Below, piece after piece: positions 1 to 64,000 of a stretch of 64,000 nucleotides of DNA (within the stretch, counting starts at the first letter, position 1; each line of letters begins with the position of its first letter). The translations under genes and the position numbers were made by a program. A model generated the notes under the pieces. It worked only from the letters and a program-made list of their open reading frames with translations, was not told the DNA's origin and ran no database searches. The DNA lies in assembly GCA_964291415.2 (NCBI GenBank), contig OZ219917.1:640001-704000 (forward strand), in the 5' to 3' direction. This stretch comes from Alphaproteobacteria bacterium (GTDB lineage Bacteria > Pseudomonadota > Alphaproteobacteria > SP197).

Positions 1-469
1 AATGCCCGAGGAGATGGCGCGTGTGGCCCGCTCAACGACCATTCCGATCGCCACCGGCGAGCGGCTGGCGACGAAGCACGAGTTCGCCCGCGTGCTGGCG
101 ACCGGTGCGGCATCGATTCTGCAGATGGCGCTCGGCAGGGTGGGCGGCCTCCTGGAGGCAAAGAAGATTGCCGGCATGGCAGAGGCGCACTACGCCCAGA
201 TCGCGCCCCATCTCTACTGCGGGCCGATCGAGGGTGCGGCCAATGTCCAGATTGCCACCGCGTCGCCCAACTTCCTGATACTCGAGAGCATCCGCCGCTG
301 GGACGGCTTCCACGCCAGAATCCTCAAAACCCCGATGCGCTGGGAGGAAGGCTACGTCATCCCGCCGGACGCACCTGGCATTGGCGTCGAACTCGACGAA
401 GACGTGGCTCGCGCCCATCCCTACACGGAGAACCACCTCCACCTCGAACCGAAGACCGTGCCGCTCTGA
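1..469 (+). CDS. Mandelate racemase/muconate lactonizing (enolase superfamily) enzyme, C-terminal part, truncated by window start
   Basis: IPIATGERL, APHLYCGP, FLILE and PGIGVELDE motifs typical of the galactonate-dehydratase-like MR subgroup. Confidence 0.85.
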   Translation, partial: MPEEMARVARSTTIPIATGERLATKHEFARVLATGAASILQMALGRVGGLLEAKKIAGMAEAHYAQIAPHLYCGPIEGAANVQIATASPNFLILESIRRWDGFHARILKTPMRWEEGYVIPPDAPGIGVELDEDVARAHPYTENHLHLEPKTVPL

Positions 470-506
470 TCCTGTGTGAACCGTTCCCGGCCCGACTGTC
501 GCACGC

Positions 507-1367
507 TTATCCTGTCTGCTGGCGCAGGCTCCAGAGGGCGTGTGATGTGAGGGTGGCGAGAATGACCACGCCGCCGACGATCGTGGTCCCGGTGGGCGTT
601 TCGCCGATCGCCGCCCACAGGAGAAGGGGTGCGAGAACGGCCTCGAGCAGGAACAGCAGCAGGACTTCCGGCGCCGGAATGTAACGGGCGCCGATGAACT
701 GCAGGGAGAAGGCAAGGGGGAGCATGACCAGGCCCATGACGGCGATCAGGCGAGCATCTCCGGCGCCGACCGCCACCGGCAGGGAGACAGCGACGGCAAT
801 GGCCGCCGTGACGAGCCCACCGATGGCCAGGGTCGGAACCATGTCCGTCATCCTGTGCTTGCGAATGAGGGCGAAGGTCAGACCCGAGAGCACGGCCACA
901 ACGAGGGCGGAAAGGTCGCCCTCCAGGGAGGAGCCGATGCCGGCTTTCCCGGAGACGATGATCAGCAGACCGGAAAATGTCCCGGCCATCGCGACGATGG
1001 TGTAGACCGGCAGCCTTTCGCGCATGAGGAGCCAGGAAAACGCTGCGCCGAACATGCTGCCGGTGGCGATGATCAGCAGAGTGCTGGCAGCCGAGGTATG
1101 GGTGATGGCCCAGACAAAGGCGATCGTGCCGATGCCGAAGAGGGTGCCAATCACGAGGCCTGGCACGCCGGGCGCCAGCATGACCTCCAGGGCGCGGCGA
1201 CGGTAGATGGCGGCAAGTCCGATGACGAGTCCGACGGAGGAGAGGAGTCCGCGCCAGAAGGCCAGTGTCCAGGGATCGGTGTCGATCAACCGGATCAGCA
1301 GGACATCGGGCGTGATCACCAGCATGGCCAACGTGGTGATCGCCAGCCCCCTGGCGCGTTCGCTCAC
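507..1367 (-). CDS. DMT/EamA family transporter
   Basis: 286 aa, about 10 hydrophobic segments, two EamA-like repeats (FWRG, LLMRERL, LLEAVLAPLLLW..IGETP). Confidence 0.85.
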   Translation of the reverse strand: MSERARGLAITTLAMLVITPDVLLIRLIDTDPWTLAFWRGLLSSVGLVIGLAAIYRRRALEVMLAPGVPGLVIGTLFGIGTIAFVWAITHTSAASTLLIIATGSMFGAAFSWLLMRERLPVYTIVAMAGTFSGLLIIVSGKAGIGSSLEGDLSALVVAVLSGLTFALIRKHRMTDMVPTLAIGGLVTAAIAVAVSLPVAVGAGDARLIAVMGLVMLPLAFSLQFIGARYIPAPEVLLLFLLEAVLAPLLLWAAIGETPTGTTIVGGVVILATLTSHALWSLRQQTG

Positions 1368-1491
1368 TGCATTGTCCTCCCGATGATCCTGCCTGCGCTA
1401 TGGAGCCATGGCGCGTCAGGGGTATAGGGTGCATGCTCCGTTCCCGAAAGGTGTGCGGGTTTGCACACCACCAGGCTGCCCGGGGTGAAGG

Positions 1492-2682
1492 ATGAGTTCG
1501 GACGCCATCAAGGCCATCCCCCTGGCAAGCCTGACCGCGATCATCTGCGGCATGACCGTCATCGCCATGATTGCCGGATTCAACTCGCCACTCTTTTCCA
1601 CGCGCCTTGACTCCATGGGATACAGCGACGAGCTGATCGGCATCAACGCAGCCGCCAACGCGGTCGGCCCCTTCCTCATGGCGCCGCTGGCCGCGATGGT
1701 CCTGGCGCGTTGGGGTCTGGCGCGGGCCATGATTGCGGCCGGTCTTCTCGAGGGCCTGCTCTATCTTGCATGTATCCTGGTTCCCGGATTCACCGGCTGG
1801 ACCGCCATCCGCCTGGTCATGGGAGCCGTCGGTCTGGCCTCGTGGGTTGCCGGCGAGGTGTGGATCACCTCGGCTGCGCCCGATGCCTTCAGGGGACGGA
1901 TCCTCGCCATCTACAATTCCTGTTTCGGTCTGGGCGTGGCTGTCGGTCCGGCGATGCTCGCCTGGGCAGGGCATACCGGGAATCTTCCGTTCGTCCTCGC
2001 GGCCCTGCTGATGGCGGCGGCAACCGTGCCTGTCATTCTCGCCCGGCGTCTGGCGCCGGCCATGCCCGGAGAGCACTCGCGCCCCTCGGTCCGCGCCCTC
2101 TTGAAACCGATGCGCCAGACGCCGCTGCCCATGCTGCTCAATCTCTCCTACGCCCTTACCTTCATGGCCCTGTGGACCTTTCTCCCGGTCTATGCCGTCG
2201 ACACCCACTACGACGTGGAACGCTCCTACCATCAGCTGTCCTTCTGCGCCGCCGGAGCAGTCGCCCTGCAGCTGCCAATCGGCTGGCTGGTCGACCGGAG
2301 GGACCGGCGCCTCGTCGGCCTCCTGCTCCTCCTCGTCGCCGTTGTCGGTTTCGCCTGTCTTGAGCTGGTGGTGCGCCTGCCGTGGATCGACTACATCTTC
2401 TTCTTCTTCATCGGCGGCCTGACCAGCGGCCTCTATGTGGTGGCGCTGGCCATGATCGGCAGTTTCTACCGCGGCGCGGCGCTGGCATCGGCGATCACCA
2501 TCTTCACGCTGATGTGGAGTCTCGGGAGTCTTGCCGGTCCGCCTGTCGTCGGCATCATCAACGGCGCCCTGGGACCGTCGGGTCTGGTCGTCGCTCTCGT
2601 CCTGTTCTGTGCCGTCTTCGTGCCCGTCGCCGCCCGGGAGTGGTGGCGAAACAGGGCTCCATCTCTCGTCGGCGAGCCATGA
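1492..2682 (+). CDS. MFS transporter (YcaD-like)
   Basis: 396 aa, about 12 TM segments, RGRILAIY and LQLPIGWLVDRRDRR motifs. Confidence 0.85.
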   Translation: MSSDAIKAIPLASLTAIICGMTVIAMIAGFNSPLFSTRLDSMGYSDELIGINAAANAVGPFLMAPLAAMVLARWGLARAMIAAGLLEGLLYLACILVPGFTGWTAIRLVMGAVGLASWVAGEVWITSAAPDAFRGRILAIYNSCFGLGVAVGPAMLAWAGHTGNLPFVLAALLMAAATVPVILARRLAPAMPGEHSRPSVRALLKPMRQTPLPMLLNLSYALTFMALWTFLPVYAVDTHYDVERSYHQLSFCAAGAVALQLPIGWLVDRRDRRLVGLLLLLVAVVGFACLELVVRLPWIDYIFFFFIGGLTSGLYVVALAMIGSFYRGAALASAITIFTLMWSLGSLAGPPVVGIINGALGPSGLVVALVLFCAVFVPVAAREWWRNRAPSLVGEP

Positions 2683-3377
2683 GGGGCCTGTTTCCCGCCA
2701 TCCTCGCCGTGGCACTGGCATTCGGCGGCTGCGCCGGAGCAACGACGCCGGTCGTGGTCGAGCTCTTCACGTCCGAGGGCTGCAATTCCTGTCCGCCTGC
2801 CGATGAGCATCTCTTCGAACTCCGCCGCCGCGACGGTGTCCTCGCCCTCGGCTGGCATGTCGACTACTGGGACTGGCTGGGCTGGCGCGACCGGTTCGCC
2901 GACCCCGAGTTCAGCGCCCGCCAGCGCGTCTATGCGCGGCGTCTCGGCACGCCCGTCTACACGCCCCAGCTGGTGGTCTCCGGTACACACCAGGCCATCG
3001 GATCGGCAAAACAGGCGATCGAGACCGCCATCCGCCAGGCGCGATCCACCACCGGACAGGCTGTCGTCATCACTGCTTCCTGGAAGGAAGCCGGCCTGCT
3101 GGAGATCGCCCTTGGCGAGGGCGCGGCCAGTGATCACCACCTGGTTCACGTCGTCAGTTTCATGGATGAGGCACGGACCGAGGTCACCGCCGGCGAGAAT
3201 GCCGGGCGCACCCTGCGCCACGCCAACATCGTCGAGACCTGGCAAACCGTCGGAACCTGGGATGGCGCGCCCGCCGTCATGGCCGTTCCAGCCGTCAGCA
3301 ACAGGAATCACGCCATCCTCGTCCAGGCGCCGGGGCAGGGCGCGATTGTCGGCGCCCTCGAGGTACCAACGCCCTGA
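2679..3377 (+). CDS. DUF1223 thioredoxin-like exported protein
   Basis: VVELFTSEGCNSCPPAD, HVDYWDWLGWRDRF, YTPQ, GENAGRTL; ATG at 2679 overlaps the MFS stop (ATGA); signal-like N-terminus. Confidence 0.9.
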   Translation: MRGLFPAILAVALAFGGCAGATTPVVVELFTSEGCNSCPPADEHLFELRRRDGVLALGWHVDYWDWLGWRDRFADPEFSARQRVYARRLGTPVYTPQLVVSGTHQAIGSAKQAIETAIRQARSTTGQAVVITASWKEAGLLEIALGEGAASDHHLVHVVSFMDEARTEVTAGENAGRTLRHANIVETWQTVGTWDGAPAVMAVPAVSNRNHAILVQAPGQGAIVGALEVPTP

Positions 3378-3738
3378 TCCTCACGACCATGGGAACCTTC
3401 CGGCGCAGCGCGACGTTCGCCGTCCTGCGCCGCAAGGTTCCCGCCGCCGCCGGTCGCGCCCGGAGAAGGTCCGTCGGAACTCTGTGATCCCTGACGAAGG
3501 CGTCGATGCGGTCCTCCAATGCAGGCTCCGACCGTTGACTGTTCCGGGGCCGGGTACGGTGACGCGCGGCTTGTTCCGGCTCGATCTCGCGTGATAGCGT
3601 GGCCGCCTCCGGCAGCCTGCAGGAGGAAGTCATGGCGGTTCGCGCCGCAACGGCGACCGACGTCATTCCAGGGTCCGAGGCCGCCCCGATGCCCGCGGTG
3701 AGGGAGGGGGTGCCAGTTCTCTCTGAAGCGCCATTGCC

Positions 3739-4389
3739 ATGCTGACCTTCGCCGAAGAAATCCTGATCCTGTTGCTGGGCGACCGGGACGGCGAACTGTT
3801 CACCCGCGTGCCAGGCGACAACCTGTCGTGCGCGCTCGCGGGCGCCGTCCTGCTGGATCTCTCCTTCGCCGGCCGCATCGACACGGACCCGGAACGGCTC
3901 GTGGTCATCGACCCGACGCCGACCGGCAACGTCATCCTCGATGGCACCCTGGCGAGGCTTGCGGCCCGCGACCCGCAGGTGAGCACGAGAATCTGGATCG
4001 GGGAGCTGTCCGTCGAGGATGCGGCCGGCATTCGCGAGTCGGTGCTGCAGAGCCTTGTTGACCGTGACGTTCTTGCGTCTCGCGGGGGACGCTTCCGATG
4101 GACCGACTTCTTCTCCAGACCTCCGGGAGGCGGCAGCGAGGCGGAACGGGAAGTCAAGGGACGTATCCGGGACGTCCTGTTCTCCGACGGCATCCCGGAT
4201 CCACGAGACATCGCCCTTGTCGGCCTCACGGACGCCTGCGATCTCATCGGCCATGTCCTCCCGAAGGAGGATATGAACCGGTACCGCCCGCGCCTCGATC
4301 AGCTGCGCGGGCTGGACCTGATCGCCCGCGAACTGGCGGAGTTGCTCGCCGGCATCGAGCATCATGTCACCAACGTCCGGGTTCGGTGA
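3739..4389 (+). CDS. GPP34 (GOLPH3/Vps74) family protein
   Basis: MLTFAEEILILLL, LAGAVLLDLSFAGRI, VVIDPTPTGNVILD, PDPRDIALVGL. Confidence 0.85.
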   Translation: MLTFAEEILILLLGDRDGELFTRVPGDNLSCALAGAVLLDLSFAGRIDTDPERLVVIDPTPTGNVILDGTLARLAARDPQVSTRIWIGELSVEDAAGIRESVLQSLVDRDVLASRGGRFRWTDFFSRPPGGGSEAEREVKGRIRDVLFSDGIPDPRDIALVGLTDACDLIGHVLPKEDMNRYRPRLDQLRGLDLIARELAELLAGIEHHVTNVRVR

Positions 4390-4566
4390 CGATGCCGGAT
4401 CACCGGCCGGCGCCATGGCCGTGATGCCGTTGGCATGACCGCGATGCGCCGGCTGCCGGGGTTCGCGGCGCGCGCGCGTTTCAGGCCCGAATCAGTCCCA
4501 TGCCAACCACGGTCCGGCAGGTGCGTGGTACCATGGCCCCGTCAGACTTCCGGAGAAAGGAACGCC

Positions 4567-5282
4567 ATGAACAAGGTGGAAGAGGGCCTGCGTCGTGACG
4601 TGGTTGAACGCTGTCGCGAACTGAATGCGAGCGGTATCAACCAGGAACGACCGGCAGTATCTCGGTCCGCTACGGTACCCGCATGCTGATATCGCCATCG
4701 GCGACGCCCTACGACACGATGGAGCCCGGGATGATTGCGTCGATGTCGCTGGAGGACGAGAGCGGTGCCTCGGAAGGTCCTCTCAAGACGTCGACGGAGT
4801 GGCCCTTCCACCACAGGATCCTGCGCGAACGCCCCGACGCCAACGCCGTCGTGCATGCCCATCCGGCCTACTGCACGACCCTTGCCATCGCGCGCAAGGA
4901 GATATCGGCCTGCCACTACATGATCGCCTGCTTCGGCGGGAACAACGTGCGTTGCACCGGGTATGTGCGGTTCGGGACCGATGAACTCTCCCGTCTGGCC
5001 GTCGCCGCCCTGGAAGACCGCACCGCCGGTCTGCTGGGCAACCACGGCATGATCACGATCGGCGATACGCTCGCCAAGGCCATGTGGCGGGCCGTCGAAC
5101 TCGAGACGATCGCGAGGCAGTACTACCTCAGCCTGCAGATCGGCGGGCCGACGCTGCTGAGCGACGCCGAGGTGGAGGGGACCCTCGCGGCCTTCGCAGG
5201 ATACGGCGTCCAGGATGATGCAGGCCGCGCGGAGACCGGTGGAGCGCGATCCCCGCGCGGGACGCAAAAAAAGGCGGCTTGA
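4567..5282 (+). pseudogene. Class II aldolase (fuculose-1-phosphate aldolase-like) with a 1-nt frameshift near 4644
   Basis: RBS and ATG at 4567 give MNKVEEGLRRDVVERCRELNASGINQ; adding one G at caggaacg restores GTTGSISVRYG-MLISPS in the frame carrying STEWPFH, VVHAHP, LLGNHG. Confidence 0.75.
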
Positions 5283-5555
5283 TCGAGGCGGCGGGCCACT
5301 GTCGAAGATCGCAACGTCGCCAAGGACTTCGGTTCCGTCGCGGTGATGCGCGGTCACCTGTGGCTACGTGTTCCACAATGACCAGACCCCGTTGCTGCCG
5401 AAGGCCCGGGACAACGGATCGTCACGGCATTGCCCGCGAACGGTTGACGCTCCGGGGTTGAACCGTGCAGCCGCGGTCCGGGGGCTGAACGGCACGAGTC
5501 ACCTGGCCGCCCGTCAACAGCGACGTCCCTTGCGGTTCGGAGCGGGCGCCGACGT

Positions 5556-7448
5556 TCAGAGAGCGACCGCCTTTGCCATCGTGTCGCTCATGCGCTTGGC
5601 GAAGCGGGCCGGATCCGGCGGCAATTCGCCTTCCTGGATCAGCGCCTGGTCGAGCAGCAGGTGGGCCATGTCCTCGATCTGAAGGCTCGAGCCCTCGCTG
5701 CGTGTCCGCTCGACAAGCGAGCGGATCAGGGCATGGGCGGGGTTGATCTCGAGAATGCGTTTCCCGGACAGGGCATCCTGACCGCTGGATTGCAGGATCT
5801 TCTGCAGGCGCATGCTCATTTCGCCCTCGTCCACCACGAGGCAGCAGGCCGAGTCGGTGAGACGCTTCGATTCGCGCACGTCCGTGACCTTGTTCTCGAG
5901 AGCGAGCTTGAGCATGGCGATGAGCGGCGTGATGTCGCCGGTCTCCTCCTCCTCCTCCTTGTCGGCGGCCCCGGCGATGGCGGAAAGATCGATGTCGCCG
6001 CGAGCGACATTGACGAGCGTCTTTCCTTCGTGGGCGTCGACCGACATGGTCCAGAACTCGTCCACCGGGTGATCGAGCAGGAGCACCTCGACGTCCTTCG
6101 CCCGGAAGGCCTCGAGCATGGGATTGGACCGCATGGTCTCGAGCCTGTCCCCGATCAGCAGGTAGATGGAGTCCTGACCCTCCTTCATCGCGGCGACGTA
6201 GTCGTCGAGACTGACCCAGCCGTCGCGTGTCGTCGAGCGGAAGCGCAGCAGGGGCAGGATGGTGTCGCGACGCTGGTGATCCTCGTAGACACCCTCCTTG
6301 AGGACGGCGCCGAAGGTCTCCCAGAAGGCGTGATAGGACTCCGCGTCCTTCTTCGCCTTCTTGCCAAGTTCGGTCAGCACCCGCTTGACGACCGCCCTCG
6401 AGATCCTGTCGACCACAGGGTTGTTCTGCAGAACTTCGCGGCTGACATTGAGAGGCAGGTCCTCGGAATCGACGATGCCGCGCAGGAACCGCAACCATGG
6501 CGGAATCAGCCCCTCGCATTCGTCGGTGATGAAGACCTTGCGGACATAGAGCTTGACGCCGTGCTGGCGTCTCGGATCGAAGAGATCGTAGGGCGCCGAG
6601 GACGGAATGAAGAGCAGGTTCGTGTAGGCGATGACGCCTTCTGCCCTGTTGTGGAGCGTCAGCCAGGGTTCGTCGAAGCCATGACTGACATGGCGGTAGA
6701 ACTCGGTGTACTCCTCCTCGGCTATGGCCGACCTGGGCCGCGTCCACAGGGCCGCAGCCTCGTTGACCTGGCGCGATTCGCCGCCGGCGGCAACCCAGAC
6801 CGGCAGTCCGATATGCCCGGAATAGGTCTTGATGATGGTTTCGAGACGATGCCTGTCGGCGAACTCCTTCGAGTCCTTCTTCAACTCCAGAGTGATGGCG
6901 GTGCCGCGCGGTGTATCGGCTGGCGCTTGCGCCACGTCGAAACCCGTCCGGCCGTCCGATGTCCAGGTCCAGGCTTCCCCGGATCCGGCCTTCCTGGACG
7001 TGACGGTTACTGACCCGGCGACCATGAAGACGGCATAGAACCCGACGCCGAACTGGCCGATCATGCTGATATCGGAACGTTCCTTCTTTGCCTTTTCCTT
7101 CTCGGCTTCGGCCAGTTGCCGGGCGAACTTCGCGGTGCCCGAACCGGCGATGGTGCCGAGATTGGCGACCAGCTCGTCCCGGCTCATGCCGATGCCATTG
7201 TCGGTGACCGTGATCAGTGACTTCTTGTCGTCGAGCGAGACGGTGATTGCGAGGTCGGGATCGTCCCGCATCAGCGAATCGTCGAGCTGGGCCTCGTAGC
7301 GCAGTCTGTCGCAGGCATCCGACGCGTTGGAGATCAGTTCCCGCAGGAACACCTCGCGCTTCGAATAGAGAGAATTGACGACAATATCGAGGATGCGGTT
7401 GACCTCGGCCTGAAACTCGTGATGGGCGCCGGTCTGCGTTTCGGCCAT
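5556..7448 (-). CDS. htpG: Hsp90 chaperone HtpG
   Basis: FQAEV, FLRELISNASDA, DNGIGM, IGQFGVGFY, DSEDLPLNVSRE, LEINPAH. Confidence 0.98.
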   Translation of the reverse strand: MAETQTGAHHEFQAEVNRILDIVVNSLYSKREVFLRELISNASDACDRLRYEAQLDDSLMRDDPDLAITVSLDDKKSLITVTDNGIGMSRDELVANLGTIAGSGTAKFARQLAEAEKEKAKKERSDISMIGQFGVGFYAVFMVAGSVTVTSRKAGSGEAWTWTSDGRTGFDVAQAPADTPRGTAITLELKKDSKEFADRHRLETIIKTYSGHIGLPVWVAAGGESRQVNEAAALWTRPRSAIAEEEYTEFYRHVSHGFDEPWLTLHNRAEGVIAYTNLLFIPSSAPYDLFDPRRQHGVKLYVRKVFITDECEGLIPPWLRFLRGIVDSEDLPLNVSREVLQNNPVVDRISRAVVKRVLTELGKKAKKDAESYHAFWETFGAVLKEGVYEDHQRRDTILPLLRFRSTTRDGWVSLDDYVAAMKEGQDSIYLLIGDRLETMRSNPMLEAFRAKDVEVLLLDHPVDEFWTMSVDAHEGKTLVNVARGDIDLSAIAGAADKEEEEETGDITPLIAMLKLALENKVTDVRESKRLTDSACCLVVDEGEMSMRLQKILQSSGQDALSGKRILEINPAHALIRSLVERTRSEGSSLQIEDMAHLLLDQALIQEGELPPDPARFAKRMSDTMAKAVAL

Positions 7449-7477
7449 ATTGGATGCCTCACTCTAGCCTTGGCCTG

Positions 7478-7505
7478 ATGTAGGCCACGATTCCCGCACT
7501 TCAAG
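7478..7505 (-). promoter_or_regulatory. RpoH (sigma32)-type promoter of htpG
   Basis: Minus strand reads CTTGAA-N15-CCTACAT about 30 bp upstream of the htpG ATG, matching the alphaproteobacterial RpoH consensus. Confidence 0.75.
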
Positions 7506-7590
7506 GCCGACGGTGCCATTCCGGACGTGCACCAGTCCGCACCCGGCATGACGGCGTCGGTCCGCCTCCGGGTCACCTGTGAGGAAAGAC

Positions 7591-9042
7591 TCAGGAAGGA
7601 TGAATGGCGGCGCGCAACGTCGTGGCGACGTTTGCGATCAGGGGGCCGAAGGCGCGGCGTTCCTCCAGGTTCGGGAACACGTTGCGCACGGTCTCTTCGA
7701 GTCCGGCCAGCGGTTCGGGGACCCGCCGCCCGGTGACGTCCAGGGCCCTCACGGCAATGGGCACAAGACTGGCGAGCGCGAGATCGAGGCATTCGCTGGC
7801 GCGCTGCAGCTTGGTCCAGGCGAGGAACACCGGGCTCGCCACGTCATTCTGTCCGAACCCCCCCGATTCGCTGCCCGGAAGCAGGGTGGCCTGGGCGTGA
7901 TACCGCGCCTCTTCCTCGTAGCCTGTCTGGGCCATGGGCAGGCATCCCATGTATCCACGGCGGATGCCGCCTTCGCGCTCGGGATCGATCAGCTGGTCGG
8001 GCAGCAGGGAGACATGGCCGTCGAGCAGTTTGGCGCCGTGGCGTTCGGCCAGGACACAGAGATTGGCTGAGGCCGCCGTCAAGGCGTCCATGGCAAGAAC
8101 CGCGTGGGGATTGTGGTATCCGCCGGTCGACACGAACTGTCCGAAGGGATGGTCCTCGTCCCGTTCGTCGATCCACACCGGGTTGTCTGTAACGGCCTGG
8201 AGGGATTCGCTGGCCACGTCGCGCACCAGGTCGACGGCGCGCCGGGCCTGGCCGAGCATGCGTGGCGCGATGCGGTAGCTCACCGGCGCCTGGTAGGGCC
8301 GTCGGCTGCCGCCATGGCCGCCGTCGATGAGTGTGCGCATGGTCCTGAGAGCCCAGGCGTCGCAGGTATTGTTCCAGTAGTCCTCGAGAGCCCCGGCGAG
8401 GTGGCCGAGGGGCGCATTGAACGCCTCGAACGAAAGCGCGAAGACCCGGGCAGCGAGATCGAGACGGGCTTCACCCGTCAGGGCGGCATCGGCGACAAGC
8501 CCGGTCGCCGACGGCGAACCGTTGACCAGGCACATGACATCCTTGACATCGGCCCCGACCGATTCGACGAGGGGAGCAAAGAGGTGGCTGAGCGAGAGTA
8601 TTTCGCCGGCACCACCCTGGCCGCGTGCCGGGATCACGGGCACGCTTTCCTGCGCGAGCATTGCCGCGACTCCCTGGGCAATCTCCGGCGAGACGGCTGC
8701 GTGGCCCTCGATGAAGTTGGTCAGGCGCGCGAGGATGATGAGGCGCACCACCCGATCGGGCAGAGGCTCGCCCCACGAGGCCGCGGCGCCGGTCGGCGAC
8801 ATGCGGGCATTGCTTGCGCGATCCTCCGGCCTGATCTTCTGTTTCGCCATCTGGCCGGCACCGGTCGTGACCCCGTAGATGGTGACTTCGGGGTCATGCT
8901 CGAGGATACGCATCAGTCTCTCGCGGCCGGCCTCCATGGCGGCCAGGGCTTCGGCGCCGATCTCGACGTCTTCGCGGTCCCAGACAACGCGGCGGGCGTT
9001 CTCCAGAGTGAGGTCGCTGCGCCTGGTGATGATGATGGTCAT
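7591..9042 (-). CDS. Aromatic amino-acid lyase (HutH/PAL fold) lacking the MIO Ala-Ser-Gly motif
   Basis: YGVTTG, LVNG, QAPVSYR, TDNP, GGYH, GQND conserved; MIO site reads RGQGGAGEIL instead of GSVGASGDL. Confidence 0.85.
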   Translation of the reverse strand: MTIIITRRSDLTLENARRVVWDREDVEIGAEALAAMEAGRERLMRILEHDPEVTIYGVTTGAGQMAKQKIRPEDRASNARMSPTGAAASWGEPLPDRVVRLIILARLTNFIEGHAAVSPEIAQGVAAMLAQESVPVIPARGQGGAGEILSLSHLFAPLVESVGADVKDVMCLVNGSPSATGLVADAALTGEARLDLAARVFALSFEAFNAPLGHLAGALEDYWNNTCDAWALRTMRTLIDGGHGGSRRPYQAPVSYRIAPRMLGQARRAVDLVRDVASESLQAVTDNPVWIDERDEDHPFGQFVSTGGYHNPHAVLAMDALTAASANLCVLAERHGAKLLDGHVSLLPDQLIDPEREGGIRRGYMGCLPMAQTGYEEEARYHAQATLLPGSESGGFGQNDVASPVFLAWTKLQRASECLDLALASLVPIAVRALDVTGRRVPEPLAGLEETVRNVFPNLEERRAFGPLIANVATTLRAAIHPS

Positions 9043-9053
9043 GGCTTGCGGAC

Positions 9054-10538
9054 CTATCGCATGACGAAGGGGTTATCCATCGGCTCGTCCGACGTGTTGA
9101 TCCACACGGTCTTGGGCCGGGTGTAGTCGTAGATCGCCTGGGCGCCGGATTCACGCCCGTAGCCGGAATCCTTGAAACCGCCGAATTCGGCGATGGGCGA
9201 CACCACTCGGTAGGTATTGACCCACACGATTCCGGCGCGAATCCGTTTCTGGACCCGCAGGGCACGGGCAAGATCCCGTGTGAAGACCCCGGCTGCGAGC
9301 CCGTAGCGGGTGTCGTTGGCCAGGGCGACGACCTCGTCTTCTTCGCTGAAGCGCAGCACCGAGAGCACCGGTCCGAACATCTCGGTATCGACAATCTCCA
9401 TTGACTGGTCCGGACAGGACACGATTGTCGGTTCGAAGTACCACCCGGTATCGGGATGATCCGGACGCTTGCCGCCGGTGAGCAGGGTGCCTCCCTCCTC
9501 CACGGCGCGGGCCACCTGGCGTTCGCACCCCTCGAGTTGGGCCATGGTGCAGAGCGGCCCCATCTGGGTCTCTTCGGCCAGGGGGTCGCCGATGCGGATG
9601 TCGCCGGCGCGCGCCACCAGGCGTTCGATGAAGGCATCGTGGACCGACTCGTGGAGGTAGATCCGGCTGCCGGCGACACAGCTCTGTCCGCTGGCGCCGA
9701 AGATGCCGGCAAGGGAACCATTCACCGCACTCTCGATGTCGGCATCGCCGAACACGATGATGGGAGACTTGCCTCCCAGTTCGAGGGAGACTTCGGCGAA
9801 ATTGTCTGCGGAGTTCCTGACGACATGCCGGGCCGTCGCCGGTCCGCCCGTGAAACTGATGCGCGCCACCAGGGGGTGGGTGGTCAAGGTGCGTCCGCAC
9901 GGTTCGCCATGGCCGGTGACGACGTTGACCACACCCGGCGGGAACCCGGCTTCCATGGCGAGTTCGGCAAACTCAAGCATGGCGGCCGAGGCGTGTTCGC
10001 TGGCCTTCAGGACCACGGTGTTGCCGGCCGCAAGCGCCGGCCCGATCTTCACCGCGACGAGGAAGAGCTGGCTGTTCCACGGCACGACGGCGGCCACCAC
10101 GCCCAGGGGTTCGCGCGTGGTGATGGTGAGCATGTCGTGCCGGTCGATGGGCAGGGTCTCGCCGGTCACCTTGTCGGCGAGGCCTGCATAGAAGTGAAAG
10201 AACTCGGCGATGTAGCGCGCCTGCCAGCGCGTCTCCTTGAACATCTTCCCGGTGTCGATGCACTCGGTGCGGCCCAGGTCCTCCGAGCGCTCGGCGAGCA
10301 GACCGGCGAGATTGCGCAGCAGGCGCCCCCGCTGGGTCGGCAGCATGGTCGCCCAGGGACCGCTGGTGAAGGCGCGATGCGCCGCCTGGACGGCCCGGTC
10401 GACATCCTCCCCGGTGGCGGCGGCGACCGTGGCCCAGGCCTTGCCGGTCGCCGGGTTGATGCTGTCGAAGGTGCCGCCGTCTCCGGAATCGACCCATGCG
10501 CCGTCGATCAGCATGCGGTAGTGCTTGAGTTCGTCCAT
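9054..10538 (-). CDS. Aldehyde dehydrogenase, TgnC-like
   Basis: PWNSQLFL, LKASE, FTGG, LELGGKSP, GQSCVAGSR, EMFGPV; C-terminus DEPMDNPFVMR resembles the TgnC subfamily as recalled. Confidence 0.9.
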   Translation of the reverse strand: MDELKHYRMLIDGAWVDSGDGGTFDSINPATGKAWATVAAATGEDVDRAVQAAHRAFTSGPWATMLPTQRGRLLRNLAGLLAERSEDLGRTECIDTGKMFKETRWQARYIAEFFHFYAGLADKVTGETLPIDRHDMLTITTREPLGVVAAVVPWNSQLFLVAVKIGPALAAGNTVVLKASEHASAAMLEFAELAMEAGFPPGVVNVVTGHGEPCGRTLTTHPLVARISFTGGPATARHVVRNSADNFAEVSLELGGKSPIIVFGDADIESAVNGSLAGIFGASGQSCVAGSRIYLHESVHDAFIERLVARAGDIRIGDPLAEETQMGPLCTMAQLEGCERQVARAVEEGGTLLTGGKRPDHPDTGWYFEPTIVSCPDQSMEIVDTEMFGPVLSVLRFSEEDEVVALANDTRYGLAAGVFTRDLARALRVQKRIRAGIVWVNTYRVVSPIAEFGGFKDSGYGRESGAQAIYDYTRPKTVWINTSDEPMDNPFVMR

Positions 10539-10639
10539 GATACCCGGCCCCGTTCCTGACAGCGGCCATTCAACACAGGCTTGCACACTGAACGCAACTC
10601 CCCACAGTGTCATCCGCCACACCAGGGGAGAACCGGACA

Positions 10640-11053
10640 ATGACGACGAAGAAACAGGTGATCGGCGGACCGCTGTCGATTGGCGGGCGGGTCCTGTCGC
10701 TTTCCCGCGCCATCCGGGCCGGGGATTTCGTGTTCCTGACCGGCCAGATCCCGCTTGAGGACGGAAAGCCGATGACCCATGGCAGCGTCGAGCAGCAGAC
10801 CCGGGTCGTCATCGAGGCGATTCGCGAGACCCTGGCGGAGGCGGGCTGCGATCTCGGCGACGTGGTGAAGGCCATGGTGTGGCTGAGGGACCGCGCCGAT
10901 TTCCCCGGCTTCAACGCGGTCTATGCGGAGTACTTTCCGATGGAGCCGCCTGCCCGCTCGGCGGTCATCTCCGAGTTGCTGGTCGATGTCCGCGTCGAGA
11001 TCGAGGTCGTCGCATTCAAACCGCTCGACGCGACATCCCGAGTCGCGCCATGA
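10640..11053 (+). CDS. RidA/YjgF/UK114 family protein
   Basis: GDFVFLTGQ, FNAVYAEYF, PPARSAV, VEIE; GGAG RBS upstream. Confidence 0.9.
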   Translation: MTTKKQVIGGPLSIGGRVLSLSRAIRAGDFVFLTGQIPLEDGKPMTHGSVEQQTRVVIEAIRETLAEAGCDLGDVVKAMVWLRDRADFPGFNAVYAEYFPMEPPARSAVISELLVDVRVEIEVVAFKPLDATSRVAP

Positions 11054-11099
11054 GGCGATCCTCGCCTATGATGGTGACAGCCGAATGTGGTTCGAGGCC

Positions 11100-11843
11100 A
11101 TGAAGATCTACCCCACCATCGAAATCATGGGAGGCAAGGCGGTCAATCGTGTGGATGGCCGTCACGAGACTCCCGAGCCCTTCGACCTCTCTCCGGAGGA
11201 TGCCGCCCGCCGGTTCGCCGACGCCGGTGCGGACTGCCTCCATGTGGTGGATGTCGACGGGACACTCCAGGGCGGCCGCCACAACGCCAAGCAGATCTGC
11301 CGCATCATCGACGGCGTGGCCATTCCGGTCCAGGTTGCGGGCGGCATCCGCTCGATCGGGTCCGTGCACTGGTGGTTCGAGCACGGCGCCTGGCGTGTGG
11401 GTCTGGGGACGGCAGCAGTCAAGGACCGGCACCTCGTCACCGACGCCTGCACGGCGTACCCGGACCGAATCATTGCCACGGTGGCAGCGCGCAACGGCAT
11501 GGTGGTCATCGAGGGATGGCGCGAGGAAACCGCCTTCCCGGCGATAGAGATGGCGAAGAGCCTGGTGGCGGCCGGTATCTCGGAAATCGTCTTTGTCGAC
11601 CTTGACCGCGACAAGGAACCCAGGGACTACAGTTTCGCCCGGACCATGCGCATGGGTGAGGCTCTCGACGTGCCGGTGATCTCGAGCGGCACGGTCACCG
11701 GCATCGACGATGTCTCGATGCTGAAGTACCTGCCGAACATTGGCGGCTGCATCATCGGCAGGGCACTGTTCCTTGGCCGCATCGATCTTGCCGAGGCCAT
11801 CGGCACCGCCCGCGCCTCCTACACGCCTGCACGGCTGATCTGA
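11100..11843 (+). CDS. HisA-like TIM-barrel paralogue
   Basis: IYPTIEIMGGKAV, LHVVDVDG, VQVAGGIRS, LGTAAV, IIGRALF; first catalytic Asp replaced by Glu; not in a his operon. Confidence 0.8.
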   Translation: MKIYPTIEIMGGKAVNRVDGRHETPEPFDLSPEDAARRFADAGADCLHVVDVDGTLQGGRHNAKQICRIIDGVAIPVQVAGGIRSIGSVHWWFEHGAWRVGLGTAAVKDRHLVTDACTAYPDRIIATVAARNGMVVIEGWREETAFPAIEMAKSLVAAGISEIVFVDLDRDKEPRDYSFARTMRMGEALDVPVISSGTVTGIDDVSMLKYLPNIGGCIIGRALFLGRIDLAEAIGTARASYTPARLI

Positions 11844-12643
11844 TGGGTGGGGTTGGTGTCGAGCGGCGCGGCCAGCTGCTGGAGATCACGATCGACCGGC
11901 CGAAGGTCAACGCCATCGACCGGGCTACAAGCCGTCTCATGGGAGAGGCCTTCGTCGCCTTTCGCGATGATCAGGACCTCAGGGTGGCGATTCTCACGGC
12001 CTCGGGAGACCGCCTGTTTTCGGCCGGCTGGGACCTCAAGGCTCTCGAGAGCGGCGATCAGCAGCTCGACAACTGGTGGGAAACGGAAGACGCCTCGCTG
12101 GGCGGCTTCGCCGGCATCACGGAGATGTGGAATCTCGACAAGCCGGTGATCGCCGCCCTCAACGGCCACGCCATCGGCGGCGGATTCGAGATTGCGCTCG
12201 CCTGTGATCTCGTCGTCGCTGCCGATCACGTGGAGTTTGCCCTGCCCGAGCTGCCCCTCGGCATTGTGCCGGATGCCGGAGCCCTGCAGCGCCTGCCGCG
12301 ACGCCTGCCAACCAATGTCGCCTTGGAAATGCTGCTGCTCGGCCGCCGCATGAAGGCCGCCGAGGCGCGGCGGCTGGGACTGGTGAACGCCGTCGTTCCG
12401 GCGGCCCAGCTCATGGCGAAGGCCCGCCACTGGGGTGAACGCCTTGCCACCGGCGCGCCACTGGCACTGGGCGCGGTCAAGGAGGTGCTGCGGGCCATCG
12501 AGGGAGAGACCATCGAGGGTGCCTTCAGAACCATGCGCTCGGCCGACCTCCCCCTCTACCGGCGAATGCTGGCCTCCGATGACGCGCGGGAAGGCATCAG
12601 CGCCTTCGTTGAACGGCGTCAGCCGGTCTTCCTGGGCAGATGA
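11843..12643 (+). CDS. caiD: Carnitinyl-CoA dehydratase-like enoyl-CoA hydratase
   Basis: RPKVNAIDRATSRLMGEAF..FRDD..LRVAI..FSAGWDLKA and GGFAGITE match CaiD. Confidence 0.8.
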   Translation: MGGVGVERRGQLLEITIDRPKVNAIDRATSRLMGEAFVAFRDDQDLRVAILTASGDRLFSAGWDLKALESGDQQLDNWWETEDASLGGFAGITEMWNLDKPVIAALNGHAIGGGFEIALACDLVVAADHVEFALPELPLGIVPDAGALQRLPRRLPTNVALEMLLLGRRMKAAEARRLGLVNAVVPAAQLMAKARHWGERLATGAPLALGAVKEVLRAIEGETIEGAFRTMRSADLPLYRRMLASDDAREGISAFVERRQPVFLGR

Positions 12644-13593
12644 CGATGGGCCGGCCTCAGCCACAGGACGTCTCGGCCGTGACCTGCCTTGGCGCCGGAC
12701 CGATCGGCGCCGGGTGGGCGGCGTTCTTCCTGGCCGCGGGCCATGACGTGACCTCCTGGATTCTCGAGGCGGACGAGGAGGAGAAACTCCGCTCCCTGGT
12801 GGCGACGGCCTGGGGCGCCCTGGAGCAGCTCGGTACTGTGGACGGCGCATCGCCCGGGCGGCTGCATGTCACCACGGACCTCCAGGCGGCCGTCGCCGGG
12901 GCCGACTTCGTGCAGGAGAGCGTGCCGGAAATCCTCGAGGTGAAGCAGGCGGTCTACGCGGATCTGGGCCGCCTGGCGCCACCGGATGTTGTCCTGTGTT
13001 CCTCGACCTCGGGTCTTTCCATGAGCGATATCCAGGCGCGCTGTCCGTCGCCGGAGCGCACGGTCACCGGCCATCCCTTCAATCCGCCCTACCTCATGCC
13101 GCTGGTCGAGATCGTCGCCGGTCGCCGGACGGACGCGGACGTGGTGGCCTGGACGGCGGCGTTCTTTCGCCACGTCGGCAAGGCCCCCCTTGTCATGGAA
13201 CGCGAGGTTCCCGGATTCATTGCCACGCGGTTGCAGGAGGCGATCTGGCGCGAGGCCCTGCACATGATTGCAGCCGGGGAGGCGACGGTCGAGCAGATCG
13301 ACACGGCGGTAACCAACGGCCCCGGACCGCGCTGGGCTCTCATGGGACCCTGCATGGTGTTCCATGTCGGCGGCGGCGAGGGCGGCATGGCCTATTGCCT
13401 GGAGCAGTTCGGACCGGCGCTGAAGTTTCCGTGGAGCCGCCTCGATGCGCCTGAACTCACAGACGACCTCGCGCGGCGCCTCATCGACGGCTGTGACGCG
13501 GCCGCCCCGGGAGAAGACTTCCGGACGCTGTCGGCGAAGATGAACGAGGGACTTGTCGGAGTTCTCAAAGCCCGTCGCGCGGCCGGTTTCTGA
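12640..13593 (+). CDS. cdhA: L-carnitine dehydrogenase (3-hydroxyacyl-CoA dehydrogenase family)
   Basis: GAGPIGAGWAA, QESVPE, SSTSG, GHPFNPPYLMPLVE, GPGPRWALMG, QFGPALKFPWSRLDAPEL. Confidence 0.8.
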   Translation: MTMGRPQPQDVSAVTCLGAGPIGAGWAAFFLAAGHDVTSWILEADEEEKLRSLVATAWGALEQLGTVDGASPGRLHVTTDLQAAVAGADFVQESVPEILEVKQAVYADLGRLAPPDVVLCSSTSGLSMSDIQARCPSPERTVTGHPFNPPYLMPLVEIVAGRRTDADVVAWTAAFFRHVGKAPLVMEREVPGFIATRLQEAIWREALHMIAAGEATVEQIDTAVTNGPGPRWALMGPCMVFHVGGGEGGMAYCLEQFGPALKFPWSRLDAPELTDDLARRLIDGCDAAAPGEDFRTLSAKMNEGLVGVLKARRAAGF

Positions 13594-13628
13594 CCATTCA
13601 GCCACTTGATTGACCTGGAGGACCATCC

Positions 13629-14513
13629 ATGAATACGGACGTCATCATCACTTGTGCCGTCACCGGCGCCGGGGATACGGCTTCACGGAGCGACAAGGTT
13701 CCGGTGACCCCGCGACAGATTGCCGATGCGGCGATCGAGGCGGCCCACGCGGGCGCTGCGGTCACTCATATCCACGTGCGTAATCCCGAGACCGGCAAGG
13801 GCTCGCGGGATCCCGATCTGTTCGAAGAGACCGTCAATCTGATCAGGCAGGATGGTGTCGACGTGATTCTCAACCTGACAGCGGGCATGGGCGGCGACTT
13901 CAATCTTGATGACGACAATCCGTCGCGCCCCGGCCCCGGCAGTGACATCGTCGGTCCCCTCGAACGGCTGCGGCATGTCGATCGCCTGCGCCCGGAGATC
14001 TGCTCTCTCGACTGCGGCACCATCAACTTCGGCGACGGCAACGAGACCTACGTCAACCCGGCCTCCTGGTGCCGCACCATGGCATCGCGCATCCGCGAGA
14101 TGGGGGTCAAGCCGGAAATCGAGGTGTTCGATCTCGGCCAGGTCCGTCTCGCATGCGCCATGTACGACGAGGGACTCATCGAGGATCCGCCCCTCTTCCA
14201 GGTCTGCCTCGGCATTCCCTGGGGTGCGGGGGCCGATACGCGCTCCATGATGACGATGGCGGACTGCCTGCCTCAGGGAGCCAACTGGGCGGGCTTTGGC
14301 ATCAGCCGCATGCAGATGCCCATGGTCGCCCAGGCCATGCTGCTCGGCGGCAATGTCCGGGTCGGTCTCGAGGACAACCTCTATCTGAAGCGCGGTGTGC
14401 TGGCGACCAACGGCCAGCTTGTCGAGAAGGCGGCCGGTATCATCGAGATGATGGGCGGACGGGTTGTCGGCGCGGCTGAAGCACGCCAGAAACTCGGTCT
14501 CGCCGCGGCATGA
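13629..14513 (+). CDS. Beta-keto acid cleavage enzyme (DUF849), 3-dehydrocarnitine cleavage CdhC-like
   Basis: [40 protein letters not shown]; follows carnitine dehydrogenase. Confidence 0.9.
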
Positions 14514-14520
14514 GGCCCGG

Positions 14521-14547
14521 GCGAGGGGCGCCGGGGGCGCCTCTCGC
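14521..14547 (+). terminator. GC-rich hairpin after the DUF849 gene
   Basis: gcgaggggcgcc-ggg-ggcgcctctcgc stem; no U-tract. Confidence 0.4.
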
Positions 14548-14613
14548 CACCGTAATGTCACCGGAATCAATCCTGGCGTAGTATCCGAATGTCAACGACA
14601 GGGGGAAGGCACC

Positions 14614-15681
14614 ATGAAGTTCAGTCTTTCGATCGATCTTGCCCGCGACAACCCGTCGGTCGACATGCGGGATGTCGCACGCCACGCCATGGACATGGTT
14701 CAGATGGCCGAGTCGGGGGGATTCGAGATTGTCTGGGCTGCCGAACACCATGCGATCGAGATGACGATCGCGCCCAACCCCTTCCAGCTGCTGGCGTGGT
14801 TCGGCGCCAACACCGACCAGATCCGCCTCGGCATCGCGGTGGTCCAGGCTCCCTACTGGCACCCGATCAAGGTCGCCGGAGAGGTCGGCCTGCTCGATCT
14901 CATGTCGGGCGGACGGGTGGAGTTCGGCATCGGCCGCGGCGCCTACCAGCGTGAATTCGACCGCATGATGGGAGGCATGGACCAGCACAAGGGGGTCGCC
15001 TACATGCAGGAGATGCTGCCGGTGCTCAAGGGCCTGTGGGCTGGAGACCACGAGCACCAGGGCGAGTTCTGGTCATTTCCCTCGGCAACCGCCTGTCCCA
15101 AGCCCCTGCAGAAGCCCCACCCTCCCCTGTGGGTCGCGGCACGTCATCCCTCGACCTACGACTGGGCCCTCTCCCAGGGGTGCAACATCATGTCCTGGGC
15201 GCTGACCCGTCCCTTCAGCGAGGTCGAGAAGTACCGGCAGCAGTTCGAGGATGCGCTGGCGAGGGGTCCGGGCATTCCGCGGCCGCGCTTCCTGACGATG
15301 CGCCATGCCGCCGTCTACCAGGACCGTGAGCGTGGCTGGCAGCCCTTTGTCGAGGCGGTGCAGAGGAGTGGCGTGCAGTTCGAGAACCTGTTCAAGCAGC
15401 TCGGAGAGGTGAAGAACGGCTTTGTCGAGGCGGTCGATCTTGCCTCGCTCGACAATGTCGCCGAATACGATCCCGAAATGCTGCGCACCAATCTGGTCTT
15501 CGGTACGCCTGACGAGGTGATTGCCAAACTACGCCGCTACGAGGCCCTCGGTGTCGACAATTTCCTCTATCGCGTGACCGGTCCGACGTTCGAATTGCAG
15601 AAGTCCTCGTTGCGCCTTTTCATCGACGAGGTCATGCCGGCCTTCCCGAACTCGCGCGCCTTCATGAAGGCGGCGGAATAG
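14614..15681 (+). CDS. LLM-class flavin-dependent monooxygenase, TgnB-like
   Basis: MKFSL, WAAEHHA.EMTIAPNP, PYWHPIKVAGE, GRGAY, PKPLQKPHPPLWVAAR, EVMPAF. Confidence 0.88.
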   Translation: MKFSLSIDLARDNPSVDMRDVARHAMDMVQMAESGGFEIVWAAEHHAIEMTIAPNPFQLLAWFGANTDQIRLGIAVVQAPYWHPIKVAGEVGLLDLMSGGRVEFGIGRGAYQREFDRMMGGMDQHKGVAYMQEMLPVLKGLWAGDHEHQGEFWSFPSATACPKPLQKPHPPLWVAARHPSTYDWALSQGCNIMSWALTRPFSEVEKYRQQFEDALARGPGIPRPRFLTMRHAAVYQDRERGWQPFVEAVQRSGVQFENLFKQLGEVKNGFVEAVDLASLDNVAEYDPEMLRTNLVFGTPDEVIAKLRRYEALGVDNFLYRVTGPTFELQKSSLRLFIDEVMPAFPNSRAFMKAAE

Positions 15682-15690
15682 GGATCCGGC

Positions 15691-15719
15691 CTTGCGATTC
15701 GGCGACAGCCGTCCCACCT
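15691..15719 (+). promoter_or_regulatory. Possible RpoH-type promoter for the cnoX-LonN genes
   Basis: CTTG-N18-CCCACCT about 40 bp upstream of a chaperedoxin gene that is usually heat-shock regulated. Confidence 0.4.
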
Positions 15720-15760
15720 AACGGACCAGCATCAGACACGAGACCAGGAAGGCGGCGATC

Positions 15761-16675
15761 ATGGCGTTCATCATCCAGGGAGGAGAGTCGCAGGCTGCGC
15801 CGGAAGCGGGCGGTGGCGACGTCAAGGACGTGACCACAGCGACGTTCCAGCAGGATGTCCTGCTGGCGTCCCGCGAAAAACCGGTCATCGTCGATCTGTG
15901 GGCGCCCTGGTGCGGGCCGTGCAAGCAGATCGCTCCCATTCTCGAAAAAGTGGTCCGGGCGGCCGCCGGCAAGGTCACCCTGGTGAAGATCAACATTGAC
16001 GAGGAGCCGCAGATCGCCCAGGCCCTGAGGGTGCAGTCGATTCCGGCGGTGTTCGCCTTCGATCAGGGGCAGCCGGTGGACGGCTTCGTCGGGGTCCAGC
16101 CGGAGAGCCAGATCAAGGCCTTCGTCGAACGCCTGGTCGGCAACATCGGACCAAGCGCCGTGGAGCAGGCTCTCGCCCAGGCGGATGAAGCCCTGGAAGG
16201 GGGTTCCGCCGAGCAGGCTGCAGCCATCTACCGCCAGGTCCTGACGCGCGAGACCGACAACGTCGATGCGGCCGCGGGTCTGTGCCGCTCGCTCATTGTC
16301 CTGGGACGCACAGGTGAGGTGACGGACCTGCTCGACAGTCTTGACGACGCCGTTGCCGACGACGAACGCATCAAGGGTGTCAGGGCCCAGCTGGAACTCC
16401 TGGACGGCGCCACCGGTGACATGGCGGCACTCGAGGCGAGAGTCGCGGCCGATGGCAAGGACTTCGAGGCGCGGCTCGAACTGGCGCGGGCGCTTGCCGC
16501 CGTGGACCGGCGCGAGGACGCGGTCGATCAGCTGATCGCCATCATTGCTCTCAAGCGCGACTGGAACGACGAGGCGGCACGCAAGGAGCTCCTGAAGTTC
16601 TTCGAGGCCTGGGGACCGACCGATCAGGCGGCCGTCGACGGCCGCCGCAAGCTGTCGTCGGCCTGGTTCAGCTAG
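15761..16675 (+). CDS. cnoX: Thioredoxin-TPR chaperedoxin (CnoX/YbbN)
   Basis: WAPWCGPCK, VQSIP, TPR-like C-terminal half ending GRRKLSS. Confidence 0.92.
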   Translation: MAFIIQGGESQAAPEAGGGDVKDVTTATFQQDVLLASREKPVIVDLWAPWCGPCKQIAPILEKVVRAAAGKVTLVKINIDEEPQIAQALRVQSIPAVFAFDQGQPVDGFVGVQPESQIKAFVERLVGNIGPSAVEQALAQADEALEGGSAEQAAAIYRQVLTRETDNVDAAAGLCRSLIVLGRTGEVTDLLDSLDDAVADDERIKGVRAQLELLDGATGDMAALEARVAADGKDFEARLELARALAAVDRREDAVDQLIAIIALKRDWNDEAARKELLKFFEAWGPTDQAAVDGRRKLSSAWFS

Positions 16676-16693
16676 GGTTGCGGTCGTGGCGTG

Positions 16694-17362
16694 ATGGCGG
16701 GCCTGCCGTACTACCGCACCATCGACGGACTGCCGTCGACCATTCCCGTCTTTCCCCTCCCCGGGGCTCTCCTGCTGCCGCGTGGCACCCTGCCGCTCAA
16801 CATCTTCGAACCCCGCTATGTTTCCATGGTCGAGGATGCCCTGAAGTCCGACGGCCGCGTGATCGGCATGATCCAGCCCGACGAAGAGGCGGATGATGTC
16901 GGATCGGCCCATTGCTTTGCCATCGGATGCGCCGGACGCATCATCCAGTTCACCGAAACCGACGACGGCCGCTACCTGATCACGCTGATCGGACTGGCGC
17001 GCTACCGCGTGGCGCGGGAACTCGCCCTTGCCGCCGGCGCCTACCGTCTGGTCGAAGCCGACTACACGGACTTCGCCGACGACATGAAGCCCGTTTCCGC
17101 CACCGACATGATCGAACGCACCACCCTCATCGCCCACCTCAAGCAGTTTTTTCACAAGAAGCAGATCGAGGCGGACTGGGACGCCATCGGCAAGGCGAAC
17201 GACGAAACGCTGGTGACGGCGCTCTCCATGGTCTGCCCCTTCAGTCCCCTGGAGAAGCAGGCCCTGCTCGAAGCCGGGGACTTTCTCGAGCGCGCCAGCA
17301 TCCTCACCACCCTGCTCGAGATCGGCAGCCGCGAAGACGACGACAGCCCCGTGCAGCAGTGA
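16694..17362 (+). CDS. LON peptidase substrate-binding (N-terminal) domain protein
   Basis: IPVFPLPGALLLPRGTLPLNIFEPRY, IGCAGRI, ETDDGRYLI, CPFSPLEKQALLEA. Confidence 0.92.
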   Translation: MAGLPYYRTIDGLPSTIPVFPLPGALLLPRGTLPLNIFEPRYVSMVEDALKSDGRVIGMIQPDEEADDVGSAHCFAIGCAGRIIQFTETDDGRYLITLIGLARYRVARELALAAGAYRLVEADYTDFADDMKPVSATDMIERTTLIAHLKQFFHKKQIEADWDAIGKANDETLVTALSMVCPFSPLEKQALLEAGDFLERASILTTLLEIGSREDDDSPVQQ

Positions 17363-17365
17363 CGC
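17251..17365 (+). repeat. LonN 3' end direct repeat, copy 1 (in the intact gene)
   Basis: 115 bp recurring at 19704-19818 and partly at 23346-23402. Confidence 0.95.
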
Positions 17366-17469
17366 ACCAAGGGGAAACGAGGCCAGGCCCGCTCGGGAGA
17401 CCGGCATGACGTTGACTGCGGATGGCCGCGTCAGGAGTTCATTCGCGCCATCGGGTTGCGAGCGTGCCC

Positions 17470-17645
17470 GTCCTGTCGAAAAGAAGGTTACATTGAGAAC
17501 TTCAAGGCGCGGCCTCGCGACGAACTCCTCGACGGGGAGATGTTCTCCATCCTGTGGTGTCAAGGCACGCCGCGCGACTGCATGACAGCCTGGGACAACG
17601 CCAGCCCCGCAGACGAACCTCATGCCAGGCTTGGCCGCCCGGTTT
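17470..17645 (+). mobile_element. IS3-family transposase C-terminal remnant
   Basis: GYIENFKARPRDELLDGEMF ... PHARLG resembles the IS3 signature NGYIESFNARLRDELLNGEIF ... RPHSSLG. Confidence 0.7.
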
Positions 17646-17899
17646 CGCTCCACTGCGCCGATCGGCCAGAATTGCCGAGAAGTCGTCGACACACCAGGGT
17701 TCACAATGAACCGCGAGAGTTGGTCAATGGGACACCGGCCTGTGTCAGAGCACAACGTGGCCGGGGTCACCGGTAATGTCGTGCGGCGCTTTTTCGAACC
17801 GGGGCCGTTCGCCCCGCCCTCTTGAAGTGGTCCGGAGCGGGAGTTGGAATGAACCGCCGAACCGGAACCGCGCAGGATCCGTCTGATGGAGTGGCTCGG

Positions 17900-18949
17900 A
17901 TGAGCGAATCCGCCGAACGAAGACCGGCCATGGACGTGAGAACGTTCGTTCGCAACCTGCCCAAGACCGAACTCCACCTGCACCTGGAGGGCTCGCTCGA
18001 GCCCGAGATGCTCATGCGTCTGGCTGCAAGGAACAGGGTCGAGATCCCGTTCCGTTCTGTGGAGGAGATTCGGGCCGCCTACCGCTTCGCGGAACTCCAG
18101 GAATTCCTCGACATCTATTACCAGGGCATGAACGTGTTGCGCGAGGAGGAGGACTTCTACGACCTCACCATGGCCTACCTGAAGCGCGCTGCGGCCGATG
18201 GCGCCGTTCACGTCGAAGTGTTCTACGACCCGCAGGGGCACACCGTGCGCGGCGTCCCCATTGCGACCGTCACGGACGGCATCCTGGCTGCGCTCGCCGA
18301 TGGACGCGGCGAACTCGGCATCACCTCGTTGCTGATCCTCTGCGTTCTGCGCCATCTGCCCGAGGACGACGGCTTCGCCACCTTCCGCCAGGCCGAACCC
18401 TGGATCGCAGACGGCCGAATCGCCGGTCTCGGCCTCGATTCGACCGAGAAGGGTAATCCGCCCGGCAAGTTCCTGCGCCTTTACGCCGCGGCCCGAGAAG
18501 CCGGGCTCAAGCTTGTTGCTCATGCCGGCGAGGAGGGCCCGGCTGCCTATGTCGCCGATGCGGTGGATGTGCTGGGAGTCGATCGCGTGGATCACGGCAA
18601 CCGTGCACTCGAGGACCCAATGCTGGTGCGGCGTCTGGTCAAACGGGGCATGACGCTGACGGTCTGTCCGCTCTCCAATCTCCGTCTGTGCGGTGTGACA
18701 GACATGAGGCATCATCCGCTGAAGCGCATGCTCGACGCGGGACTCAAGGTCACCGTCAACTCCGACGATCCGTCCTATTTCGGCGGGTATCTGCTGGACA
18801 ACTACGTGGCTGTGGCCGAGGCTCTGGAACTTGGACGGCGTGACCTGGTCACCTTGATCCGCAACTCCATCGAGGGCTCGTTCATGGAAGATCCGGTCAA
18901 GCAGTCTCATCTGCGTCGGATCGAGCGTGTCGTCGAAACGGGGGAATGA
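17900..18949 (+). CDS. add: Adenosine/adenine deaminase
   Basis: LPKTELHLHLEG, HAGEEG, VCPLSN, NSDDPSYFG; GGAG RBS before ATG 17900. Confidence 0.92.
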   Translation: MSESAERRPAMDVRTFVRNLPKTELHLHLEGSLEPEMLMRLAARNRVEIPFRSVEEIRAAYRFAELQEFLDIYYQGMNVLREEEDFYDLTMAYLKRAAADGAVHVEVFYDPQGHTVRGVPIATVTDGILAALADGRGELGITSLLILCVLRHLPEDDGFATFRQAEPWIADGRIAGLGLDSTEKGNPPGKFLRLYAAAREAGLKLVAHAGEEGPAAYVADAVDVLGVDRVDHGNRALEDPMLVRRLVKRGMTLTVCPLSNLRLCGVTDMRHHPLKRMLDAGLKVTVNSDDPSYFGGYLLDNYVAVAEALELGRRDLVTLIRNSIEGSFMEDPVKQSHLRRIERVVETGE

Positions 18950-18959
18950 TCCGGCCGCG

Positions 18960-19142
18960 CCACATCGCGATTGCCGTTCCGTTGGCGACCTCGGCGTCAT
19001 CAGCCTCGACGGGCCGCTGCTCCGCATCGACAAACAGACAGCCAGGATGGTCCAAGGCGGCGCCACCGGCTACATAGTTGTGTTCTGATCGATGCAGGCG
19101 AAGAACCTCGACAACGGCCCGCTGGATCGCGGTGAGGGGCAT
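18960..19142 (-). pseudogene. Internally deleted nucleotidyltransferase-like (AbiEii-like) toxin
   Basis: MPLTAIQRAVVEVLRLHRSEHNYVAGGAAL joined directly to a C-terminal-like GCLFVD..RPVE; start overlaps upstream stop (TAATG). Confidence 0.55.
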
Positions 19143-19492
19143 TACCGTGCCAACCTGACGAGCCTGCGCCCCAGGCCATAGGCTTCCGAGTTTCCCCGGT
19201 GCATGAGCGCGGTGCCGATCACGGCGGCATCGGCGAGCCCGGCCCTCTCCGGATCGACGTCAATGTTGTCGAGGCATTGTGCTCGGTACTTCTTGTACGC
19301 CTTTGCGATCAGCATACGCGCTTCCCTGACTGCCTCTGATTCCGAACCTTCGCGCAACTGGGCGGCATAGGCCTTCAGTTTGTCGACCTGACTGGCGGGA
19401 ACATGAACCTCCACGCGCTTCAAGCCAGCCCGACGACGACGGTCGCGGGACCGATAGACCCGTTCATTCACGGATGCATTCGCAGATGCCAT
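19142..19492 (-). CDS. Small antitoxin-like protein with N-terminal MazE-like/ribbon-helix-helix segment
   Basis: RVYRSRDRRRRAGLKRVEVHVP..VDKLKAYAAQLR; coupled to the toxin remnant; operator array upstream. Confidence 0.6.
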   Translation of the reverse strand: MASANASVNERVYRSRDRRRRAGLKRVEVHVPASQVDKLKAYAAQLREGSESEAVREARMLIAKAYKKYRAQCLDNIDVDPERAGLADAAVIGTALMHRGNSEAYGLGRRLVRLAR

Positions 19493-19510
19493 TGCAGTGT
19501 CCCTGCCGCT

Positions 19511-19572
19511 TGTTGCCGGACACATTATCACAGCCATGACCGGTAACATAATTCAATTTGTTGCCGGTTACA
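19511..19572. promoter_or_regulatory. Three 14-bp palindromic operators at 24-bp period
   Basis: tgttgccggacaca (19511), catgaccggtaaca (19535), tgttgccggttaca (19559) in an AT-richer patch upstream of the antitoxin-like gene. Confidence 0.7.
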
Positions 19573-19703
19573 GGATTGTCTCTCCCGTTCACTCCGTGTC
19601 AATTCAAACAGCGGTTCTTGACCGATGGAAGCCTGGCCACACGGTAAACCGCGTATCCAGCGAGGCTCATTCCATGCCCGCCTGGCTCACGGGGCGCACG
19701 TCA

Positions 19704-19818
19704 GGAGAAACAGGCCCTGCTCGAAGCCGGGGACTTTCTCGAGCGCGCCGGCATCCTCACCACCCTGCTCGAGATCGGCAGCCGCGAAGACGACGACAAC
19801 CCTGTGCGGCAGTGACGC
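19704..19818 (+). repeat. LonN 3' end direct repeat, copy 2
   Basis: 5 mismatches in 115 bp versus 17251-17365, includes the stop codon. Confidence 0.95.
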
Positions 19819-19999
19819 GTCAAGCGGGATTGCAGTCGATCCGGAGTCCTGCATGGCCGGAGGCAAAGCGGCAAGCGGCCGCACGCGCACCATCGCCCGG
19901 TTCGGCTCCCGGCATCGGACTCCATGCTCGCCACGGCGCGGTGCGCGTGACCAGCGGGCTCGCTACCCGTTCCTTCGACGTTTCACGTCACCCTCGTGG

Positions 20000-20285
20000 C
20001 AAGCGGGCGCTTCCAGGAGACGCGCACAGAGTCTCGAGCGATCGTTCACCATGTGCAGAATCGGCTGATCCAGCCCGTTGGCGCCGGCGTCGGCCACCGC
20101 CTTGTCAAACGCAGCCGGGACCGTCTCGGCCATGGTCTTCCCCGCAGCGAGGACGTCAGCGGGGGACAGGCGTACCTGTGTGGCAAGTCTCACCCAATGG
20201 CGTGAACGGACATCTTCGAGCCCTTGGTTTCCGCCGAACGCGGTTGCCGTCTTCAGCCGCACCGGATCGAAGCCGTCATGCAGTT
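20000..20285 (-). pseudogene. hipA: HipA kinase toxin C-terminal remnant
   Basis: DGFDPVRLKTATAFGG..LEDVRSRHWVRLATQVRL..GLDQPIL resembles the HipA C-terminus. Confidence 0.65.
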
Positions 20286-20398
20286 CGCAGGCAAGGAGGA
20301 CCGCGGTCCGGTTCCGTTATGAAGACGCGCTCGATCCCGAGGCGCACCAGTCCTCGCTCGTGAACGCCTCCCTGATCGGCACCATCACGGAATCCCGA

Positions 20399-21700
20399 TC
20401 ACTCCGGGTCATCATGTCGAGATGACGCCACGCCACTTTCGTCGAGAATTCCCTTCGCCACATCCTCGGCCGTGCCGACCGCGCCCTCCATCTGGCCGAT
20501 GAAGCGTTCCGCGTATTCCGCTCCCGCCCAGTGGATCCGGCCAACGGCCGGACGCAGCGCCGGGCCGTAGGCGGTCCAGCAACCGGTGGCAAGGAAGCTG
20601 TTGCACCCCCTGCTCCATGGCTCCGCCGCCCAGTCGACGGCGTGGAAGCAGACGACCTCCCGGGCGGGCGGCCCCAGCAGGACGGCAAGGTCGTCGAGAA
20701 CCGCCGCACGGCGCTCCTCGGCCGGCAGGGTGGCGATCTCACGGGACCGGACGATGGAGGACAGGCCGCCAATGCAGGCAAGATCCCCCTCGTCTCCCTC
20801 GTCCCAGGCGACGACGTTTTCCGACGAGACGGCTCTCATGCCCCGCGCCTCGCGCCAGAAGGGCCTTGCATAGAGCGCCGCGAACGCCACCTTGCCCCGT
20901 ATGGGCATGCGCTGCGTCAGGTAATCGCGCTGCGCCGGCATGGGAGGATCATAAGCGAGCCGCCCGGCGAGCACCGGCGGCAGGGCGGCGACGGCGTGGC
21001 GGGCCCTCACCTCTCCTCTCGCCGAATGGGCCGTCACCCCGCGTGCGTCCTGGCACAGGCGATGGACCGGCGAATTCAGGCGGACGTGGCCTGCGAGGTC
21101 ACGGGCGAGGCGGTCCGTGAGGGCATGGGCTCCGCCCGCGAAGAGTTCGCTGTCGTGGGCCGGACCGTCGAGACCCATGATCGAGGCCAGTCCTCCGTTC
21201 GATTTCAGGTAGGTCAAGGCATGCAACAGGGAGCACTCGGCAGGATCGGGGAGGAAGCCGATCAGGAGTCCGGCAAGGGTCCGGGCCGCACTCCCTCCCA
21301 CCTCTCGGTCGAGCCAGGTCGCCAGGGTCTCGCGGTCCCAGGAGGCGGCCTGCGCGGCCCGCCACGGAGCTTCCAGCGGCACGCAGTCGGCGAGATGATC
21401 GATGTGGCGGACGGCTGCCACCAGGCGATCGTCCACCACATCCTCCTCGCGGAAGGTCGTGGACACCCGCACCCCGATGCCGAGTTCCCGGGCCAGCGCC
21501 TTGATGCGATCCTGACCCGGTCCCGTCCAGCGGCCGCCGAGCTGGATCGCGCGGCCGCCGCGTTCCATGCCGAAGATACGTCCTCCGGTCCGCTCGCGAG
21601 CCTCCAGAACCACCACGGACTGCCCGCCTTCCACCAGCCGTCGGGCGGCCACGAGGCCTGCCAGGCCGGCGCCGACGATCACCGTGTCGCAGATCGTCAT
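20399..21700 (-). CDS. Flavin monoamine oxidase family protein
   Basis: IVGAGLAGL, LEARERTGGR, LGGRWTGPGQ, DWAAEPWSRGC, IHWAGAE, GQMEGAV. Confidence 0.9.
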   Translation of the reverse strand: MTICDTVIVGAGLAGLVAARRLVEGGQSVVVLEARERTGGRIFGMERGGRAIQLGGRWTGPGQDRIKALARELGIGVRVSTTFREEDVVDDRLVAAVRHIDHLADCVPLEAPWRAAQAASWDRETLATWLDREVGGSAARTLAGLLIGFLPDPAECSLLHALTYLKSNGGLASIMGLDGPAHDSELFAGGAHALTDRLARDLAGHVRLNSPVHRLCQDARGVTAHSARGEVRARHAVAALPPVLAGRLAYDPPMPAQRDYLTQRMPIRGKVAFAALYARPFWREARGMRAVSSENVVAWDEGDEGDLACIGGLSSIVRSREIATLPAEERRAAVLDDLAVLLGPPAREVVCFHAVDWAAEPWSRGCNSFLATGCWTAYGPALRPAVGRIHWAGAEYAERFIGQMEGAVGTAEDVAKGILDESGVASSRHDDPE

Positions 21701-22644
21701 GCCGGTGCGATCCGCGGACCGACACCGGTGCGCTCGACGATCAGGCCGTAGTGCTCCGTTCGCCGGTGAGCCGCGAAATTGAAGACCGTGTCCCGGCTGT
21801 GCTTCCCCGCATCGAGATCGCAGTCATGGGCAACGAGTTCGTCCGCGAAGGTGCGGCACATGGCGACGATCTCTCCCGAGGGCGCGATGATCGCCGACTG
21901 TCCGATCATGTCGTAACCCTCCTCATGTCCTGCCTTGGCCACACCGACGACCCAGCAGGCGTTCTGGTAGGCACCCGCCTGCATCACCAGGTGATTGTGG
22001 AACGGCGCCAATGCCGTGGCCTCGGGCGGTTCTGCGTCCAGTCCCACCGGCGTGTTGTAGCCGAGCACGATCATGTCGGCGCCCTGGAGAGCCATGACCC
22101 TGTAGGTCTCGGGCCAGCGCCGGTCGTTGCAGATGCACATGCCGATCAGACCACCGAAGGCTGGAAAGACCGGAAACCCGAGATTGCCGACCTCGAAGTA
22201 GCGCTTCTCGAGATGCTGGCCGGGATTGTCCGAAATCGGCTCCGCCGTCCCCGGCAGGTGGACCTTGCGGTACTTGCCGATGATCCCGCCCGAATTGTCG
22301 ACGAGAATGGACGTGTTGTAGCGGTGGACACCACCGTTCTCCCGGGCACGTTCCGCGTAGCCGAGGTGGAAGGCGATGCCCAGCTTTCCCGCCTCGTCGA
22401 AGAGGCGCTTGGTTTCGGCGCCCGGCATCTCGTCCTCGAACCAGGCGTTGATCTCCTCTTCGTCCTCGATCAGCCAGCGCGGAAAGAAGGTCGTCAGCGC
22501 GAGCTCTGGAAAGACCACAAGGTCGCAGGCAGCATCCGCGGCCTGCCGCATCAGCGCGATCAGGCGATCGACGACCGCGCGGCGGCTGTCGAGGCGCGCC
22601 ACGGGACCCATCTGCGCAGCTCCAACCCTGACGATGCGACTCAT
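21697..22644 (-). CDS. N-carbamoyl-D-amino-acid amidohydrolase (nitrilase superfamily)
   Basis: VFPELALTTFFPRW, KYRKVHLPG, QHLEKRYF, MCICNDRRWPE, GYNTP. Confidence 0.92.
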   Translation of the reverse strand: MSRIVRVGAAQMGPVARLDSRRAVVDRLIALMRQAADAACDLVVFPELALTTFFPRWLIEDEEEINAWFEDEMPGAETKRLFDEAGKLGIAFHLGYAERARENGGVHRYNTSILVDNSGGIIGKYRKVHLPGTAEPISDNPGQHLEKRYFEVGNLGFPVFPAFGGLIGMCICNDRRWPETYRVMALQGADMIVLGYNTPVGLDAEPPEATALAPFHNHLVMQAGAYQNACWVVGVAKAGHEEGYDMIGQSAIIAPSGEIVAMCRTFADELVAHDCDLDAGKHSRDTVFNFAAHRRTEHYGLIVERTGVGPRIAPA

Positions 22645-22744
22645 GACGGACCTCTCGTTGCCGACGGTGGATCGGGCGTCCGCAGTCTGCCAGCACCCTT
22701 GCCTTCTCGACAATGTCCTCGCCTCGAGAGATCACCGTGATCGG

Positions 22745-23005
22745 CCATTCCCGGTTCTAGCCGGCGCCACCGGCAGCGCAGTTGTGCTCCGATCGATGAG
22801 GGCGAAGAATCTCGGCAACGGGCTGCTGATCGAGGTGCGGGGTGTTACCGCGTCAAGCCGGCACCCGGGCCATGGGCTTTCGAGTTCCCCCGCGGTGCCG
22901 ATCACGGCGGCATCGGCGAGCCCGGCCCTCTCGGGATCGACGTCAACGGTGTCGAGGCTGTACGCCTTCGCGATCAGCATCCGCGCTTCCTTGACTGCCT
23001 CCGAC
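22745..23005 (-). pseudogene. Second decayed copy of the antitoxin/nucleotidyltransferase-like pair
   Basis: Aligns by eye to about 19057-19340 (shared cgcggtgccgatcacggcggcatcggcgagcccggccctctc) with small deletions. Confidence 0.85.
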
Positions 23006-23312
23006 CCATGATCCGGCGATCGGCAACCACCACAAGAAGCGCCGTCACGTCAGTTCGTCCCTGGTGGCATCGATATCGACGGGACCGTGATCCTCACTCA
23101 ACTGAAGTCGGTGATGATCGTCAACGGGAGGTCCAGGGCAAAAGGGTGCGCAGCACCAGACCAAGCTCGGAACGGGACTTGCCATGTTCAGTGGCGACGA
23201 CCCACTGTCGTCAGACTCCCGCTTTGCGGGCGAGCTCGGCCTGGCTCAGCTTTGGCTTGCGGCGTCTGTTGCGGATGATGAGACCGATGTCCAAGGGGGC
23301 TCGGACTTTCAT
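23001..23312 (-). pseudogene. hipB: hipB pseudogene plus the first codons of hipA
   Basis: From ATG 23312: MKVRAPLDIGLIIRNRRRKPKLSQAELARKAGV*RQWVVATEHGKSRSELGLVLRTL, then a frameshifted PVDIDA tail and a GTGA overlap into VTALLVVVADRRIMG at 23048. Confidence 0.8.
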
Positions 23313-23345
23313 GAGGTCTCAGGTGTCGTCGAACGCATTCAAACC

Positions 23346-23402
23346 GCATCCTCACCACCCTGTTCGCAATCGGCGGCCGGGAAGACGACGACAGTCCCGT
23401 GC
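23346..23402 (+). repeat. LonN 3' end direct repeat, copy 3 (shorter, more diverged)
   Basis: 6 mismatches in 57 bp versus the intact gene. Confidence 0.85.
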
Positions 23403-23581
23403 GTCACCCACCCGTGAGGGGGTTCCTGTTATCACAAGGCACATAGACTGTGTTCACGATGTCCACGACTCCATGGACCTGGACGCGTCCGTACCGATTG
23501 GCGCGCCAAGGTCTCGGTTTCACTCGGGCGATCGATTGGCATGCACTGCAAACGCCGTGCGTCAGACCGCGGTCACCCTGA

Positions 23582-23950
23582 TCAGGTACCGTCGCGGAAG
23601 TTGAGTTCGACCGAAACGCCGTCGGGATCCTCGATGAAGATCTGCTTCGTCGGCGTATTGGGCACGTCATAGGTCTCGAAGGCGATCCCCTGCTCGCCGA
23701 GCCGGACCTTCATCGCCTCGAATCCTTTCACAGCAAAGGCGACGTGATCGACCGCGCTCATGCCGTCTCGAGGCGTGTCGGTCACGCTGACATGAACAAT
23801 CGGCTCGCCGCTTGCGTAAAGCCATGCGCCGGGGCTGTCGAACGACGGCCGCCAGCCCTCCTCGAGACCCAGCACGCCACAGTAGAAGTCGCGGCAACGC
23901 TCGAGATTGCTGGTGCTGATGTTGATGTGGTCGACGCCGTGGACGGTCAT
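23582..23950 (-). CDS. VOC/glyoxalase family protein
   Basis: VDHINI, FYCGVLGL, PGAWLY, VDHVAF, QIFIEDPDGVSVELN. Confidence 0.9.
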   Translation of the reverse strand: MTVHGVDHINISTSNLERCRDFYCGVLGLEEGWRPSFDSPGAWLYASGEPIVHVSVTDTPRDGMSAVDHVAFAVKGFEAMKVRLGEQGIAFETYDVPNTPTKQIFIEDPDGVSVELNFRDGT

Positions 23951-24285
23951 GGACGCGAGCCTCCCGCTCTGCAGCCTTGAACCAGACAAGTCGACTCTGC
24001 AACAGTCTCCTGAGCCGGGCAAGGAGCGCCCAATCGAGCCCGTGTTCGGCGCCGCGATCGAGCCGCATCCACACCATGCTGCTCGAGAACGGCAGCCTGG
24101 AAGACAACCACATCCCAAACCGGCAGTGACACGGGGAACGAAGACGGATACGCCCCAGGAAACCAGCATGACATGAAGGCCCTCAATCGGAAGGCAGACC
24201 CTTGCCAACCTCCCGTCGTGGTCAATCTGGACCTTGCAGGGCTTTGCTGATATATCCCAATGTCATATCTTTCTCGGAGGCTTCC

Positions 24286-24534
24286 ATGCCCAGAACAGCC
24301 AAACTCTTCTGGTCGGGCCGATCTCAGGCGGTGCGGCTTCCCAAGGAGTTCCGGATGAAGGGCGCCGAAGTCCGCATCCGCAGGCAGGGCGCGGCGGTGG
24401 TTCTCGAACCCGTCGCGTCGGACTGGGAATGGCTTGACGCCATTGCTGGCGAGTTTTCCAGTGACTTCTTCGCGGCGGGGCGCAACCAGCCGGAACTTCC
24501 ATCTCGAACGCAGCTTGACAGCGTTTTCGACTGA
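24286..24534 (+). CDS. vapB: VapB antitoxin (AbrB-type)
   Basis: AKLFWSGRSQAVRLPKEFR; GGAGG RBS. Confidence 0.93.
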   Translation: MPRTAKLFWSGRSQAVRLPKEFRMKGAEVRIRRQGAAVVLEPVASDWEWLDAIAGEFSSDFFAAGRNQPELPSRTQLDSVFD

Positions 24535-24944
24535 TGCGCTACCTATTCGATACCAACACCTGCATTGCTCTGCTCAACGACACATCGCCGCTGCTTCGCA
24601 AGCGCCTGCGTCACCTTGCGCCCGCGGATATCGGACTGCCTGCCCCGGTCGCCTATGAACTCTACTACGGTGCCCACAAGAGCCGACATGCGGAGCGCAA
24701 TCTCGCCTTGCTTGACCGGCTGGAGTTCGAGATCGTTCCATTCGACGCTGGCGATGCGCGCACAGCAGGTGCAGTGCGCAGCGAGCTTGAAGCGAAGGGG
24801 CTTCCGATTGGCCCGTACGATCTGCTGATCGCCGGGCAGGCCCGTGCCCGGAAACTGGTGCTGGTTACCGCCAACAGCCGGGAATTCGAACGGGTCGAAG
24901 GACTGGCTTGCGAAGACTGGACGGTTTCCGGCGCAGGCGCGTAA
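24534..24944 (+). CDS. vapC: VapC PIN-domain toxin
   Basis: YLFDTNTCI, ELYYG, IGPYDLLIAGQA, LVTANSREF; TGATG overlap with vapB. Confidence 0.95.
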   Translation: MRYLFDTNTCIALLNDTSPLLRKRLRHLAPADIGLPAPVAYELYYGAHKSRHAERNLALLDRLEFEIVPFDAGDARTAGAVRSELEAKGLPIGPYDLLIAGQARARKLVLVTANSREFERVEGLACEDWTVSGAGA

Positions 24945-25227
24945 CCTCGCAGCCGGCCTGACCGGACGGTGGCCGCCAATACCCACTTTCAGGTTCGGTC
25001 TCCATCCTGCTGCACCGCCGGCCATCAGCGACATGCTCACGTTCGGCCCGATGTGGCAGGGCGTTGCCAGGGCCTCCTTTCGCCATTGCGGCCAAGTAGA
25101 CGCGTCGAGTAGATATCTCTGGATCACGGCTGACTGACGGATACAGGCAAACAGCGCATCCGGCGGGGTCGGTTCAAGGAGGAGACCACATGGACATCAC
25201 GGGACATGTCTGCGGGAGGCAATTGCC

Positions 25228-25419
25228 ATGAGTGGAACCGACGTCGATCCCCGGCTTCTCGAGATCCTGGTCTGCCCGCTGACCAAGGGACCGCTCACAC
25301 TGGATCGCGAACGCCAGGAACTGGTGAGTGCCGAAGCGGGTCTCGCCTACCCCATCCGGGATGGCATCCCGATCATGCTGGTCGACGAGGCGCGCCGTCT
25401 CGATGAGGAGGAATCGTGA
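25228..25419 (+). CDS. Trm112 family protein (UPF0434)
   Basis: [30 protein letters not shown]. Confidence 0.93.
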
Positions 25420-25793
25420 AGGGCGAAGCCCATCCCAGCCGCCATCGGCCCCTGGAGATTCGCCTGAAGTCGCGGCAGAAGGCTCTCGAGATCGACTTCG
25501 ACGACGGGACCTCCGTCTCGTTGCCGGCCGAACTGCTGCGTGTCGAAAGCCCCTCGGCCGAGGTCCAGGGACACGGCGCGGGCCAGAAGAAGGCCGTTCC
25601 CGGGCGCCGCCATGTCGGCATCATGTCGGTGGAGCCCGTCGGCAACTACGCCATACGCATCACCTTCGACGATCTGCACGATACCGGCATCTACTCGTGG
25701 AACTATCTCCACGAACTCGGCTGCAACCAGGAGAGCGTCTGGCAGGCCTACCTCGACCGCCTCGACGCCGAGGGTTTGTCACGGGACCCTTGA
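25416..25793 (+). CDS. DUF971 (gamma-butyrobetaine hydroxylase N-terminal-like) protein
   Basis: [33 protein letters not shown]. Confidence 0.92.
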
Positions 25794-25837
25794 TTTGGAG
25801 GTCGGGGGCATTACTGCCCCCTTGTGCCGCTGTTCTG

Positions 25838-26530
25838 TCAGAGCGCCAACGAAGCGGCCATGGCGACCAGGAAACTCTCCACTTCGGCTCTGGCCCGTTG
25901 GGGGTCCCCGGACGTGATGGCATCCGCAATCTTCGACAGACGGTCGTGGAAATGCTTGCGGACAATGTTGGCCACCGGCGCCTGGTCACTCCCGCCGTCA
26001 AACTTGTTCGCACGACGCGCGGCCACGATCTGATCAAAGGTCCAGCACAGGAAGTCGTTGCCCGCCTCAACGTAGTAGAGGCGTGAGAACCCGTAGATGT
26101 CCTCCTTGAACTGGAGCCAGGTAGGCGCCGCCAGGATGCGTTCCAGCGCCGCCTCCAGGTCCTTGCAGAACTGTGGCGTCGGCGCTTCGGCGGCACGTGC
26201 CGCAACGGACGGCTCGACGAGCAGCCGCGCCTCCAGGGTCTCGTGGAAGCCGTGCGAGCGCTCGGGCGACATGTGGACCGCAGCATCTGCCAGCTCGATG
26301 ATCTGGGGCGCACGCTCGGACAGATAGGTGCCGCTGCCGATCTTGCGTTCAACCAGCCCTTCCTTCTGGAGCATGAGAAGCGCATCGCGCACCTGGGTGC
26401 GGGAGGCTCCCCTCATTTCCGCCAGCTTGCGCTCGTTGGGCAGTCGCTGGCCGGGCAGGATGTCGCCCGAGCGCAGGAGATCGCGGATCTCCCGATAAAC
26501 CCGGTCGGTCACATCAAAGGCAATCGACAA
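25838..26530 (-). CDS. GntR/FadR family regulator
   Basis: PGQRLPNERKLA, SRTQVRDAL, GSGTY, EARLLVEP; probable TTG start after GAAAGGA. Confidence 0.85.
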   Translation of the reverse strand: MSIAFDVTDRVYREIRDLLRSGDILPGQRLPNERKLAEMRGASRTQVRDALLMLQKEGLVERKIGSGTYLSERAPQIIELADAAVHMSPERSHGFHETLEARLLVEPSVAARAAEAPTPQFCKDLEAALERILAAPTWLQFKEDIYGFSRLYYVEAGNDFLCWTFDQIVAARRANKFDGGSDQAPVANIVRKHFHDRLSKIADAITSGDPQRARAEVESFLVAMAASLAL

Positions 26531-26615
26531 GACGTTTCCTTTCGAATGGCCCCCCGGTCGCGCGAAACCGTACGCCTTTCTGGAGGGCAGCGTCACGTGG
26601 CGACGAACACGGGAA

Positions 26616-26686
26616 TTGACAAATGGTTGTGCATCTGCGCCAATTGGTCAACCGATTTCCACTCCTGGAAAATCCGGTTGACCAAT
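26616..26686. promoter_or_regulatory. FadR-type operator pair and -35 box between regulator and ABC operon
   Basis: TTGACA at 26616; perfect 11-bp inverted repeat attggtcaacc (26643) / ggttgaccaat (26676), each close to TGGT-N2-ACCA. Confidence 0.65.
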
Positions 26687-26724
26687 GCCTGGTCAGCAGG
26701 CTGTCAGAACACACGGAGGAAACG

Positions 26725-28092
26725 ATGAAGACATCTCGGCGAGGAGCCCTTGTCAGGGCGGCCAAGCTGGTCACCGCATCGTCGGTGGCCCTTGCCGTCA
26801 GTACCACGATTGCTGCGGCCGACTTTGCGTGGGACCAGCTTTCGGGAGAGTCGATCACGGTCATGATGCCGGAACATCCCGTCACGGACGGCGTGCGTGT
26901 GGTGCTCGACCGGTTCGAGGCCGACACCGGCATCGACGTCACCCTGCAGACCATGGCCGAAGATCTCTACTTCGACCGCATGGAAGTGGCGCTGCGCGGC
27001 TCGGGCGGCAACTCGCAGATGGACGTCTACTTCCTGCCCATGGACTCCACGGCCTACACACAGCACACCAATGGCCTCGTCCATTCCCTGCAGGACTTCA
27101 TCGACAGCCCTGATCTCACGGCTCCGGACTACAATCTGGATGACATCCCGGCAGGCTTCCTTGATGCAACCAGGTACGACATCGACGGCCGTTGGGAGTA
27201 CCACGGTATCCCGGCATCGTTCGAGACCTACATCCTGTTCGCCAACATGGATCACGTGAACCAGTATCTCGACGGCCAGATGCCGACGACGATGGCAGAA
27301 CTGATCGCTGCGGCGCGCGAGGTGAAGGAGGAGAGCGGAGGCGCCGTCGCGGGCGCCGTGCTGCGTGGCATCCGGTCGGACACGCTGATCGACACCGTCA
27401 CCGGTTTCGTGAACAACTCGGTCGGCGCGGCAGACCGCTCCGCTCCCCAAAACGTCTGGTTCGACGGCGACTGGTCGAAGCCGAAGATGAACGATCCCGA
27501 CATCGTGCGGGGCCTCGCGAACTATGCGGAGCTGATGAAAGCCGGTCCCGTCAACATCCAGGCCATGGACTGGCCCGACGCTTCGCAGTTCTTCATGGCG
27601 GGCGGTGCGGCGTTCTTCATTGACGCAAGCCTTTTCGCGCCCGGCTTCGAGAACCCGGACGACAGCCTTGTCGCCGGCAAGATCGCTTACTCCGTCATTC
27701 CCGTCGACAACGCCGCAGGAGAGCCCTACACGGCCCACTGGCAATGGGGTTTCGGAATTCCGCAAAACGCCGCATCACCCGAGGCTGGCTGGCTCTTCAT
27801 CCAGTACATGTCGAACACCGACAACGCGACCGCCATCGGCAAGCTGCACGGCGGCGCCCCGCGCCTGTCGACGTGGCAGGATCCCGAGTACGCGGCGAGC
27901 TTCCCGCAGTCCTACGTGGAAGCCGTGGCAGCGGCCATGCCGAACTCGCAGACTTCCGTCGTTCAGCGTGCCGGCTGGAGCGAGTTTGCGCTGCGCATCG
28001 TTGATGTGATCCAGGACATCTACGGCGGTGCGGACCCTGCTGAGGCCGGCGCCTCGGCTCAGGCCGACTTCGAGACAATGCTCGCGAACTGA
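26725..28092 (+). CDS. Carbohydrate (CUT1) ABC transporter substrate-binding protein
   Basis: GGAGG RBS, signal peptide, SBP family 1 features, followed by two permeases. Confidence 0.88.
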   Translation: MKTSRRGALVRAAKLVTASSVALAVSTTIAAADFAWDQLSGESITVMMPEHPVTDGVRVVLDRFEADTGIDVTLQTMAEDLYFDRMEVALRGSGGNSQMDVYFLPMDSTAYTQHTNGLVHSLQDFIDSPDLTAPDYNLDDIPAGFLDATRYDIDGRWEYHGIPASFETYILFANMDHVNQYLDGQMPTTMAELIAAAREVKEESGGAVAGAVLRGIRSDTLIDTVTGFVNNSVGAADRSAPQNVWFDGDWSKPKMNDPDIVRGLANYAELMKAGPVNIQAMDWPDASQFFMAGGAAFFIDASLFAPGFENPDDSLVAGKIAYSVIPVDNAAGEPYTAHWQWGFGIPQNAASPEAGWLFIQYMSNTDNATAIGKLHGGAPRLSTWQDPEYAASFPQSYVEAVAAAMPNSQTSVVQRAGWSEFALRIVDVIQDIYGGADPAEAGASAQADFETMLAN

Positions 28093-28101
28093 ACGTGCCT
28101 C

Positions 28102-28133
28102 GCCCCGGATGGCAATTTGCTGCCATCCGGGGC
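28102..28133 (+). terminator. Intercistronic hairpin after the SBP gene
   Basis: Perfect 13-bp stem gccccggatggca / tgccatccggggc. Confidence 0.6.
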
Positions 28134-28177
28134 ATCTTTCCGGGGAGCTCATCCTGCTTTCCGGTCCGGAGAGCGCC

Positions 28178-29059
28178 ATGACGTCTGCGCTCAGGTTCCT
28201 CGGCAGTGCCTCGGCCTTCTGGTTCATCCTGCCCTGCCTCCTGATTCTCGCGTTCACCTCCGTCTACCCCGTGGGGTTCGGACTGGTGGTGTCATTCACC
28301 AACTGGAACTGGGGCAACCAGTTCGAGTTTGTCGGCCTGGCGAACTATGCCAACCTTCTCGCCGACGCCGAATTCTGGAGCGTCATGAGGAATACGGTGG
28401 TGTTCGCCGCGTGGGCGACGGCCATCGAGACCGCACTGGGGTTCTACCTCGCGGTGCAGGTCGACAAGCTGGCCATCCGGACCGATCTTGTCCGCGCAGT
28501 CATCATGTTGCCGCTCATGGTTTCCGGCATCGTCGTCGCCCTGATGTCGAAAGTCATGTTCGATCCCTTCCTCGGCATCATCAATCACCTGATCGGCATG
28601 TTCGGCCTCGGCCCTTCGGCCTTCTATGGCGCCGCCGAAACGGCGATGGCGTCCATCGTCGCCGTCGATGTCTGGTGGCAGACCGCCTTTGTCTTCATCA
28701 TCATGCTTGCCGGATTGCGAAGCCTGCCGACAGAGCCGGTCGAGGCTGCCCGTGTCGAGGGTGCGAGCGAGTTCACCATCTTCTGGTCCATCAAGCTGCC
28801 GATGCTGCGCTCGCTGCTGATCACCGTCATCATCATCCGCGCCATCGACACCCTGAAGGTCTTCGACATCGTCTTTGGCACGACTGGTGGCGGACCGGCC
28901 CTGGCCACAGAGGTCGTGCAGACCTTCGTTTACCGTACCGCCTACAGCTATCAGCAGATCGGCAAGGCGATGGCGACGATGATCCTGTTCTCGCTGCTGA
29001 TTCTCGTCATTTCCCTCGCCCTGCAGACGCTGCAGCGGCGAGGCGAAGAGCACGCATGA
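28178..29059 (+). CDS. Carbohydrate ABC permease
   Basis: FVGLANY, EAARVEGA motif, FDIVFGTTGGGP. Confidence 0.92.
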   Translation: MTSALRFLGSASAFWFILPCLLILAFTSVYPVGFGLVVSFTNWNWGNQFEFVGLANYANLLADAEFWSVMRNTVVFAAWATAIETALGFYLAVQVDKLAIRTDLVRAVIMLPLMVSGIVVALMSKVMFDPFLGIINHLIGMFGLGPSAFYGAAETAMASIVAVDVWWQTAFVFIIMLAGLRSLPTEPVEAARVEGASEFTIFWSIKLPMLRSLLITVIIIRAIDTLKVFDIVFGTTGGGPALATEVVQTFVYRTAYSYQQIGKAMATMILFSLLILVISLALQTLQRRGEEHA

Positions 29060-29913
29060 CGACCCGTGCCATCCTGCGGTTCCACGGCGGTCCGGGAGCA
29101 GGCCTCTCGAAGGCGTGGGCCTACGTCTTCACCGGCGCCATGGTCCTGATCAGTCTGTTCCCGGTCTACTGGGTGCTGACGGTCTCGCTCAAGTCCAGGC
29201 GTGATGGCCTTGCCAGCCCCCCGCTCTGGATCTTCGATCCGACAACGGCCAACTATCTCAAGCTCTGGGGCCACGAGACGTTCAAGTACACGTTCCTGAA
29301 CTCCGTCATCATCACGTCCATCGGCGTGGCCCTGTCGCTCGCCATCGCCATTCCGACCGCCTATGCCATCGTCCGGATGAAGATCAGGGGCAGGAACCTC
29401 GTCGGCGTCTGGCTGATCCTGGCCTATATGCTTCCCGAGTTTCTCTTCGTCATTCCGATGTTCTCGCTCTACCAGTGGACCGGGCTCTATGACACCCATG
29501 CCGGACTTGCCCTCATGTACCAGGTGCACGTTCTGCCGCTGTCAATCTGGCTTCTGAGTTCGTTCTTTCGCGAGATCAATCCGGCCATCGACGAGGCCGC
29601 GCGCATCGAAGGCGCGTCCAACTGGCAGATCCTGACGAGGATCTACATACCCTGCACCCTTCCCGGCATGGCGGCCACGGCTGTTCTGAACGCCATCTGG
29701 ATCTGGAACGAACTTGCCATCGCAATCGGCCTGACGTTCTCCAGGGCGGAGACGGTCACGCTCGGGGTGACGAGCTTTCGCGGCTATGCGGCGCTCGACT
29801 GGGGTGCGATGACAGCCGCATCGATCATTGCCATCGTACCGATGCTGCTGTTCGCCATCGCCGCACAGAAACACATCGTCAAGGGGCTGTCCCTTGGCGC
29901 AGTCAAGGGCTGA
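29056..29913 (+). CDS. Carbohydrate ABC permease
   Basis: DEAARIEGA, IWIWNE, GLSLGAVKG. Confidence 0.92.
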   Translation: MTTRAILRFHGGPGAGLSKAWAYVFTGAMVLISLFPVYWVLTVSLKSRRDGLASPPLWIFDPTTANYLKLWGHETFKYTFLNSVIITSIGVALSLAIAIPTAYAIVRMKIRGRNLVGVWLILAYMLPEFLFVIPMFSLYQWTGLYDTHAGLALMYQVHVLPLSIWLLSSFFREINPAIDEAARIEGASNWQILTRIYIPCTLPGMAATAVLNAIWIWNELAIAIGLTFSRAETVTLGVTSFRGYAALDWGAMTAASIIAIVPMLLFAIAAQKHIVKGLSLGAVKG

Positions 29914-29916
29914 ACC

Positions 29917-30960
29917 ATGCCGTTCAAGGAATTCGATATCCCGCAGTTCACGACAGTCTTCGGACGCAACCTCCTTGGCGAGGCGGCGAACTTCGTGTGT
30001 CCGCCCATGCTGGTCGTGACGATGGAGGACCTCTGGCCACTCTTTCGCGACTCCCTGCCGGACGATGCCGTGCCCTACATGGTGCGTTCCATGGAACGTA
30101 CTGCGCTGGAAGCCGACCTCGAGACACTGGCGGACGTTGCCTCGGTCGTCGGTCTGGGAGGTGGACAGGCGATCGATGCCGCGAAGTATGTCGCCTGGCG
30201 TCGCAACCTGCCGCTCTTCCAGTTTCCGACATCGCTTTCCGTCGATGCCGTCTTCGGACATCGTGCTGGGGTCCGGGAAAACAGTGTCGTCAGGTATGTC
30301 GGATGGGCAGTCCCGCAGACCGTCTACGTTGATCTCGACATCATCGAATCGGCCCCCCGAGCGCTCAACATCGGCGGCGTGGGCGACGTCTTGTGCTTCG
30401 TCACCGGCGTCATGGACTGGCGTCACGCGGAGTCCCAGGGAAAGTGCGAGTCACGCTGGCCCTACGATGACAGTCTCGCAGCCATCTCGCTGGCGAAGGC
30501 CGAGGCAGTGCTGGCCGAACTTGACGAAATCAGGACGCTTTCGCCGCGTGGCATCCGGATTCTGGTCGACGGCCTGAAATGGGGCGGTGCCTCCTACCAT
30601 GGCGCCGGCTGGAATCCGCGTCACATCGAAGGTGTCGAGCACTACTTCTTCTATGCTCTCGAGGCAGGAACGGGGAAAACGTTCCTGCATGGCCAGGCGG
30701 TGTGCCTGGGCCTCGTTCTCGGCGCGATGATGCATGGTGAGCGTGTTGACGAACTGCTCGGAGCGGTGACCCGTCTCGGCCTCGACATTCGCCCCGCCGC
30801 CCTGGACGTGTCGTGGCGCGACGTCTTCGAAGCCGTGCGCGGGCTGAAAGCCTTCGTCGAGCGGGAAGGCCTCGCCTACGGTATCGCCAACGACTTCGAT
30901 GTAACGGACGAGTTCCTGAGCGCTGCGCGAAACAGGATTGAAGGGGCCTTTGCCGCATGA
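29917..30960 (+). CDS. Glycerol-1-phosphate dehydrogenase-like (AraM/EgsA) oxidoreductase, paralogue 1
   Basis: GLGGGQAIDAAKY, PTSLSVDA, GVGD, EGVEH, LHGQAV. Confidence 0.75.
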   Translation: MPFKEFDIPQFTTVFGRNLLGEAANFVCPPMLVVTMEDLWPLFRDSLPDDAVPYMVRSMERTALEADLETLADVASVVGLGGGQAIDAAKYVAWRRNLPLFQFPTSLSVDAVFGHRAGVRENSVVRYVGWAVPQTVYVDLDIIESAPRALNIGGVGDVLCFVTGVMDWRHAESQGKCESRWPYDDSLAAISLAKAEAVLAELDEIRTLSPRGIRILVDGLKWGGASYHGAGWNPRHIEGVEHYFFYALEAGTGKTFLHGQAVCLGLVLGAMMHGERVDELLGAVTRLGLDIRPAALDVSWRDVFEAVRGLKAFVEREGLAYGIANDFDVTDEFLSAARNRIEGAFAA

Positions 30961-31472
30961 ACACTTTACGTCGCGGAACGGTGGGCCCGGAGAGTGTCGC
31001 GGACCGGCGGCTCGCCGTCCTCGGCCATGTCATTCCCCCGGCGCCCGCACCGGTCGGGAACTTCGAGCTCGGTTCCATCGAAGGCACGACGCTCTATCTG
31101 TCAGGCCAGGGGCCGGTGCTGGAATGCGGCAGGCTGGCAACCGGCAAGGTCGGGCTTGATGTTCCGGTCCATGAAGCCTTCCACCACGCGCAAAGAACCG
31201 GACTTGTGCTGATTGCCGCGATGAAGGAGATCCTCGGCTCGCTTGAACATGTCGCGCAGATCCGGCGTGTGTTCGGCATGGTCAACGCCGCACCCGGTTT
31301 CATCGATCACCCGGCGGTGATTGACGGTTGCTCCAACCTGTTTTGCGATGTCTTCGGCGAACGGGGCCGACATGCGCGCACGGCCGTTGGCATGGCATCC
31401 CTGCCCGGCAACATCACCGTTGAAATCGATGCCATCGTCTCGATTTTCCCGGACTGGAACGCATCCCGATGA
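30957..31472 (+). CDS. RidA/YjgF family protein
   Basis: PAPVGNF, LYLSGQGP, GMVNAAPGF, GRHARTAVG..SLP. Confidence 0.88.
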   Translation: MNTLRRGTVGPESVADRRLAVLGHVIPPAPAPVGNFELGSIEGTTLYLSGQGPVLECGRLATGKVGLDVPVHEAFHHAQRTGLVLIAAMKEILGSLEHVAQIRRVFGMVNAAPGFIDHPAVIDGCSNLFCDVFGERGRHARTAVGMASLPGNITVEIDAIVSIFPDWNASR

Positions 31473-32512
31473 GAGATATCCGTTTTCTGGACGTCGCCAA
31501 GAGCTACGGTGATGTCGAGGTCATCTCCGGCCTCGATCTCCACGTCCGCGAGGGAGAGTTCATGGTGCTGGTCGGACCGTCGGGCTGCGCCAAGTCGACC
31601 ACGCTCCGGATGATCGCGGGTCTCGAGTCCATCTCGTCGGGTGACCTGATGATTGGCGGCGAACGTGCCAACCATCTCTCGCCCGCCCAGCGCAACATCT
31701 CCATGGTGTTCCAGTCCTATGCGCTGTTCCCGAACATGTCGGTGCGCGACAATCTTTCCTTCGGACTGAGAATCAGAAAGACCGATCCCGCCACCGTCAG
31801 GACCGAGGTCGCGCGTGTCGCCGACATGCTGGGTCTGGGCGAGTTGCTCGCCCGGAGGCCTCGCCAGCTTTCAGGTGGACAGGCGCAGCGTGTTGCCCTG
31901 GGGCGCGCCATGATTCGCAGGCCGGACGCATTCCTCTTCGATGAGCCGCTGTCCAATCTCGATGCAGAACTCCGGGTTCAGATGCGTGGCGAAATCGCCG
32001 AGATGCAGCGCCAGTTGACGACAACGACGGTCTACGTGACCCACGACCAGGTCGAAGCCATGACGATGGGCGACCGGATCGCCGTCATGAACCGGGGCCG
32101 GATCATGCAGGTCGGTGTTCCCACCGAACTCTACGAGCAGCCCGCAAACACCTTCGTGGCGGGTTTCATCGGCAGTCCGCGCATGAACCTCCTCGACGCG
32201 AAGGACCTCCTCGGCGACGCCGCAACGGCGGTCGATCGCGGCCGTGGATCGACGCTCGGAATCCGGCCCGAGCACCTCCTGATCGGGTTGACCGAAGGCG
32301 CGGTCCCCGTCGGTGAGGCAAGGGTCAACAGGATCGAGGACCTCGGCCACGAAGCGCTTGTCCATCTCCGCAATACCCGTGGCGCGAATCTCACCGTTCG
32401 AACCAGCGGCGACATACGCGGTAGGGTCCGCGCCGGCGAGACGCTGTCGCTGGCACTCCGGCCGGAACGGCTGCACGCCTTCGACAACACGACCGGAGAA
32501 CGCCTGTCATGA
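31469..32512 (+). CDS. MalK/UgpC-type ABC ATPase
   Basis: [40 protein letters not shown]. Confidence 0.95.
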
Positions 32513-33720
32513 CAGACGACCCCTTCGCCCGATGGCACCTTACCCCGGTCATCAACGTTTCCGGGACGATGACGCGCATCGGCGCATCGAGGGTTCCCCA
32601 GGACGTGCGGGCGTGCGTCGACCGGATCCTCGCATCCTTCGTCGACATGGATGAACTGCAGTCGCGCGCAGGCTCCGTCATCGCACGCGTGACCGGGGCC
32701 GAAGCGGGATGTGTCGCCTCATGTTCCGCGTCCGCCATGACGCAAACGGTTGCCGCATGCCTCACAGGCGCGGAGCTTGCAAGGATCGAGGCGCTGCCTT
32801 GTGTGGCCGGCGAGCGGCGTGTCCTGCTGCCCATGGGACACATGGTGAACTATGGCGCGCCGATCGATCAGGCGATCCGCCTTGCCGGCGCCGAGGTCGT
32901 ACCCGTAGGCACCGCAGCCGCCTGCGAAACCTGGCACCTCGCCGACGCACTGGCCGCGGGTGCGGCGGCGGCCATGTACGTCGTCTCGCACCACACCGTG
33001 CGCGAAAACGAGCTTCCCATGGATGTCTTCATCAACCTCTGCCGCGAGCAAGGCGTACCGGTGATTGTCGACATGGCCTCGGAGTACGACCTGGCCGGAC
33101 CCATCGAACTCGGTGCATCCGCCGTGATCCATTCCGGCCACAAGTTCCTGTCGGGAGTCACCAGCGCCATCGTGGCCGGAAGCTCCGATCTCATACGTGC
33201 CACCTATCTTCAGCACCGCGGAATCGGGCGGACGATGAAGGCGGGCAAGGAGAGCGTGGTCGGCGCCATGGCAGCGCTCGAGTTGTGGGAGAAACGCGAT
33301 CATGAAGCCGTCCGGAAGACCGAGGAGGCGCGCGTGGCCCTCTGGATGCGCGAACTCGCGGACATGCCCGGCGTCGCCATTGCCAGCCATGCTGACTGGA
33401 CCGGCAACCCGATCACGCGGGTCCGCATCACCGTCACCCCCCGGAAGGCGGGTTTCCATGCCTGGGAACTGGCCGCCCGGCTTACCGGGCGGACACCCAG
33501 CATCGTGGTGCGCGACGATCTCGTCGAGCGGCAGGAACTCTACCTCGACCCCTGCAATCTGACCGACGCGGAAGCTGCTCTGGTGGCCGCCGCAATCCGG
33601 CAGGAAGCCGACCGCTTCCGGGCAGAGGGCGATGGCTGCCGCCAAGGCTGGAGCGATGTCAAGCGTGGCCGCGAGGCGGCGATCCTGGGCTGGTCGGGGA
33701 ATCGTGATGCCGACCCTTGA
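32509..33720 (+). CDS. SelA-like/DgaE-like PLP-dependent enzyme
   Basis: PVINVSGTMTRIGAS, GAEAG, VIVDMASE, SGHKFL (PLP lysine), GIGRTMKAGKE. Confidence 0.85.
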   Translation: MTDDPFARWHLTPVINVSGTMTRIGASRVPQDVRACVDRILASFVDMDELQSRAGSVIARVTGAEAGCVASCSASAMTQTVAACLTGAELARIEALPCVAGERRVLLPMGHMVNYGAPIDQAIRLAGAEVVPVGTAAACETWHLADALAAGAAAAMYVVSHHTVRENELPMDVFINLCREQGVPVIVDMASEYDLAGPIELGASAVIHSGHKFLSGVTSAIVAGSSDLIRATYLQHRGIGRTMKAGKESVVGAMAALELWEKRDHEAVRKTEEARVALWMRELADMPGVAIASHADWTGNPITRVRITVTPRKAGFHAWELAARLTGRTPSIVVRDDLVERQELYLDPCNLTDAEAALVAAAIRQEADRFRAEGDGCRQGWSDVKRGREAAILGWSGNRDADP

Positions 33721-33816
33721 CACGGACAGACCTCTGAACGGCACCGACGATCGGGGCGGCTGTTCGTCCTTCTTTGGCGAAGACGCCGCGGCACCCTCTG
33801 ACCTCCGGCACGGGAG

Positions 33817-34884
33817 ATGACCAGCTTGCCTCACGATCATGCCCGGGATCTTGCCTACGGCTTTCCGACCGTGTTCGGCCGCGGTTTGCTGGACGAGTTC
33901 CGCCACTTCGTCAATCCGCCGTTCCTCGTGGTCACGATGGACGATCTCTGGCCGCTCTTCTCGCGTCACTTTTCCGGTGCCGACTGCAGACCCTACTTCT
34001 GCGGGTCGATCGAGCAGGCCGACCTCGATCGGCAGGCCGCGAGCCTCGGCGAGGTGCGCGCAATCGTTGGACTCGGCGGGGGCCAGGCGCTGGATGTCGC
34101 GAAGTACTTCTCGTGGCGCCTGAACCTGCCGCTCTTCCAGGCGCCGACGGCCCTGTCGGTCAATGCCGTCTACGGCCAGCGTTCGGGCGTCCGGATCCAG
34201 GGGCGGGTCGCCTATCGCGGTTGGGCCGTGCCGCAGGCCATCTACATTGACTACGATGTTCTTGCCGGTTGTCCACCGGCGCTGAACTGGTCGGGAATCG
34301 GCGACATCCTCTGCTTTCACACCGGTGTTCTGGATTGGCGCTATGCCGAGAGGGAAGGGAAGATCGAGGAAAAGTGGCGGTTCGACGAGAATTTGGCCAG
34401 GCAGTCGCTGGTGAAGGTCAGAACGGTCGTCGGGAACGTCGACAACATCCGCGCCATGAACGACCGCGGTATCGACGCACTGGCCGACGGCCTGAAATGG
34501 GGCACGAGTTATCACGGGTCGGGATGGTGCCCCCGCCACATCGAGGGGACCGACCATTTCCTCTTCTACACACTGGAACAACTGACGGGGAAGAAGTTCC
34601 TCCACGGTCAGCCCGTGTGCCTCGGCGTCATTGTCGGCTCGATGCTGCACGATGTCGGAGCCGAGGAGATGCTCGATACCATCGCGGGCATCGGCCTCGA
34701 CATCCGCCCGGAGGCGATGGGCTTGACGTGGGACCAGCTCGAGGAAGGCCTGATGACGATGCGATCCTATGTCAACCACGTTGGACTCTGGCATTCCATA
34801 GCCCACGATGCCGTCCTGACGGCCGGTTTTGTCTCTGATCTGAAGGACCGCCTGGCACGCGCCTACGCGCATCGTGACCGGTGA
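33817..34884 (+). CDS. Glycerol-1-phosphate dehydrogenase-like oxidoreductase, paralogue 2
   Basis: GLGGGQALDVAKY, PTALSVNA, GIGD, EGTDH, LHGQPV; collinear with 29917-30960. Confidence 0.75.
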   Translation: MTSLPHDHARDLAYGFPTVFGRGLLDEFRHFVNPPFLVVTMDDLWPLFSRHFSGADCRPYFCGSIEQADLDRQAASLGEVRAIVGLGGGQALDVAKYFSWRLNLPLFQAPTALSVNAVYGQRSGVRIQGRVAYRGWAVPQAIYIDYDVLAGCPPALNWSGIGDILCFHTGVLDWRYAEREGKIEEKWRFDENLARQSLVKVRTVVGNVDNIRAMNDRGIDALADGLKWGTSYHGSGWCPRHIEGTDHFLFYTLEQLTGKKFLHGQPVCLGVIVGSMLHDVGAEEMLDTIAGIGLDIRPEAMGLTWDQLEEGLMTMRSYVNHVGLWHSIAHDAVLTAGFVSDLKDRLARAYAHRDR

Positions 34885-34926
34885 CGGCACCGGTCAATTC
34901 CGGGGTGCCGCGCAAGGCAAGCGGAC

Positions 34927-35826
34927 TCATGGTTTGGGGGAGTTTTCCCTTCCGAGCCAGGCCGGATCGAATTCCGGTTCCGGCATTCCCCTGGACGGGC
35001 CACGCAGTACGAACGCATCGCCGTGCGGCGATCTCGGACCGTCGTCATCGTCCCGGGCCGCGCTGGTCGCAAGAAGCAGCGAGCCGTCCTCGCCGCCGAA
35101 GGCGCAGGACGTGACGTTGCCGGCCGGAAGCTCGATCGTCTCCACCATGGTCCCCGTGGGATCGTGAACGCTGATGCAACTTCCCTGCCAATGTGCGCTG
35201 TAGAGGCGACCGTCGCGGTCAGTGGTCATGCCGTCCGGCATGCCCGTGTCGGGCGGAACTGTTGCAAACAGGTCACGGTCGACCACACGTCCCGCGGAAT
35301 CGAGGGTGTAGCGCAGAATCCGGCCACTCACTGTGTCGGCGAAATACGCAGTCCTGCCATCGGGAGAGAATGCCGGGCCGTTCGCGACAACAAAGCCCTG
35401 ATCGACACGTTCGGCGCCGGCGGCGCTCACGCGGTGAAGTGAACCGATCGGATCGACTTCCCCGACATCCGACGTGCCGATCCAGAATGCCCCGTCAGGA
35501 GCGACCTTTCCGTCATTGAAGCAGGTGCCAGCGGCGGGGCGGAGCGGCGCCGGCAGTGGAGTTGTGGCGCCGCTTGCGGGATCGAGGCGCAGGAATTGCG
35601 TCGCCGTCACAAGCAGAACGAACCCGTCGTTCAGGCGCGCAAGGCACGCGAGGTTCTCGGCGTACCCGCTTGCGATCACCCGGTCGTTTCCATCTTGCGG
35701 ATCGAAGCGGTGAACCTCGCGTCCGTGAAGATCGAGCCACAGGAACGCGCCGGAAGCCGGCAACCACAGCGGCGCCTCTCCCAGATAGGCCGCGGCGGCG
35801 ATGTGGCGGACGATCCCGAACGGCAT
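34927..35826 (-). CDS. SMP-30/gluconolactonase family protein
   Basis: LGEAPLW, FNDGKVAPDG, ANGPAFSPDG, PDGMTTD, VTSCAFGG; start uncertain (35826 or 35868). Confidence 0.9.
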   Translation of the reverse strand: MPFGIVRHIAAAAYLGEAPLWLPASGAFLWLDLHGREVHRFDPQDGNDRVIASGYAENLACLARLNDGFVLLVTATQFLRLDPASGATTPLPAPLRPAAGTCFNDGKVAPDGAFWIGTSDVGEVDPIGSLHRVSAAGAERVDQGFVVANGPAFSPDGRTAYFADTVSGRILRYTLDSAGRVVDRDLFATVPPDTGMPDGMTTDRDGRLYSAHWQGSCISVHDPTGTMVETIELPAGNVTSCAFGGEDGSLLLATSAARDDDDGPRSPHGDAFVLRGPSRGMPEPEFDPAWLGRENSPKP

Positions 35827-35867
35827 TGTCAACAGCCTTCTGCGTGGCTCCAAATGCGCTTTACGCA

Positions 35868-35900
35868 TCGCATACAGTCTTATAGCATGACAGTATGCGA
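35868..35900. promoter_or_regulatory. Inverted repeat operator between divergent lactonase and GntR genes
   Basis: tcgcatacagtc ... gacagtatgcga around an AT-rich core, overlapping the GntR ATG. Confidence 0.55.
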
Positions 35901-36626
35901 GATAGCGACCATGGGCTGACTCCGATCACGCCGATCCGCAGACGTCTTGTCACCGACGAGGTCATCGATCGGCTTATCCTCGCGATCGCCATTGGCGCGT
36001 TTCCACCCGGGCACCGTCTCGTCGAGGAGAATCTCGCCGCCGAGTTCGGCGTGAGCCGCGTTCCGATCCGTGAGGCCATGCGCGAGCTCTGGTTGCAGGG
36101 AATTCTGAGTTCCTCTCCGGGTCGCGGCTGGAGGGTCGCCGCCTTCGATGATCGCCAGATCCGGGAGGTATGCAGCGTGCGCATCCTGCTTGAGGCGTTG
36201 CTACTTGCCGAGACAATGCCCCGGTTGCGCTCCGATCCCTCCCGATTTGCGGAGATCGACAGAGCCCTGGACGCGATGCGCAAGGGCGCCGCGGACGGAC
36301 ATGTCGAGCAGGTCCAGCGCGCCGATGTCGAGTTTCACCGGGCCGCCCTATCGGTGGCCGGACATTCGCTGGGCCTTGGCATCTGGGAAGGCATCTCTCG
36401 CCAGGTTCTCATCATCTTCGGACTCGAGATCCGCAGCCATCCGGACCTCGACGCCGTCGTCGTGCAGCACGAGCAGCTTCGCCGTTTTCTGGCCGTGGGC
36501 GATCCCGCGGATCTGACGTCGGTGCTGCGCGAGCACATTGCCGGTTGGTGGTCGTCTTCGGACGATCAGCCGGAGCACCACAACGAAACAGATAACTGGG
36601 AGATCAAAAATGTTTCGATCGCTTGA
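35895..36626 (+). CDS. GntR (FCD) family regulator
   Basis: PGHRLVEENLAAEFGVSRVPIREA, ADVEFH, QHEQL. Confidence 0.9.
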   Translation: MRDSDHGLTPITPIRRRLVTDEVIDRLILAIAIGAFPPGHRLVEENLAAEFGVSRVPIREAMRELWLQGILSSSPGRGWRVAAFDDRQIREVCSVRILLEALLLAETMPRLRSDPSRFAEIDRALDAMRKGAADGHVEQVQRADVEFHRAALSVAGHSLGLGIWEGISRQVLIIFGLEIRSHPDLDAVVVQHEQLRRFLAVGDPADLTSVLREHIAGWWSSSDDQPEHHNETDNWEIKNVSIA

Positions 36627-37614
36627 ATGGAAACTGGCGGCGGCGCTCGTCCTGGCCGCGGGCACGCAGGCTTCGGCACAGGAAGTCCGGCTCTTCAGCT
36701 TTGAAGGCTATTCCGAACCGGAGTGGGTGGAACCCTTCACCGAGGCAACAGGTTGCGAGGTGAGCGTGGCCTACACCGGATCGGTGGACGAAATGTTCGC
36801 CAAGATGGTGGGAAGCGATGGCGCCGACTACGACCTGGTCTCAATCGATACCTCGATCGTCGAGCGCTATCTCGACCAGGGCCTGATCATTCCTTTCGAC
36901 ATGTCGCAGATACCCAACACCTCGAACCTGCTTCCCGCGTTCAGCTCGGTGGCGGAAGTCATGAGCGGCGGCGAAACATACGGAGTTCCGATCGCCTGGG
37001 GTTCGCTTGGCCTCATCTATGACAAGGAAGCGTTTCCGGACGGGGTGAGTTCCTGGGAAGCCCTGTGGAGTCCTGAGAACGCGGGACACGTGCTCGCGCT
37101 CGATGACGCCAACAACAACGTGACCAATGCGGCAATCGTTCTCGGACTCGAGGACCCGTTCAACCTCAGCGATGCCGACTTCGATGCCGTCAAGATGAAG
37201 CTGATCGAGCAGAAGCAGTACCTCATCAGCTACTACGCCGGATTCGAGGAAGGCGTGAACATGTGGGATTCGAGCGAGGCGACGCTGATGTTCTCGATGG
37301 GCGAGTTCCAGACCGTCGCACTCGCCAATCGCGGCTACGACGTGGTGTACTCGATCCCGGATGAGGGCGGCATCGGCTGGCTCGACACGTGGGCCCTCTC
37401 CAAGGGAGTGAAGGACTCCGAGTGCGCGCATCAGTGGGTCAATCACTACCTCAACGGCGAGACGGGCCCGGCCATGACCGCGAAGAACGGATACGGAAAC
37501 ACGACGAACGAAAGTCCCGGACTCGACTACGCCGACAAGTTGGTGTGGCTCCGGCCGGTTGAGGATTTCGACCGCCGGGTGAGTGTCTGGAACGAGGTCA
37601 AGGCCGCGCAGTAA
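36610..37614 (+). CDS. PotD/PotF-like ABC substrate-binding protein
   Basis: Signal peptide, FEGY, FTEATGC, YGVPIAWG, PDEGGIGWLD, WNEVKA. Confidence 0.88.
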   Translation: MFRSLEWKLAAALVLAAGTQASAQEVRLFSFEGYSEPEWVEPFTEATGCEVSVAYTGSVDEMFAKMVGSDGADYDLVSIDTSIVERYLDQGLIIPFDMSQIPNTSNLLPAFSSVAEVMSGGETYGVPIAWGSLGLIYDKEAFPDGVSSWEALWSPENAGHVLALDDANNNVTNAAIVLGLEDPFNLSDADFDAVKMKLIEQKQYLISYYAGFEEGVNMWDSSEATLMFSMGEFQTVALANRGYDVVYSIPDEGGIGWLDTWALSKGVKDSECAHQWVNHYLNGETGPAMTAKNGYGNTTNESPGLDYADKLVWLRPVEDFDRRVSVWNEVKAAQ

Positions 37615-37630
37615 CAGTGACAGAGGGGTT

Positions 37631-37658
37631 GACGGGCATGCTGTGAGGGATGCCCGTC
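37631..37658 (+). terminator. Hairpin after the SBP gene
   Basis: gacgggcat ... atgcccgtc 9-bp stem. Confidence 0.4.
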
Positions 37659-37802
37659 GCCTGTCATGGTGTCCAGGCCGGTTGATCCGGGTTTGGCCTC
37701 AACCGGGTTCGCACCAGCACAGCGTACCCACGGTTCTCACGAAAGCCGGCATCCCGGTTGCCGTTCGGGTGACCTGCGTGTCGGCAAGGGGGAGCGCGGC
37801 AA

Positions 37803-38972
37803 GTGAAGATCACCGACATCGCGTGTCACGTTCTGGTCGCCGACGACGTCGACCCGGGTCTGACGTCCTCGGCCCAGGACAGCCTGCTTGTCGTCGTTAC
37901 CACTGACGAGGGCCTCGAGGGTTACGGCGAAAGCGATCTCAACCCGTGGATCGGACGTGCCTGCATTGAAGCTTCCGGCACGCACACCATGGGTCTCGGC
38001 ATGGCGGAATTGCTGAAGGGCAGGGACCCTCGCGACGTCGAGGCGCTCTGGGATCACGTCTACACGATGACGGCGATGAACGGACGCCGTGGAGCGGTGA
38101 TCCACGCCCTCGGCGCTGTCGAGATGGCACTCCGGGATCTTGCCGGAAAGATCGCGGGTGAGCCGTTGTGGAAGCTACTCGGTGAACCTCGCCCGACCCC
38201 GCTTGTTCCCTATGCATCCCTGCAGCCGGCCGGCAGCTGTTTCGAGGCCTACCGTGATGCGCTCTGCAAGTCGGCCGAGAATGCGAAGAAGCTCGGCTTC
38301 AAGGCCGTCAAGGCCGAGTGCACCATGGCCGGTCCCTACGCTCACGACGGCATGAACGAGAGCTACGATCGCCATACGGAGGTTGTGGCGGCGGTGCGCC
38401 GGACACTTGGACCAGACATGACGCTGATGGTGGACGTGCAGTACCTGTGGCGCGATGCCGAGACGGCATGGTCGGTCCTGCGTGACTGGGAAGAATTCGA
38501 CCTCTACTTTGTCGAGACGCCGATCTGGCCTGACTTCCTCGACGAACACGCCAGGCTGGCGGCCCGGGCGCCCTTCCGGATCGCCTCGGGGGAATGGCTG
38601 TCGACCCGCTGGGAGTTCGAGGATCTGATCGAGCGCGGCCGGATCGGTGTCGTCCAGCCGGACGTCGGGCGCGTGGGCGGCGTGGGAGAGGCGCGTGCGG
38701 TATGCGCGATGGCGGCAGAAAGGAACCTTCCGGTAGTCCCGCACTGCTGGAAGACGGGTGTGTCGCTGTCCGCCACCGCCCATCTCGCCTTTGCAACCCC
38801 CGGGATCGCATTCATCGAATATCTTCCCCCGCAGCTGTGCATCGAGAAGCTCCGTCGTGAACTCGCGGTGGAGGATCTCGTTCTGGAGAACGGCGAAATC
38901 CTTCGTCCCACACGGCCGGGACTCGGGGTGGAGGTCAACTGGGACGCCGTGCGCGCCTATGGTCGTCCCTGA
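37803..38972 (+). CDS. Mandelate racemase/enolase superfamily enzyme (acid-sugar dehydratase-like)
   Basis: TDEGLEGYGE, EMALRDLAGK, LMVD, FVETP, SGEW, QPDVGRVGG, PHCW, PGLGVE. Confidence 0.88.
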   Translation: MKITDIACHVLVADDVDPGLTSSAQDSLLVVVTTDEGLEGYGESDLNPWIGRACIEASGTHTMGLGMAELLKGRDPRDVEALWDHVYTMTAMNGRRGAVIHALGAVEMALRDLAGKIAGEPLWKLLGEPRPTPLVPYASLQPAGSCFEAYRDALCKSAENAKKLGFKAVKAECTMAGPYAHDGMNESYDRHTEVVAAVRRTLGPDMTLMVDVQYLWRDAETAWSVLRDWEEFDLYFVETPIWPDFLDEHARLAARAPFRIASGEWLSTRWEFEDLIERGRIGVVQPDVGRVGGVGEARAVCAMAAERNLPVVPHCWKTGVSLSATAHLAFATPGIAFIEYLPPQLCIEKLRRELAVEDLVLENGEILRPTRPGLGVEVNWDAVRAYGRP

Positions 38973-38991
38973 CGCCGACAGCAGGTACGAG

Positions 38992-40083
38992 ATGGCAGGC
39001 GACAGGACGCCGCTTCTGCGAATCCGCGGACTGGGTGTCCGCTTTCAGGACTTCGAGGCCATTCGTCCTCTCGACCTTGACGTCCTGAACGGTGAGTTCC
39101 TGACCGTGCTCGGCCCCTCGGGGTCGGGGAAGACCACGCTGCTGCGCACGATTGCCGGATTTCAGCAGCCCACGTCCGGACGCATCGAGTTCGACGGGCG
39201 CGACATCGCCGACCTGCCGATCAACCGCCGTCCCTTCAACACCGTTTTCCAGGACTATGCGCTCTTCCCCCACATGACAGTGCAGGAAAACGTCGCGTTC
39301 GGCCTGCGGGTGCGAGGTGTTGCCCGGGCGACGCGCGATGCGCGGGTCAGGGACGCACTCGGTATTGTCGAACTCGATGATCTCGGCAATCGCTATCCGG
39401 CACAACTGAGTGGCGGACAGCAGCAGAGAACCGCGCTCGCACGCGCCATGATCTGCGAACCGCGTCTCATCCTGCTCGACGAGCCGCTCGCCGCCCTCGA
39501 TGCGACATTGCGGCGCCAGATGCAGAAATTCCTGAAAGTCGTGCAGCGGCGCAGCGGCATCACCTTCGTCTTCGTCACTCACGATCAGTCCGAAGCCATC
39601 ACAGTGTCTGATCGCATCTGCGTGATGCGGTCCGGACGCATCGAGCAGATCGGCACGCCCAGAGATCTCTACTATCGGCCGGGCAGCCGCTTCGTTGCCG
39701 CGTTTTTCGGGGCGAGCAACATTCTCGAGCCGTGCCGCATCGAAAGCGCCGGGGAGGCCACGACAACGGTCTCGACCCCCTTCGGCACGATGAGAGTCGA
39801 TGGTCCTCCACCACGGGCACGGGAAGGGCTCGTGCTGGCGGTGCGCCCGGAAGCTCTCGTTCCGGCCGCCGACGATACTTGCAACCGGATCGAGTGCGAG
39901 GTGGTCTCGGTTTCGTTCGTCGGCTCGGAAACAATCACCGAACTGAAGCACCCTCGGGCGCGTCATGTCCTGACGATGAAGACACGCAGCAATCCCACGG
40001 CTCGACATCCCGTTGTCGGTTCCCGCCTCGAAGTCGGTTTCGATGCCGCCGCGTGCGCGCTGGTCAAGGGGGCACAGGAGTGA
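38992..40083 (+). CDS. PotA-like ABC ATPase
   Basis: GPSGSGKTT, NTVFQDYALFPH, LSGGQQQR, LLDEPL; start could be 38959. Confidence 0.93.
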   Translation: MAGDRTPLLRIRGLGVRFQDFEAIRPLDLDVLNGEFLTVLGPSGSGKTTLLRTIAGFQQPTSGRIEFDGRDIADLPINRRPFNTVFQDYALFPHMTVQENVAFGLRVRGVARATRDARVRDALGIVELDDLGNRYPAQLSGGQQQRTALARAMICEPRLILLDEPLAALDATLRRQMQKFLKVVQRRSGITFVFVTHDQSEAITVSDRICVMRSGRIEQIGTPRDLYYRPGSRFVAAFFGASNILEPCRIESAGEATTTVSTPFGTMRVDGPPPRAREGLVLAVRPEALVPAADDTCNRIECEVVSVSFVGSETITELKHPRARHVLTMKTRSNPTARHPVVGSRLEVGFDAAACALVKGAQE

Positions 40084-40931
40084 CACGAGAGCGCATGACC
40101 GGGTATGTGCCGGGCGCAACCGTGCTCTGGGCCATCTGCATCCTCTTCATCCTGGTCCCGCTTGCGAGTTTCCTCGCCTACGGCTTTCTGCCGGTGGTGG
40201 ACAACGCCGTGGTCTATGAGCCGACGCTCGACAATTTCGTCAACATTGTCTCCAACGCCTCCTATCGGACCACTTTCCTGCGCACGATGCAGCTGGCTCT
40301 CGAGGTTTCGGTCTTCAACTTTGTGCTCGGCTACGCGACGGCGTACTTCATCTGGCGACGCCCGCCTGCCTGGCGGAACGCCCTTGTCATCGCTCTCGCA
40401 ATCCCGCTTCTGATGAGCTACATCATCAAGATCTATGCGATGCGCGGCGTGCTCGGAACCAACGGTCTTCTGAACAGCGCATTGCTTGCGCTCGGCCTGG
40501 TCGACGAGCCGGTGAGCGCCTTGCTCTTCAACCTTACAGCCGTGCGGATCACGCTCAGCGTCGTTCTCCTGCCCTTCATGGTGTTGCCGATCTGCGTGGC
40601 GCTGGAGCGCATCGCTCCCCAGGTCCTGCAGGCCGCGGCCGATCTTGGCGCCAGTGAGATCCAGACATTCCGCTGGGTCATCATGCCGCTCAGCCTTCCG
40701 GGCGCCATCGTGGGGGCGATGTTCACCTTTGTTCTCGCCAGCGGCGACTTCCTGGCGCCGGAACTCGTGGGCGGGATCGAAGGGTTCACATACGGAAGGC
40801 TGGTGTTCAGCCAGTTCGGGCTGGCCTTCAACTGGCCGCTGGGGGCCGCACTGTCGGTCCTCTTGCTGGTGGTCGCGCTGGCGGTGATTTCCGTCGCGCG
40901 CCGTCTCTCGAACCCGCGCTGGCAATCATGA
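40080..40931 (+). CDS. PotB-like ABC permease
   Basis: LPFMVLPI, AAADLGAS, NWPLGAALS; GTG start overlapping upstream stop. Confidence 0.9.
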   Translation: MTRERMTGYVPGATVLWAICILFILVPLASFLAYGFLPVVDNAVVYEPTLDNFVNIVSNASYRTTFLRTMQLALEVSVFNFVLGYATAYFIWRRPPAWRNALVIALAIPLLMSYIIKIYAMRGVLGTNGLLNSALLALGLVDEPVSALLFNLTAVRITLSVVLLPFMVLPICVALERIAPQVLQAAADLGASEIQTFRWVIMPLSLPGAIVGAMFTFVLASGDFLAPELVGGIEGFTYGRLVFSQFGLAFNWPLGAALSVLLLVVALAVISVARRLSNPRWQS

Positions 40932-41749
40932 TGCGCAATCGGTTCATTGACGTCCCCCTCGCTGCGGTCGCGGTGCTGGTTTACGTGTCGCTCTATCTGC
41001 CGATCCTGCTCGTCTTCCTTCTTTCCTTCTTCTCGATGAGGCGCGGCAAGGTGAACTGGGATTCCTTTTCCCTGTCGTGGTACGCGAAGCTCTTCGAGAA
41101 CGACGCACTTGGCGGGGCCCTGTGGAACTCGCTCCTTGTCGGAAGCCTCGCGGTGATGGCGGCCGCCTGCTTCGCGACGTCCGCGGCGATCCTCGTCAGG
41201 TCCCGGCCCGACAGGCATTCGGCGCGATTGCTCGAATACGTGATTTTCCTGCCCTTCCTGCTGCCACCCATCATCACGGGCCTCTCGCTGCTCATCTATT
41301 TCCGGGAAGCGGGCGTTGGCCGTGGCATTTTCACGATCACGGTCGGCCACACCCTCTTCGTTTCGGCTATCATTTATCGCATCGTGCTGACACGCCTGAA
41401 CGCCCTCAGCCGAAACCTCGTGGAGGCTGCCCTGGACCTGGGTGCCACCCGCTTGCAGACCTTTCGCTTCATCATACTGCCGAACCTGCGCATGCCGCTC
41501 CTGACCGGCGGGCTGCTCGCCTTTGCCCTGTCCTTCGACGAGACGATGATCACCCTGTTTGTCAGTGGAACGGACGCCACCTTGCCGGTGCGTCTCTATG
41601 CGATGATGCGGGTCGGCTTCACCCCGACGATCAACGCCTTGGTCACTCTCATACTCGGGTTTTCGATTCTCCTGACCGTCGCGGTGGCCCTGGCGTGGCG
41701 TCGGAACGCCGGACCCGCAGGGACGACTTCTCGTGAAAGGAGAACGTGA
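40928..41749 (+). CDS. PotC-like ABC permease
   Basis: FSLSWY, EAALDLGA, FALSFDE, TLPV, PTINA. Confidence 0.92.
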   Translation: MMRNRFIDVPLAAVAVLVYVSLYLPILLVFLLSFFSMRRGKVNWDSFSLSWYAKLFENDALGGALWNSLLVGSLAVMAAACFATSAAILVRSRPDRHSARLLEYVIFLPFLLPPIITGLSLLIYFREAGVGRGIFTITVGHTLFVSAIIYRIVLTRLNALSRNLVEAALDLGATRLQTFRFIILPNLRMPLLTGGLLAFALSFDETMITLFVSGTDATLPVRLYAMMRVGFTPTINALVTLILGFSILLTVAVALAWRRNAGPAGTTSRERRT

Positions 41750-41750
41750 C

Positions 41751-42527
41751 ATGAAACGCTTCGAGGATGAGGTGGCGCTCGTCACCGGCGCCGCGCGGGG
41801 CATCGGTCTTGCGATTGCAACACGTCTGCTGGCGGAGGGCGGACATGTCATCCTCGCCGACATCGATGGTGACGAGGCGCAACGGGCCGTCGATCGGTTG
41901 CCGGCCGACGATGTGGCCCGAGCGACCTCCGTCACCCTGGACATCACCGATCAGGCCGCCTGCCAGCGTACCATCGACGGCATCAGCGAGGAGCACGGGC
42001 ATCTCGACGTGCTCGTCAACAATGCCGCGATCCTCGATATCAGCCCGATCGGGGACCTGACGATCGAGCATTTCCGCAAGGTGACGCGAACCAATCTCGA
42101 CGGTGCGCTGGTCTGCACGCTTGCCGCCCTGCCTCTGATGGAGCGAAGCGGCGGACGCATTCTGATGACGGCGAGCATCATGGGCCTATTCGGCTCCCCG
42201 GACTCACTTCCCTACAGCAGCGCCAAGGGAGGAATCGTGAACATGGTCCGTGCGCTTGCATGCGATCTGGCACCACGGGGGATGACCGTGAATGCCATCG
42301 CCCCGGGTTTCATCGACACCCGCATGGCCCGTCTCCCCGACGGCAGCCACGAACACGATACCGAGTACTTCAAGACGGTGTATCTGGAGTACCGCAAGAT
42401 CCCGCTCGGCCGGACCGGCTGTCCGGAAGACCTCGCCGGGCCGGCGGCCTTTCTCGTCTCGTCCGACGCCGCCTACATCACCGGCCAGGTCCTCGTGGTG
42501 GATGGCGGCGTCACCGCCACCTTCTGA
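41751..42527 (+). CDS. SDR family oxidoreductase, copy 1
   Basis: TGAARGIG, VNNAA, YSSAK, NAIAPG, ITGQVLVVDGG. Confidence 0.93.
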   Translation: MKRFEDEVALVTGAARGIGLAIATRLLAEGGHVILADIDGDEAQRAVDRLPADDVARATSVTLDITDQAACQRTIDGISEEHGHLDVLVNNAAILDISPIGDLTIEHFRKVTRTNLDGALVCTLAALPLMERSGGRILMTASIMGLFGSPDSLPYSSAKGGIVNMVRALACDLAPRGMTVNAIAPGFIDTRMARLPDGSHEHDTEYFKTVYLEYRKIPLGRTGCPEDLAGPAAFLVSSDAAYITGQVLVVDGGVTATF

Positions 42528-42659
42528 CACCGGCGCAATGCAAGGACGGCCCTGCTGCGCAAGGTGACGTCGATCACCCGACCGGGGCAGCCTGATTTCC
42601 TGGCACGTTCGTTCGCGATCTAGGCGAAGGCCCCGCCCACAACGGAGTTCTACCGAATT

Positions 42660-42855
42660 CAGGCCGCTGGCGGCATGTTTTCGCAGGGGGAGGAAGATGA
42701 CAAAGCGTTCGCGAATGGCAGCATCGGTGGCTTCCCGAATGTCAGCCGGACAATGCGAGGCGAGAAGCGTGTCCTTGCGTCCGATTGCCTTCGACACGAG
42801 ATCGCGACAGTCGTTCTCCAGCCATTCCTTCGGGCTTGATCGGTCGCCGACCGGT
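42660..42855 (-). pseudogene. Decayed copy of the mttB 3' end
   Basis: Aligns to about 44002-44195 (GDRSSPKEWLEND, SKAIGRKDTLL, EATDAAIRER). Confidence 0.85.
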
Positions 42856-42869
42856 CATAACGACTGTGC

Positions 42870-43090
42870 CGCGGCGGGTTTCCTCTGCTGGCGAAACGTC
42901 CTCGTCATGGCTCTCGCGATCTCGGTTCCGATGAGCTACATCGGCAGGACACAATCGATGCGCGGCGTGTCTGGACCGGGGGTCTGCTGAACCGCGTGCT
43001 GTTATGCACCGCGGCAGGGTCCGTTCTCCAGCCCTGGCGAGAACACCGCCATCTTGGGGCGGGAGGACAACCTCTCAGGAAGGGGGAATG
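42870..43090 (+). pseudogene. Decayed fragments of the PotB-like and PotC-like permeases
   Basis: tggcgaaacgtcctcgtcatggctctcgcgatc..gatgagctacatc..cgatgcgcggcgtg matches about 40370-40450; last 40 bp resemble the PotC 3' end and SDR RBS. Confidence 0.7.
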
Positions 43091-43094
43091 TGAC

Positions 43095-43871
43095 ATGAAG
43101 CGCTTCGAGGATGAGGTGGCGCTCGTCACTGGCGCGGCGCGAGGCATCGGCCTTGCCATTGCGGCACGCCTGCTGACAGAGGGCGCATACGTCTTCCTCG
43201 CCGACATTGATGGTGACGAGGCGGAACGGGCTATTGACCGGTTGCCGGCCAACGATGTGACCCGCGCGAGCGCCGTCACTCTGGACATCACCGATCCGAT
43301 CGCCTGCCAGCGTACCATCGACGGCATCAGTGAGGAGCACGGGCGTCTTGACGTGCTCGTCAACAATGCCGCGATCCTCGACATCAGCCCGATCGGGGGG
43401 CTGACGATCGACCGTTTTCGCGAGGTCATGCGAGTCAATTTCGACGGCGCGCTGGTGTGCTCGCTCGCCGCCCTGCCGCTCATGGAGCGAGGCGGAGGAC
43501 GCATTCTGATGACGGCGAGCATCATGGGCCTGTCCGGCTCCCCTGATTCCCTTCCCTACAGCAGCGCCAAGGGAGGACTCGTGAACATGGTTCGTGCACT
43601 TGCCTGCGATCTGGCGCCCCGGGGGATCACAGTGAACGCCATCGCCCCGGGCTTCATCGATACTCGCATGGCCCTCCGCTCCGACGGCGGCAACGCGCAC
43701 GATACCGAGTACTTCAAGGTGGTGTATCTGGAACACCGCAAGATCCCGCTCGGCCGGGCTGGCTGTCCGGAAGACCTCGCCGGACCGGCGGCCTTTCTCG
43801 TCTCGAGCGACGCCGCCTACATCACCGGCCAGATTCTCGTGGTGGATGGCGGCGTCTCCGCCACTTTCTGA
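43095..43871 (+). CDS. SDR family oxidoreductase, copy 2
   Basis: Same length as and highly similar to 41751-42527. Confidence 0.93.
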   Translation: MKRFEDEVALVTGAARGIGLAIAARLLTEGAYVFLADIDGDEAERAIDRLPANDVTRASAVTLDITDPIACQRTIDGISEEHGRLDVLVNNAAILDISPIGGLTIDRFREVMRVNFDGALVCSLAALPLMERGGGRILMTASIMGLSGSPDSLPYSSAKGGLVNMVRALACDLAPRGITVNAIAPGFIDTRMALRSDGGNAHDTEYFKVVYLEHRKIPLGRAGCPEDLAGPAAFLVSSDAAYITGQILVVDGGVSATF

Positions 43872-44001
43872 CACCGGCGCAATGCAAGGGCGGCCCTGCC
43901 GCGAAAGAAGACGCTGATCACGAGACCAGGCAACCGGACTTCCAGCCACGATCGGTCACGATCAAGGCAGAGGTCCTGCTCACAACGGAAATCTGCCGAA
44001 T

Positions 44002-45585
44002 TCAGGCCGCAGGCAGCATGTTCTCGCGCGGAAGGAAGATGTCGTAGCGTTCGCGGATGGCGGCGTCGGTCGCTTCCGGAATGTGGGCCGGATAGTACGA
44101 GGAGAGCAGCGTGTCCTTGCGTCCGATCGCCTTCGACACGAGGTCGGGACGGTCGTTCTCCAGCCATTCCTTCGGGCTCGATCGGTCGCCGACCGTCGGG
44201 TAGACATACTCGGTCTGCATCAGCCTCAGGGTCTGGTCGGCGCCCAGATAGTGGCCGGGGCCGCCGAGGCATACCTCCTTCATCGTGTCGAGCGCCATGG
44301 TCTCGTCATTGACCTCGATGCCGCGCACGCAGCGCATGCAGGCGCCGATGACGTCGTTGTCGACGAAGAGGGCCTCGAGGCAGTGCGACAGCAGGGACGA
44401 ATGCATGCCGACGCTCTCGTAGACGAGGTTGAGCCCGGAGAGTCCGGCCATGACATTGGCAAGGCCCCGTTCGTAACCGGCCTGCATGTCCATCTCCTTG
44501 GAATCGGACATCGCGCAGGCCGATCCTCCCGGGAGATCGTAGTAGCGCGCCATCTGTCCGCAGGCAGCGGTGAGCAAACCCTGTTCCGGTGAACCGCCGG
44601 ACATGGCGCCGGTGCGCAGATCGGAGACAAAGGGCCAGGTGCCGAAGATGGCCGGATGGCCGGGGGAGAGCGCGTTGACGTAGACGAGGCCGGCCAGGCA
44701 CTCGGCCACCGCCTGCACGACCGCGCCGGCAAGGGGTGCGGGCGCGGTGGCGCCGGCCTGGCCCGCCGAGAGCAGCAGGATCGGCATGCCGCCCCGGATC
44801 ACTGTTTCCATCACCAGGCAGCTCTCGGTGGCGAACTTCATCGGCGGCACGACGAAGCAGTTCGAGTTCGAAACAAAGGGACGCTGCCGCCAGGTTTCCT
44901 CGGATCCGGCGACCATGTGGAGCATGTCGAGTCCCTCGGCGGCGTGGTCAGCCGCAGTGAAGGCCGTGCCGATATGCTTGGTGGTGCCCGAGATGCAGGC
45001 GTAGAGCGTGTTGAGGTCCATGTCGCGCGGATCGACCGTGTCGCGCGGCGTCAGGGTGCGCTGGAAGAAATGGATGTTGTCGAGAGAATCGACGATGCGT
45101 GCCGAATCATAGAGGTCCTGAACGGTCGGTTCGCGGTTCTCACGTGTCGCCGGGTCGTAGACGAAGACGGCGGCGCCGGCGGTGCCGAAGTGCACGCGGT
45201 ACCCTCCCGGACGTATGTCGTGGAGCGGATCCTGGCCATGAAGCGTGAAGTCGCGCGCCGCGATGGCGACCATGTCCTCGACAAGGGCTCGCGGGAAACG
45301 AATGCGGCCATCGTCGCCGGCGATGGCGCCGGCGCCCGTGAGAATCTCGACGCCGCTCGGAGGAGCTTCGATCAGGCCGACCTCCTCGAGGGCGGCAAGG
45401 GCCGTGTTGTTGATCTTCTCCATGTCGGCGTCGCTGAGCGGCCTGTAGGTCCCGCCCTCGAGACCGGGTCTCACCGGCCTCATGTTGTCGGGCAAGGGCG
45501 CGGCACGCGCCGCCTTGCGGGCGGCACGTCCTCCGCCGCGGCGGCTGCGCCGGGGAGAGGTGTCGGCAGATTCGCGGTCGGTCAT
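44002..45585 (-). CDS. mttB: Trimethylamine methyltransferase family protein (non-pyrrolysine MttB/MtgB-like)
   Basis: HFGTAGAA, SAGQAGATAPA, VSDLRTGAMSGGSPE, GPGHYLG; no in-frame amber. Confidence 0.9.
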   Translation of the reverse strand: MTDRESADTSPRRSRRGGGRAARKAARAAPLPDNMRPVRPGLEGGTYRPLSDADMEKINNTALAALEEVGLIEAPPSGVEILTGAGAIAGDDGRIRFPRALVEDMVAIAARDFTLHGQDPLHDIRPGGYRVHFGTAGAAVFVYDPATRENREPTVQDLYDSARIVDSLDNIHFFQRTLTPRDTVDPRDMDLNTLYACISGTTKHIGTAFTAADHAAEGLDMLHMVAGSEETWRQRPFVSNSNCFVVPPMKFATESCLVMETVIRGGMPILLLSAGQAGATAPAPLAGAVVQAVAECLAGLVYVNALSPGHPAIFGTWPFVSDLRTGAMSGGSPEQGLLTAACGQMARYYDLPGGSACAMSDSKEMDMQAGYERGLANVMAGLSGLNLVYESVGMHSSLLSHCLEALFVDNDVIGACMRCVRGIEVNDETMALDTMKEVCLGGPGHYLGADQTLRLMQTEYVYPTVGDRSSPKEWLENDRPDLVSKAIGRKDTLLSSYYPAHIPEATDAAIRERYDIFLPRENMLPAA

Positions 45586-45595
45586 GGCCTTTTTC

Positions 45596-48046
45596 CTACA
45601 TGCGCACACGCTCGGACTTGGGATCGTACATGGGTCTCAGCGAGGCGCGGGCGGCGGTTCTCGTCCCGGCGACCTCGATTTCGAAGGAAGACGCAAGGAG
45701 ACCGTCGGTCGATTCGCCTGATTCAAGGGGAACGTAGCCCATGCCGATGGCGCCGCCGAGATGGTGACCGTAGTTGCCGGATGTCAGGTAGCTGACGATG
45801 CGGCCGTCCCGCACGATCGGCTCGTTGTGGTAGAGCAGGGGTTCCGGGTCCTCGAGCATGAACTGCACCATGCGCCGTTCCAGGCCCTCGTCCTTCTTCC
45901 TGAGGACGGCGTCCCGGCCGATGAAGTCGGGCTTCTGCACACGTACGGCAAACCCCAGGCCCGCCTCGAGCACGTGATCCTCGTCCGTGATGTCGTGGCC
46001 GAAATGCCGGAAGGCTTTCTCGATGCGGCAGCTGTCGAGGACATGGAGGCCGGCGAGACGCAGATCGAAGGGCCGGCCCGCTTCCTCCAGCGTCTCGAAG
46101 ACATGGGCCGCCATCTCGGTGCTGACGTAGAGTTCCCATCCGAGTTCGCCGACGTAGCTGACCCGGTGGGCGCGGCAGATGGCGTAACCGATCTCGATTT
46201 CCCGCATGGTTCCGAAGGGGTGGTGATCGTTTGAAAGGTCTGCCGGAGAGCAGGCGTTGAGCACGTCGCGCGATCGCGGGCCCATGAGACACAGCACCGC
46301 TTCTGCGGCCGTGACGTCGGTGTAGACGACGTGTGCGTCGTCCGGCGTGTGACGCTTCAGCCAAGCGAGGTCCCGCATCAGGGTCGCCCCGGGGGTGACG
46401 ATGAGAAAGGCCGTCTCGGAGAGCCTTGTGACGGTGCAGTCGCACTCGATCCCGCCGCGGTGGTTGAGGAACTGGGTGTAGACGAGACGTCCCGTCTCGA
46501 CGTCGATCTCGTTGGCGCAGATGCGGTTCAGTACCGCCGCGGCGTCCGCGCCCTCGGCCCGGATCTTGCCGAACGACGTCATGTCGAAGAGACCGACGCC
46601 CGTTCTCACTGCAAGATGCTCGTCGTGCGCGCAGCCGAACCAGTTCTGCCGCTTCCACGTGTAGCGGTACTCGGGCTCCATGCCGTCGCGGGCGAACCAG
46701 TTGGCGCGTTCCCAGCCGGCCACGACACCGAAGCAGGCCCCGCGGGTCTTCAGGTGATCGTGGATCGGCGACCGGCGCACGCCGCGGGCGGTCTGCGGTT
46801 GGCGGTAGGGAAAGTGGTCGGCATAGAGCAGGCCGAGCGATTCGCTCACCCTGTCCCTGAGATAGGTCCGGTTTCGCTGGAAAGGCTGGACGCGGCGGAT
46901 GTCGACATCCCACAAATCGAAAGGCGGCTCGCCGTCCTCGATCCACTGTGCCAGCGCCATGCCCGCGCCGCCTGACGACACAATGCCGATGGAGTTGTAG
47001 CCGCAGGCGACGAAGTAGCCCCTCAGCTCCGGCGCTTCGCCCAGGTAGTAGCTGTTGTCCGGCGTGAAACTCTCCGGTCCGTTGAAGAACGTGTGGATGC
47101 CGGCCTCGGCCAGCATCGGCATGCGGTTGATCGCCTTTTCGAGAACCGGTTCAAAATGGGCGATATCCTCGGGCAGCTGGTCGAAACAGAAATCCTCCGG
47201 GATTCCATCCATGCCCCAGGGCTTGGCGTCCGGCTCGAAGGCGCCGAGCATCATCTTGCCCGCGTCCTCCTTGTAGTAGGCCCATTCGTCGGGCACCCGG
47301 AGAACCGGCAGCCGGCCGAGTCCTTCCACCGGCTCGGTAACGATGTAGAAGTGCTCGCAGGCATGAAGCGGGATGTTCACTCCCGAGAGGGCGCCGAGGT
47401 CGCGCGCCCACATGCCGGCGCAGTTCACCACGACATCGCTGGCGATGGTTCCCCTGGCGCCGTCGGATTCCCATGAGACCCCGGTCACCCGTCCGTCTGC
47501 CCGGTGCACATCCGTGACCTTGACGCCTTCGGCAATCTTCACGCCACGCTGACGGGCGCCCGCGGCCAGGGCGAGGGCGATGTTGGCAGGGTCGCACTGA
47601 CCGTCATGGGGGAGGTGGACGGCGCCCACGACATCCTTGACGTTGAGCCACGGATAGAGATCACCTGCTTCGCCGGGCGAGATCTCGTTGACCTCGATGC
47701 CGAAGGCACGGGCCAGCGAGGCCGTGCGGGTGATCTCCTCGAGCCGCTCGCTGGTGAGAGCCACGGTGATGGAGCCGTTCTGGCGCATGCCGGTGGCGAC
47801 ACCGGTCTCCTCCTCGAGCCTGACGTAGAGGTCCGCCGAGTACTTCGCCAGCCGTGTCATGTTCTGTCCCGACCGCAACTGTCCGACCAGGCCGGCAGCA
47901 TGCCACGTGGTGCCTGAAGTCAGCTGCTGTCTTTCGAGGAGAACAACGTCCTGCCAGCCGAGTTTGGCGAGATGATAGGCGACTGACGAACCCGACACGC
48001 CTCCACCGACGATGACGGCGCGGGCCTTGCTTGGAAGATCCGTCAT
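45596..48046 (-). CDS. GcvT-family FAD-dependent dehydrogenase (sarcosine/dimethylglycine dehydrogenase-like)
   Basis: IVGGGVSG, SGTTWHAAG, FFNGPESFTPD, GWERANWF, VSYVGELGWE, PMYDP. Confidence 0.92.
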   Translation of the reverse strand: MTDLPSKARAVIVGGGVSGSSVAYHLAKLGWQDVVLLERQQLTSGTTWHAAGLVGQLRSGQNMTRLAKYSADLYVRLEEETGVATGMRQNGSITVALTSERLEEITRTASLARAFGIEVNEISPGEAGDLYPWLNVKDVVGAVHLPHDGQCDPANIALALAAGARQRGVKIAEGVKVTDVHRADGRVTGVSWESDGARGTIASDVVVNCAGMWARDLGALSGVNIPLHACEHFYIVTEPVEGLGRLPVLRVPDEWAYYKEDAGKMMLGAFEPDAKPWGMDGIPEDFCFDQLPEDIAHFEPVLEKAINRMPMLAEAGIHTFFNGPESFTPDNSYYLGEAPELRGYFVACGYNSIGIVSSGGAGMALAQWIEDGEPPFDLWDVDIRRVQPFQRNRTYLRDRVSESLGLLYADHFPYRQPQTARGVRRSPIHDHLKTRGACFGVVAGWERANWFARDGMEPEYRYTWKRQNWFGCAHDEHLAVRTGVGLFDMTSFGKIRAEGADAAAVLNRICANEIDVETGRLVYTQFLNHRGGIECDCTVTRLSETAFLIVTPGATLMRDLAWLKRHTPDDAHVVYTDVTAAEAVLCLMGPRSRDVLNACSPADLSNDHHPFGTMREIEIGYAICRAHRVSYVGELGWELYVSTEMAAHVFETLEEAGRPFDLRLAGLHVLDSCRIEKAFRHFGHDITDEDHVLEAGLGFAVRVQKPDFIGRDAVLRKKDEGLERRMVQFMLEDPEPLLYHNEPIVRDGRIVSYLTSGNYGHHLGGAIGMGYVPLESGESTDGLLASSFEIEVAGTRTAARASLRPMYDPKSERVRM

Positions 48047-50496
48047 GGTCCTTGGTCCTTCAGTGAGAGATTTTCGGGGTCGAAGAGCGGCTGGTCGGGC
48101 TGCACGGTGGCCGGATAGCGGCGGCCGTACATCTCGATTTCCAGGCGGGTGCCGGGCTCAGAGCAATCGTGTCTCACCATGCCGAGCGCGATGGATTTGC
48201 CGATCCGGTGTCCCCAGCCGCCGGAGGTGGTTTCTCCGACCATGGCGTCGTCCTTCCAGATGGTGGACATGTAGGGAGCATCATAGGCACCCGCCTCGAC
48301 GGTCATGATGGCGAAGCGTTTCGCGACTCCCTGCTGGCGCTGGTTTTCCAGCGCGGGCTTGCCCCTGAAGGAGTCCTTGTCCCACTTGACGAAGCGTTCG
48401 AGGCCGCCCTCGAGAATGGTGTAGTCCGTCGACAGGTCCGCCTTCCAGGCACGGTAGCCTTTCTCCAGGCGCAGGCTGTTGAGAGCGAACATGCCGAAGG
48501 GCCTGAGATCGTGGCGCTGACCGGCTTCGAGCAGCGCATCGTAGACGGCGGGTGTGTCGGCAGCCTCGCTGTGGATCTCCCAGCCAAGCGCGCCGGCATA
48601 GGACACTCGGATCAGCAGCACGGTTGCGCCGGCGATCGTCGTCTCCTGCCAGGTGAGCCACGGAAGGGTGAGATCGGCATCGCAGAGGTCACCGATGAGG
48701 GCGCGGGCATGGGGCCCGGAGACGATCTGGCAGCACCGCCTTCCTGTCTGGTTCTCCAGGGTCAGGCAAGATCGTGCCGGCAGGTGTTTCACCAGCCAGT
48801 CGCGGTCGTGCCACTGCGCGGCGCCCGCACTGATGAGGTACATCTCGTTTTCGTCGAGACGGATGATCGAGAGTTCGGTGATGATCCTTCCGGCATCGTC
48901 GGCGAAATAGCCCAATCCCAGACGGCCGACCCGCGGCACGCCGCCCGTGATCATCTCCCGCAGCCAGTCCCGCGCCCCGTCGCCTTTCAGGTGAAACCAG
49001 GAGAAGCCCGCAAGATCGAGAACGCCCACGGCATCGCGCACGGCGAGGCATTCCTCGCGAATCCGCGGAAACCAGGGACCATCGCGCTCCCAGGTCTGCG
49101 TCGCCTCCTCGGAGGTGTCGTCTCCAGGACGGGCAAACCAGTTGGCGCGTTCCCATCCGCCATAGGCGCCCATCTGCCCCCCCATGGCCCGGATCCTGTC
49201 GTGGACCGGCGACACGCGCTTGTCGCGTCCGGCGGGCCAGGCGTGATGCGGGAAGTGCATGGCATACTCGTGGCCGTAGACCTCGATGCCCTTGGCGATG
49301 GCGTGATCCCGGTCGGCGTAGTCGGTGAATCGGCGTGGATCGCAGGACCACATGTCCCACTCGGTGGCGCCCTCGGTCACCCATTCGGCAAGCACCTTGC
49401 CGGCGCCCCCCGCCTGGGCAATGCCGAAGGTGAAGACGCAGGCCTCGAAGGCGTCCGGCACGCCCGGCATGGGACCGATCAGGGGATTGCCGTCCGGCGC
49501 ATAGGGGATTGGTCCGTTGATGGTCCGGCTGACGCCGCCCTCGGCGAGCAACGGCACCCTCGCCATGGCGTCCTCGATGTACCACGCGAGACGTTCGAGA
49601 TCCTCGGGGTAGAGCATGAAGGAGAAATCCTCCGGCATGGGATCGTCGTCGCTGATCCAGTGGGCACGGCAGTTTCTCTCGTAGGGGCCGAGATTGAGGC
49701 CGGACTTCTCCTGGCGCAGGTAGTAGCTGCTGTCGACATCCCGCAGCAGGGGAAGCTTGCGTCCGGTCCTTTCCGTGTAGGCCTTCAGTTCGGGGATGTC
49801 CCCGGTGATCATGTACTGGTGCGCCATGGCGACGACCGGCACCTCGCGGCCGAACATGGCGCCGACCTCTCCGGCACGATAACCGGCGGCATTCACCACG
49901 TACTGGCAGCGGATGTCGCCACCGGTCGTTTCCACCACCCATTCGCTGTCGCGCCGCACCCCGGTGACCGGGCAGAACCGCACGACGCTGGCGCCGAGGT
50001 CGCGCGCGCCCTTGGCCAGGGCCTGGGTCAGCTGGGCCGGATCGATGTCGCCGTCGTAGGGATCATAGAGGCCGCCGGCGAGATCGTGGGTCTCGAGATA
50101 GGGATAGAGTTCCTTCAGCTCGTCCGTCGTGCAGGTCCTGACATCCATGCCCTGGTAGCGGCCCATGCCGACCACCCTCTCGAACTCCAGCATGCGGTTG
50201 TCGGAATGCGCCAGGCGGATCGATCCGGTCACATGATAGTTCATCGGATAATCGACCGCCTCGGCGAGACCTCGGTAGAGTTCGGCCGAGTAGCGCTGCA
50301 TGTTCATGACCGACCAGCTGGCCGAGAAGGTCGGCACGTTGCCGGCGGCATGCCAGGTCGAGCCGGCGGTCAGTTCGTTCTTCTCGAGCAGCACGCAGTC
50401 GGTCCAGCCGGCGCGTGCCAGGTGATAGAGGCACGAGGCTCCCACGGCGCCGCCGCCGATGATCACCACCCGTGCGGTTCCCGGTAAGTCCGCCAT
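48043..50496 (-). CDS. GcvT-family FAD-dependent dehydrogenase (dimethylglycine dehydrogenase-like)
   Basis: IIGGGAVG, ELTAGSTWHAAG, INGPIPYAPDG, GWERANWF, SLRLEKGYRAW. Confidence 0.92.
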   Translation of the reverse strand: MADLPGTARVVIIGGGAVGASCLYHLARAGWTDCVLLEKNELTAGSTWHAAGNVPTFSASWSVMNMQRYSAELYRGLAEAVDYPMNYHVTGSIRLAHSDNRMLEFERVVGMGRYQGMDVRTCTTDELKELYPYLETHDLAGGLYDPYDGDIDPAQLTQALAKGARDLGASVVRFCPVTGVRRDSEWVVETTGGDIRCQYVVNAAGYRAGEVGAMFGREVPVVAMAHQYMITGDIPELKAYTERTGRKLPLLRDVDSSYYLRQEKSGLNLGPYERNCRAHWISDDDPMPEDFSFMLYPEDLERLAWYIEDAMARVPLLAEGGVSRTINGPIPYAPDGNPLIGPMPGVPDAFEACVFTFGIAQAGGAGKVLAEWVTEGATEWDMWSCDPRRFTDYADRDHAIAKGIEVYGHEYAMHFPHHAWPAGRDKRVSPVHDRIRAMGGQMGAYGGWERANWFARPGDDTSEEATQTWERDGPWFPRIREECLAVRDAVGVLDLAGFSWFHLKGDGARDWLREMITGGVPRVGRLGLGYFADDAGRIITELSIIRLDENEMYLISAGAAQWHDRDWLVKHLPARSCLTLENQTGRRCCQIVSGPHARALIGDLCDADLTLPWLTWQETTIAGATVLLIRVSYAGALGWEIHSEAADTPAVYDALLEAGQRHDLRPFGMFALNSLRLEKGYRAWKADLSTDYTILEGGLERFVKWDKDSFRGKPALENQRQQGVAKRFAIMTVEAGAYDAPYMSTIWKDDAMVGETTSGGWGHRIGKSIALGMVRHDCSEPGTRLEIEMYGRRYPATVQPDQPLFDPENLSLKDQGP

Positions 50497-50541
50497 CGCC
50501 ACTCCATCATCACCGGCGCCGGCCCGCAGTCTATCGACGGA
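50203..50541. repeat. Direct repeat of the dehydrogenase 5' end plus upstream region, copy in the intact gene
   Basis: Matches 58912-59250 at a constant offset of 8709 at the start, ATG and end. Confidence 0.9.
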
Positions 50542-50616
50542 AGGTATCCACCGACAAGCGCCTCCGCAGGTCGATTTTTCCAGCCAGCACCCGCAATGTC
50601 ACAGCGGCGACAGGCG

Positions 50617-50827
50617 GGATGGTTGCCGCAGTGCCGACCGCGAACATGACGGCCTTTCGTGAGCATGCCGAAGCGGCAGCGGCGGTGTTCAGGCAACACG
50701 GAGCGCTCGCGGTGATCCAGCGCTGGGGCGACGACGTTGCCGACCTCTGCCTCTTCCTGACCTCGCCGCTCGCCTGCAACACCCCGGCCAGAGCATCCTG
50801 GTCGACAGGGGCGAGTTTCTCGCGTGA
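50617..50827 (+). pseudogene. Chimeric remnant: DUF1428 (YbaA) N-terminus fused to an SDR C-terminus
   Basis: GMVAAVPTAN..FREHAEAAAAVFRQHGAL..WGDDV then DDVADLCLFLTSPL.. and frameshifted GQSILVDRG. Confidence 0.7.
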
Positions 50828-51165
50828 GAGTCTGCTGTACGAACTGGTCTCGTGAAGGGAGTCGGTGTTCCTGGTCGCGAGCACACCGGCTGACCCGGGC
50901 GCACTTGACGCCGACGGCAAAGCTCTTCGAACCGTCGATTCAGTCGTCCCTGTCGCTGCGACCAACATACTGTTGAACGGAAGTAGTGCGACCTGCCGAG
51001 CCCTGAAGTTCTTCACCACAAGTCCGCCTGTGCTTTGCCGCCGTTGGCCGATTGATTACACTTGTCGTCGACACAAACATGTTTGGGCCTGACGGCCGTG
51101 CGGGTGCTCAAGAGAGATTGGAGCCCCTTCGCAGTTTCCAACACCAACTCGAGGAGGAGTTCGTC

Positions 51166-52269
51166 ATGTCAGCGTTCAGGAAACCAATCAGGACTACCGA
51201 GGGATCAGGAATGTTGCATGGGCTGACCCGGCGTTCGACCTTGGGCGCGCTCGCCGGCGCCGCAGCGGTGCCCTTTGTGCCCTCGCTGCCCGCCCGAGCC
51301 GACGGCGAGCTCGTTGTCGGTTCCTGGGGCGGAGTATGGGACGATACCGTTCAGCGTGCTGTGATCGATCCGCTCGTTGCCGAAACCGGTGCCGATGTCA
51401 GCATCCTGCCGGGCAGCAGCACCGACCAGTTCGCCAAGCTTCTGGCCAACCGGGAGGCACCGCCGTTCGACGTTCTCTACATCGATCTTGATGTGGCACT
51501 TCCCGGCTTTGCGCGGAACATGTTCATGCCGCTGTCGGCGGACGACATACCCAATCTCGCAAACGCCTACGGCACGTCCATCTACGGAAACGGCCAGGCG
51601 GTTGCCGCGAGCTTCGGCGGCATCAGCATTGTCTACGATAGTGCGCAGATTGAATCGGTCGATTCTTGGGGAGCCTTCGCCGATCCCGCCAATGCCGGAA
51701 TGTACGCCGTGCCGGAAATCGACAGTTGGGCGCTCTACGTCGTGTCCGCCTTTGCGAAACTACGCACCGGTGACGAGAACGATTTCGATGCAGGCTGGGC
51801 CGCCATGGTCGAGGTGGCACCACAGGCCGCGCTGATGGCGTCGGATTACGACGTGCGGCAGATCTTCGAACGCGGCGAAATCGCGTTCTCGCCCATGTAC
51901 CACGGCGAAGCCTACGTCATGTACCTGGCAGGGCAGGAGACCATTCGCCTCGCCAAGCCGAAGGAAGGCATGGTGGCGGTTCCCAACATGCTCGCGATTC
52001 CCGCCAACGCCCGCAACGCGTCGCTTGCGCAACGTTTCATTCACCATGCGCTTGCGCCATCGGCCCAGACCATCTTCGCCGAAGAGTACGCGTCGGCACC
52101 GTCCGTGAGCGGGGTTTCCCTGAGCGACGAACTCGTTCCGTGGATGCCGTTCGGTGATGAGGAGATGAACGCGCTGGTCCGACCAGACTGGGATGCCATC
52201 AACAAGAGGCGCGACGAGCTGATCCAGAGGTGGAACCAGGAGATCATTCCGATCGTCGGCATGGGCTGA
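51166..52269 (+). CDS. Polyamine/opine-type ABC substrate-binding protein with Tat-like signal
   Basis: GAGGAGG RBS; LTRRSTLGALAG; LVVGSWGG, PKEG, PDW..IN..RW. Confidence 0.88.
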   Translation: MSAFRKPIRTTEGSGMLHGLTRRSTLGALAGAAAVPFVPSLPARADGELVVGSWGGVWDDTVQRAVIDPLVAETGADVSILPGSSTDQFAKLLANREAPPFDVLYIDLDVALPGFARNMFMPLSADDIPNLANAYGTSIYGNGQAVAASFGGISIVYDSAQIESVDSWGAFADPANAGMYAVPEIDSWALYVVSAFAKLRTGDENDFDAGWAAMVEVAPQAALMASDYDVRQIFERGEIAFSPMYHGEAYVMYLAGQETIRLAKPKEGMVAVPNMLAIPANARNASLAQRFIHHALAPSAQTIFAEEYASAPSVSGVSLSDELVPWMPFGDEEMNALVRPDWDAINKRRDELIQRWNQEIIPIVGMG

Positions 52270-52312
52270 ACCCGGTCGACATCGGACGCGTCTTCCGAAA
52301 GCGAGTCCGGAC

Positions 52313-53161
52313 GTGCCGAGCGTCAAGACAGGGTACGTTATCCTTCTCGGTTCGATCTTTGTCGTGTTCTTCGTCATGCCGGTCGGGTTCTTCCTGAGCG
52401 TCAGCGTTGCGCTCTATCTCGAACCCGGAATCTTCGACGATTCGTTCACGCTGGAGAACTACGCTCGGCTTGTTCGTGACGATTATGCTCTCGGCGTACT
52501 TACCGACACGCTGAGGATCAGCGCCTACGTCACCGTCCTGTGCCTGGTGCTCGGCTATCCCCTGGCGATGTTCATTGCGCGGGAGACGGGCTTCGTGCGC
52601 CGCGCAGTGATGATCGTGACCGTCGCCTCGCTGTTCACCAACCTGGTCGTCAGGACCTATGGATGGCTCGTCTTCCTGACGCCGCGGGGTCTCTTCAACA
52701 ACATGCTCCTGGATGCTGGACTGATCGAAAAGCCGTTGAGGCTGATGTTCAACGAGACCGGGGTCATCGTCGGGCTCGTCCAGATCATGCTGCCCATCCA
52801 AATCATTGTTCTCGCGGTGAGCCTGCAGGCCATTGACAAGGTGCTTGAGGACGCGGCCTCGATCGCCGGCGCCGGTAAGGTACGCATCTTCACGCGCATC
52901 ATCTGGCCGCTGAGCCTGCCAGGCGTCATCAGCGGGTCCATTCTTGTCTTCACGCTGTCGATGAGCAGCTTCATCACGCCCGAGTTTCTTGGCGGCGGCC
53001 GCGTGATGGTTCTGGGCACGCTGATTCGCCAACTGATGACACGCTCGCTCAACTATCCCTTCGCAGCGGCCGTCTCCGCAACGTTGCTGCTTCTGGCCAT
53101 TGCCATGCTCGTGAGTCTGGCATTCATCTCGCGGCGCGTGATGCGCCACCGCGCCTCGTAG
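52313..53161 (+). CDS. PotB-like ABC permease
   Basis: FTLENY, LGYPLA, VRTYGW, PLSLPG, FITPEFLGG. Confidence 0.9.
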   Translation: MPSVKTGYVILLGSIFVVFFVMPVGFFLSVSVALYLEPGIFDDSFTLENYARLVRDDYALGVLTDTLRISAYVTVLCLVLGYPLAMFIARETGFVRRAVMIVTVASLFTNLVVRTYGWLVFLTPRGLFNNMLLDAGLIEKPLRLMFNETGVIVGLVQIMLPIQIIVLAVSLQAIDKVLEDAASIAGAGKVRIFTRIIWPLSLPGVISGSILVFTLSMSSFITPEFLGGGRVMVLGTLIRQLMTRSLNYPFAAAVSATLLLLAIAMLVSLAFISRRVMRHRAS

Positions 53162-53167
53162 GCCGCG

Positions 53168-53977
53168 ATGAGACGCCTGGCACGCCTGTTCTATCTCGCT
53201 GTCATTGCGGTGATCAGCCTGTATCTGCTCTTGCCGACCCTTGTCGTTGCACTGGCTTCGGTGTCACCCACCGCCATGCTGAGCTTTCCGCCTTCGGGCT
53301 TCAGCCTCGAATGGTACGGCAACTTCCTTGCCCGGGACGAGTTTACCGAGTCCTTTGTCATCAGCGTTTTGCTTGCCGCCTTTGCGGCCCTGGTGTCGAC
53401 GGGGCTCGCGGTCGTCGCCGCAACGGGCCTGCGCCGTGTCCGCCGGCGCGCCCGTCAGTTCGTGGCCGGGCTGGCGCTCTTTCCCATCATCCTGCCAACC
53501 ATCGTCTACGGTCCCGCGCTCTTGCTGTTGTCGGGAAGCCTGGGGGCGACCCAGTCCATGTGGCTCACGCTGCTGGTGATTGCCGGCGCGCACCTCGTGC
53601 TGTCGCTGCCGTTCGCCGTCCAGATCTGCTTTACCAGCTACGACGATCTCGACCCTGCCATGGAAGAGGCCGCGGTCATCGCGGGCGCGGGCCACGGACG
53701 CGTTCTGCGCCGCATCGTGGTGCCCCTCCTGATCCCGGGCATCCTTGCCAGCCTGATGTTCGCGTTCCTGATATCCTTCGACGAGCCGGTCGTCTCGCTC
53801 TTCATGTCAAGGCACGATGTGGTGACGCTGCCGGTGCGAATTCTGACCTACATGCGGTTCCGACCGGATCCAACGATTGCCGCCATCTCGACCATCATGA
53901 GCCTGTTGGCCCTGTTGGCCATCATCGTTGTCGATCGTCAGATCGGGCTGGACCGCATCCTCGGTTTACGACGCTGA
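53168..53977 (+). CDS. PotC-like ABC permease
   Basis: FPPSGFSLEWY, EEAA..AGA, AFLISFDE, TLPV, DPTIAAIS. Confidence 0.92.
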   Translation: MRRLARLFYLAVIAVISLYLLLPTLVVALASVSPTAMLSFPPSGFSLEWYGNFLARDEFTESFVISVLLAAFAALVSTGLAVVAATGLRRVRRRARQFVAGLALFPIILPTIVYGPALLLLSGSLGATQSMWLTLLVIAGAHLVLSLPFAVQICFTSYDDLDPAMEEAAVIAGAGHGRVLRRIVVPLLIPGILASLMFAFLISFDEPVVSLFMSRHDVVTLPVRILTYMRFRPDPTIAAISTIMSLLALLAIIVVDRQIGLDRILGLRR

Positions 53978-53997
53978 ATCCAGCGGGAGAACGAGAC

Positions 53998-56253
53998 ATG
54001 AGCAAGAAGATCATCGGCTACAGCGACGAGATCAGCGTGGAGCCCGGTGATGAGATCAACTTCATGGTGAGTTGCGATCCGTCGCTGGAGCAATATCACG
54101 CCGAGATCGTGCGCGTGATCTGCGGTGATACGCAGCCGGGAGCGCCGGGCATGAAGGAACGGCCGATCGAGACACCGGTCACGGGGACCTATGACGCGCG
54201 GTTCCAGGCAATCCACCCGGGATCTCATGTGCGCGTTCCGGACGCCGCCGTGCTCGACGGCCTGGAAGACTTCACCGTCCAGGCCATGGTCTTCGCTACA
54301 CGGACCGACATTCCCTGGCAGGGCCTCATCACGCGCTACGACACGGCACGCGAGGCGGGATTCGGGCTGTTCATCGACGACGAGGGACGGCTTGCCCTGG
54401 TGGTGGGCGACGGAACGGGAGAGTGCCAGTGCCTGTCGGCTCCCTCCCCCTTGCGTCAGCGACACTGGTACTTCGTGTCGGCAACGCTCAGTACGCGAGA
54501 CGGCAGGCTCGCGCTGCACCAGGAACTCCTGAAGAACTATGGCTACCGCGGCCGAACCCAGTTCGCCGAGGCGGCGATGCGTGTCTCGCCTGTGGCCGCC
54601 GCCGCGACCCCGCTTCTGTTCGGCGCTTCGTGCCGTGGCGACGATGCCGCCGGTTTCGTGCCGACCGGCGGCTTCAACGGACGGATCGAGCGACCCGCGA
54701 TCGCCAACCGCGTGCTTGAGAGAAGCGACATGGAAACCCTGCGGTCGGGCGACGTTCCGGGACACCTGATCGATACGGTGGTTGGCCTTTGGGACTTCGC
54801 GCGCGCGATCAACTCGAACGATGTCGTCGACCTTTCACCAAACCGCCTGCACGGCACGGCAGTCAACCTTCCCATGCGCGCGATGCGCGGCCACAACTGG
54901 GAGGGCGACGTCATGGACTGGCGTCTTGCGCCTGAGCAGTACGCCGCCATCCATTTCAACGACGATGCTGTCGGCGACTGTGAATGGGACGATGATTTCT
55001 CGTTCACCGTGCCGGGCGACCTCGCTAGCGGATGGTATGCAGCCAAGCTCGTCTCAGGCGACGCTGAAGACTACCTGCCGTTCTTCGTGCGTCCGCCGCG
55101 CGACACGACGACGGCCCGACTTCTCTTCCTGGTCCCGACAGCGAGCTATCTCGCCTATGCCAACTGGCGTTTCAACTTCGAAAGCCAGGGTGCGGAGATG
55201 CTGCTGAACCACATCGCACGCATGTGCGCCGAAGAACACTACATGATCGACCACCCTGAAGTCGGACACTCGACCTACGATCTGCACAACGACGGCTCGC
55301 CGGTCTGCTACACCTCGCGGCTGCGTCCGGTGCTCAACTTCCGCCCGAAACACACGTGGCTGGAGTGTTACAGTGCCGATCTCCACCTCGTGGACTGGCT
55401 TGAAGAGAGCGGCTTCGCGTTTGACGTCGCGACCGACGAGGACCTGCATGACGAAGGCGTGGGCCTCCTCTCCGACTACGCGTGCGTTATCACCGGCAGC
55501 CACCCCGAATACCTCTCGACAGCGATGTGGGATGCGATCTACGCCTACCAGCAACGCGGCGGGCGCCTGATGTACATGGGCGGCAACGGCTTTTTCTGGC
55601 GTGTCGCCTTCCATCCGGACATGCCCGGCATGATGGAAATGCGCCGAGGCGAGGACGGGCTGCGGTCCTGGGATCACGGCGTGGGCGAGTATCACCTCTC
55701 CTTCAACGGCGAAGCCGGGGGGCACTGGGCGCGCCTTGGACGCCCTCCCAATCTCCTGGCCGGCAACGGCTTCGTGTCGCAGGGCTTTGATTTTTCGTCC
55801 TACTACCGCCGGCAAGCGGCGAGCTTCGACCCCCGCGCCGCCTTCATCTTCGAGGGGATCGGCGAAAACGAGCTGATCGGGGATTTCGGGCTCCAGGGTG
55901 GAGGTGCCGCGGGCTGGGAGATCGACCGGTTCGATCATGACCTCGGCACCCCGCCGCACGCCCTGCGCCTGGCTTCGTCGGAAGGTCACACCCTGACCTA
56001 CACCCGATCGTCGAGCGATCTGCACGGCGTGAGCGATCCCACGACCGACGATCCGGCCAATCCGATGGTGCGGTCCGACCTGGTGTTCTACGAGACACCG
56101 AATGGCGGCGCGGTCTTTTCAACGGGTTCGATCGCCTGGTGCGGATCGCTGTGCCACAACGATTACCGGAACAACGTCTCGCGACTGACCGCCAACGTTC
56201 TCCAGCGCTTTCTTGATCCCGCCCCCTTCGAGATGCCGGACGAGGCAGTATGA
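53998..56253 (+). CDS. N,N-dimethylformamidase large (beta) subunit-like protein with LamG-like insert
   Basis: IIGYSD..SV.PG..INFMVS, PTASYLAYAN, STYDLH.DG, DLHLVDWLE, TGSHPEY, YMGGNGF, GGAVFSTGSI; GGGAG RBS before ATG 53998. Confidence 0.88.
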   Translation: MSKKIIGYSDEISVEPGDEINFMVSCDPSLEQYHAEIVRVICGDTQPGAPGMKERPIETPVTGTYDARFQAIHPGSHVRVPDAAVLDGLEDFTVQAMVFATRTDIPWQGLITRYDTAREAGFGLFIDDEGRLALVVGDGTGECQCLSAPSPLRQRHWYFVSATLSTRDGRLALHQELLKNYGYRGRTQFAEAAMRVSPVAAAATPLLFGASCRGDDAAGFVPTGGFNGRIERPAIANRVLERSDMETLRSGDVPGHLIDTVVGLWDFARAINSNDVVDLSPNRLHGTAVNLPMRAMRGHNWEGDVMDWRLAPEQYAAIHFNDDAVGDCEWDDDFSFTVPGDLASGWYAAKLVSGDAEDYLPFFVRPPRDTTTARLLFLVPTASYLAYANWRFNFESQGAEMLLNHIARMCAEEHYMIDHPEVGHSTYDLHNDGSPVCYTSRLRPVLNFRPKHTWLECYSADLHLVDWLEESGFAFDVATDEDLHDEGVGLLSDYACVITGSHPEYLSTAMWDAIYAYQQRGGRLMYMGGNGFFWRVAFHPDMPGMMEMRRGEDGLRSWDHGVGEYHLSFNGEAGGHWARLGRPPNLLAGNGFVSQGFDFSSYYRRQAASFDPRAAFIFEGIGENELIGDFGLQGGGAAGWEIDRFDHDLGTPPHALRLASSEGHTLTYTRSSSDLHGVSDPTTDDPANPMVRSDLVFYETPNGGAVFSTGSIAWCGSLCHNDYRNNVSRLTANVLQRFLDPAPFEMPDEAV

Positions 56254-57326
56254 CCATGACCGAGTTACTCGTCGCGCATTCCATCACAAAGCGCTTCGGT
56301 GAGGTGACGGCGCTCGACGACCTGTCGCTGACCGTCCACGAAGGCGAAATGGTCTCGCTTCTGGGTCCAAGCGGCTGCGGCAAGACGACACTCCTGCGGG
56401 TCATGGCAGGCTTCGTCGATCCCGATCGGGGCACGATCACGATCGGCGGCTCGGTCATGAACGACGTGCCCACCGAAAAACGCAATCTGGGCATGGTGTT
56501 TCAGAGCTACAGCCTGTGGCCCCACATGACGGTTGCACGCAATGTCGGATTCGGCCTGGAGTGCCGCGGCGCGCCCGCGCGCGACATCGAAGAACGCGTC
56601 GACCGGGTGCTCGATCTGGTTGACCTCGGCGACCTGGTTGACCGGTATCCCCGCCAGCTTTCGGGTGGTCAGCAGCAGCGCGTTGCGCTCGCGCGGGCCC
56701 TGGTCTACGAGCCTGCGATCCTGCTTCTGGACGAACCGCTCTCGGCCCTCGACCGCAAGCTGCGCGAGCGCATGCAGCGCGACCTCAGGGCCCTGCAACA
56801 GAAACTCTCGATCACGGCAGTCTTCGTGACCCACGACCAGGAGGAAGCCTTGATCCTCTCCGACCGGATCGCCGTGATGTCGGAAGGCGCCATTGTTCAG
56901 ATGGGCCAGCCGCGCGAGGTGTATGAGCAGCCCGAGAGCTCTTTTGTCGCGGATTTCGTTGGCCGGACCACGCGTTTCGAGGCAACCGTGACGTCATGCC
57001 GCGATCACGAGGTGGAGATCGCAACCCGGAGCGGGCTGAAGCTGGGAGGCTATTCACCGGTCGCCCGGTCATCGGGAGACCGCGTGACCGCCGTGATTCG
57101 CCCCGAAATGATCTCGATCCTGCCCTCTGAGCCCGAACACAACGGGCACGAGGGCACGATCGAAGAAGTGTCGTATGTCGGGCCGATTACCTATTTCGCC
57201 TGTCGCCTTGCGCAGGGTGATCCAGTGGTCGTGGCGCGCATGAACAGCGAGCCGGGGTGTGATCCTCTAGAAGCGGGCCAGCCCTGCCGGCTCAGTTGGA
57301 TGTCCCAGTACCTCGTTGTCATATAG
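56250..57326 (+). CDS. PotA-like ABC ATPase
   Basis: GPSGCGKTT, LSGGQQQR, LLDEPLSALD, VTHDQEEA. Confidence 0.95.
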   Translation: MTMTELLVAHSITKRFGEVTALDDLSLTVHEGEMVSLLGPSGCGKTTLLRVMAGFVDPDRGTITIGGSVMNDVPTEKRNLGMVFQSYSLWPHMTVARNVGFGLECRGAPARDIEERVDRVLDLVDLGDLVDRYPRQLSGGQQQRVALARALVYEPAILLLDEPLSALDRKLRERMQRDLRALQQKLSITAVFVTHDQEEALILSDRIAVMSEGAIVQMGQPREVYEQPESSFVADFVGRTTRFEATVTSCRDHEVEIATRSGLKLGGYSPVARSSGDRVTAVIRPEMISILPSEPEHNGHEGTIEEVSYVGPITYFACRLAQGDPVVVARMNSEPGCDPLEAGQPCRLSWMSQYLVVI

Positions 57327-57556
57327 CTGCGCCGCGAGTTTGGGGAGCAATCGCTCGGCACGGGCTCCCGGACTCCTTGAGCGTGCCCAAGACTCACAAA
57401 GGCGATCTCCAGTTCGGGCATGCAGAACCTGAAATTCGTCTCTCTCGCACTCGAACTCTTGAACATGATCCGCCTCCCTGGCGCGGTGACGCGACCGCAG
57501 CATGCGTGACAAGACCGACCGTTGAATGGAAAGCGGGGCGCGACAGGAGGACAGGA

Positions 57557-58906
57557 TCAACCGCGTACGAGCATGTTCCGCAACATCCCTCCGCCGTATC
57601 GACGGTAGAGCGCGAGTTTGCGGAAGGCCGGGAGCGGGAAGGGTCTCAGCGGCTGGGTCATGGTCGCCGGCAGGGCGCGGTTGGAACGGCCCGAGATCAA
57701 GCCTGCCACAGCCCGGCCGGACCATGTCGCCATGGCCACTCCGTTGCCGTGATAGGCCAGACTGTAGAAGACGCCGGGATCGTCCGGGATCGCACCGACG
57801 TGGGTCAGCCTGTCCTTCGACAGGCAGACGAAGCCGCGCCAGCAATGCTCGACCTCCACGTCCCGCCATTCCGGCCACACCTCAGCAATTCGCCTGGTCA
57901 GGAAGGAACGCCAGCGCTCTTTCGATGCGGGACTGCCGGTCGTGCCGCCGGCTCCGCCCATGTGGATGCGCCTGTCCGGCAGGACACGAAAGTAGGCGAA
58001 CAGGGGCCTCTTGTCATAGAGCGGCATGCCGGCCTGGAAGCGGTGGCGCGCAAGCTCGTCGTCGGTCAGCGGCCGCGTGGCGACGATCTCGGAGATGGCC
58101 GGCAGCAGGCAGCCGTCCACGGCCGGATGCAGACCATCGCGGGTGAACCCGTTGGTCGCTATCAGAACCTTGCGCGCCATCACCGAGCCACGGTGCGTCT
58201 CCAGCCGGTGCAGGCCGTTCTCGCGCCGCCAACGCAGGACCGGGCTTTCGCCGTGAATTGTCGCGCCGTGTCTCTGGGCGAGCCGTGCGAGACCCCGGGC
58301 ATACTTGAGAGGATGGAGGCCAAAGCCGAAGGGAAAGAGCATGCCGCCCGCGATGTTGGGGGCATCGAACATGCGCTCCCGCATGGCGCGATCGCTCAGC
58401 ATCTCGCAGTCGAATCCGCCCAGGCGCTTCCACATGGCGGTTTCGTCCCGGAGCTCGGCCAGCGCCTTCCCGTCGTGCGCGACACAGAGCTCTCCCTGGC
58501 CCTGCATGTCGATATCGAGTCCGTTGGTGGCCGCGAGATCGTGGACAAGGTCGATTGCCTCCCGCTGGACGGCGATGTTCTGCCGGGCGGTTTCCTCGCC
58601 GAAACGGTCCTCGATTTCGGTGGGATCGAGACCTGCGCCGCCGAAGCAGCAGTGCCCGCCGTTGCGGCCTGAAGCGCCCCAGCCGGGCGCCACCGCCTCG
58701 ATGACCCTGACGGCGATCTCTTCGTCGCGGGCGAGGTGGAGAGCTGCCGAGAGGCCGGTGAAACCACCGCCGACAACGGCGACGTCGCAGTCGACGTCGC
58801 CCTCGACCGGTTCGCAGTCGGCCACGGGCTCACCGGCGCTCGCCTCCCAGTAGCTGTCCAGCGGGCGGGCGGGGTCGTACATCGCGTCGTGATAGAGCCT
58901 GGTCAT
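57557..58906 (-). CDS. FAD-dependent oxidoreductase (PuuB/DadA-like)
   Basis: SYWEAS, VVGGGFTGLSAA, GWGASGRNGG, LHPLKY, ATNG, YHGNGV. Confidence 0.9.
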   Translation of the reverse strand: MTRLYHDAMYDPARPLDSYWEASAGEPVADCEPVEGDVDCDVAVVGGGFTGLSAALHLARDEEIAVRVIEAVAPGWGASGRNGGHCCFGGAGLDPTEIEDRFGEETARQNIAVQREAIDLVHDLAATNGLDIDMQGQGELCVAHDGKALAELRDETAMWKRLGGFDCEMLSDRAMRERMFDAPNIAGGMLFPFGFGLHPLKYARGLARLAQRHGATIHGESPVLRWRRENGLHRLETHRGSVMARKVLIATNGFTRDGLHPAVDGCLLPAISEIVATRPLTDDELARHRFQAGMPLYDKRPLFAYFRVLPDRRIHMGGAGGTTGSPASKERWRSFLTRRIAEVWPEWRDVEVEHCWRGFVCLSKDRLTHVGAIPDDPGVFYSLAYHGNGVAMATWSGRAVAGLISGRSNRALPATMTQPLRPFPLPAFRKLALYRRYGGGMLRNMLVRG

Positions 58907-59250
58907 GACCTGGAGTGCGCCAGGCGGATCGATCCCGCCACGTGACAGTTGATCGGGTGGCCGAGCGCTGCGGCGAGGCCGCGTTCGAGTTCGGCCGAGG
59001 AGTGCAGCAAGTTCATGAACGACCGGCCGACCGGGAACGTCACCACGTTGCGAGCCGCATGCCAGGTCGAACCGGCGGTCAGCTCGCTCTTCTCGACCGG
59101 CAGGCAGTCGGCCAAGCGGGCGCACCCCAGGTGGTGGAGCCATGATACTCCGGCATCGCCCCCGCCGCTGACTGCCACCCGAGAGGTTCCCGGCAAGTCC
59201 GCCATCGCCACTCCATCATCATCGGCGCCGGCCCGCAGTCTATCGACGGA
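58903..59250 (-). pseudogene. Truncated, diverged copy of the first 98 codons and leader of the 48043-50496 dehydrogenase
   Basis: MADLPGTSRVAVSGGG..EKSELTAGSTWHAA..GSIRLAHS then stop overlapping the ATG of the PuuB-like gene. Confidence 0.9.
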
Positions 59251-59671
59251 GTGCATGCAGCGACAGGCGCCGACCCAGGCTGATGCCATCAGTTTCCGGG
59301 ATGTGTCTCGGTGTCCAGGCGCCCCAAGGAAGTGTCAGAATCACCCATGTCCCGTTTCAGGCGAACGGCTTCGCTCCTTCGTCCGCGGCAGCCTCGTTCA
59401 GGCGCCGGTCCGAGCTCACCAGGGCGTCTGGGCCGACGAGAGCGCGGCCTGATTTCCGCCGGCCCCGGGGAATCCTTCCCCGGGGTCAGATCCCGGATGG
59501 GGCGCCGGAGCCGATCGGATCATGACACTCCCCGAGGTGCGCATGACCGTTCCGTCGGTCCGCCTGGGCGTCAGGGGCAGCATCCTCGACCCGTCTGCGG
59601 CGCACGGGTTGCTTCCTGCACGTGACCGTGCGACGACCGCCCATGCCCGGCCACCCCTGACGGAGCAGGAC

Positions 59672-60556
59672 ATGATCGATCTCAGTTCTCCCTCCTATCC
59701 CGACCTCGCCTTCCGGACGCTGCCGGACTTCGCGTGGCCAGGCGGGGCCACCTGCGGCGTGATCATCGCCTGGCACGTCGATGGCGAGGCGGGGCCGATG
59801 GCCTCGGACCGCAGCGTGGTGAACCACGTCGCGGCCATCTCCGAGGCCGCCTACGGGCTGACGGCGGCGATGCCGCGCATCCTCGAGCTCCACCGCGACC
59901 TCGGGATCCCGGGAACCTTCTTCGTTCCGGCCCACGTGGCCGAGCGCCATCCGGCGGTCATGGAGGCCATCATTGGCGACGGACACGAGATCGCCCACCA
60001 TGGCTACATGCACGAGAACGTCTACGGTCTGGGAGAGGCCGACGAACGCGCCCTCTTCGCCCATGCGTCGGAAATCCTGCAGCGCATCGCCGGCCGGCGA
60101 CCCAGGGGCTGGAGCGCGCCGGGCTGGGGGGTGAGCGAACAGACCCTGTCGATCATGGCCTCCATGGGCATGGCCTACGATGCCAGCCTGATGGAGCGCG
60201 ACGTGCCCCACATGGTGGACACCCGGGCGGGCACGCTCGTCGAGCTGCCGATCTCCATGGTGCTGGACGACTGGGCGCTGTTCGGTTCCTCGCTCGTGGG
60301 CGGGGGCGCCAGCAGCCTGACGAGCGCCGCGCAGGCCGAAGTCGTCTGGCGCGAGGAGTTCGACGGTCTGCGCCGGTTCGGCGGTCTCTTTCAGACCACG
60401 TTTCATCCCAACCTGATGGGCCGGCCGGGCCGGCTCGTCATGCTGGAGCGCCTTCTGCAGGGCATGCGGGCATGCGACGGCGTGTGGTGGGGCACCTGCG
60501 AAGAGGCGGCGGATCACGTGCGAAGGCTTGATGTCGCAGAGCGAACCGGAGCGTGA
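59672..60556 (+). CDS. Polysaccharide deacetylase family (PuuE/HpPgdA-like) hydrolase
   Basis: WPGG, HVDGE, YG....PRILEL, TFFVP, HEIAHHGYMHE, YDASLM, LDDW, FHP..MGRP. Confidence 0.85.
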   Translation: MIDLSSPSYPDLAFRTLPDFAWPGGATCGVIIAWHVDGEAGPMASDRSVVNHVAAISEAAYGLTAAMPRILELHRDLGIPGTFFVPAHVAERHPAVMEAIIGDGHEIAHHGYMHENVYGLGEADERALFAHASEILQRIAGRRPRGWSAPGWGVSEQTLSIMASMGMAYDASLMERDVPHMVDTRAGTLVELPISMVLDDWALFGSSLVGGGASSLTSAAQAEVVWREEFDGLRRFGGLFQTTFHPNLMGRPGRLVMLERLLQGMRACDGVWWGTCEEAADHVRRLDVAERTGA

Positions 60557-60616
60557 TGCGATCCTGTGGGCCACCCACACGGTGCATGCAATGGACGGAA
60601 CAATGCGAGGCAGACC

Positions 60617-61060
60617 ATGAACGAGCTGATCGATTTCCTTGTGACGGCCCGGCGCGAGACCTACGCGATTCCGGACGGCACCGACGTCGGGGACGGAACC
60701 TCGCACATGGTCTTCGACTCCGGAAACTGGCGGTACCGCGACCGCTACGCAGGATCCAACCCCTATGGCGGGCACGAGATCGTGTGGCGTGACGGCGCAG
60801 TCGTCTGGATGCAGAACTACATGGCGGAGATTGTCTCGGACCTCAGGCCCATGGACGAGATCTACAGTTTCCAGCGCGAGGTGCTGGGGCAGCCCGACCG
60901 CGACCACCTGATGCGCGGCCCGGCGCAACTCGCCCGCGGTTCATACCGCTACGTCAACGACGTCGAAGGCACCCTCGCCCGCTTCAGCGGAACCGAGACC
61001 ATCACCCATGACGGCACACCCGTCTACCGCATGATCTTCCATGGCGGCATCGTCGGCTGA
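60617..61060 (+). CDS. DUF5680-like protein
   Basis: FLVTARRETYA, YRDRYAG..PYGGHE.VW, WMQNY, RGP, F.GTE.I, FHGG. Confidence 0.75.
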   Translation: MNELIDFLVTARRETYAIPDGTDVGDGTSHMVFDSGNWRYRDRYAGSNPYGGHEIVWRDGAVVWMQNYMAEIVSDLRPMDEIYSFQREVLGQPDRDHLMRGPAQLARGSYRYVNDVEGTLARFSGTETITHDGTPVYRMIFHGGIVG

Positions 61061-61266
61061 CGGTCCCCGGAAAGCGCGCGGCACGGTCGTTCAGGTCGCC
61101 GGGTGACGCGTCCTGGTCGAGAACACCGGGCAGCACACGGTGACCACGCGGCCTGCAGGCGCCCCCATGTCATCATCGGTCCTGTCCTGACGCCGGGATG
61201 CGGTCCCGTCTCGACAGGCGCGGCGCCCGGATGTAAGTGTGCTCTGCATCAAGCGGGGTAGAAGCG

Positions 61267-62247
61267 ATGACCGGGCCAGAAATGTCCAGAGGCGACCACG
61301 CGATCACGGCGAGTGACCTGAAGACCTTCCCCGACGAAATCACCTACGCCGGCGTGACGAGTTTCCTGAGGCGGCCCTACCGCAAGGACCTCGGCGACGT
61401 CGATGTCGCCGTGCTTGGCGTTCCCTTCGACACGGCGACGACCAACCGTCCGGGCACCCGCTTCGGTCCCCGCGGAATCCGCGCCGCATCGACCGGGCTG
61501 GCCTTCGAAAGACGGGTCTATGGCTGGGACTTTCATCCCGTGGCCGAAATGAGGATCGCCGATCACGGGGATCTCCCCTTCGACTTCTCCATACCGGCCA
61601 CCATTCCGGAGACCATCGAGAACTATGTCGCGTGGATGCTGGAACAGGATGTCATGGTGCTGTCGCTGGGAGGCGATCACTTCATCACGTGGCCCCTTCT
61701 GAAGGCCCACGCGAAGCGCCACGGCCGGCCGCTGTCGCTCATCCATTTCGACGCCCATTCCGACACCTGGCCCGACGAGCACGAGGACGGCGTCAATCAC
61801 GGCACCATGTTCTGGCACGCCACCCGCCAGGGCTATGTCGACCCTGAGACATCGGTGCAGATCGGGCTGAGAACCCCCAATCCCGACACCATGGGATTCA
61901 ACATCTTCGATGCCCCTTTCGTTCACCGTCACGGCACCGATGCGGTCATCGAGGAGGTGCGTCGCATCGTCGGCGACCGGAAGGCCTATCTTACCTTCGA
62001 CATCGATTGCCTCGATCCGGCCTTTGCCCCGGGAACGGGGACACCGGTCTGCGGCGGTCTCACATCCCACCAGGCCCGTGAAATCCTGCGGGGCCTGTCG
62101 GGACTTTCGGTGATCGGCGCCGATCTCGTGGAGGTGGCGCCGATCTACGATGTCGGGGAGATCACGGCGCTGGCCGGGGCCACGCTGGCTCAGGATTTCC
62201 TCTGCCTCATGGCCCGCTCGCCGGCGCTCCGGTCGTCTTCCGGCTGA
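61267..62247 (+). CDS. speB: Agmatinase/ureohydrolase
   Basis: GVPFD, RPGTRFGP, LGGDH, HFDAHSD, HGT, TFDIDCLDPAFAPGTGTP, DLVEVAP. Confidence 0.9.
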   Translation: MTGPEMSRGDHAITASDLKTFPDEITYAGVTSFLRRPYRKDLGDVDVAVLGVPFDTATTNRPGTRFGPRGIRAASTGLAFERRVYGWDFHPVAEMRIADHGDLPFDFSIPATIPETIENYVAWMLEQDVMVLSLGGDHFITWPLLKAHAKRHGRPLSLIHFDAHSDTWPDEHEDGVNHGTMFWHATRQGYVDPETSVQIGLRTPNPDTMGFNIFDAPFVHRHGTDAVIEEVRRIVGDRKAYLTFDIDCLDPAFAPGTGTPVCGGLTSHQAREILRGLSGLSVIGADLVEVAPIYDVGEITALAGATLAQDFLCLMARSPALRSSSG

Positions 62248-62256
62248 ACACGTCTC

Positions 62257-64000
62257 TCATCCCATCGCCAGCATGTCGTTGGCGTCGATACCGGCGACCA
62301 CGACCGGCTTCTTCATGGCATCGCGGCGGAAGGGTTCGCCGAGTTCCTGGTTGAGCAGCACCTCGATGAAGGTGGTGACGCCGTCTCGCTGGGCGGCGCA
62401 GCCCTGCCTGATGGCATCCGCGAGTTCGTCCATGGTCGCCACCTGGACACCCTTGAGGCCGCATCCCTCGGCCACCCTGGCGTAGGACAGGCTGGGGTTG
62501 AGTTCCGTGCCGACGAAGTTGTTGTCGTACCACAGCGTCGTGTTGCGTTTTTCCGCGCCCCACTGGTAGTTGCGGAAGATCACCATGGTTGTGGCGGGCC
62601 AGCCCTCCCGACCGCATGATGTCATTTCGTTCATGGAGATGCCGAAGGCGCCATCGCCTGCAAAGCCGACGACCGGCACGTCGGGACAGCCTATCTTGGC
62701 CCCGAGAATGGCCGGGAAACCATACCCGCAGGGTCCGAAGAGGCCGGGAGAGAGGTACTTCCTGCCTGCCTCGAAGGTCGGATAGGCATTGCCGACGGCG
62801 CAGTTGTTGCCGATATCGGTGGAGATGATGGCATCTCCGGGCAGACCCGCCTGGATCGCCCGCCATGCCATGCGTGCCGACATTCTCTGTGGTTCGCGTG
62901 TCCGCGCATCGACGTTCCACGAGGTTCCCGGGTCGTCGTCCTCATGGTCCATGCTGGCGAGTTCCTGCAGCCATGCCGAGCGGGTCTGGTGGATCAGCGC
63001 CTTCCTCTCGTCGCGACCCATCGAACCCGCGCCGGGCGAGAGATGGTCGAGGATGCCGCGCGCCACGATCGCGGCGTCGCCGCAGATGCCCACGCTGACC
63101 TTCTTGGTGAGTCCGATGCGATCGGGGTTCATGTCGACCTGGATGACGGCCGCGTCTCGTGGCCAGTAGTCGATGCCATAGGCCGGCAGCGTGGAGAAGG
63201 GATTGAGACGTGTTCCGAGCGCCAGAACGACATCGGCTCTGGCGATGAGTTCCATCGCTGCCCGCGACCCGTTGTAGCCAAGGGGCCCGACGGCAAGCGG
63301 ATGGGAGCCCGGAAAGCTGTCATTGTGCTGGTAGCCCGAACAGACCGGTGCCGAGAGATGTTCGGCCAGGCGGGCGCAGTCGTCGATGGCATCGCCGATG
63401 ACGACGCCGGCGCCGGAGAGAATCACCGGGAACCTCGCCTGCGACAGGAGGCGTGCCGCCTCGGCGATGGACTTCTCGCCGCCGCCCTGGCGTTCGAGTT
63501 CCACCGTGTCGGGAAGCTCGATATCGACCTCGGCGGTCCAGATGTCGCGCGGCACGTTGATCTGGGCCGGCGCCGAGCGCCGCAGTGCCTGTTCGATCAC
63601 CCGGTTGAGAACCTCGGCGATGCGCGACGCATCTCGGACCTCTTCCTGGTAGCAGACCATGTCCTCGAAGAGAGCCATCTGCGGGACTTCCTGAAAGCCG
63701 CCCTGGCCGATCGTCCGGTTGGCCGCCTGGGGAGTGACCAGGAGCATGGGCGTATGGTTCCAGTAGGCCGTCTTCACAGGCGTGACGAGATTGGTGATGC
63801 CGGGGCCGTTCTGGCCGATGCACATGGCGATCTCGCCGCAGGCGCGGGTGTAGCCGTCGCACATGAACCCTGCGTTCGCCTCATGGGCCACGTCCCAGAA
63901 GGTGATCCCGGCTTTGGGAAAGAGATCGGAGATCGGCATGAACGCGGATCCGATGATTCCGAAGCAGTGCCGGATGCCGTGCCGTTGCAGCACCTTCACG
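62257..64000 (-). CDS. xsc: Sulfoacetaldehyde acetyltransferase, N-terminus just outside the window
   Basis: FGIIGSAFMPISDLFP, QNGPGITN, AYWNHTP, TDIGNNC, GDGAFGIS, WGAEKRN, LGEPFRRDAM. Confidence 0.95.
   Translation of the reverse strand, partial: VKVLQRHGIRHCFGIIGSAFMPISDLFPKAGITFWDVAHEANAGFMCDGYTRACGEIAMCIGQNGPGITNLVTPVKTAYWNHTPMLLVTPQAANRTIGQGGFQEVPQMALFEDMVCYQEEVRDASRIAEVLNRVIEQALRRSAPAQINVPRDIWTAEVDIELPDTVELERQGGGEKSIAEAARLLSQARFPVILSGAGVVIGDAIDDCARLAEHLSAPVCSGYQHNDSFPGSHPLAVGPLGYNGSRAAMELIARADVVLALGTRLNPFSTLPAYGIDYWPRDAAVIQVDMNPDRIGLTKKVSVGICGDAAIVARGILDHLSPGAGSMGRDERKALIHQTRSAWLQELASMDHEDDDPGTSWNVDARTREPQRMSARMAWRAIQAGLPGDAIISTDIGNNCAVGNAYPTFEAGRKYLSPGLFGPCGYGFPAILGAKIGCPDVPVVGFAGDGAFGISMNEMTSCGREGWPATTMVIFRNYQWGAEKRNTTLWYDNNFVGTELNPSLSYARVAEGCGLKGVQVATMDELADAIRQGCAAQRDGVTTFIEVLLNQELGEPFRRDAMKKPVVVAGIDANDMLAMG

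Follow-up and report, generated by a model that had tools for sequence, protein, structure and literature searches.

The window, that is, the whole stretch of 64,000 nucleotides analysed here, encodes a homologue of the aromatic amino acid lyases, P0001, which lacks the serine required for the MIO cofactor and whose orthologues are found at some loci directly behind hutU, the urocanate hydratase gene, and at others among genes for the oxidation of trimethylamine. Of the readings considered, a lyase that releases trimethylamine agrees best with this comparative context, with hercynine (histidine betaine) as the most likely substrate; that the window copy itself is a hercynine lyase we put forward tentatively, with a confidence that stops just short of even. 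The new element is the hut/tmm linkage, which narrows the reaction of this MIO-free branch.

In the mechanism proposed, P0001 would be a cytoplasmic enzyme with the aromatic-amino-acid-lyase fold and no need of MIO, and would split trimethylamine from an N-alpha-trimethylated amino acid through beta-elimination: Tyr56 of the lid loop would take the beta-proton, Gln251, Arg257 and Asn174 would hold the carboxylate, and the shortened GGAGE loop would leave room, where MIO would otherwise sit, for the bulky and already activated trimethylammonium group. With hercynine, the products would be trimethylamine and urocanate, the latter belonging to the Hut pathway.

The lyase gene and its cofactor site

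The reading frame of the gene (Table 1) is intact on the minus strand, and the plus-strand frame over 7591-9042 is interrupted by a stop. P0001 matches the Pfam family PF00221 (aromatic amino acid lyase) at E 2.2e-64, in a match split in two stretches, and its eight NCBIfam matches (hutH, TAM, PAL and others) all fall far below their own cut-offs, the hutH equivalog (TIGR01225) scoring 160.6 bits against a cut-off of 539.15. A look-up of the protein in the ESM Atlas returned generic names only, and a promoter and terminator scan of positions 7300-11000 gave no sites. An earlier reading made from the letters alone (the sequence-only reading) had ascribed to this protein the HutH-fold motifs YGVTTG, NG, SYR and DNP, all of which are found in the translation, the first as IYGVTTG and the others at N174-G175, S255-R257 and D286-P288. 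The tyrosine of the lid loop is catalytic in PF00221 lyases, according to the Shewanella preprints (including bioRxiv 10.1101/2025.08.13.670108).

For comparison with canonical HutH, the protein of the same genome and that of a second genome were aligned with P0001. The alignment sets GSVGASGDLAPL of canonical HutH opposite GQGGA-GEILSL of P0001, bearing out the claim of the sequence-only reading that the serine is gone and the loop one residue shorter; the loop GQGGAGEI, which that reading had put at about 8600-8625, was located at 8599-8622 of the minus strand, and the valine that it had seen in place of the tyrosine of HutH QDPYSLR is Val254 (YQAPVSYR). About 21 further residues of HutH are absent from P0001 after the loop, the histidine of HutH LSHAAG aligns with Ala86, and the glutamate of NQED aligns with Asn399. 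The catalytic and carboxylate-binding set, namely Tyr56, Asn174, Gln251 and Arg257, is kept. In MIO chemistry the serine of the triad is required, and no methylidene arises without it. The Ala-Ser-Gly triad is likewise given as a requirement for MIO in the Shewanella preprints (including bioRxiv 10.1101/2025.08.13.670108). As the loop of P0001 has no serine, MIO cannot form on it, and the protein is predicted to be unable to build the cofactor.

Table 1. Features of the lyase gene and its upstream neighbour in the window.
Feature	Position	Strand	Basis
P0001 gene, MIO-free PF00221 lyase homologue, 483 aa	7591..9042	minus	ORF and translation
YGVTTG lid loop with Tyr56, presumed beta-proton base	8860..8877 (Tyr56 8875-8877)	minus	aligns with YG(I/V)NTG of HutH
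GQGGAGEI loop, residues 141-148, at the place of the MIO-forming GSVGASGD	8599..8622	minus	HutH alignment
QAPVSYR, residues 251-257; Gln251 and Arg257 are the presumed counterparts of the family carboxylate-binding residues	8272..8292	minus	HutH alignment
Residues 84-86 (T-G-A); Ala86 opposite the imidazole-binding His of the HutH SH motif	8785..8793	minus	HutH and TAM alignments
GQND, residues 397-400; Asn399 opposite the imidazole-binding Glu of HutH NQED	7843..7854	minus	HutH alignment
Aldehyde dehydrogenase, possible operon partner of the lyase in this lineage only	9054..10538	minus	PF00171, E 2.8e-170; start is the first Met

Conservation and extent of the MIO-free branch

Whether the loop is conserved among homologues had been set beforehand as a test that could refute the reading, and G141, G143, G144, A145, G146, E147 and I148 are invariant in all 24 homologues compared, at identities down to 59%. 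In a word-indexed search with P0001, 1850 of the candidates scored proved to be relatives; the 120 best are mostly 481-491 residues long, share 59-95% identity and carry no annotation other than 'aromatic amino acid lyase' or 'histidine ammonia-lyase'. When one genome per species was scanned, 365 loci were obtained, the best 80 of which were kept. In the proteins of these best 80 of 365 loci, Y56, G57, V58 and T59 are invariant, as are N174, Q251, V254 and R257 (each 80/80); within the loop G146 is found in 80/80 and E147 in 79/80, and N399 is found in 79/80 and D400 in 80/80. The invariant positions across the 80 locus proteins number 100, among them Y56, N174, Q251, V254, R257, H310 and D400. 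Judged by column make-up in the same 80 proteins, residues 84-86 form the sole variable stretch near the presumed pocket, with A, I or P at position 86 in 77 of the 80 and His in one.

Beyond these orthologues, an exhaustive search of representatives at 50% identity gave 176 clusters at E<=1e-30. Ala-Ser-Gly occupies the cofactor site in 0 of the 66 aligned full-length representatives of this wider branch, most of which share an xGxGE/D loop, YQAPVSxRI and GQxD; its diversity is great, one genome (G002) having as many as five paralogues. From these comparisons it is a large, diverse and MIO-free group, and the P0001 gene is not a decayed one: the altered cofactor site is not a chance lesion, because the loop is invariant, the frame is intact and the full-length relatives run to hundreds. 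In our literature search, which covered mainly the main texts of openly available papers, the two Shewanella preprints were the only relevant finds, and no description of this MIO-free branch turned up.

Gene neighbourhoods and the proposed substrate

Upstream of the lyase gene stands the aldehyde dehydrogenase gene, and the 11 bp of spacing given by the sequence-only reading is indeed the number of bases between its stop codon and the lyase start; its best NCBIfam match is BADH (betaine-aldehyde dehydrogenase), with 513 bits against a cut-off of 669. A five-gene cluster on the plus strand faces the lyase (a HisA/HisF-like barrel, an enoyl-CoA hydratase, a 3-hydroxyacyl-CoA dehydrogenase, a BKACE enzyme and a luciferase-like monooxygenase), and downstream of the lyase lies a gene for HtpG. 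Further methylated-amine genes of the window are one of the MttB family and two of the DAO-GCV_T type. The sequence-only reading had taken the aldehyde dehydrogenase and carnitine genes as fitting a role in betaine breakdown, a claim that comparison does not support. The neighbours fall below the equivalog cut-offs (L-carnitine dehydrogenase, 299 bits against 414; crotonobetainyl-CoA hydratase, 307 bits against 500, both in NCBIfam), and of the 80 loci (best 80 of 365) only 10, all of them close kin at 82% identity or more, have the aldehyde dehydrogenase and carnitine-like genes together with the lyase. The argument from context is confined to one narrow lineage for that reason, and the window neighbourhood was rejected, as lineage-specific, as a guide to the function of the lyase.

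Two flanking genes per side were annotated one by one (242 proteins) in those of the other 70 loci where the lyase ORF was picked out, and a neighbour census was then taken by tblastn over all 80 loci (best 80 of 365). In 45 of the 80 loci none of the informative neighbours is present, the lyase being a gene without a fixed address, and de novo clustering of neighbour ORFs gave no neighbour family common to more than 15 of the 80 loci. The top de novo clusters were out-of-frame ORFs lying over the lyase itself.

Two settings are informative. In 6 of the 80 loci (L022, L038, L043, L051, L055 and L057) the gene immediately upstream, in the same orientation, is hutU, and in L051 and L055 the hutU and lyase frames overlap by 4 bases. 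The linked HutU proteins are genuine urocanate hydratases, at 943-950 bits against a cut-off of 375, and reach about 700 bits against thiourocanate hydratase, whose cut-off is 930; HutI, HutC, HutF and HutG, all above their cut-offs, are also encoded beside the hutU-linked lyases. At three further loci (L042, L047 and L066) the lyase gene sits between those for a betaine-type binding protein and for Tmm (trimethylamine monooxygenase; 824-835 bits, cut-off 675), with Tdm (TMAO demethylase; 1246-1250 bits, cut-off 1100) and genes for an ABC permease and ATPase alongside; L058 and L030 show this layout cut off at a contig end, bringing the total to three complete and two partial loci. The presence of a MIO-free lyase beside tmm and tdm may be taken as an indirect sign of trimethylamine release. 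Also met repeatedly beside the lyase are genes for sarcosine oxidase subunits (4 loci), for Rieske oxygenases with a distant likeness to GbcA (3 loci), and a cysteine-synthase-like gene together with one for a Baeyer-Villiger-type monooxygenase (7-8 loci).

When the window protein and 79 locus proteins (L057 left out) were placed in a tree, the hut-linked and tmm-linked lyases interleaved in a single tight clade, with 83-91% mutual identity, so that the two placements belong to one enzyme. It is because one enzyme is linked both to hutU and to tmm/tdm that hercynine is proposed, this being the one substrate that gives both urocanate and trimethylamine. Ergothioneine was considered and set aside as unlikely, since the linked urocanases score as hutU and not as thiourocanate hydratase. 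The sequence-only reading had proposed the elimination of a methylated amine or other onium group from a betaine that it left unnamed; the elimination gains from the MIO-free site and from the orthologues inside clusters of tmm, tdm and betaine-type ABC genes, whereas the open choice of betaine gives way to hercynine through the linkage to hutU.

Could the fold instead have been turned to another end, as a binding or regulatory protein or in some other chemistry, with the hut and tmm neighbourhoods incidental? The absence of a fixed address, with 45 of the 80 loci devoid of informative neighbours, would be in keeping with such a role, as would the low confidence (pLDDT <50) at which the active-site loops are modelled; we nonetheless consider it improbable, given that the Tyr, Gln, Arg and Asn of the active site are strictly conserved, that translational coupling to hutU is hard to ascribe to chance, and that chance is equally strained by repeated placement in two clusters which share one possible substrate.

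At the level of whole genomes, 4 (G001, G003, G004 and G005) of the 5 that were searched among the hut-linked ones have the lyase as their sole PF00221 match, and hutU is present elsewhere in all 5 tmm-linked genomes, above its cut-off in 4 of them; in three tmm-linked genomes (G406, G408 and G409) a canonical HutH gene stands beside hutU, and the MIO-free gene lies elsewhere. In a class sample of 401 genomes, hutU is found in 13 of the 14 that hold a relative at E<=1e-100 versus 106 of the 401 overall, a co-occurrence that may partly reflect lifestyle and shared descent and is supportive only, because the 14 holders, which fall in about 10 genera, are kin and lifestyle is uncontrolled.

The same distribution might suggest that a MIO-free histidine ammonia-lyase has replaced HutH in hut operons, for the lyase takes the HutH position behind hutU in six loci, is the sole PF00221 gene found in four hut-linked genomes, and is placed elsewhere when a canonical HutH stands beside hutU (G406, G408, G409). 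Deamination of histidine, however, leaves unexplained the 83-91% identical orthologues in the tmm/tdm clusters; P0001 lacks the His and Glu with which HutH binds imidazole, a canonical HutH is already present in the window genome, and the MIO-free enzyme of S. woodyi did not deaminate histidine, according to the preprint (bioRxiv 10.1101/2025.08.13.670108). We hold this replacement to be highly improbable, and we give equally scant credence to the combined scenario of a MIO loss independent of the ergothionase lineage together with deamination of plain histidine in the genomes where the lyase is coupled to hutU and is the sole PF00221 gene.

A trimethylamine-releasing lyase remains the preferred reading; for the window copy the substrate must be considered separately. 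P0001 belongs to a sister branch, and because it is only 68-71% identical to the informative hut/tmm clade, that it acts on the same substrate is something we infer. It shares all 100 invariant positions with that clade, and 15 fixed differences separate the two branches, among them T84A, G85R and A86I (TGA in the window branch, ARI in the hut/tmm branch); another of the 15 is C227 of the window branch, which replaces the H of an otherwise invariant WNNxHDxW motif. No hut or tmm gene adjoins the window copy. The genome it comes from encodes a canonical HutH, carries hutU on another contig, holds no Tmm above the cut-off (best match 52.8 bits), and has two other unusual PF00221 genes whose contexts were uninformative.

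These features leave some room for a MIO-free lyase releasing trimethylamine (or another onium group) that, in the window copy, acts on a betaine other than hercynine, possibly supplied by the aldehyde dehydrogenase. We consider it unlikely, though by no means negligible. The aldehyde dehydrogenase gene, 11 bases upstream, is conserved in the 10 closest loci, although the link is limited to one narrow lineage; the window branch has residues of its own fixed at 84-86 and C227, although T/G/A-type residues at 84-86 are also found elsewhere within the orthologue group. The diversity of the wider branch, with up to five paralogues in G002, suggests several substrates, and one MttB-family and two DAO-GCV_T genes lie in the window; against this, the 100 positions invariant in 80/80 proteins include nearly all motif residues, and the neighbours point to no candidate substrate.

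Should hercynine be the substrate, its imidazole ring must, to judge from the alignments, be held differently than in HutH: where HutH has the imidazole-binding His and Glu, P0001 has Ala86 and Asn399, hence a differently built pocket for the same job. Candidate contacts for the ring or the trimethylammonium group, offered as conjecture, are the family-specific invariant residues W90, W223, N224, D228, W230, Y250, Y309 and Y375-E378.

Significance and comparison with known enzymes

Trimethylamine is a key currency of marine nitrogen and carbon and a health-relevant gut metabolite, and to our knowledge few enzymes that release it are known. If the proposal is true, the MIO-free branch would constitute a second lineage of hercynine lyases with a differently built active site, a cytoplasmic and aerobic lyase wired to histidine catabolism or to trimethylamine oxidation, and a putative additional bacterial source of trimethylamine; it would also mean that the imidazole-binding His/Glu pair is dispensable for hercynine-cleaving chemistry. 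The gene family is common, at 365 loci in data with one genome per species, and a function would be provided for many genes now named 'aromatic amino acid lyase' or, wrongly, 'histidine ammonia-lyase'.

Among solved structures, phmmer gives tyrosine aminomutase as the best match of P0001 (80 bits, E 1.2e-21), with HAL structures at about 73 bits and MIO enzymes overall at 70-80 bits, as against 42 bits (E 4.8e-10) for the ergothionase 6s7j, over the N-terminal 154 residues only. By sequence, P0001 does not appear to be of the ergothionase type on which the sequence-only reading had drawn for comparison, since it is without the imidazole-binding His/Glu pair and 6s7j scores below the MIO enzymes, a ranking (42 against 70-80 bits) that hints at a separate loss of MIO. 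Modelling of the active site, proposed as a check, gave an AlphaFold2 monomer model with a mean pLDDT of 77.9, but all four active-site loops (54-69, 82-90, 141-146 and 389-401) fall below 50. The true active site of this fold is built from several subunits. With its loops at this confidence, the model yields no structural reading of substrate binding; as a whole, it finds TAM, TAL and HAL in Foldseek at TM 0.75-0.83.

Among solved structures, SgTAM (2rjr/2ohy) is the best sequence match and first in the Foldseek ranking at 24% identity; unlike P0001 it is MIO-dependent, its MIO residue X lying opposite the GAGE loop. HutH (TIGR01225; P. putida 1b8f) shares with P0001 the fold (TM 0.79-0.83), the lid-loop Tyr, NG, Q..S.R and DNP, and its position behind hutU is the one taken by the MIO-free lyase in 6 loci (best 80 of 365), whereas it differs in having the MIO triad, about 21 more residues after the loop, and Tyr, His and Glu where P0001 has Val, Ala and Asn. 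The ergothionase of Treponema denticola (6s7j) has a MIO-free fold (Foldseek rank 12, TM 0.75) and releases trimethylamine, the trait proposed for P0001; its identity in the fold alignment is 18%, and it scores fewer bits than the MIO enzymes.

The nearest functional parallel comes from Shewanella. As described in the preprint (bioRxiv 10.1101/2025.08.13.670108), Swoo_3913 of Shewanella woodyi, a histidine betaine trimethylammonia-lyase apparently of another lineage, converts hercynine to urocanate and trimethylamine, is an exported enzyme partnered by a periplasmic urocanate reductase in anaerobic respiration, keeps the imidazole-binding His117 and Glu467, and does not deaminate histidine, the authors calling MIO essential for removal of the amino group. 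According to the Shewanella preprints, relatives from S. oneidensis cleave ergothioneine and N-pi-methyl hercynine, and trimethylamine release from a histidine betaine is common to every MIO-free PF00221 enzyme assayed to date. Swoo_3913 resembles P0001 in a PF00221 fold without Ala-Ser-Gly and in the kept catalytic Tyr and carboxylate-binding Gln and Arg, and differs from it at the imidazole site, where His117 and Glu467 correspond to Ala86 and Asn399 of P0001 (positions mapped through HutH and not by direct alignment), and in location, Swoo_3913 being exported whereas P0001 can be aligned with HutH from the N-terminal residues on and has its orthologues in cytoplasmic hut and tmm clusters.

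Gene neighbourhood of the lyase in the window

The genes that surround the MIO-free PF00221 lyase (P0001, 483 aa) and its aldehyde dehydrogenase include a facing five-gene cluster (see table), which would act on a beta-keto acid. All five of its proteins score under the NCBIfam equivalog cut-offs, and the HisA-like one fits oddly with the other four. A methylated-amine catabolic block lies 35 kb from the lyase, and its two fusion proteins (816-819 aa) are of the dimethylglycine/sarcosine dehydrogenase type; the gene for the 980-aa protein is, in turn, flanked by ABC transporter genes.

Features of the window and of the remainder of its genome (G000)
Feature	Position	Strand	Locus	Description
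Five-gene cluster	window 10923-15681	+		HisA/HisF-like barrel, CaiD-like hydratase, carnitine-dehydrogenase-like HCDH, BKACE enzyme, luciferase-like monooxygenase
Methylated-amine catabolic block	window 44002-50502	-		MttB-family methyltransferase gene, then two DAO + GCV_T fusion genes
980-aa protein	window 53311-56253	+		C-terminal domain N,N-dimethylformamidase beta-subunit-like
Second unusual PF00221 gene	G000:C1:484245-485609		L082/L103	outside window; 434 bits, 525 aa
Second hutU-like gene	G000:C2:100390-101990		L100/L101	two-piece match
Distant paralogue, same MIO-free branch as P0001	G000:C4:1490281-1491594		L083/L102	34% identity

Copies and paralogues of the lyase

Among the best 80 of the 365 loci related to the lyase, the copies at L016, L021, L022, L023 and L026 are 70-72% identical to it and come from records whose titles name Binatia, Thermodesulfobacteriota and Chloroflexota; since these copies nest among the alphaproteobacterial ones in the tree of locus proteins, the pattern suggests gene transfer or else mis-assigned contigs. 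Within G000 itself, the distant paralogue adjoins a gene for a family-5 solute-binding protein, and another genome searched (G002) carries five paralogues of the MIO-free branch, two of which stand in tandem on contig C91.

Further hutU-like and PF00221 genes of the genome

The second hutU-like gene is matched in pieces of 497.9 and 72.5 bits that fall in different open frames; it may be frameshifted or, alternatively, a diverged paralogue. In the alignment, the protein of the second unusual PF00221 gene has the loop GSIGA-SDLA, that is, the Ala-Ser-Gly of canonical HutH devoid of its Gly, and it retains the Glu of the NxED motif while carrying Cys at the position of the imidazole-binding His. 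It is likely another MIO-free type, distinct from the family represented in the window.
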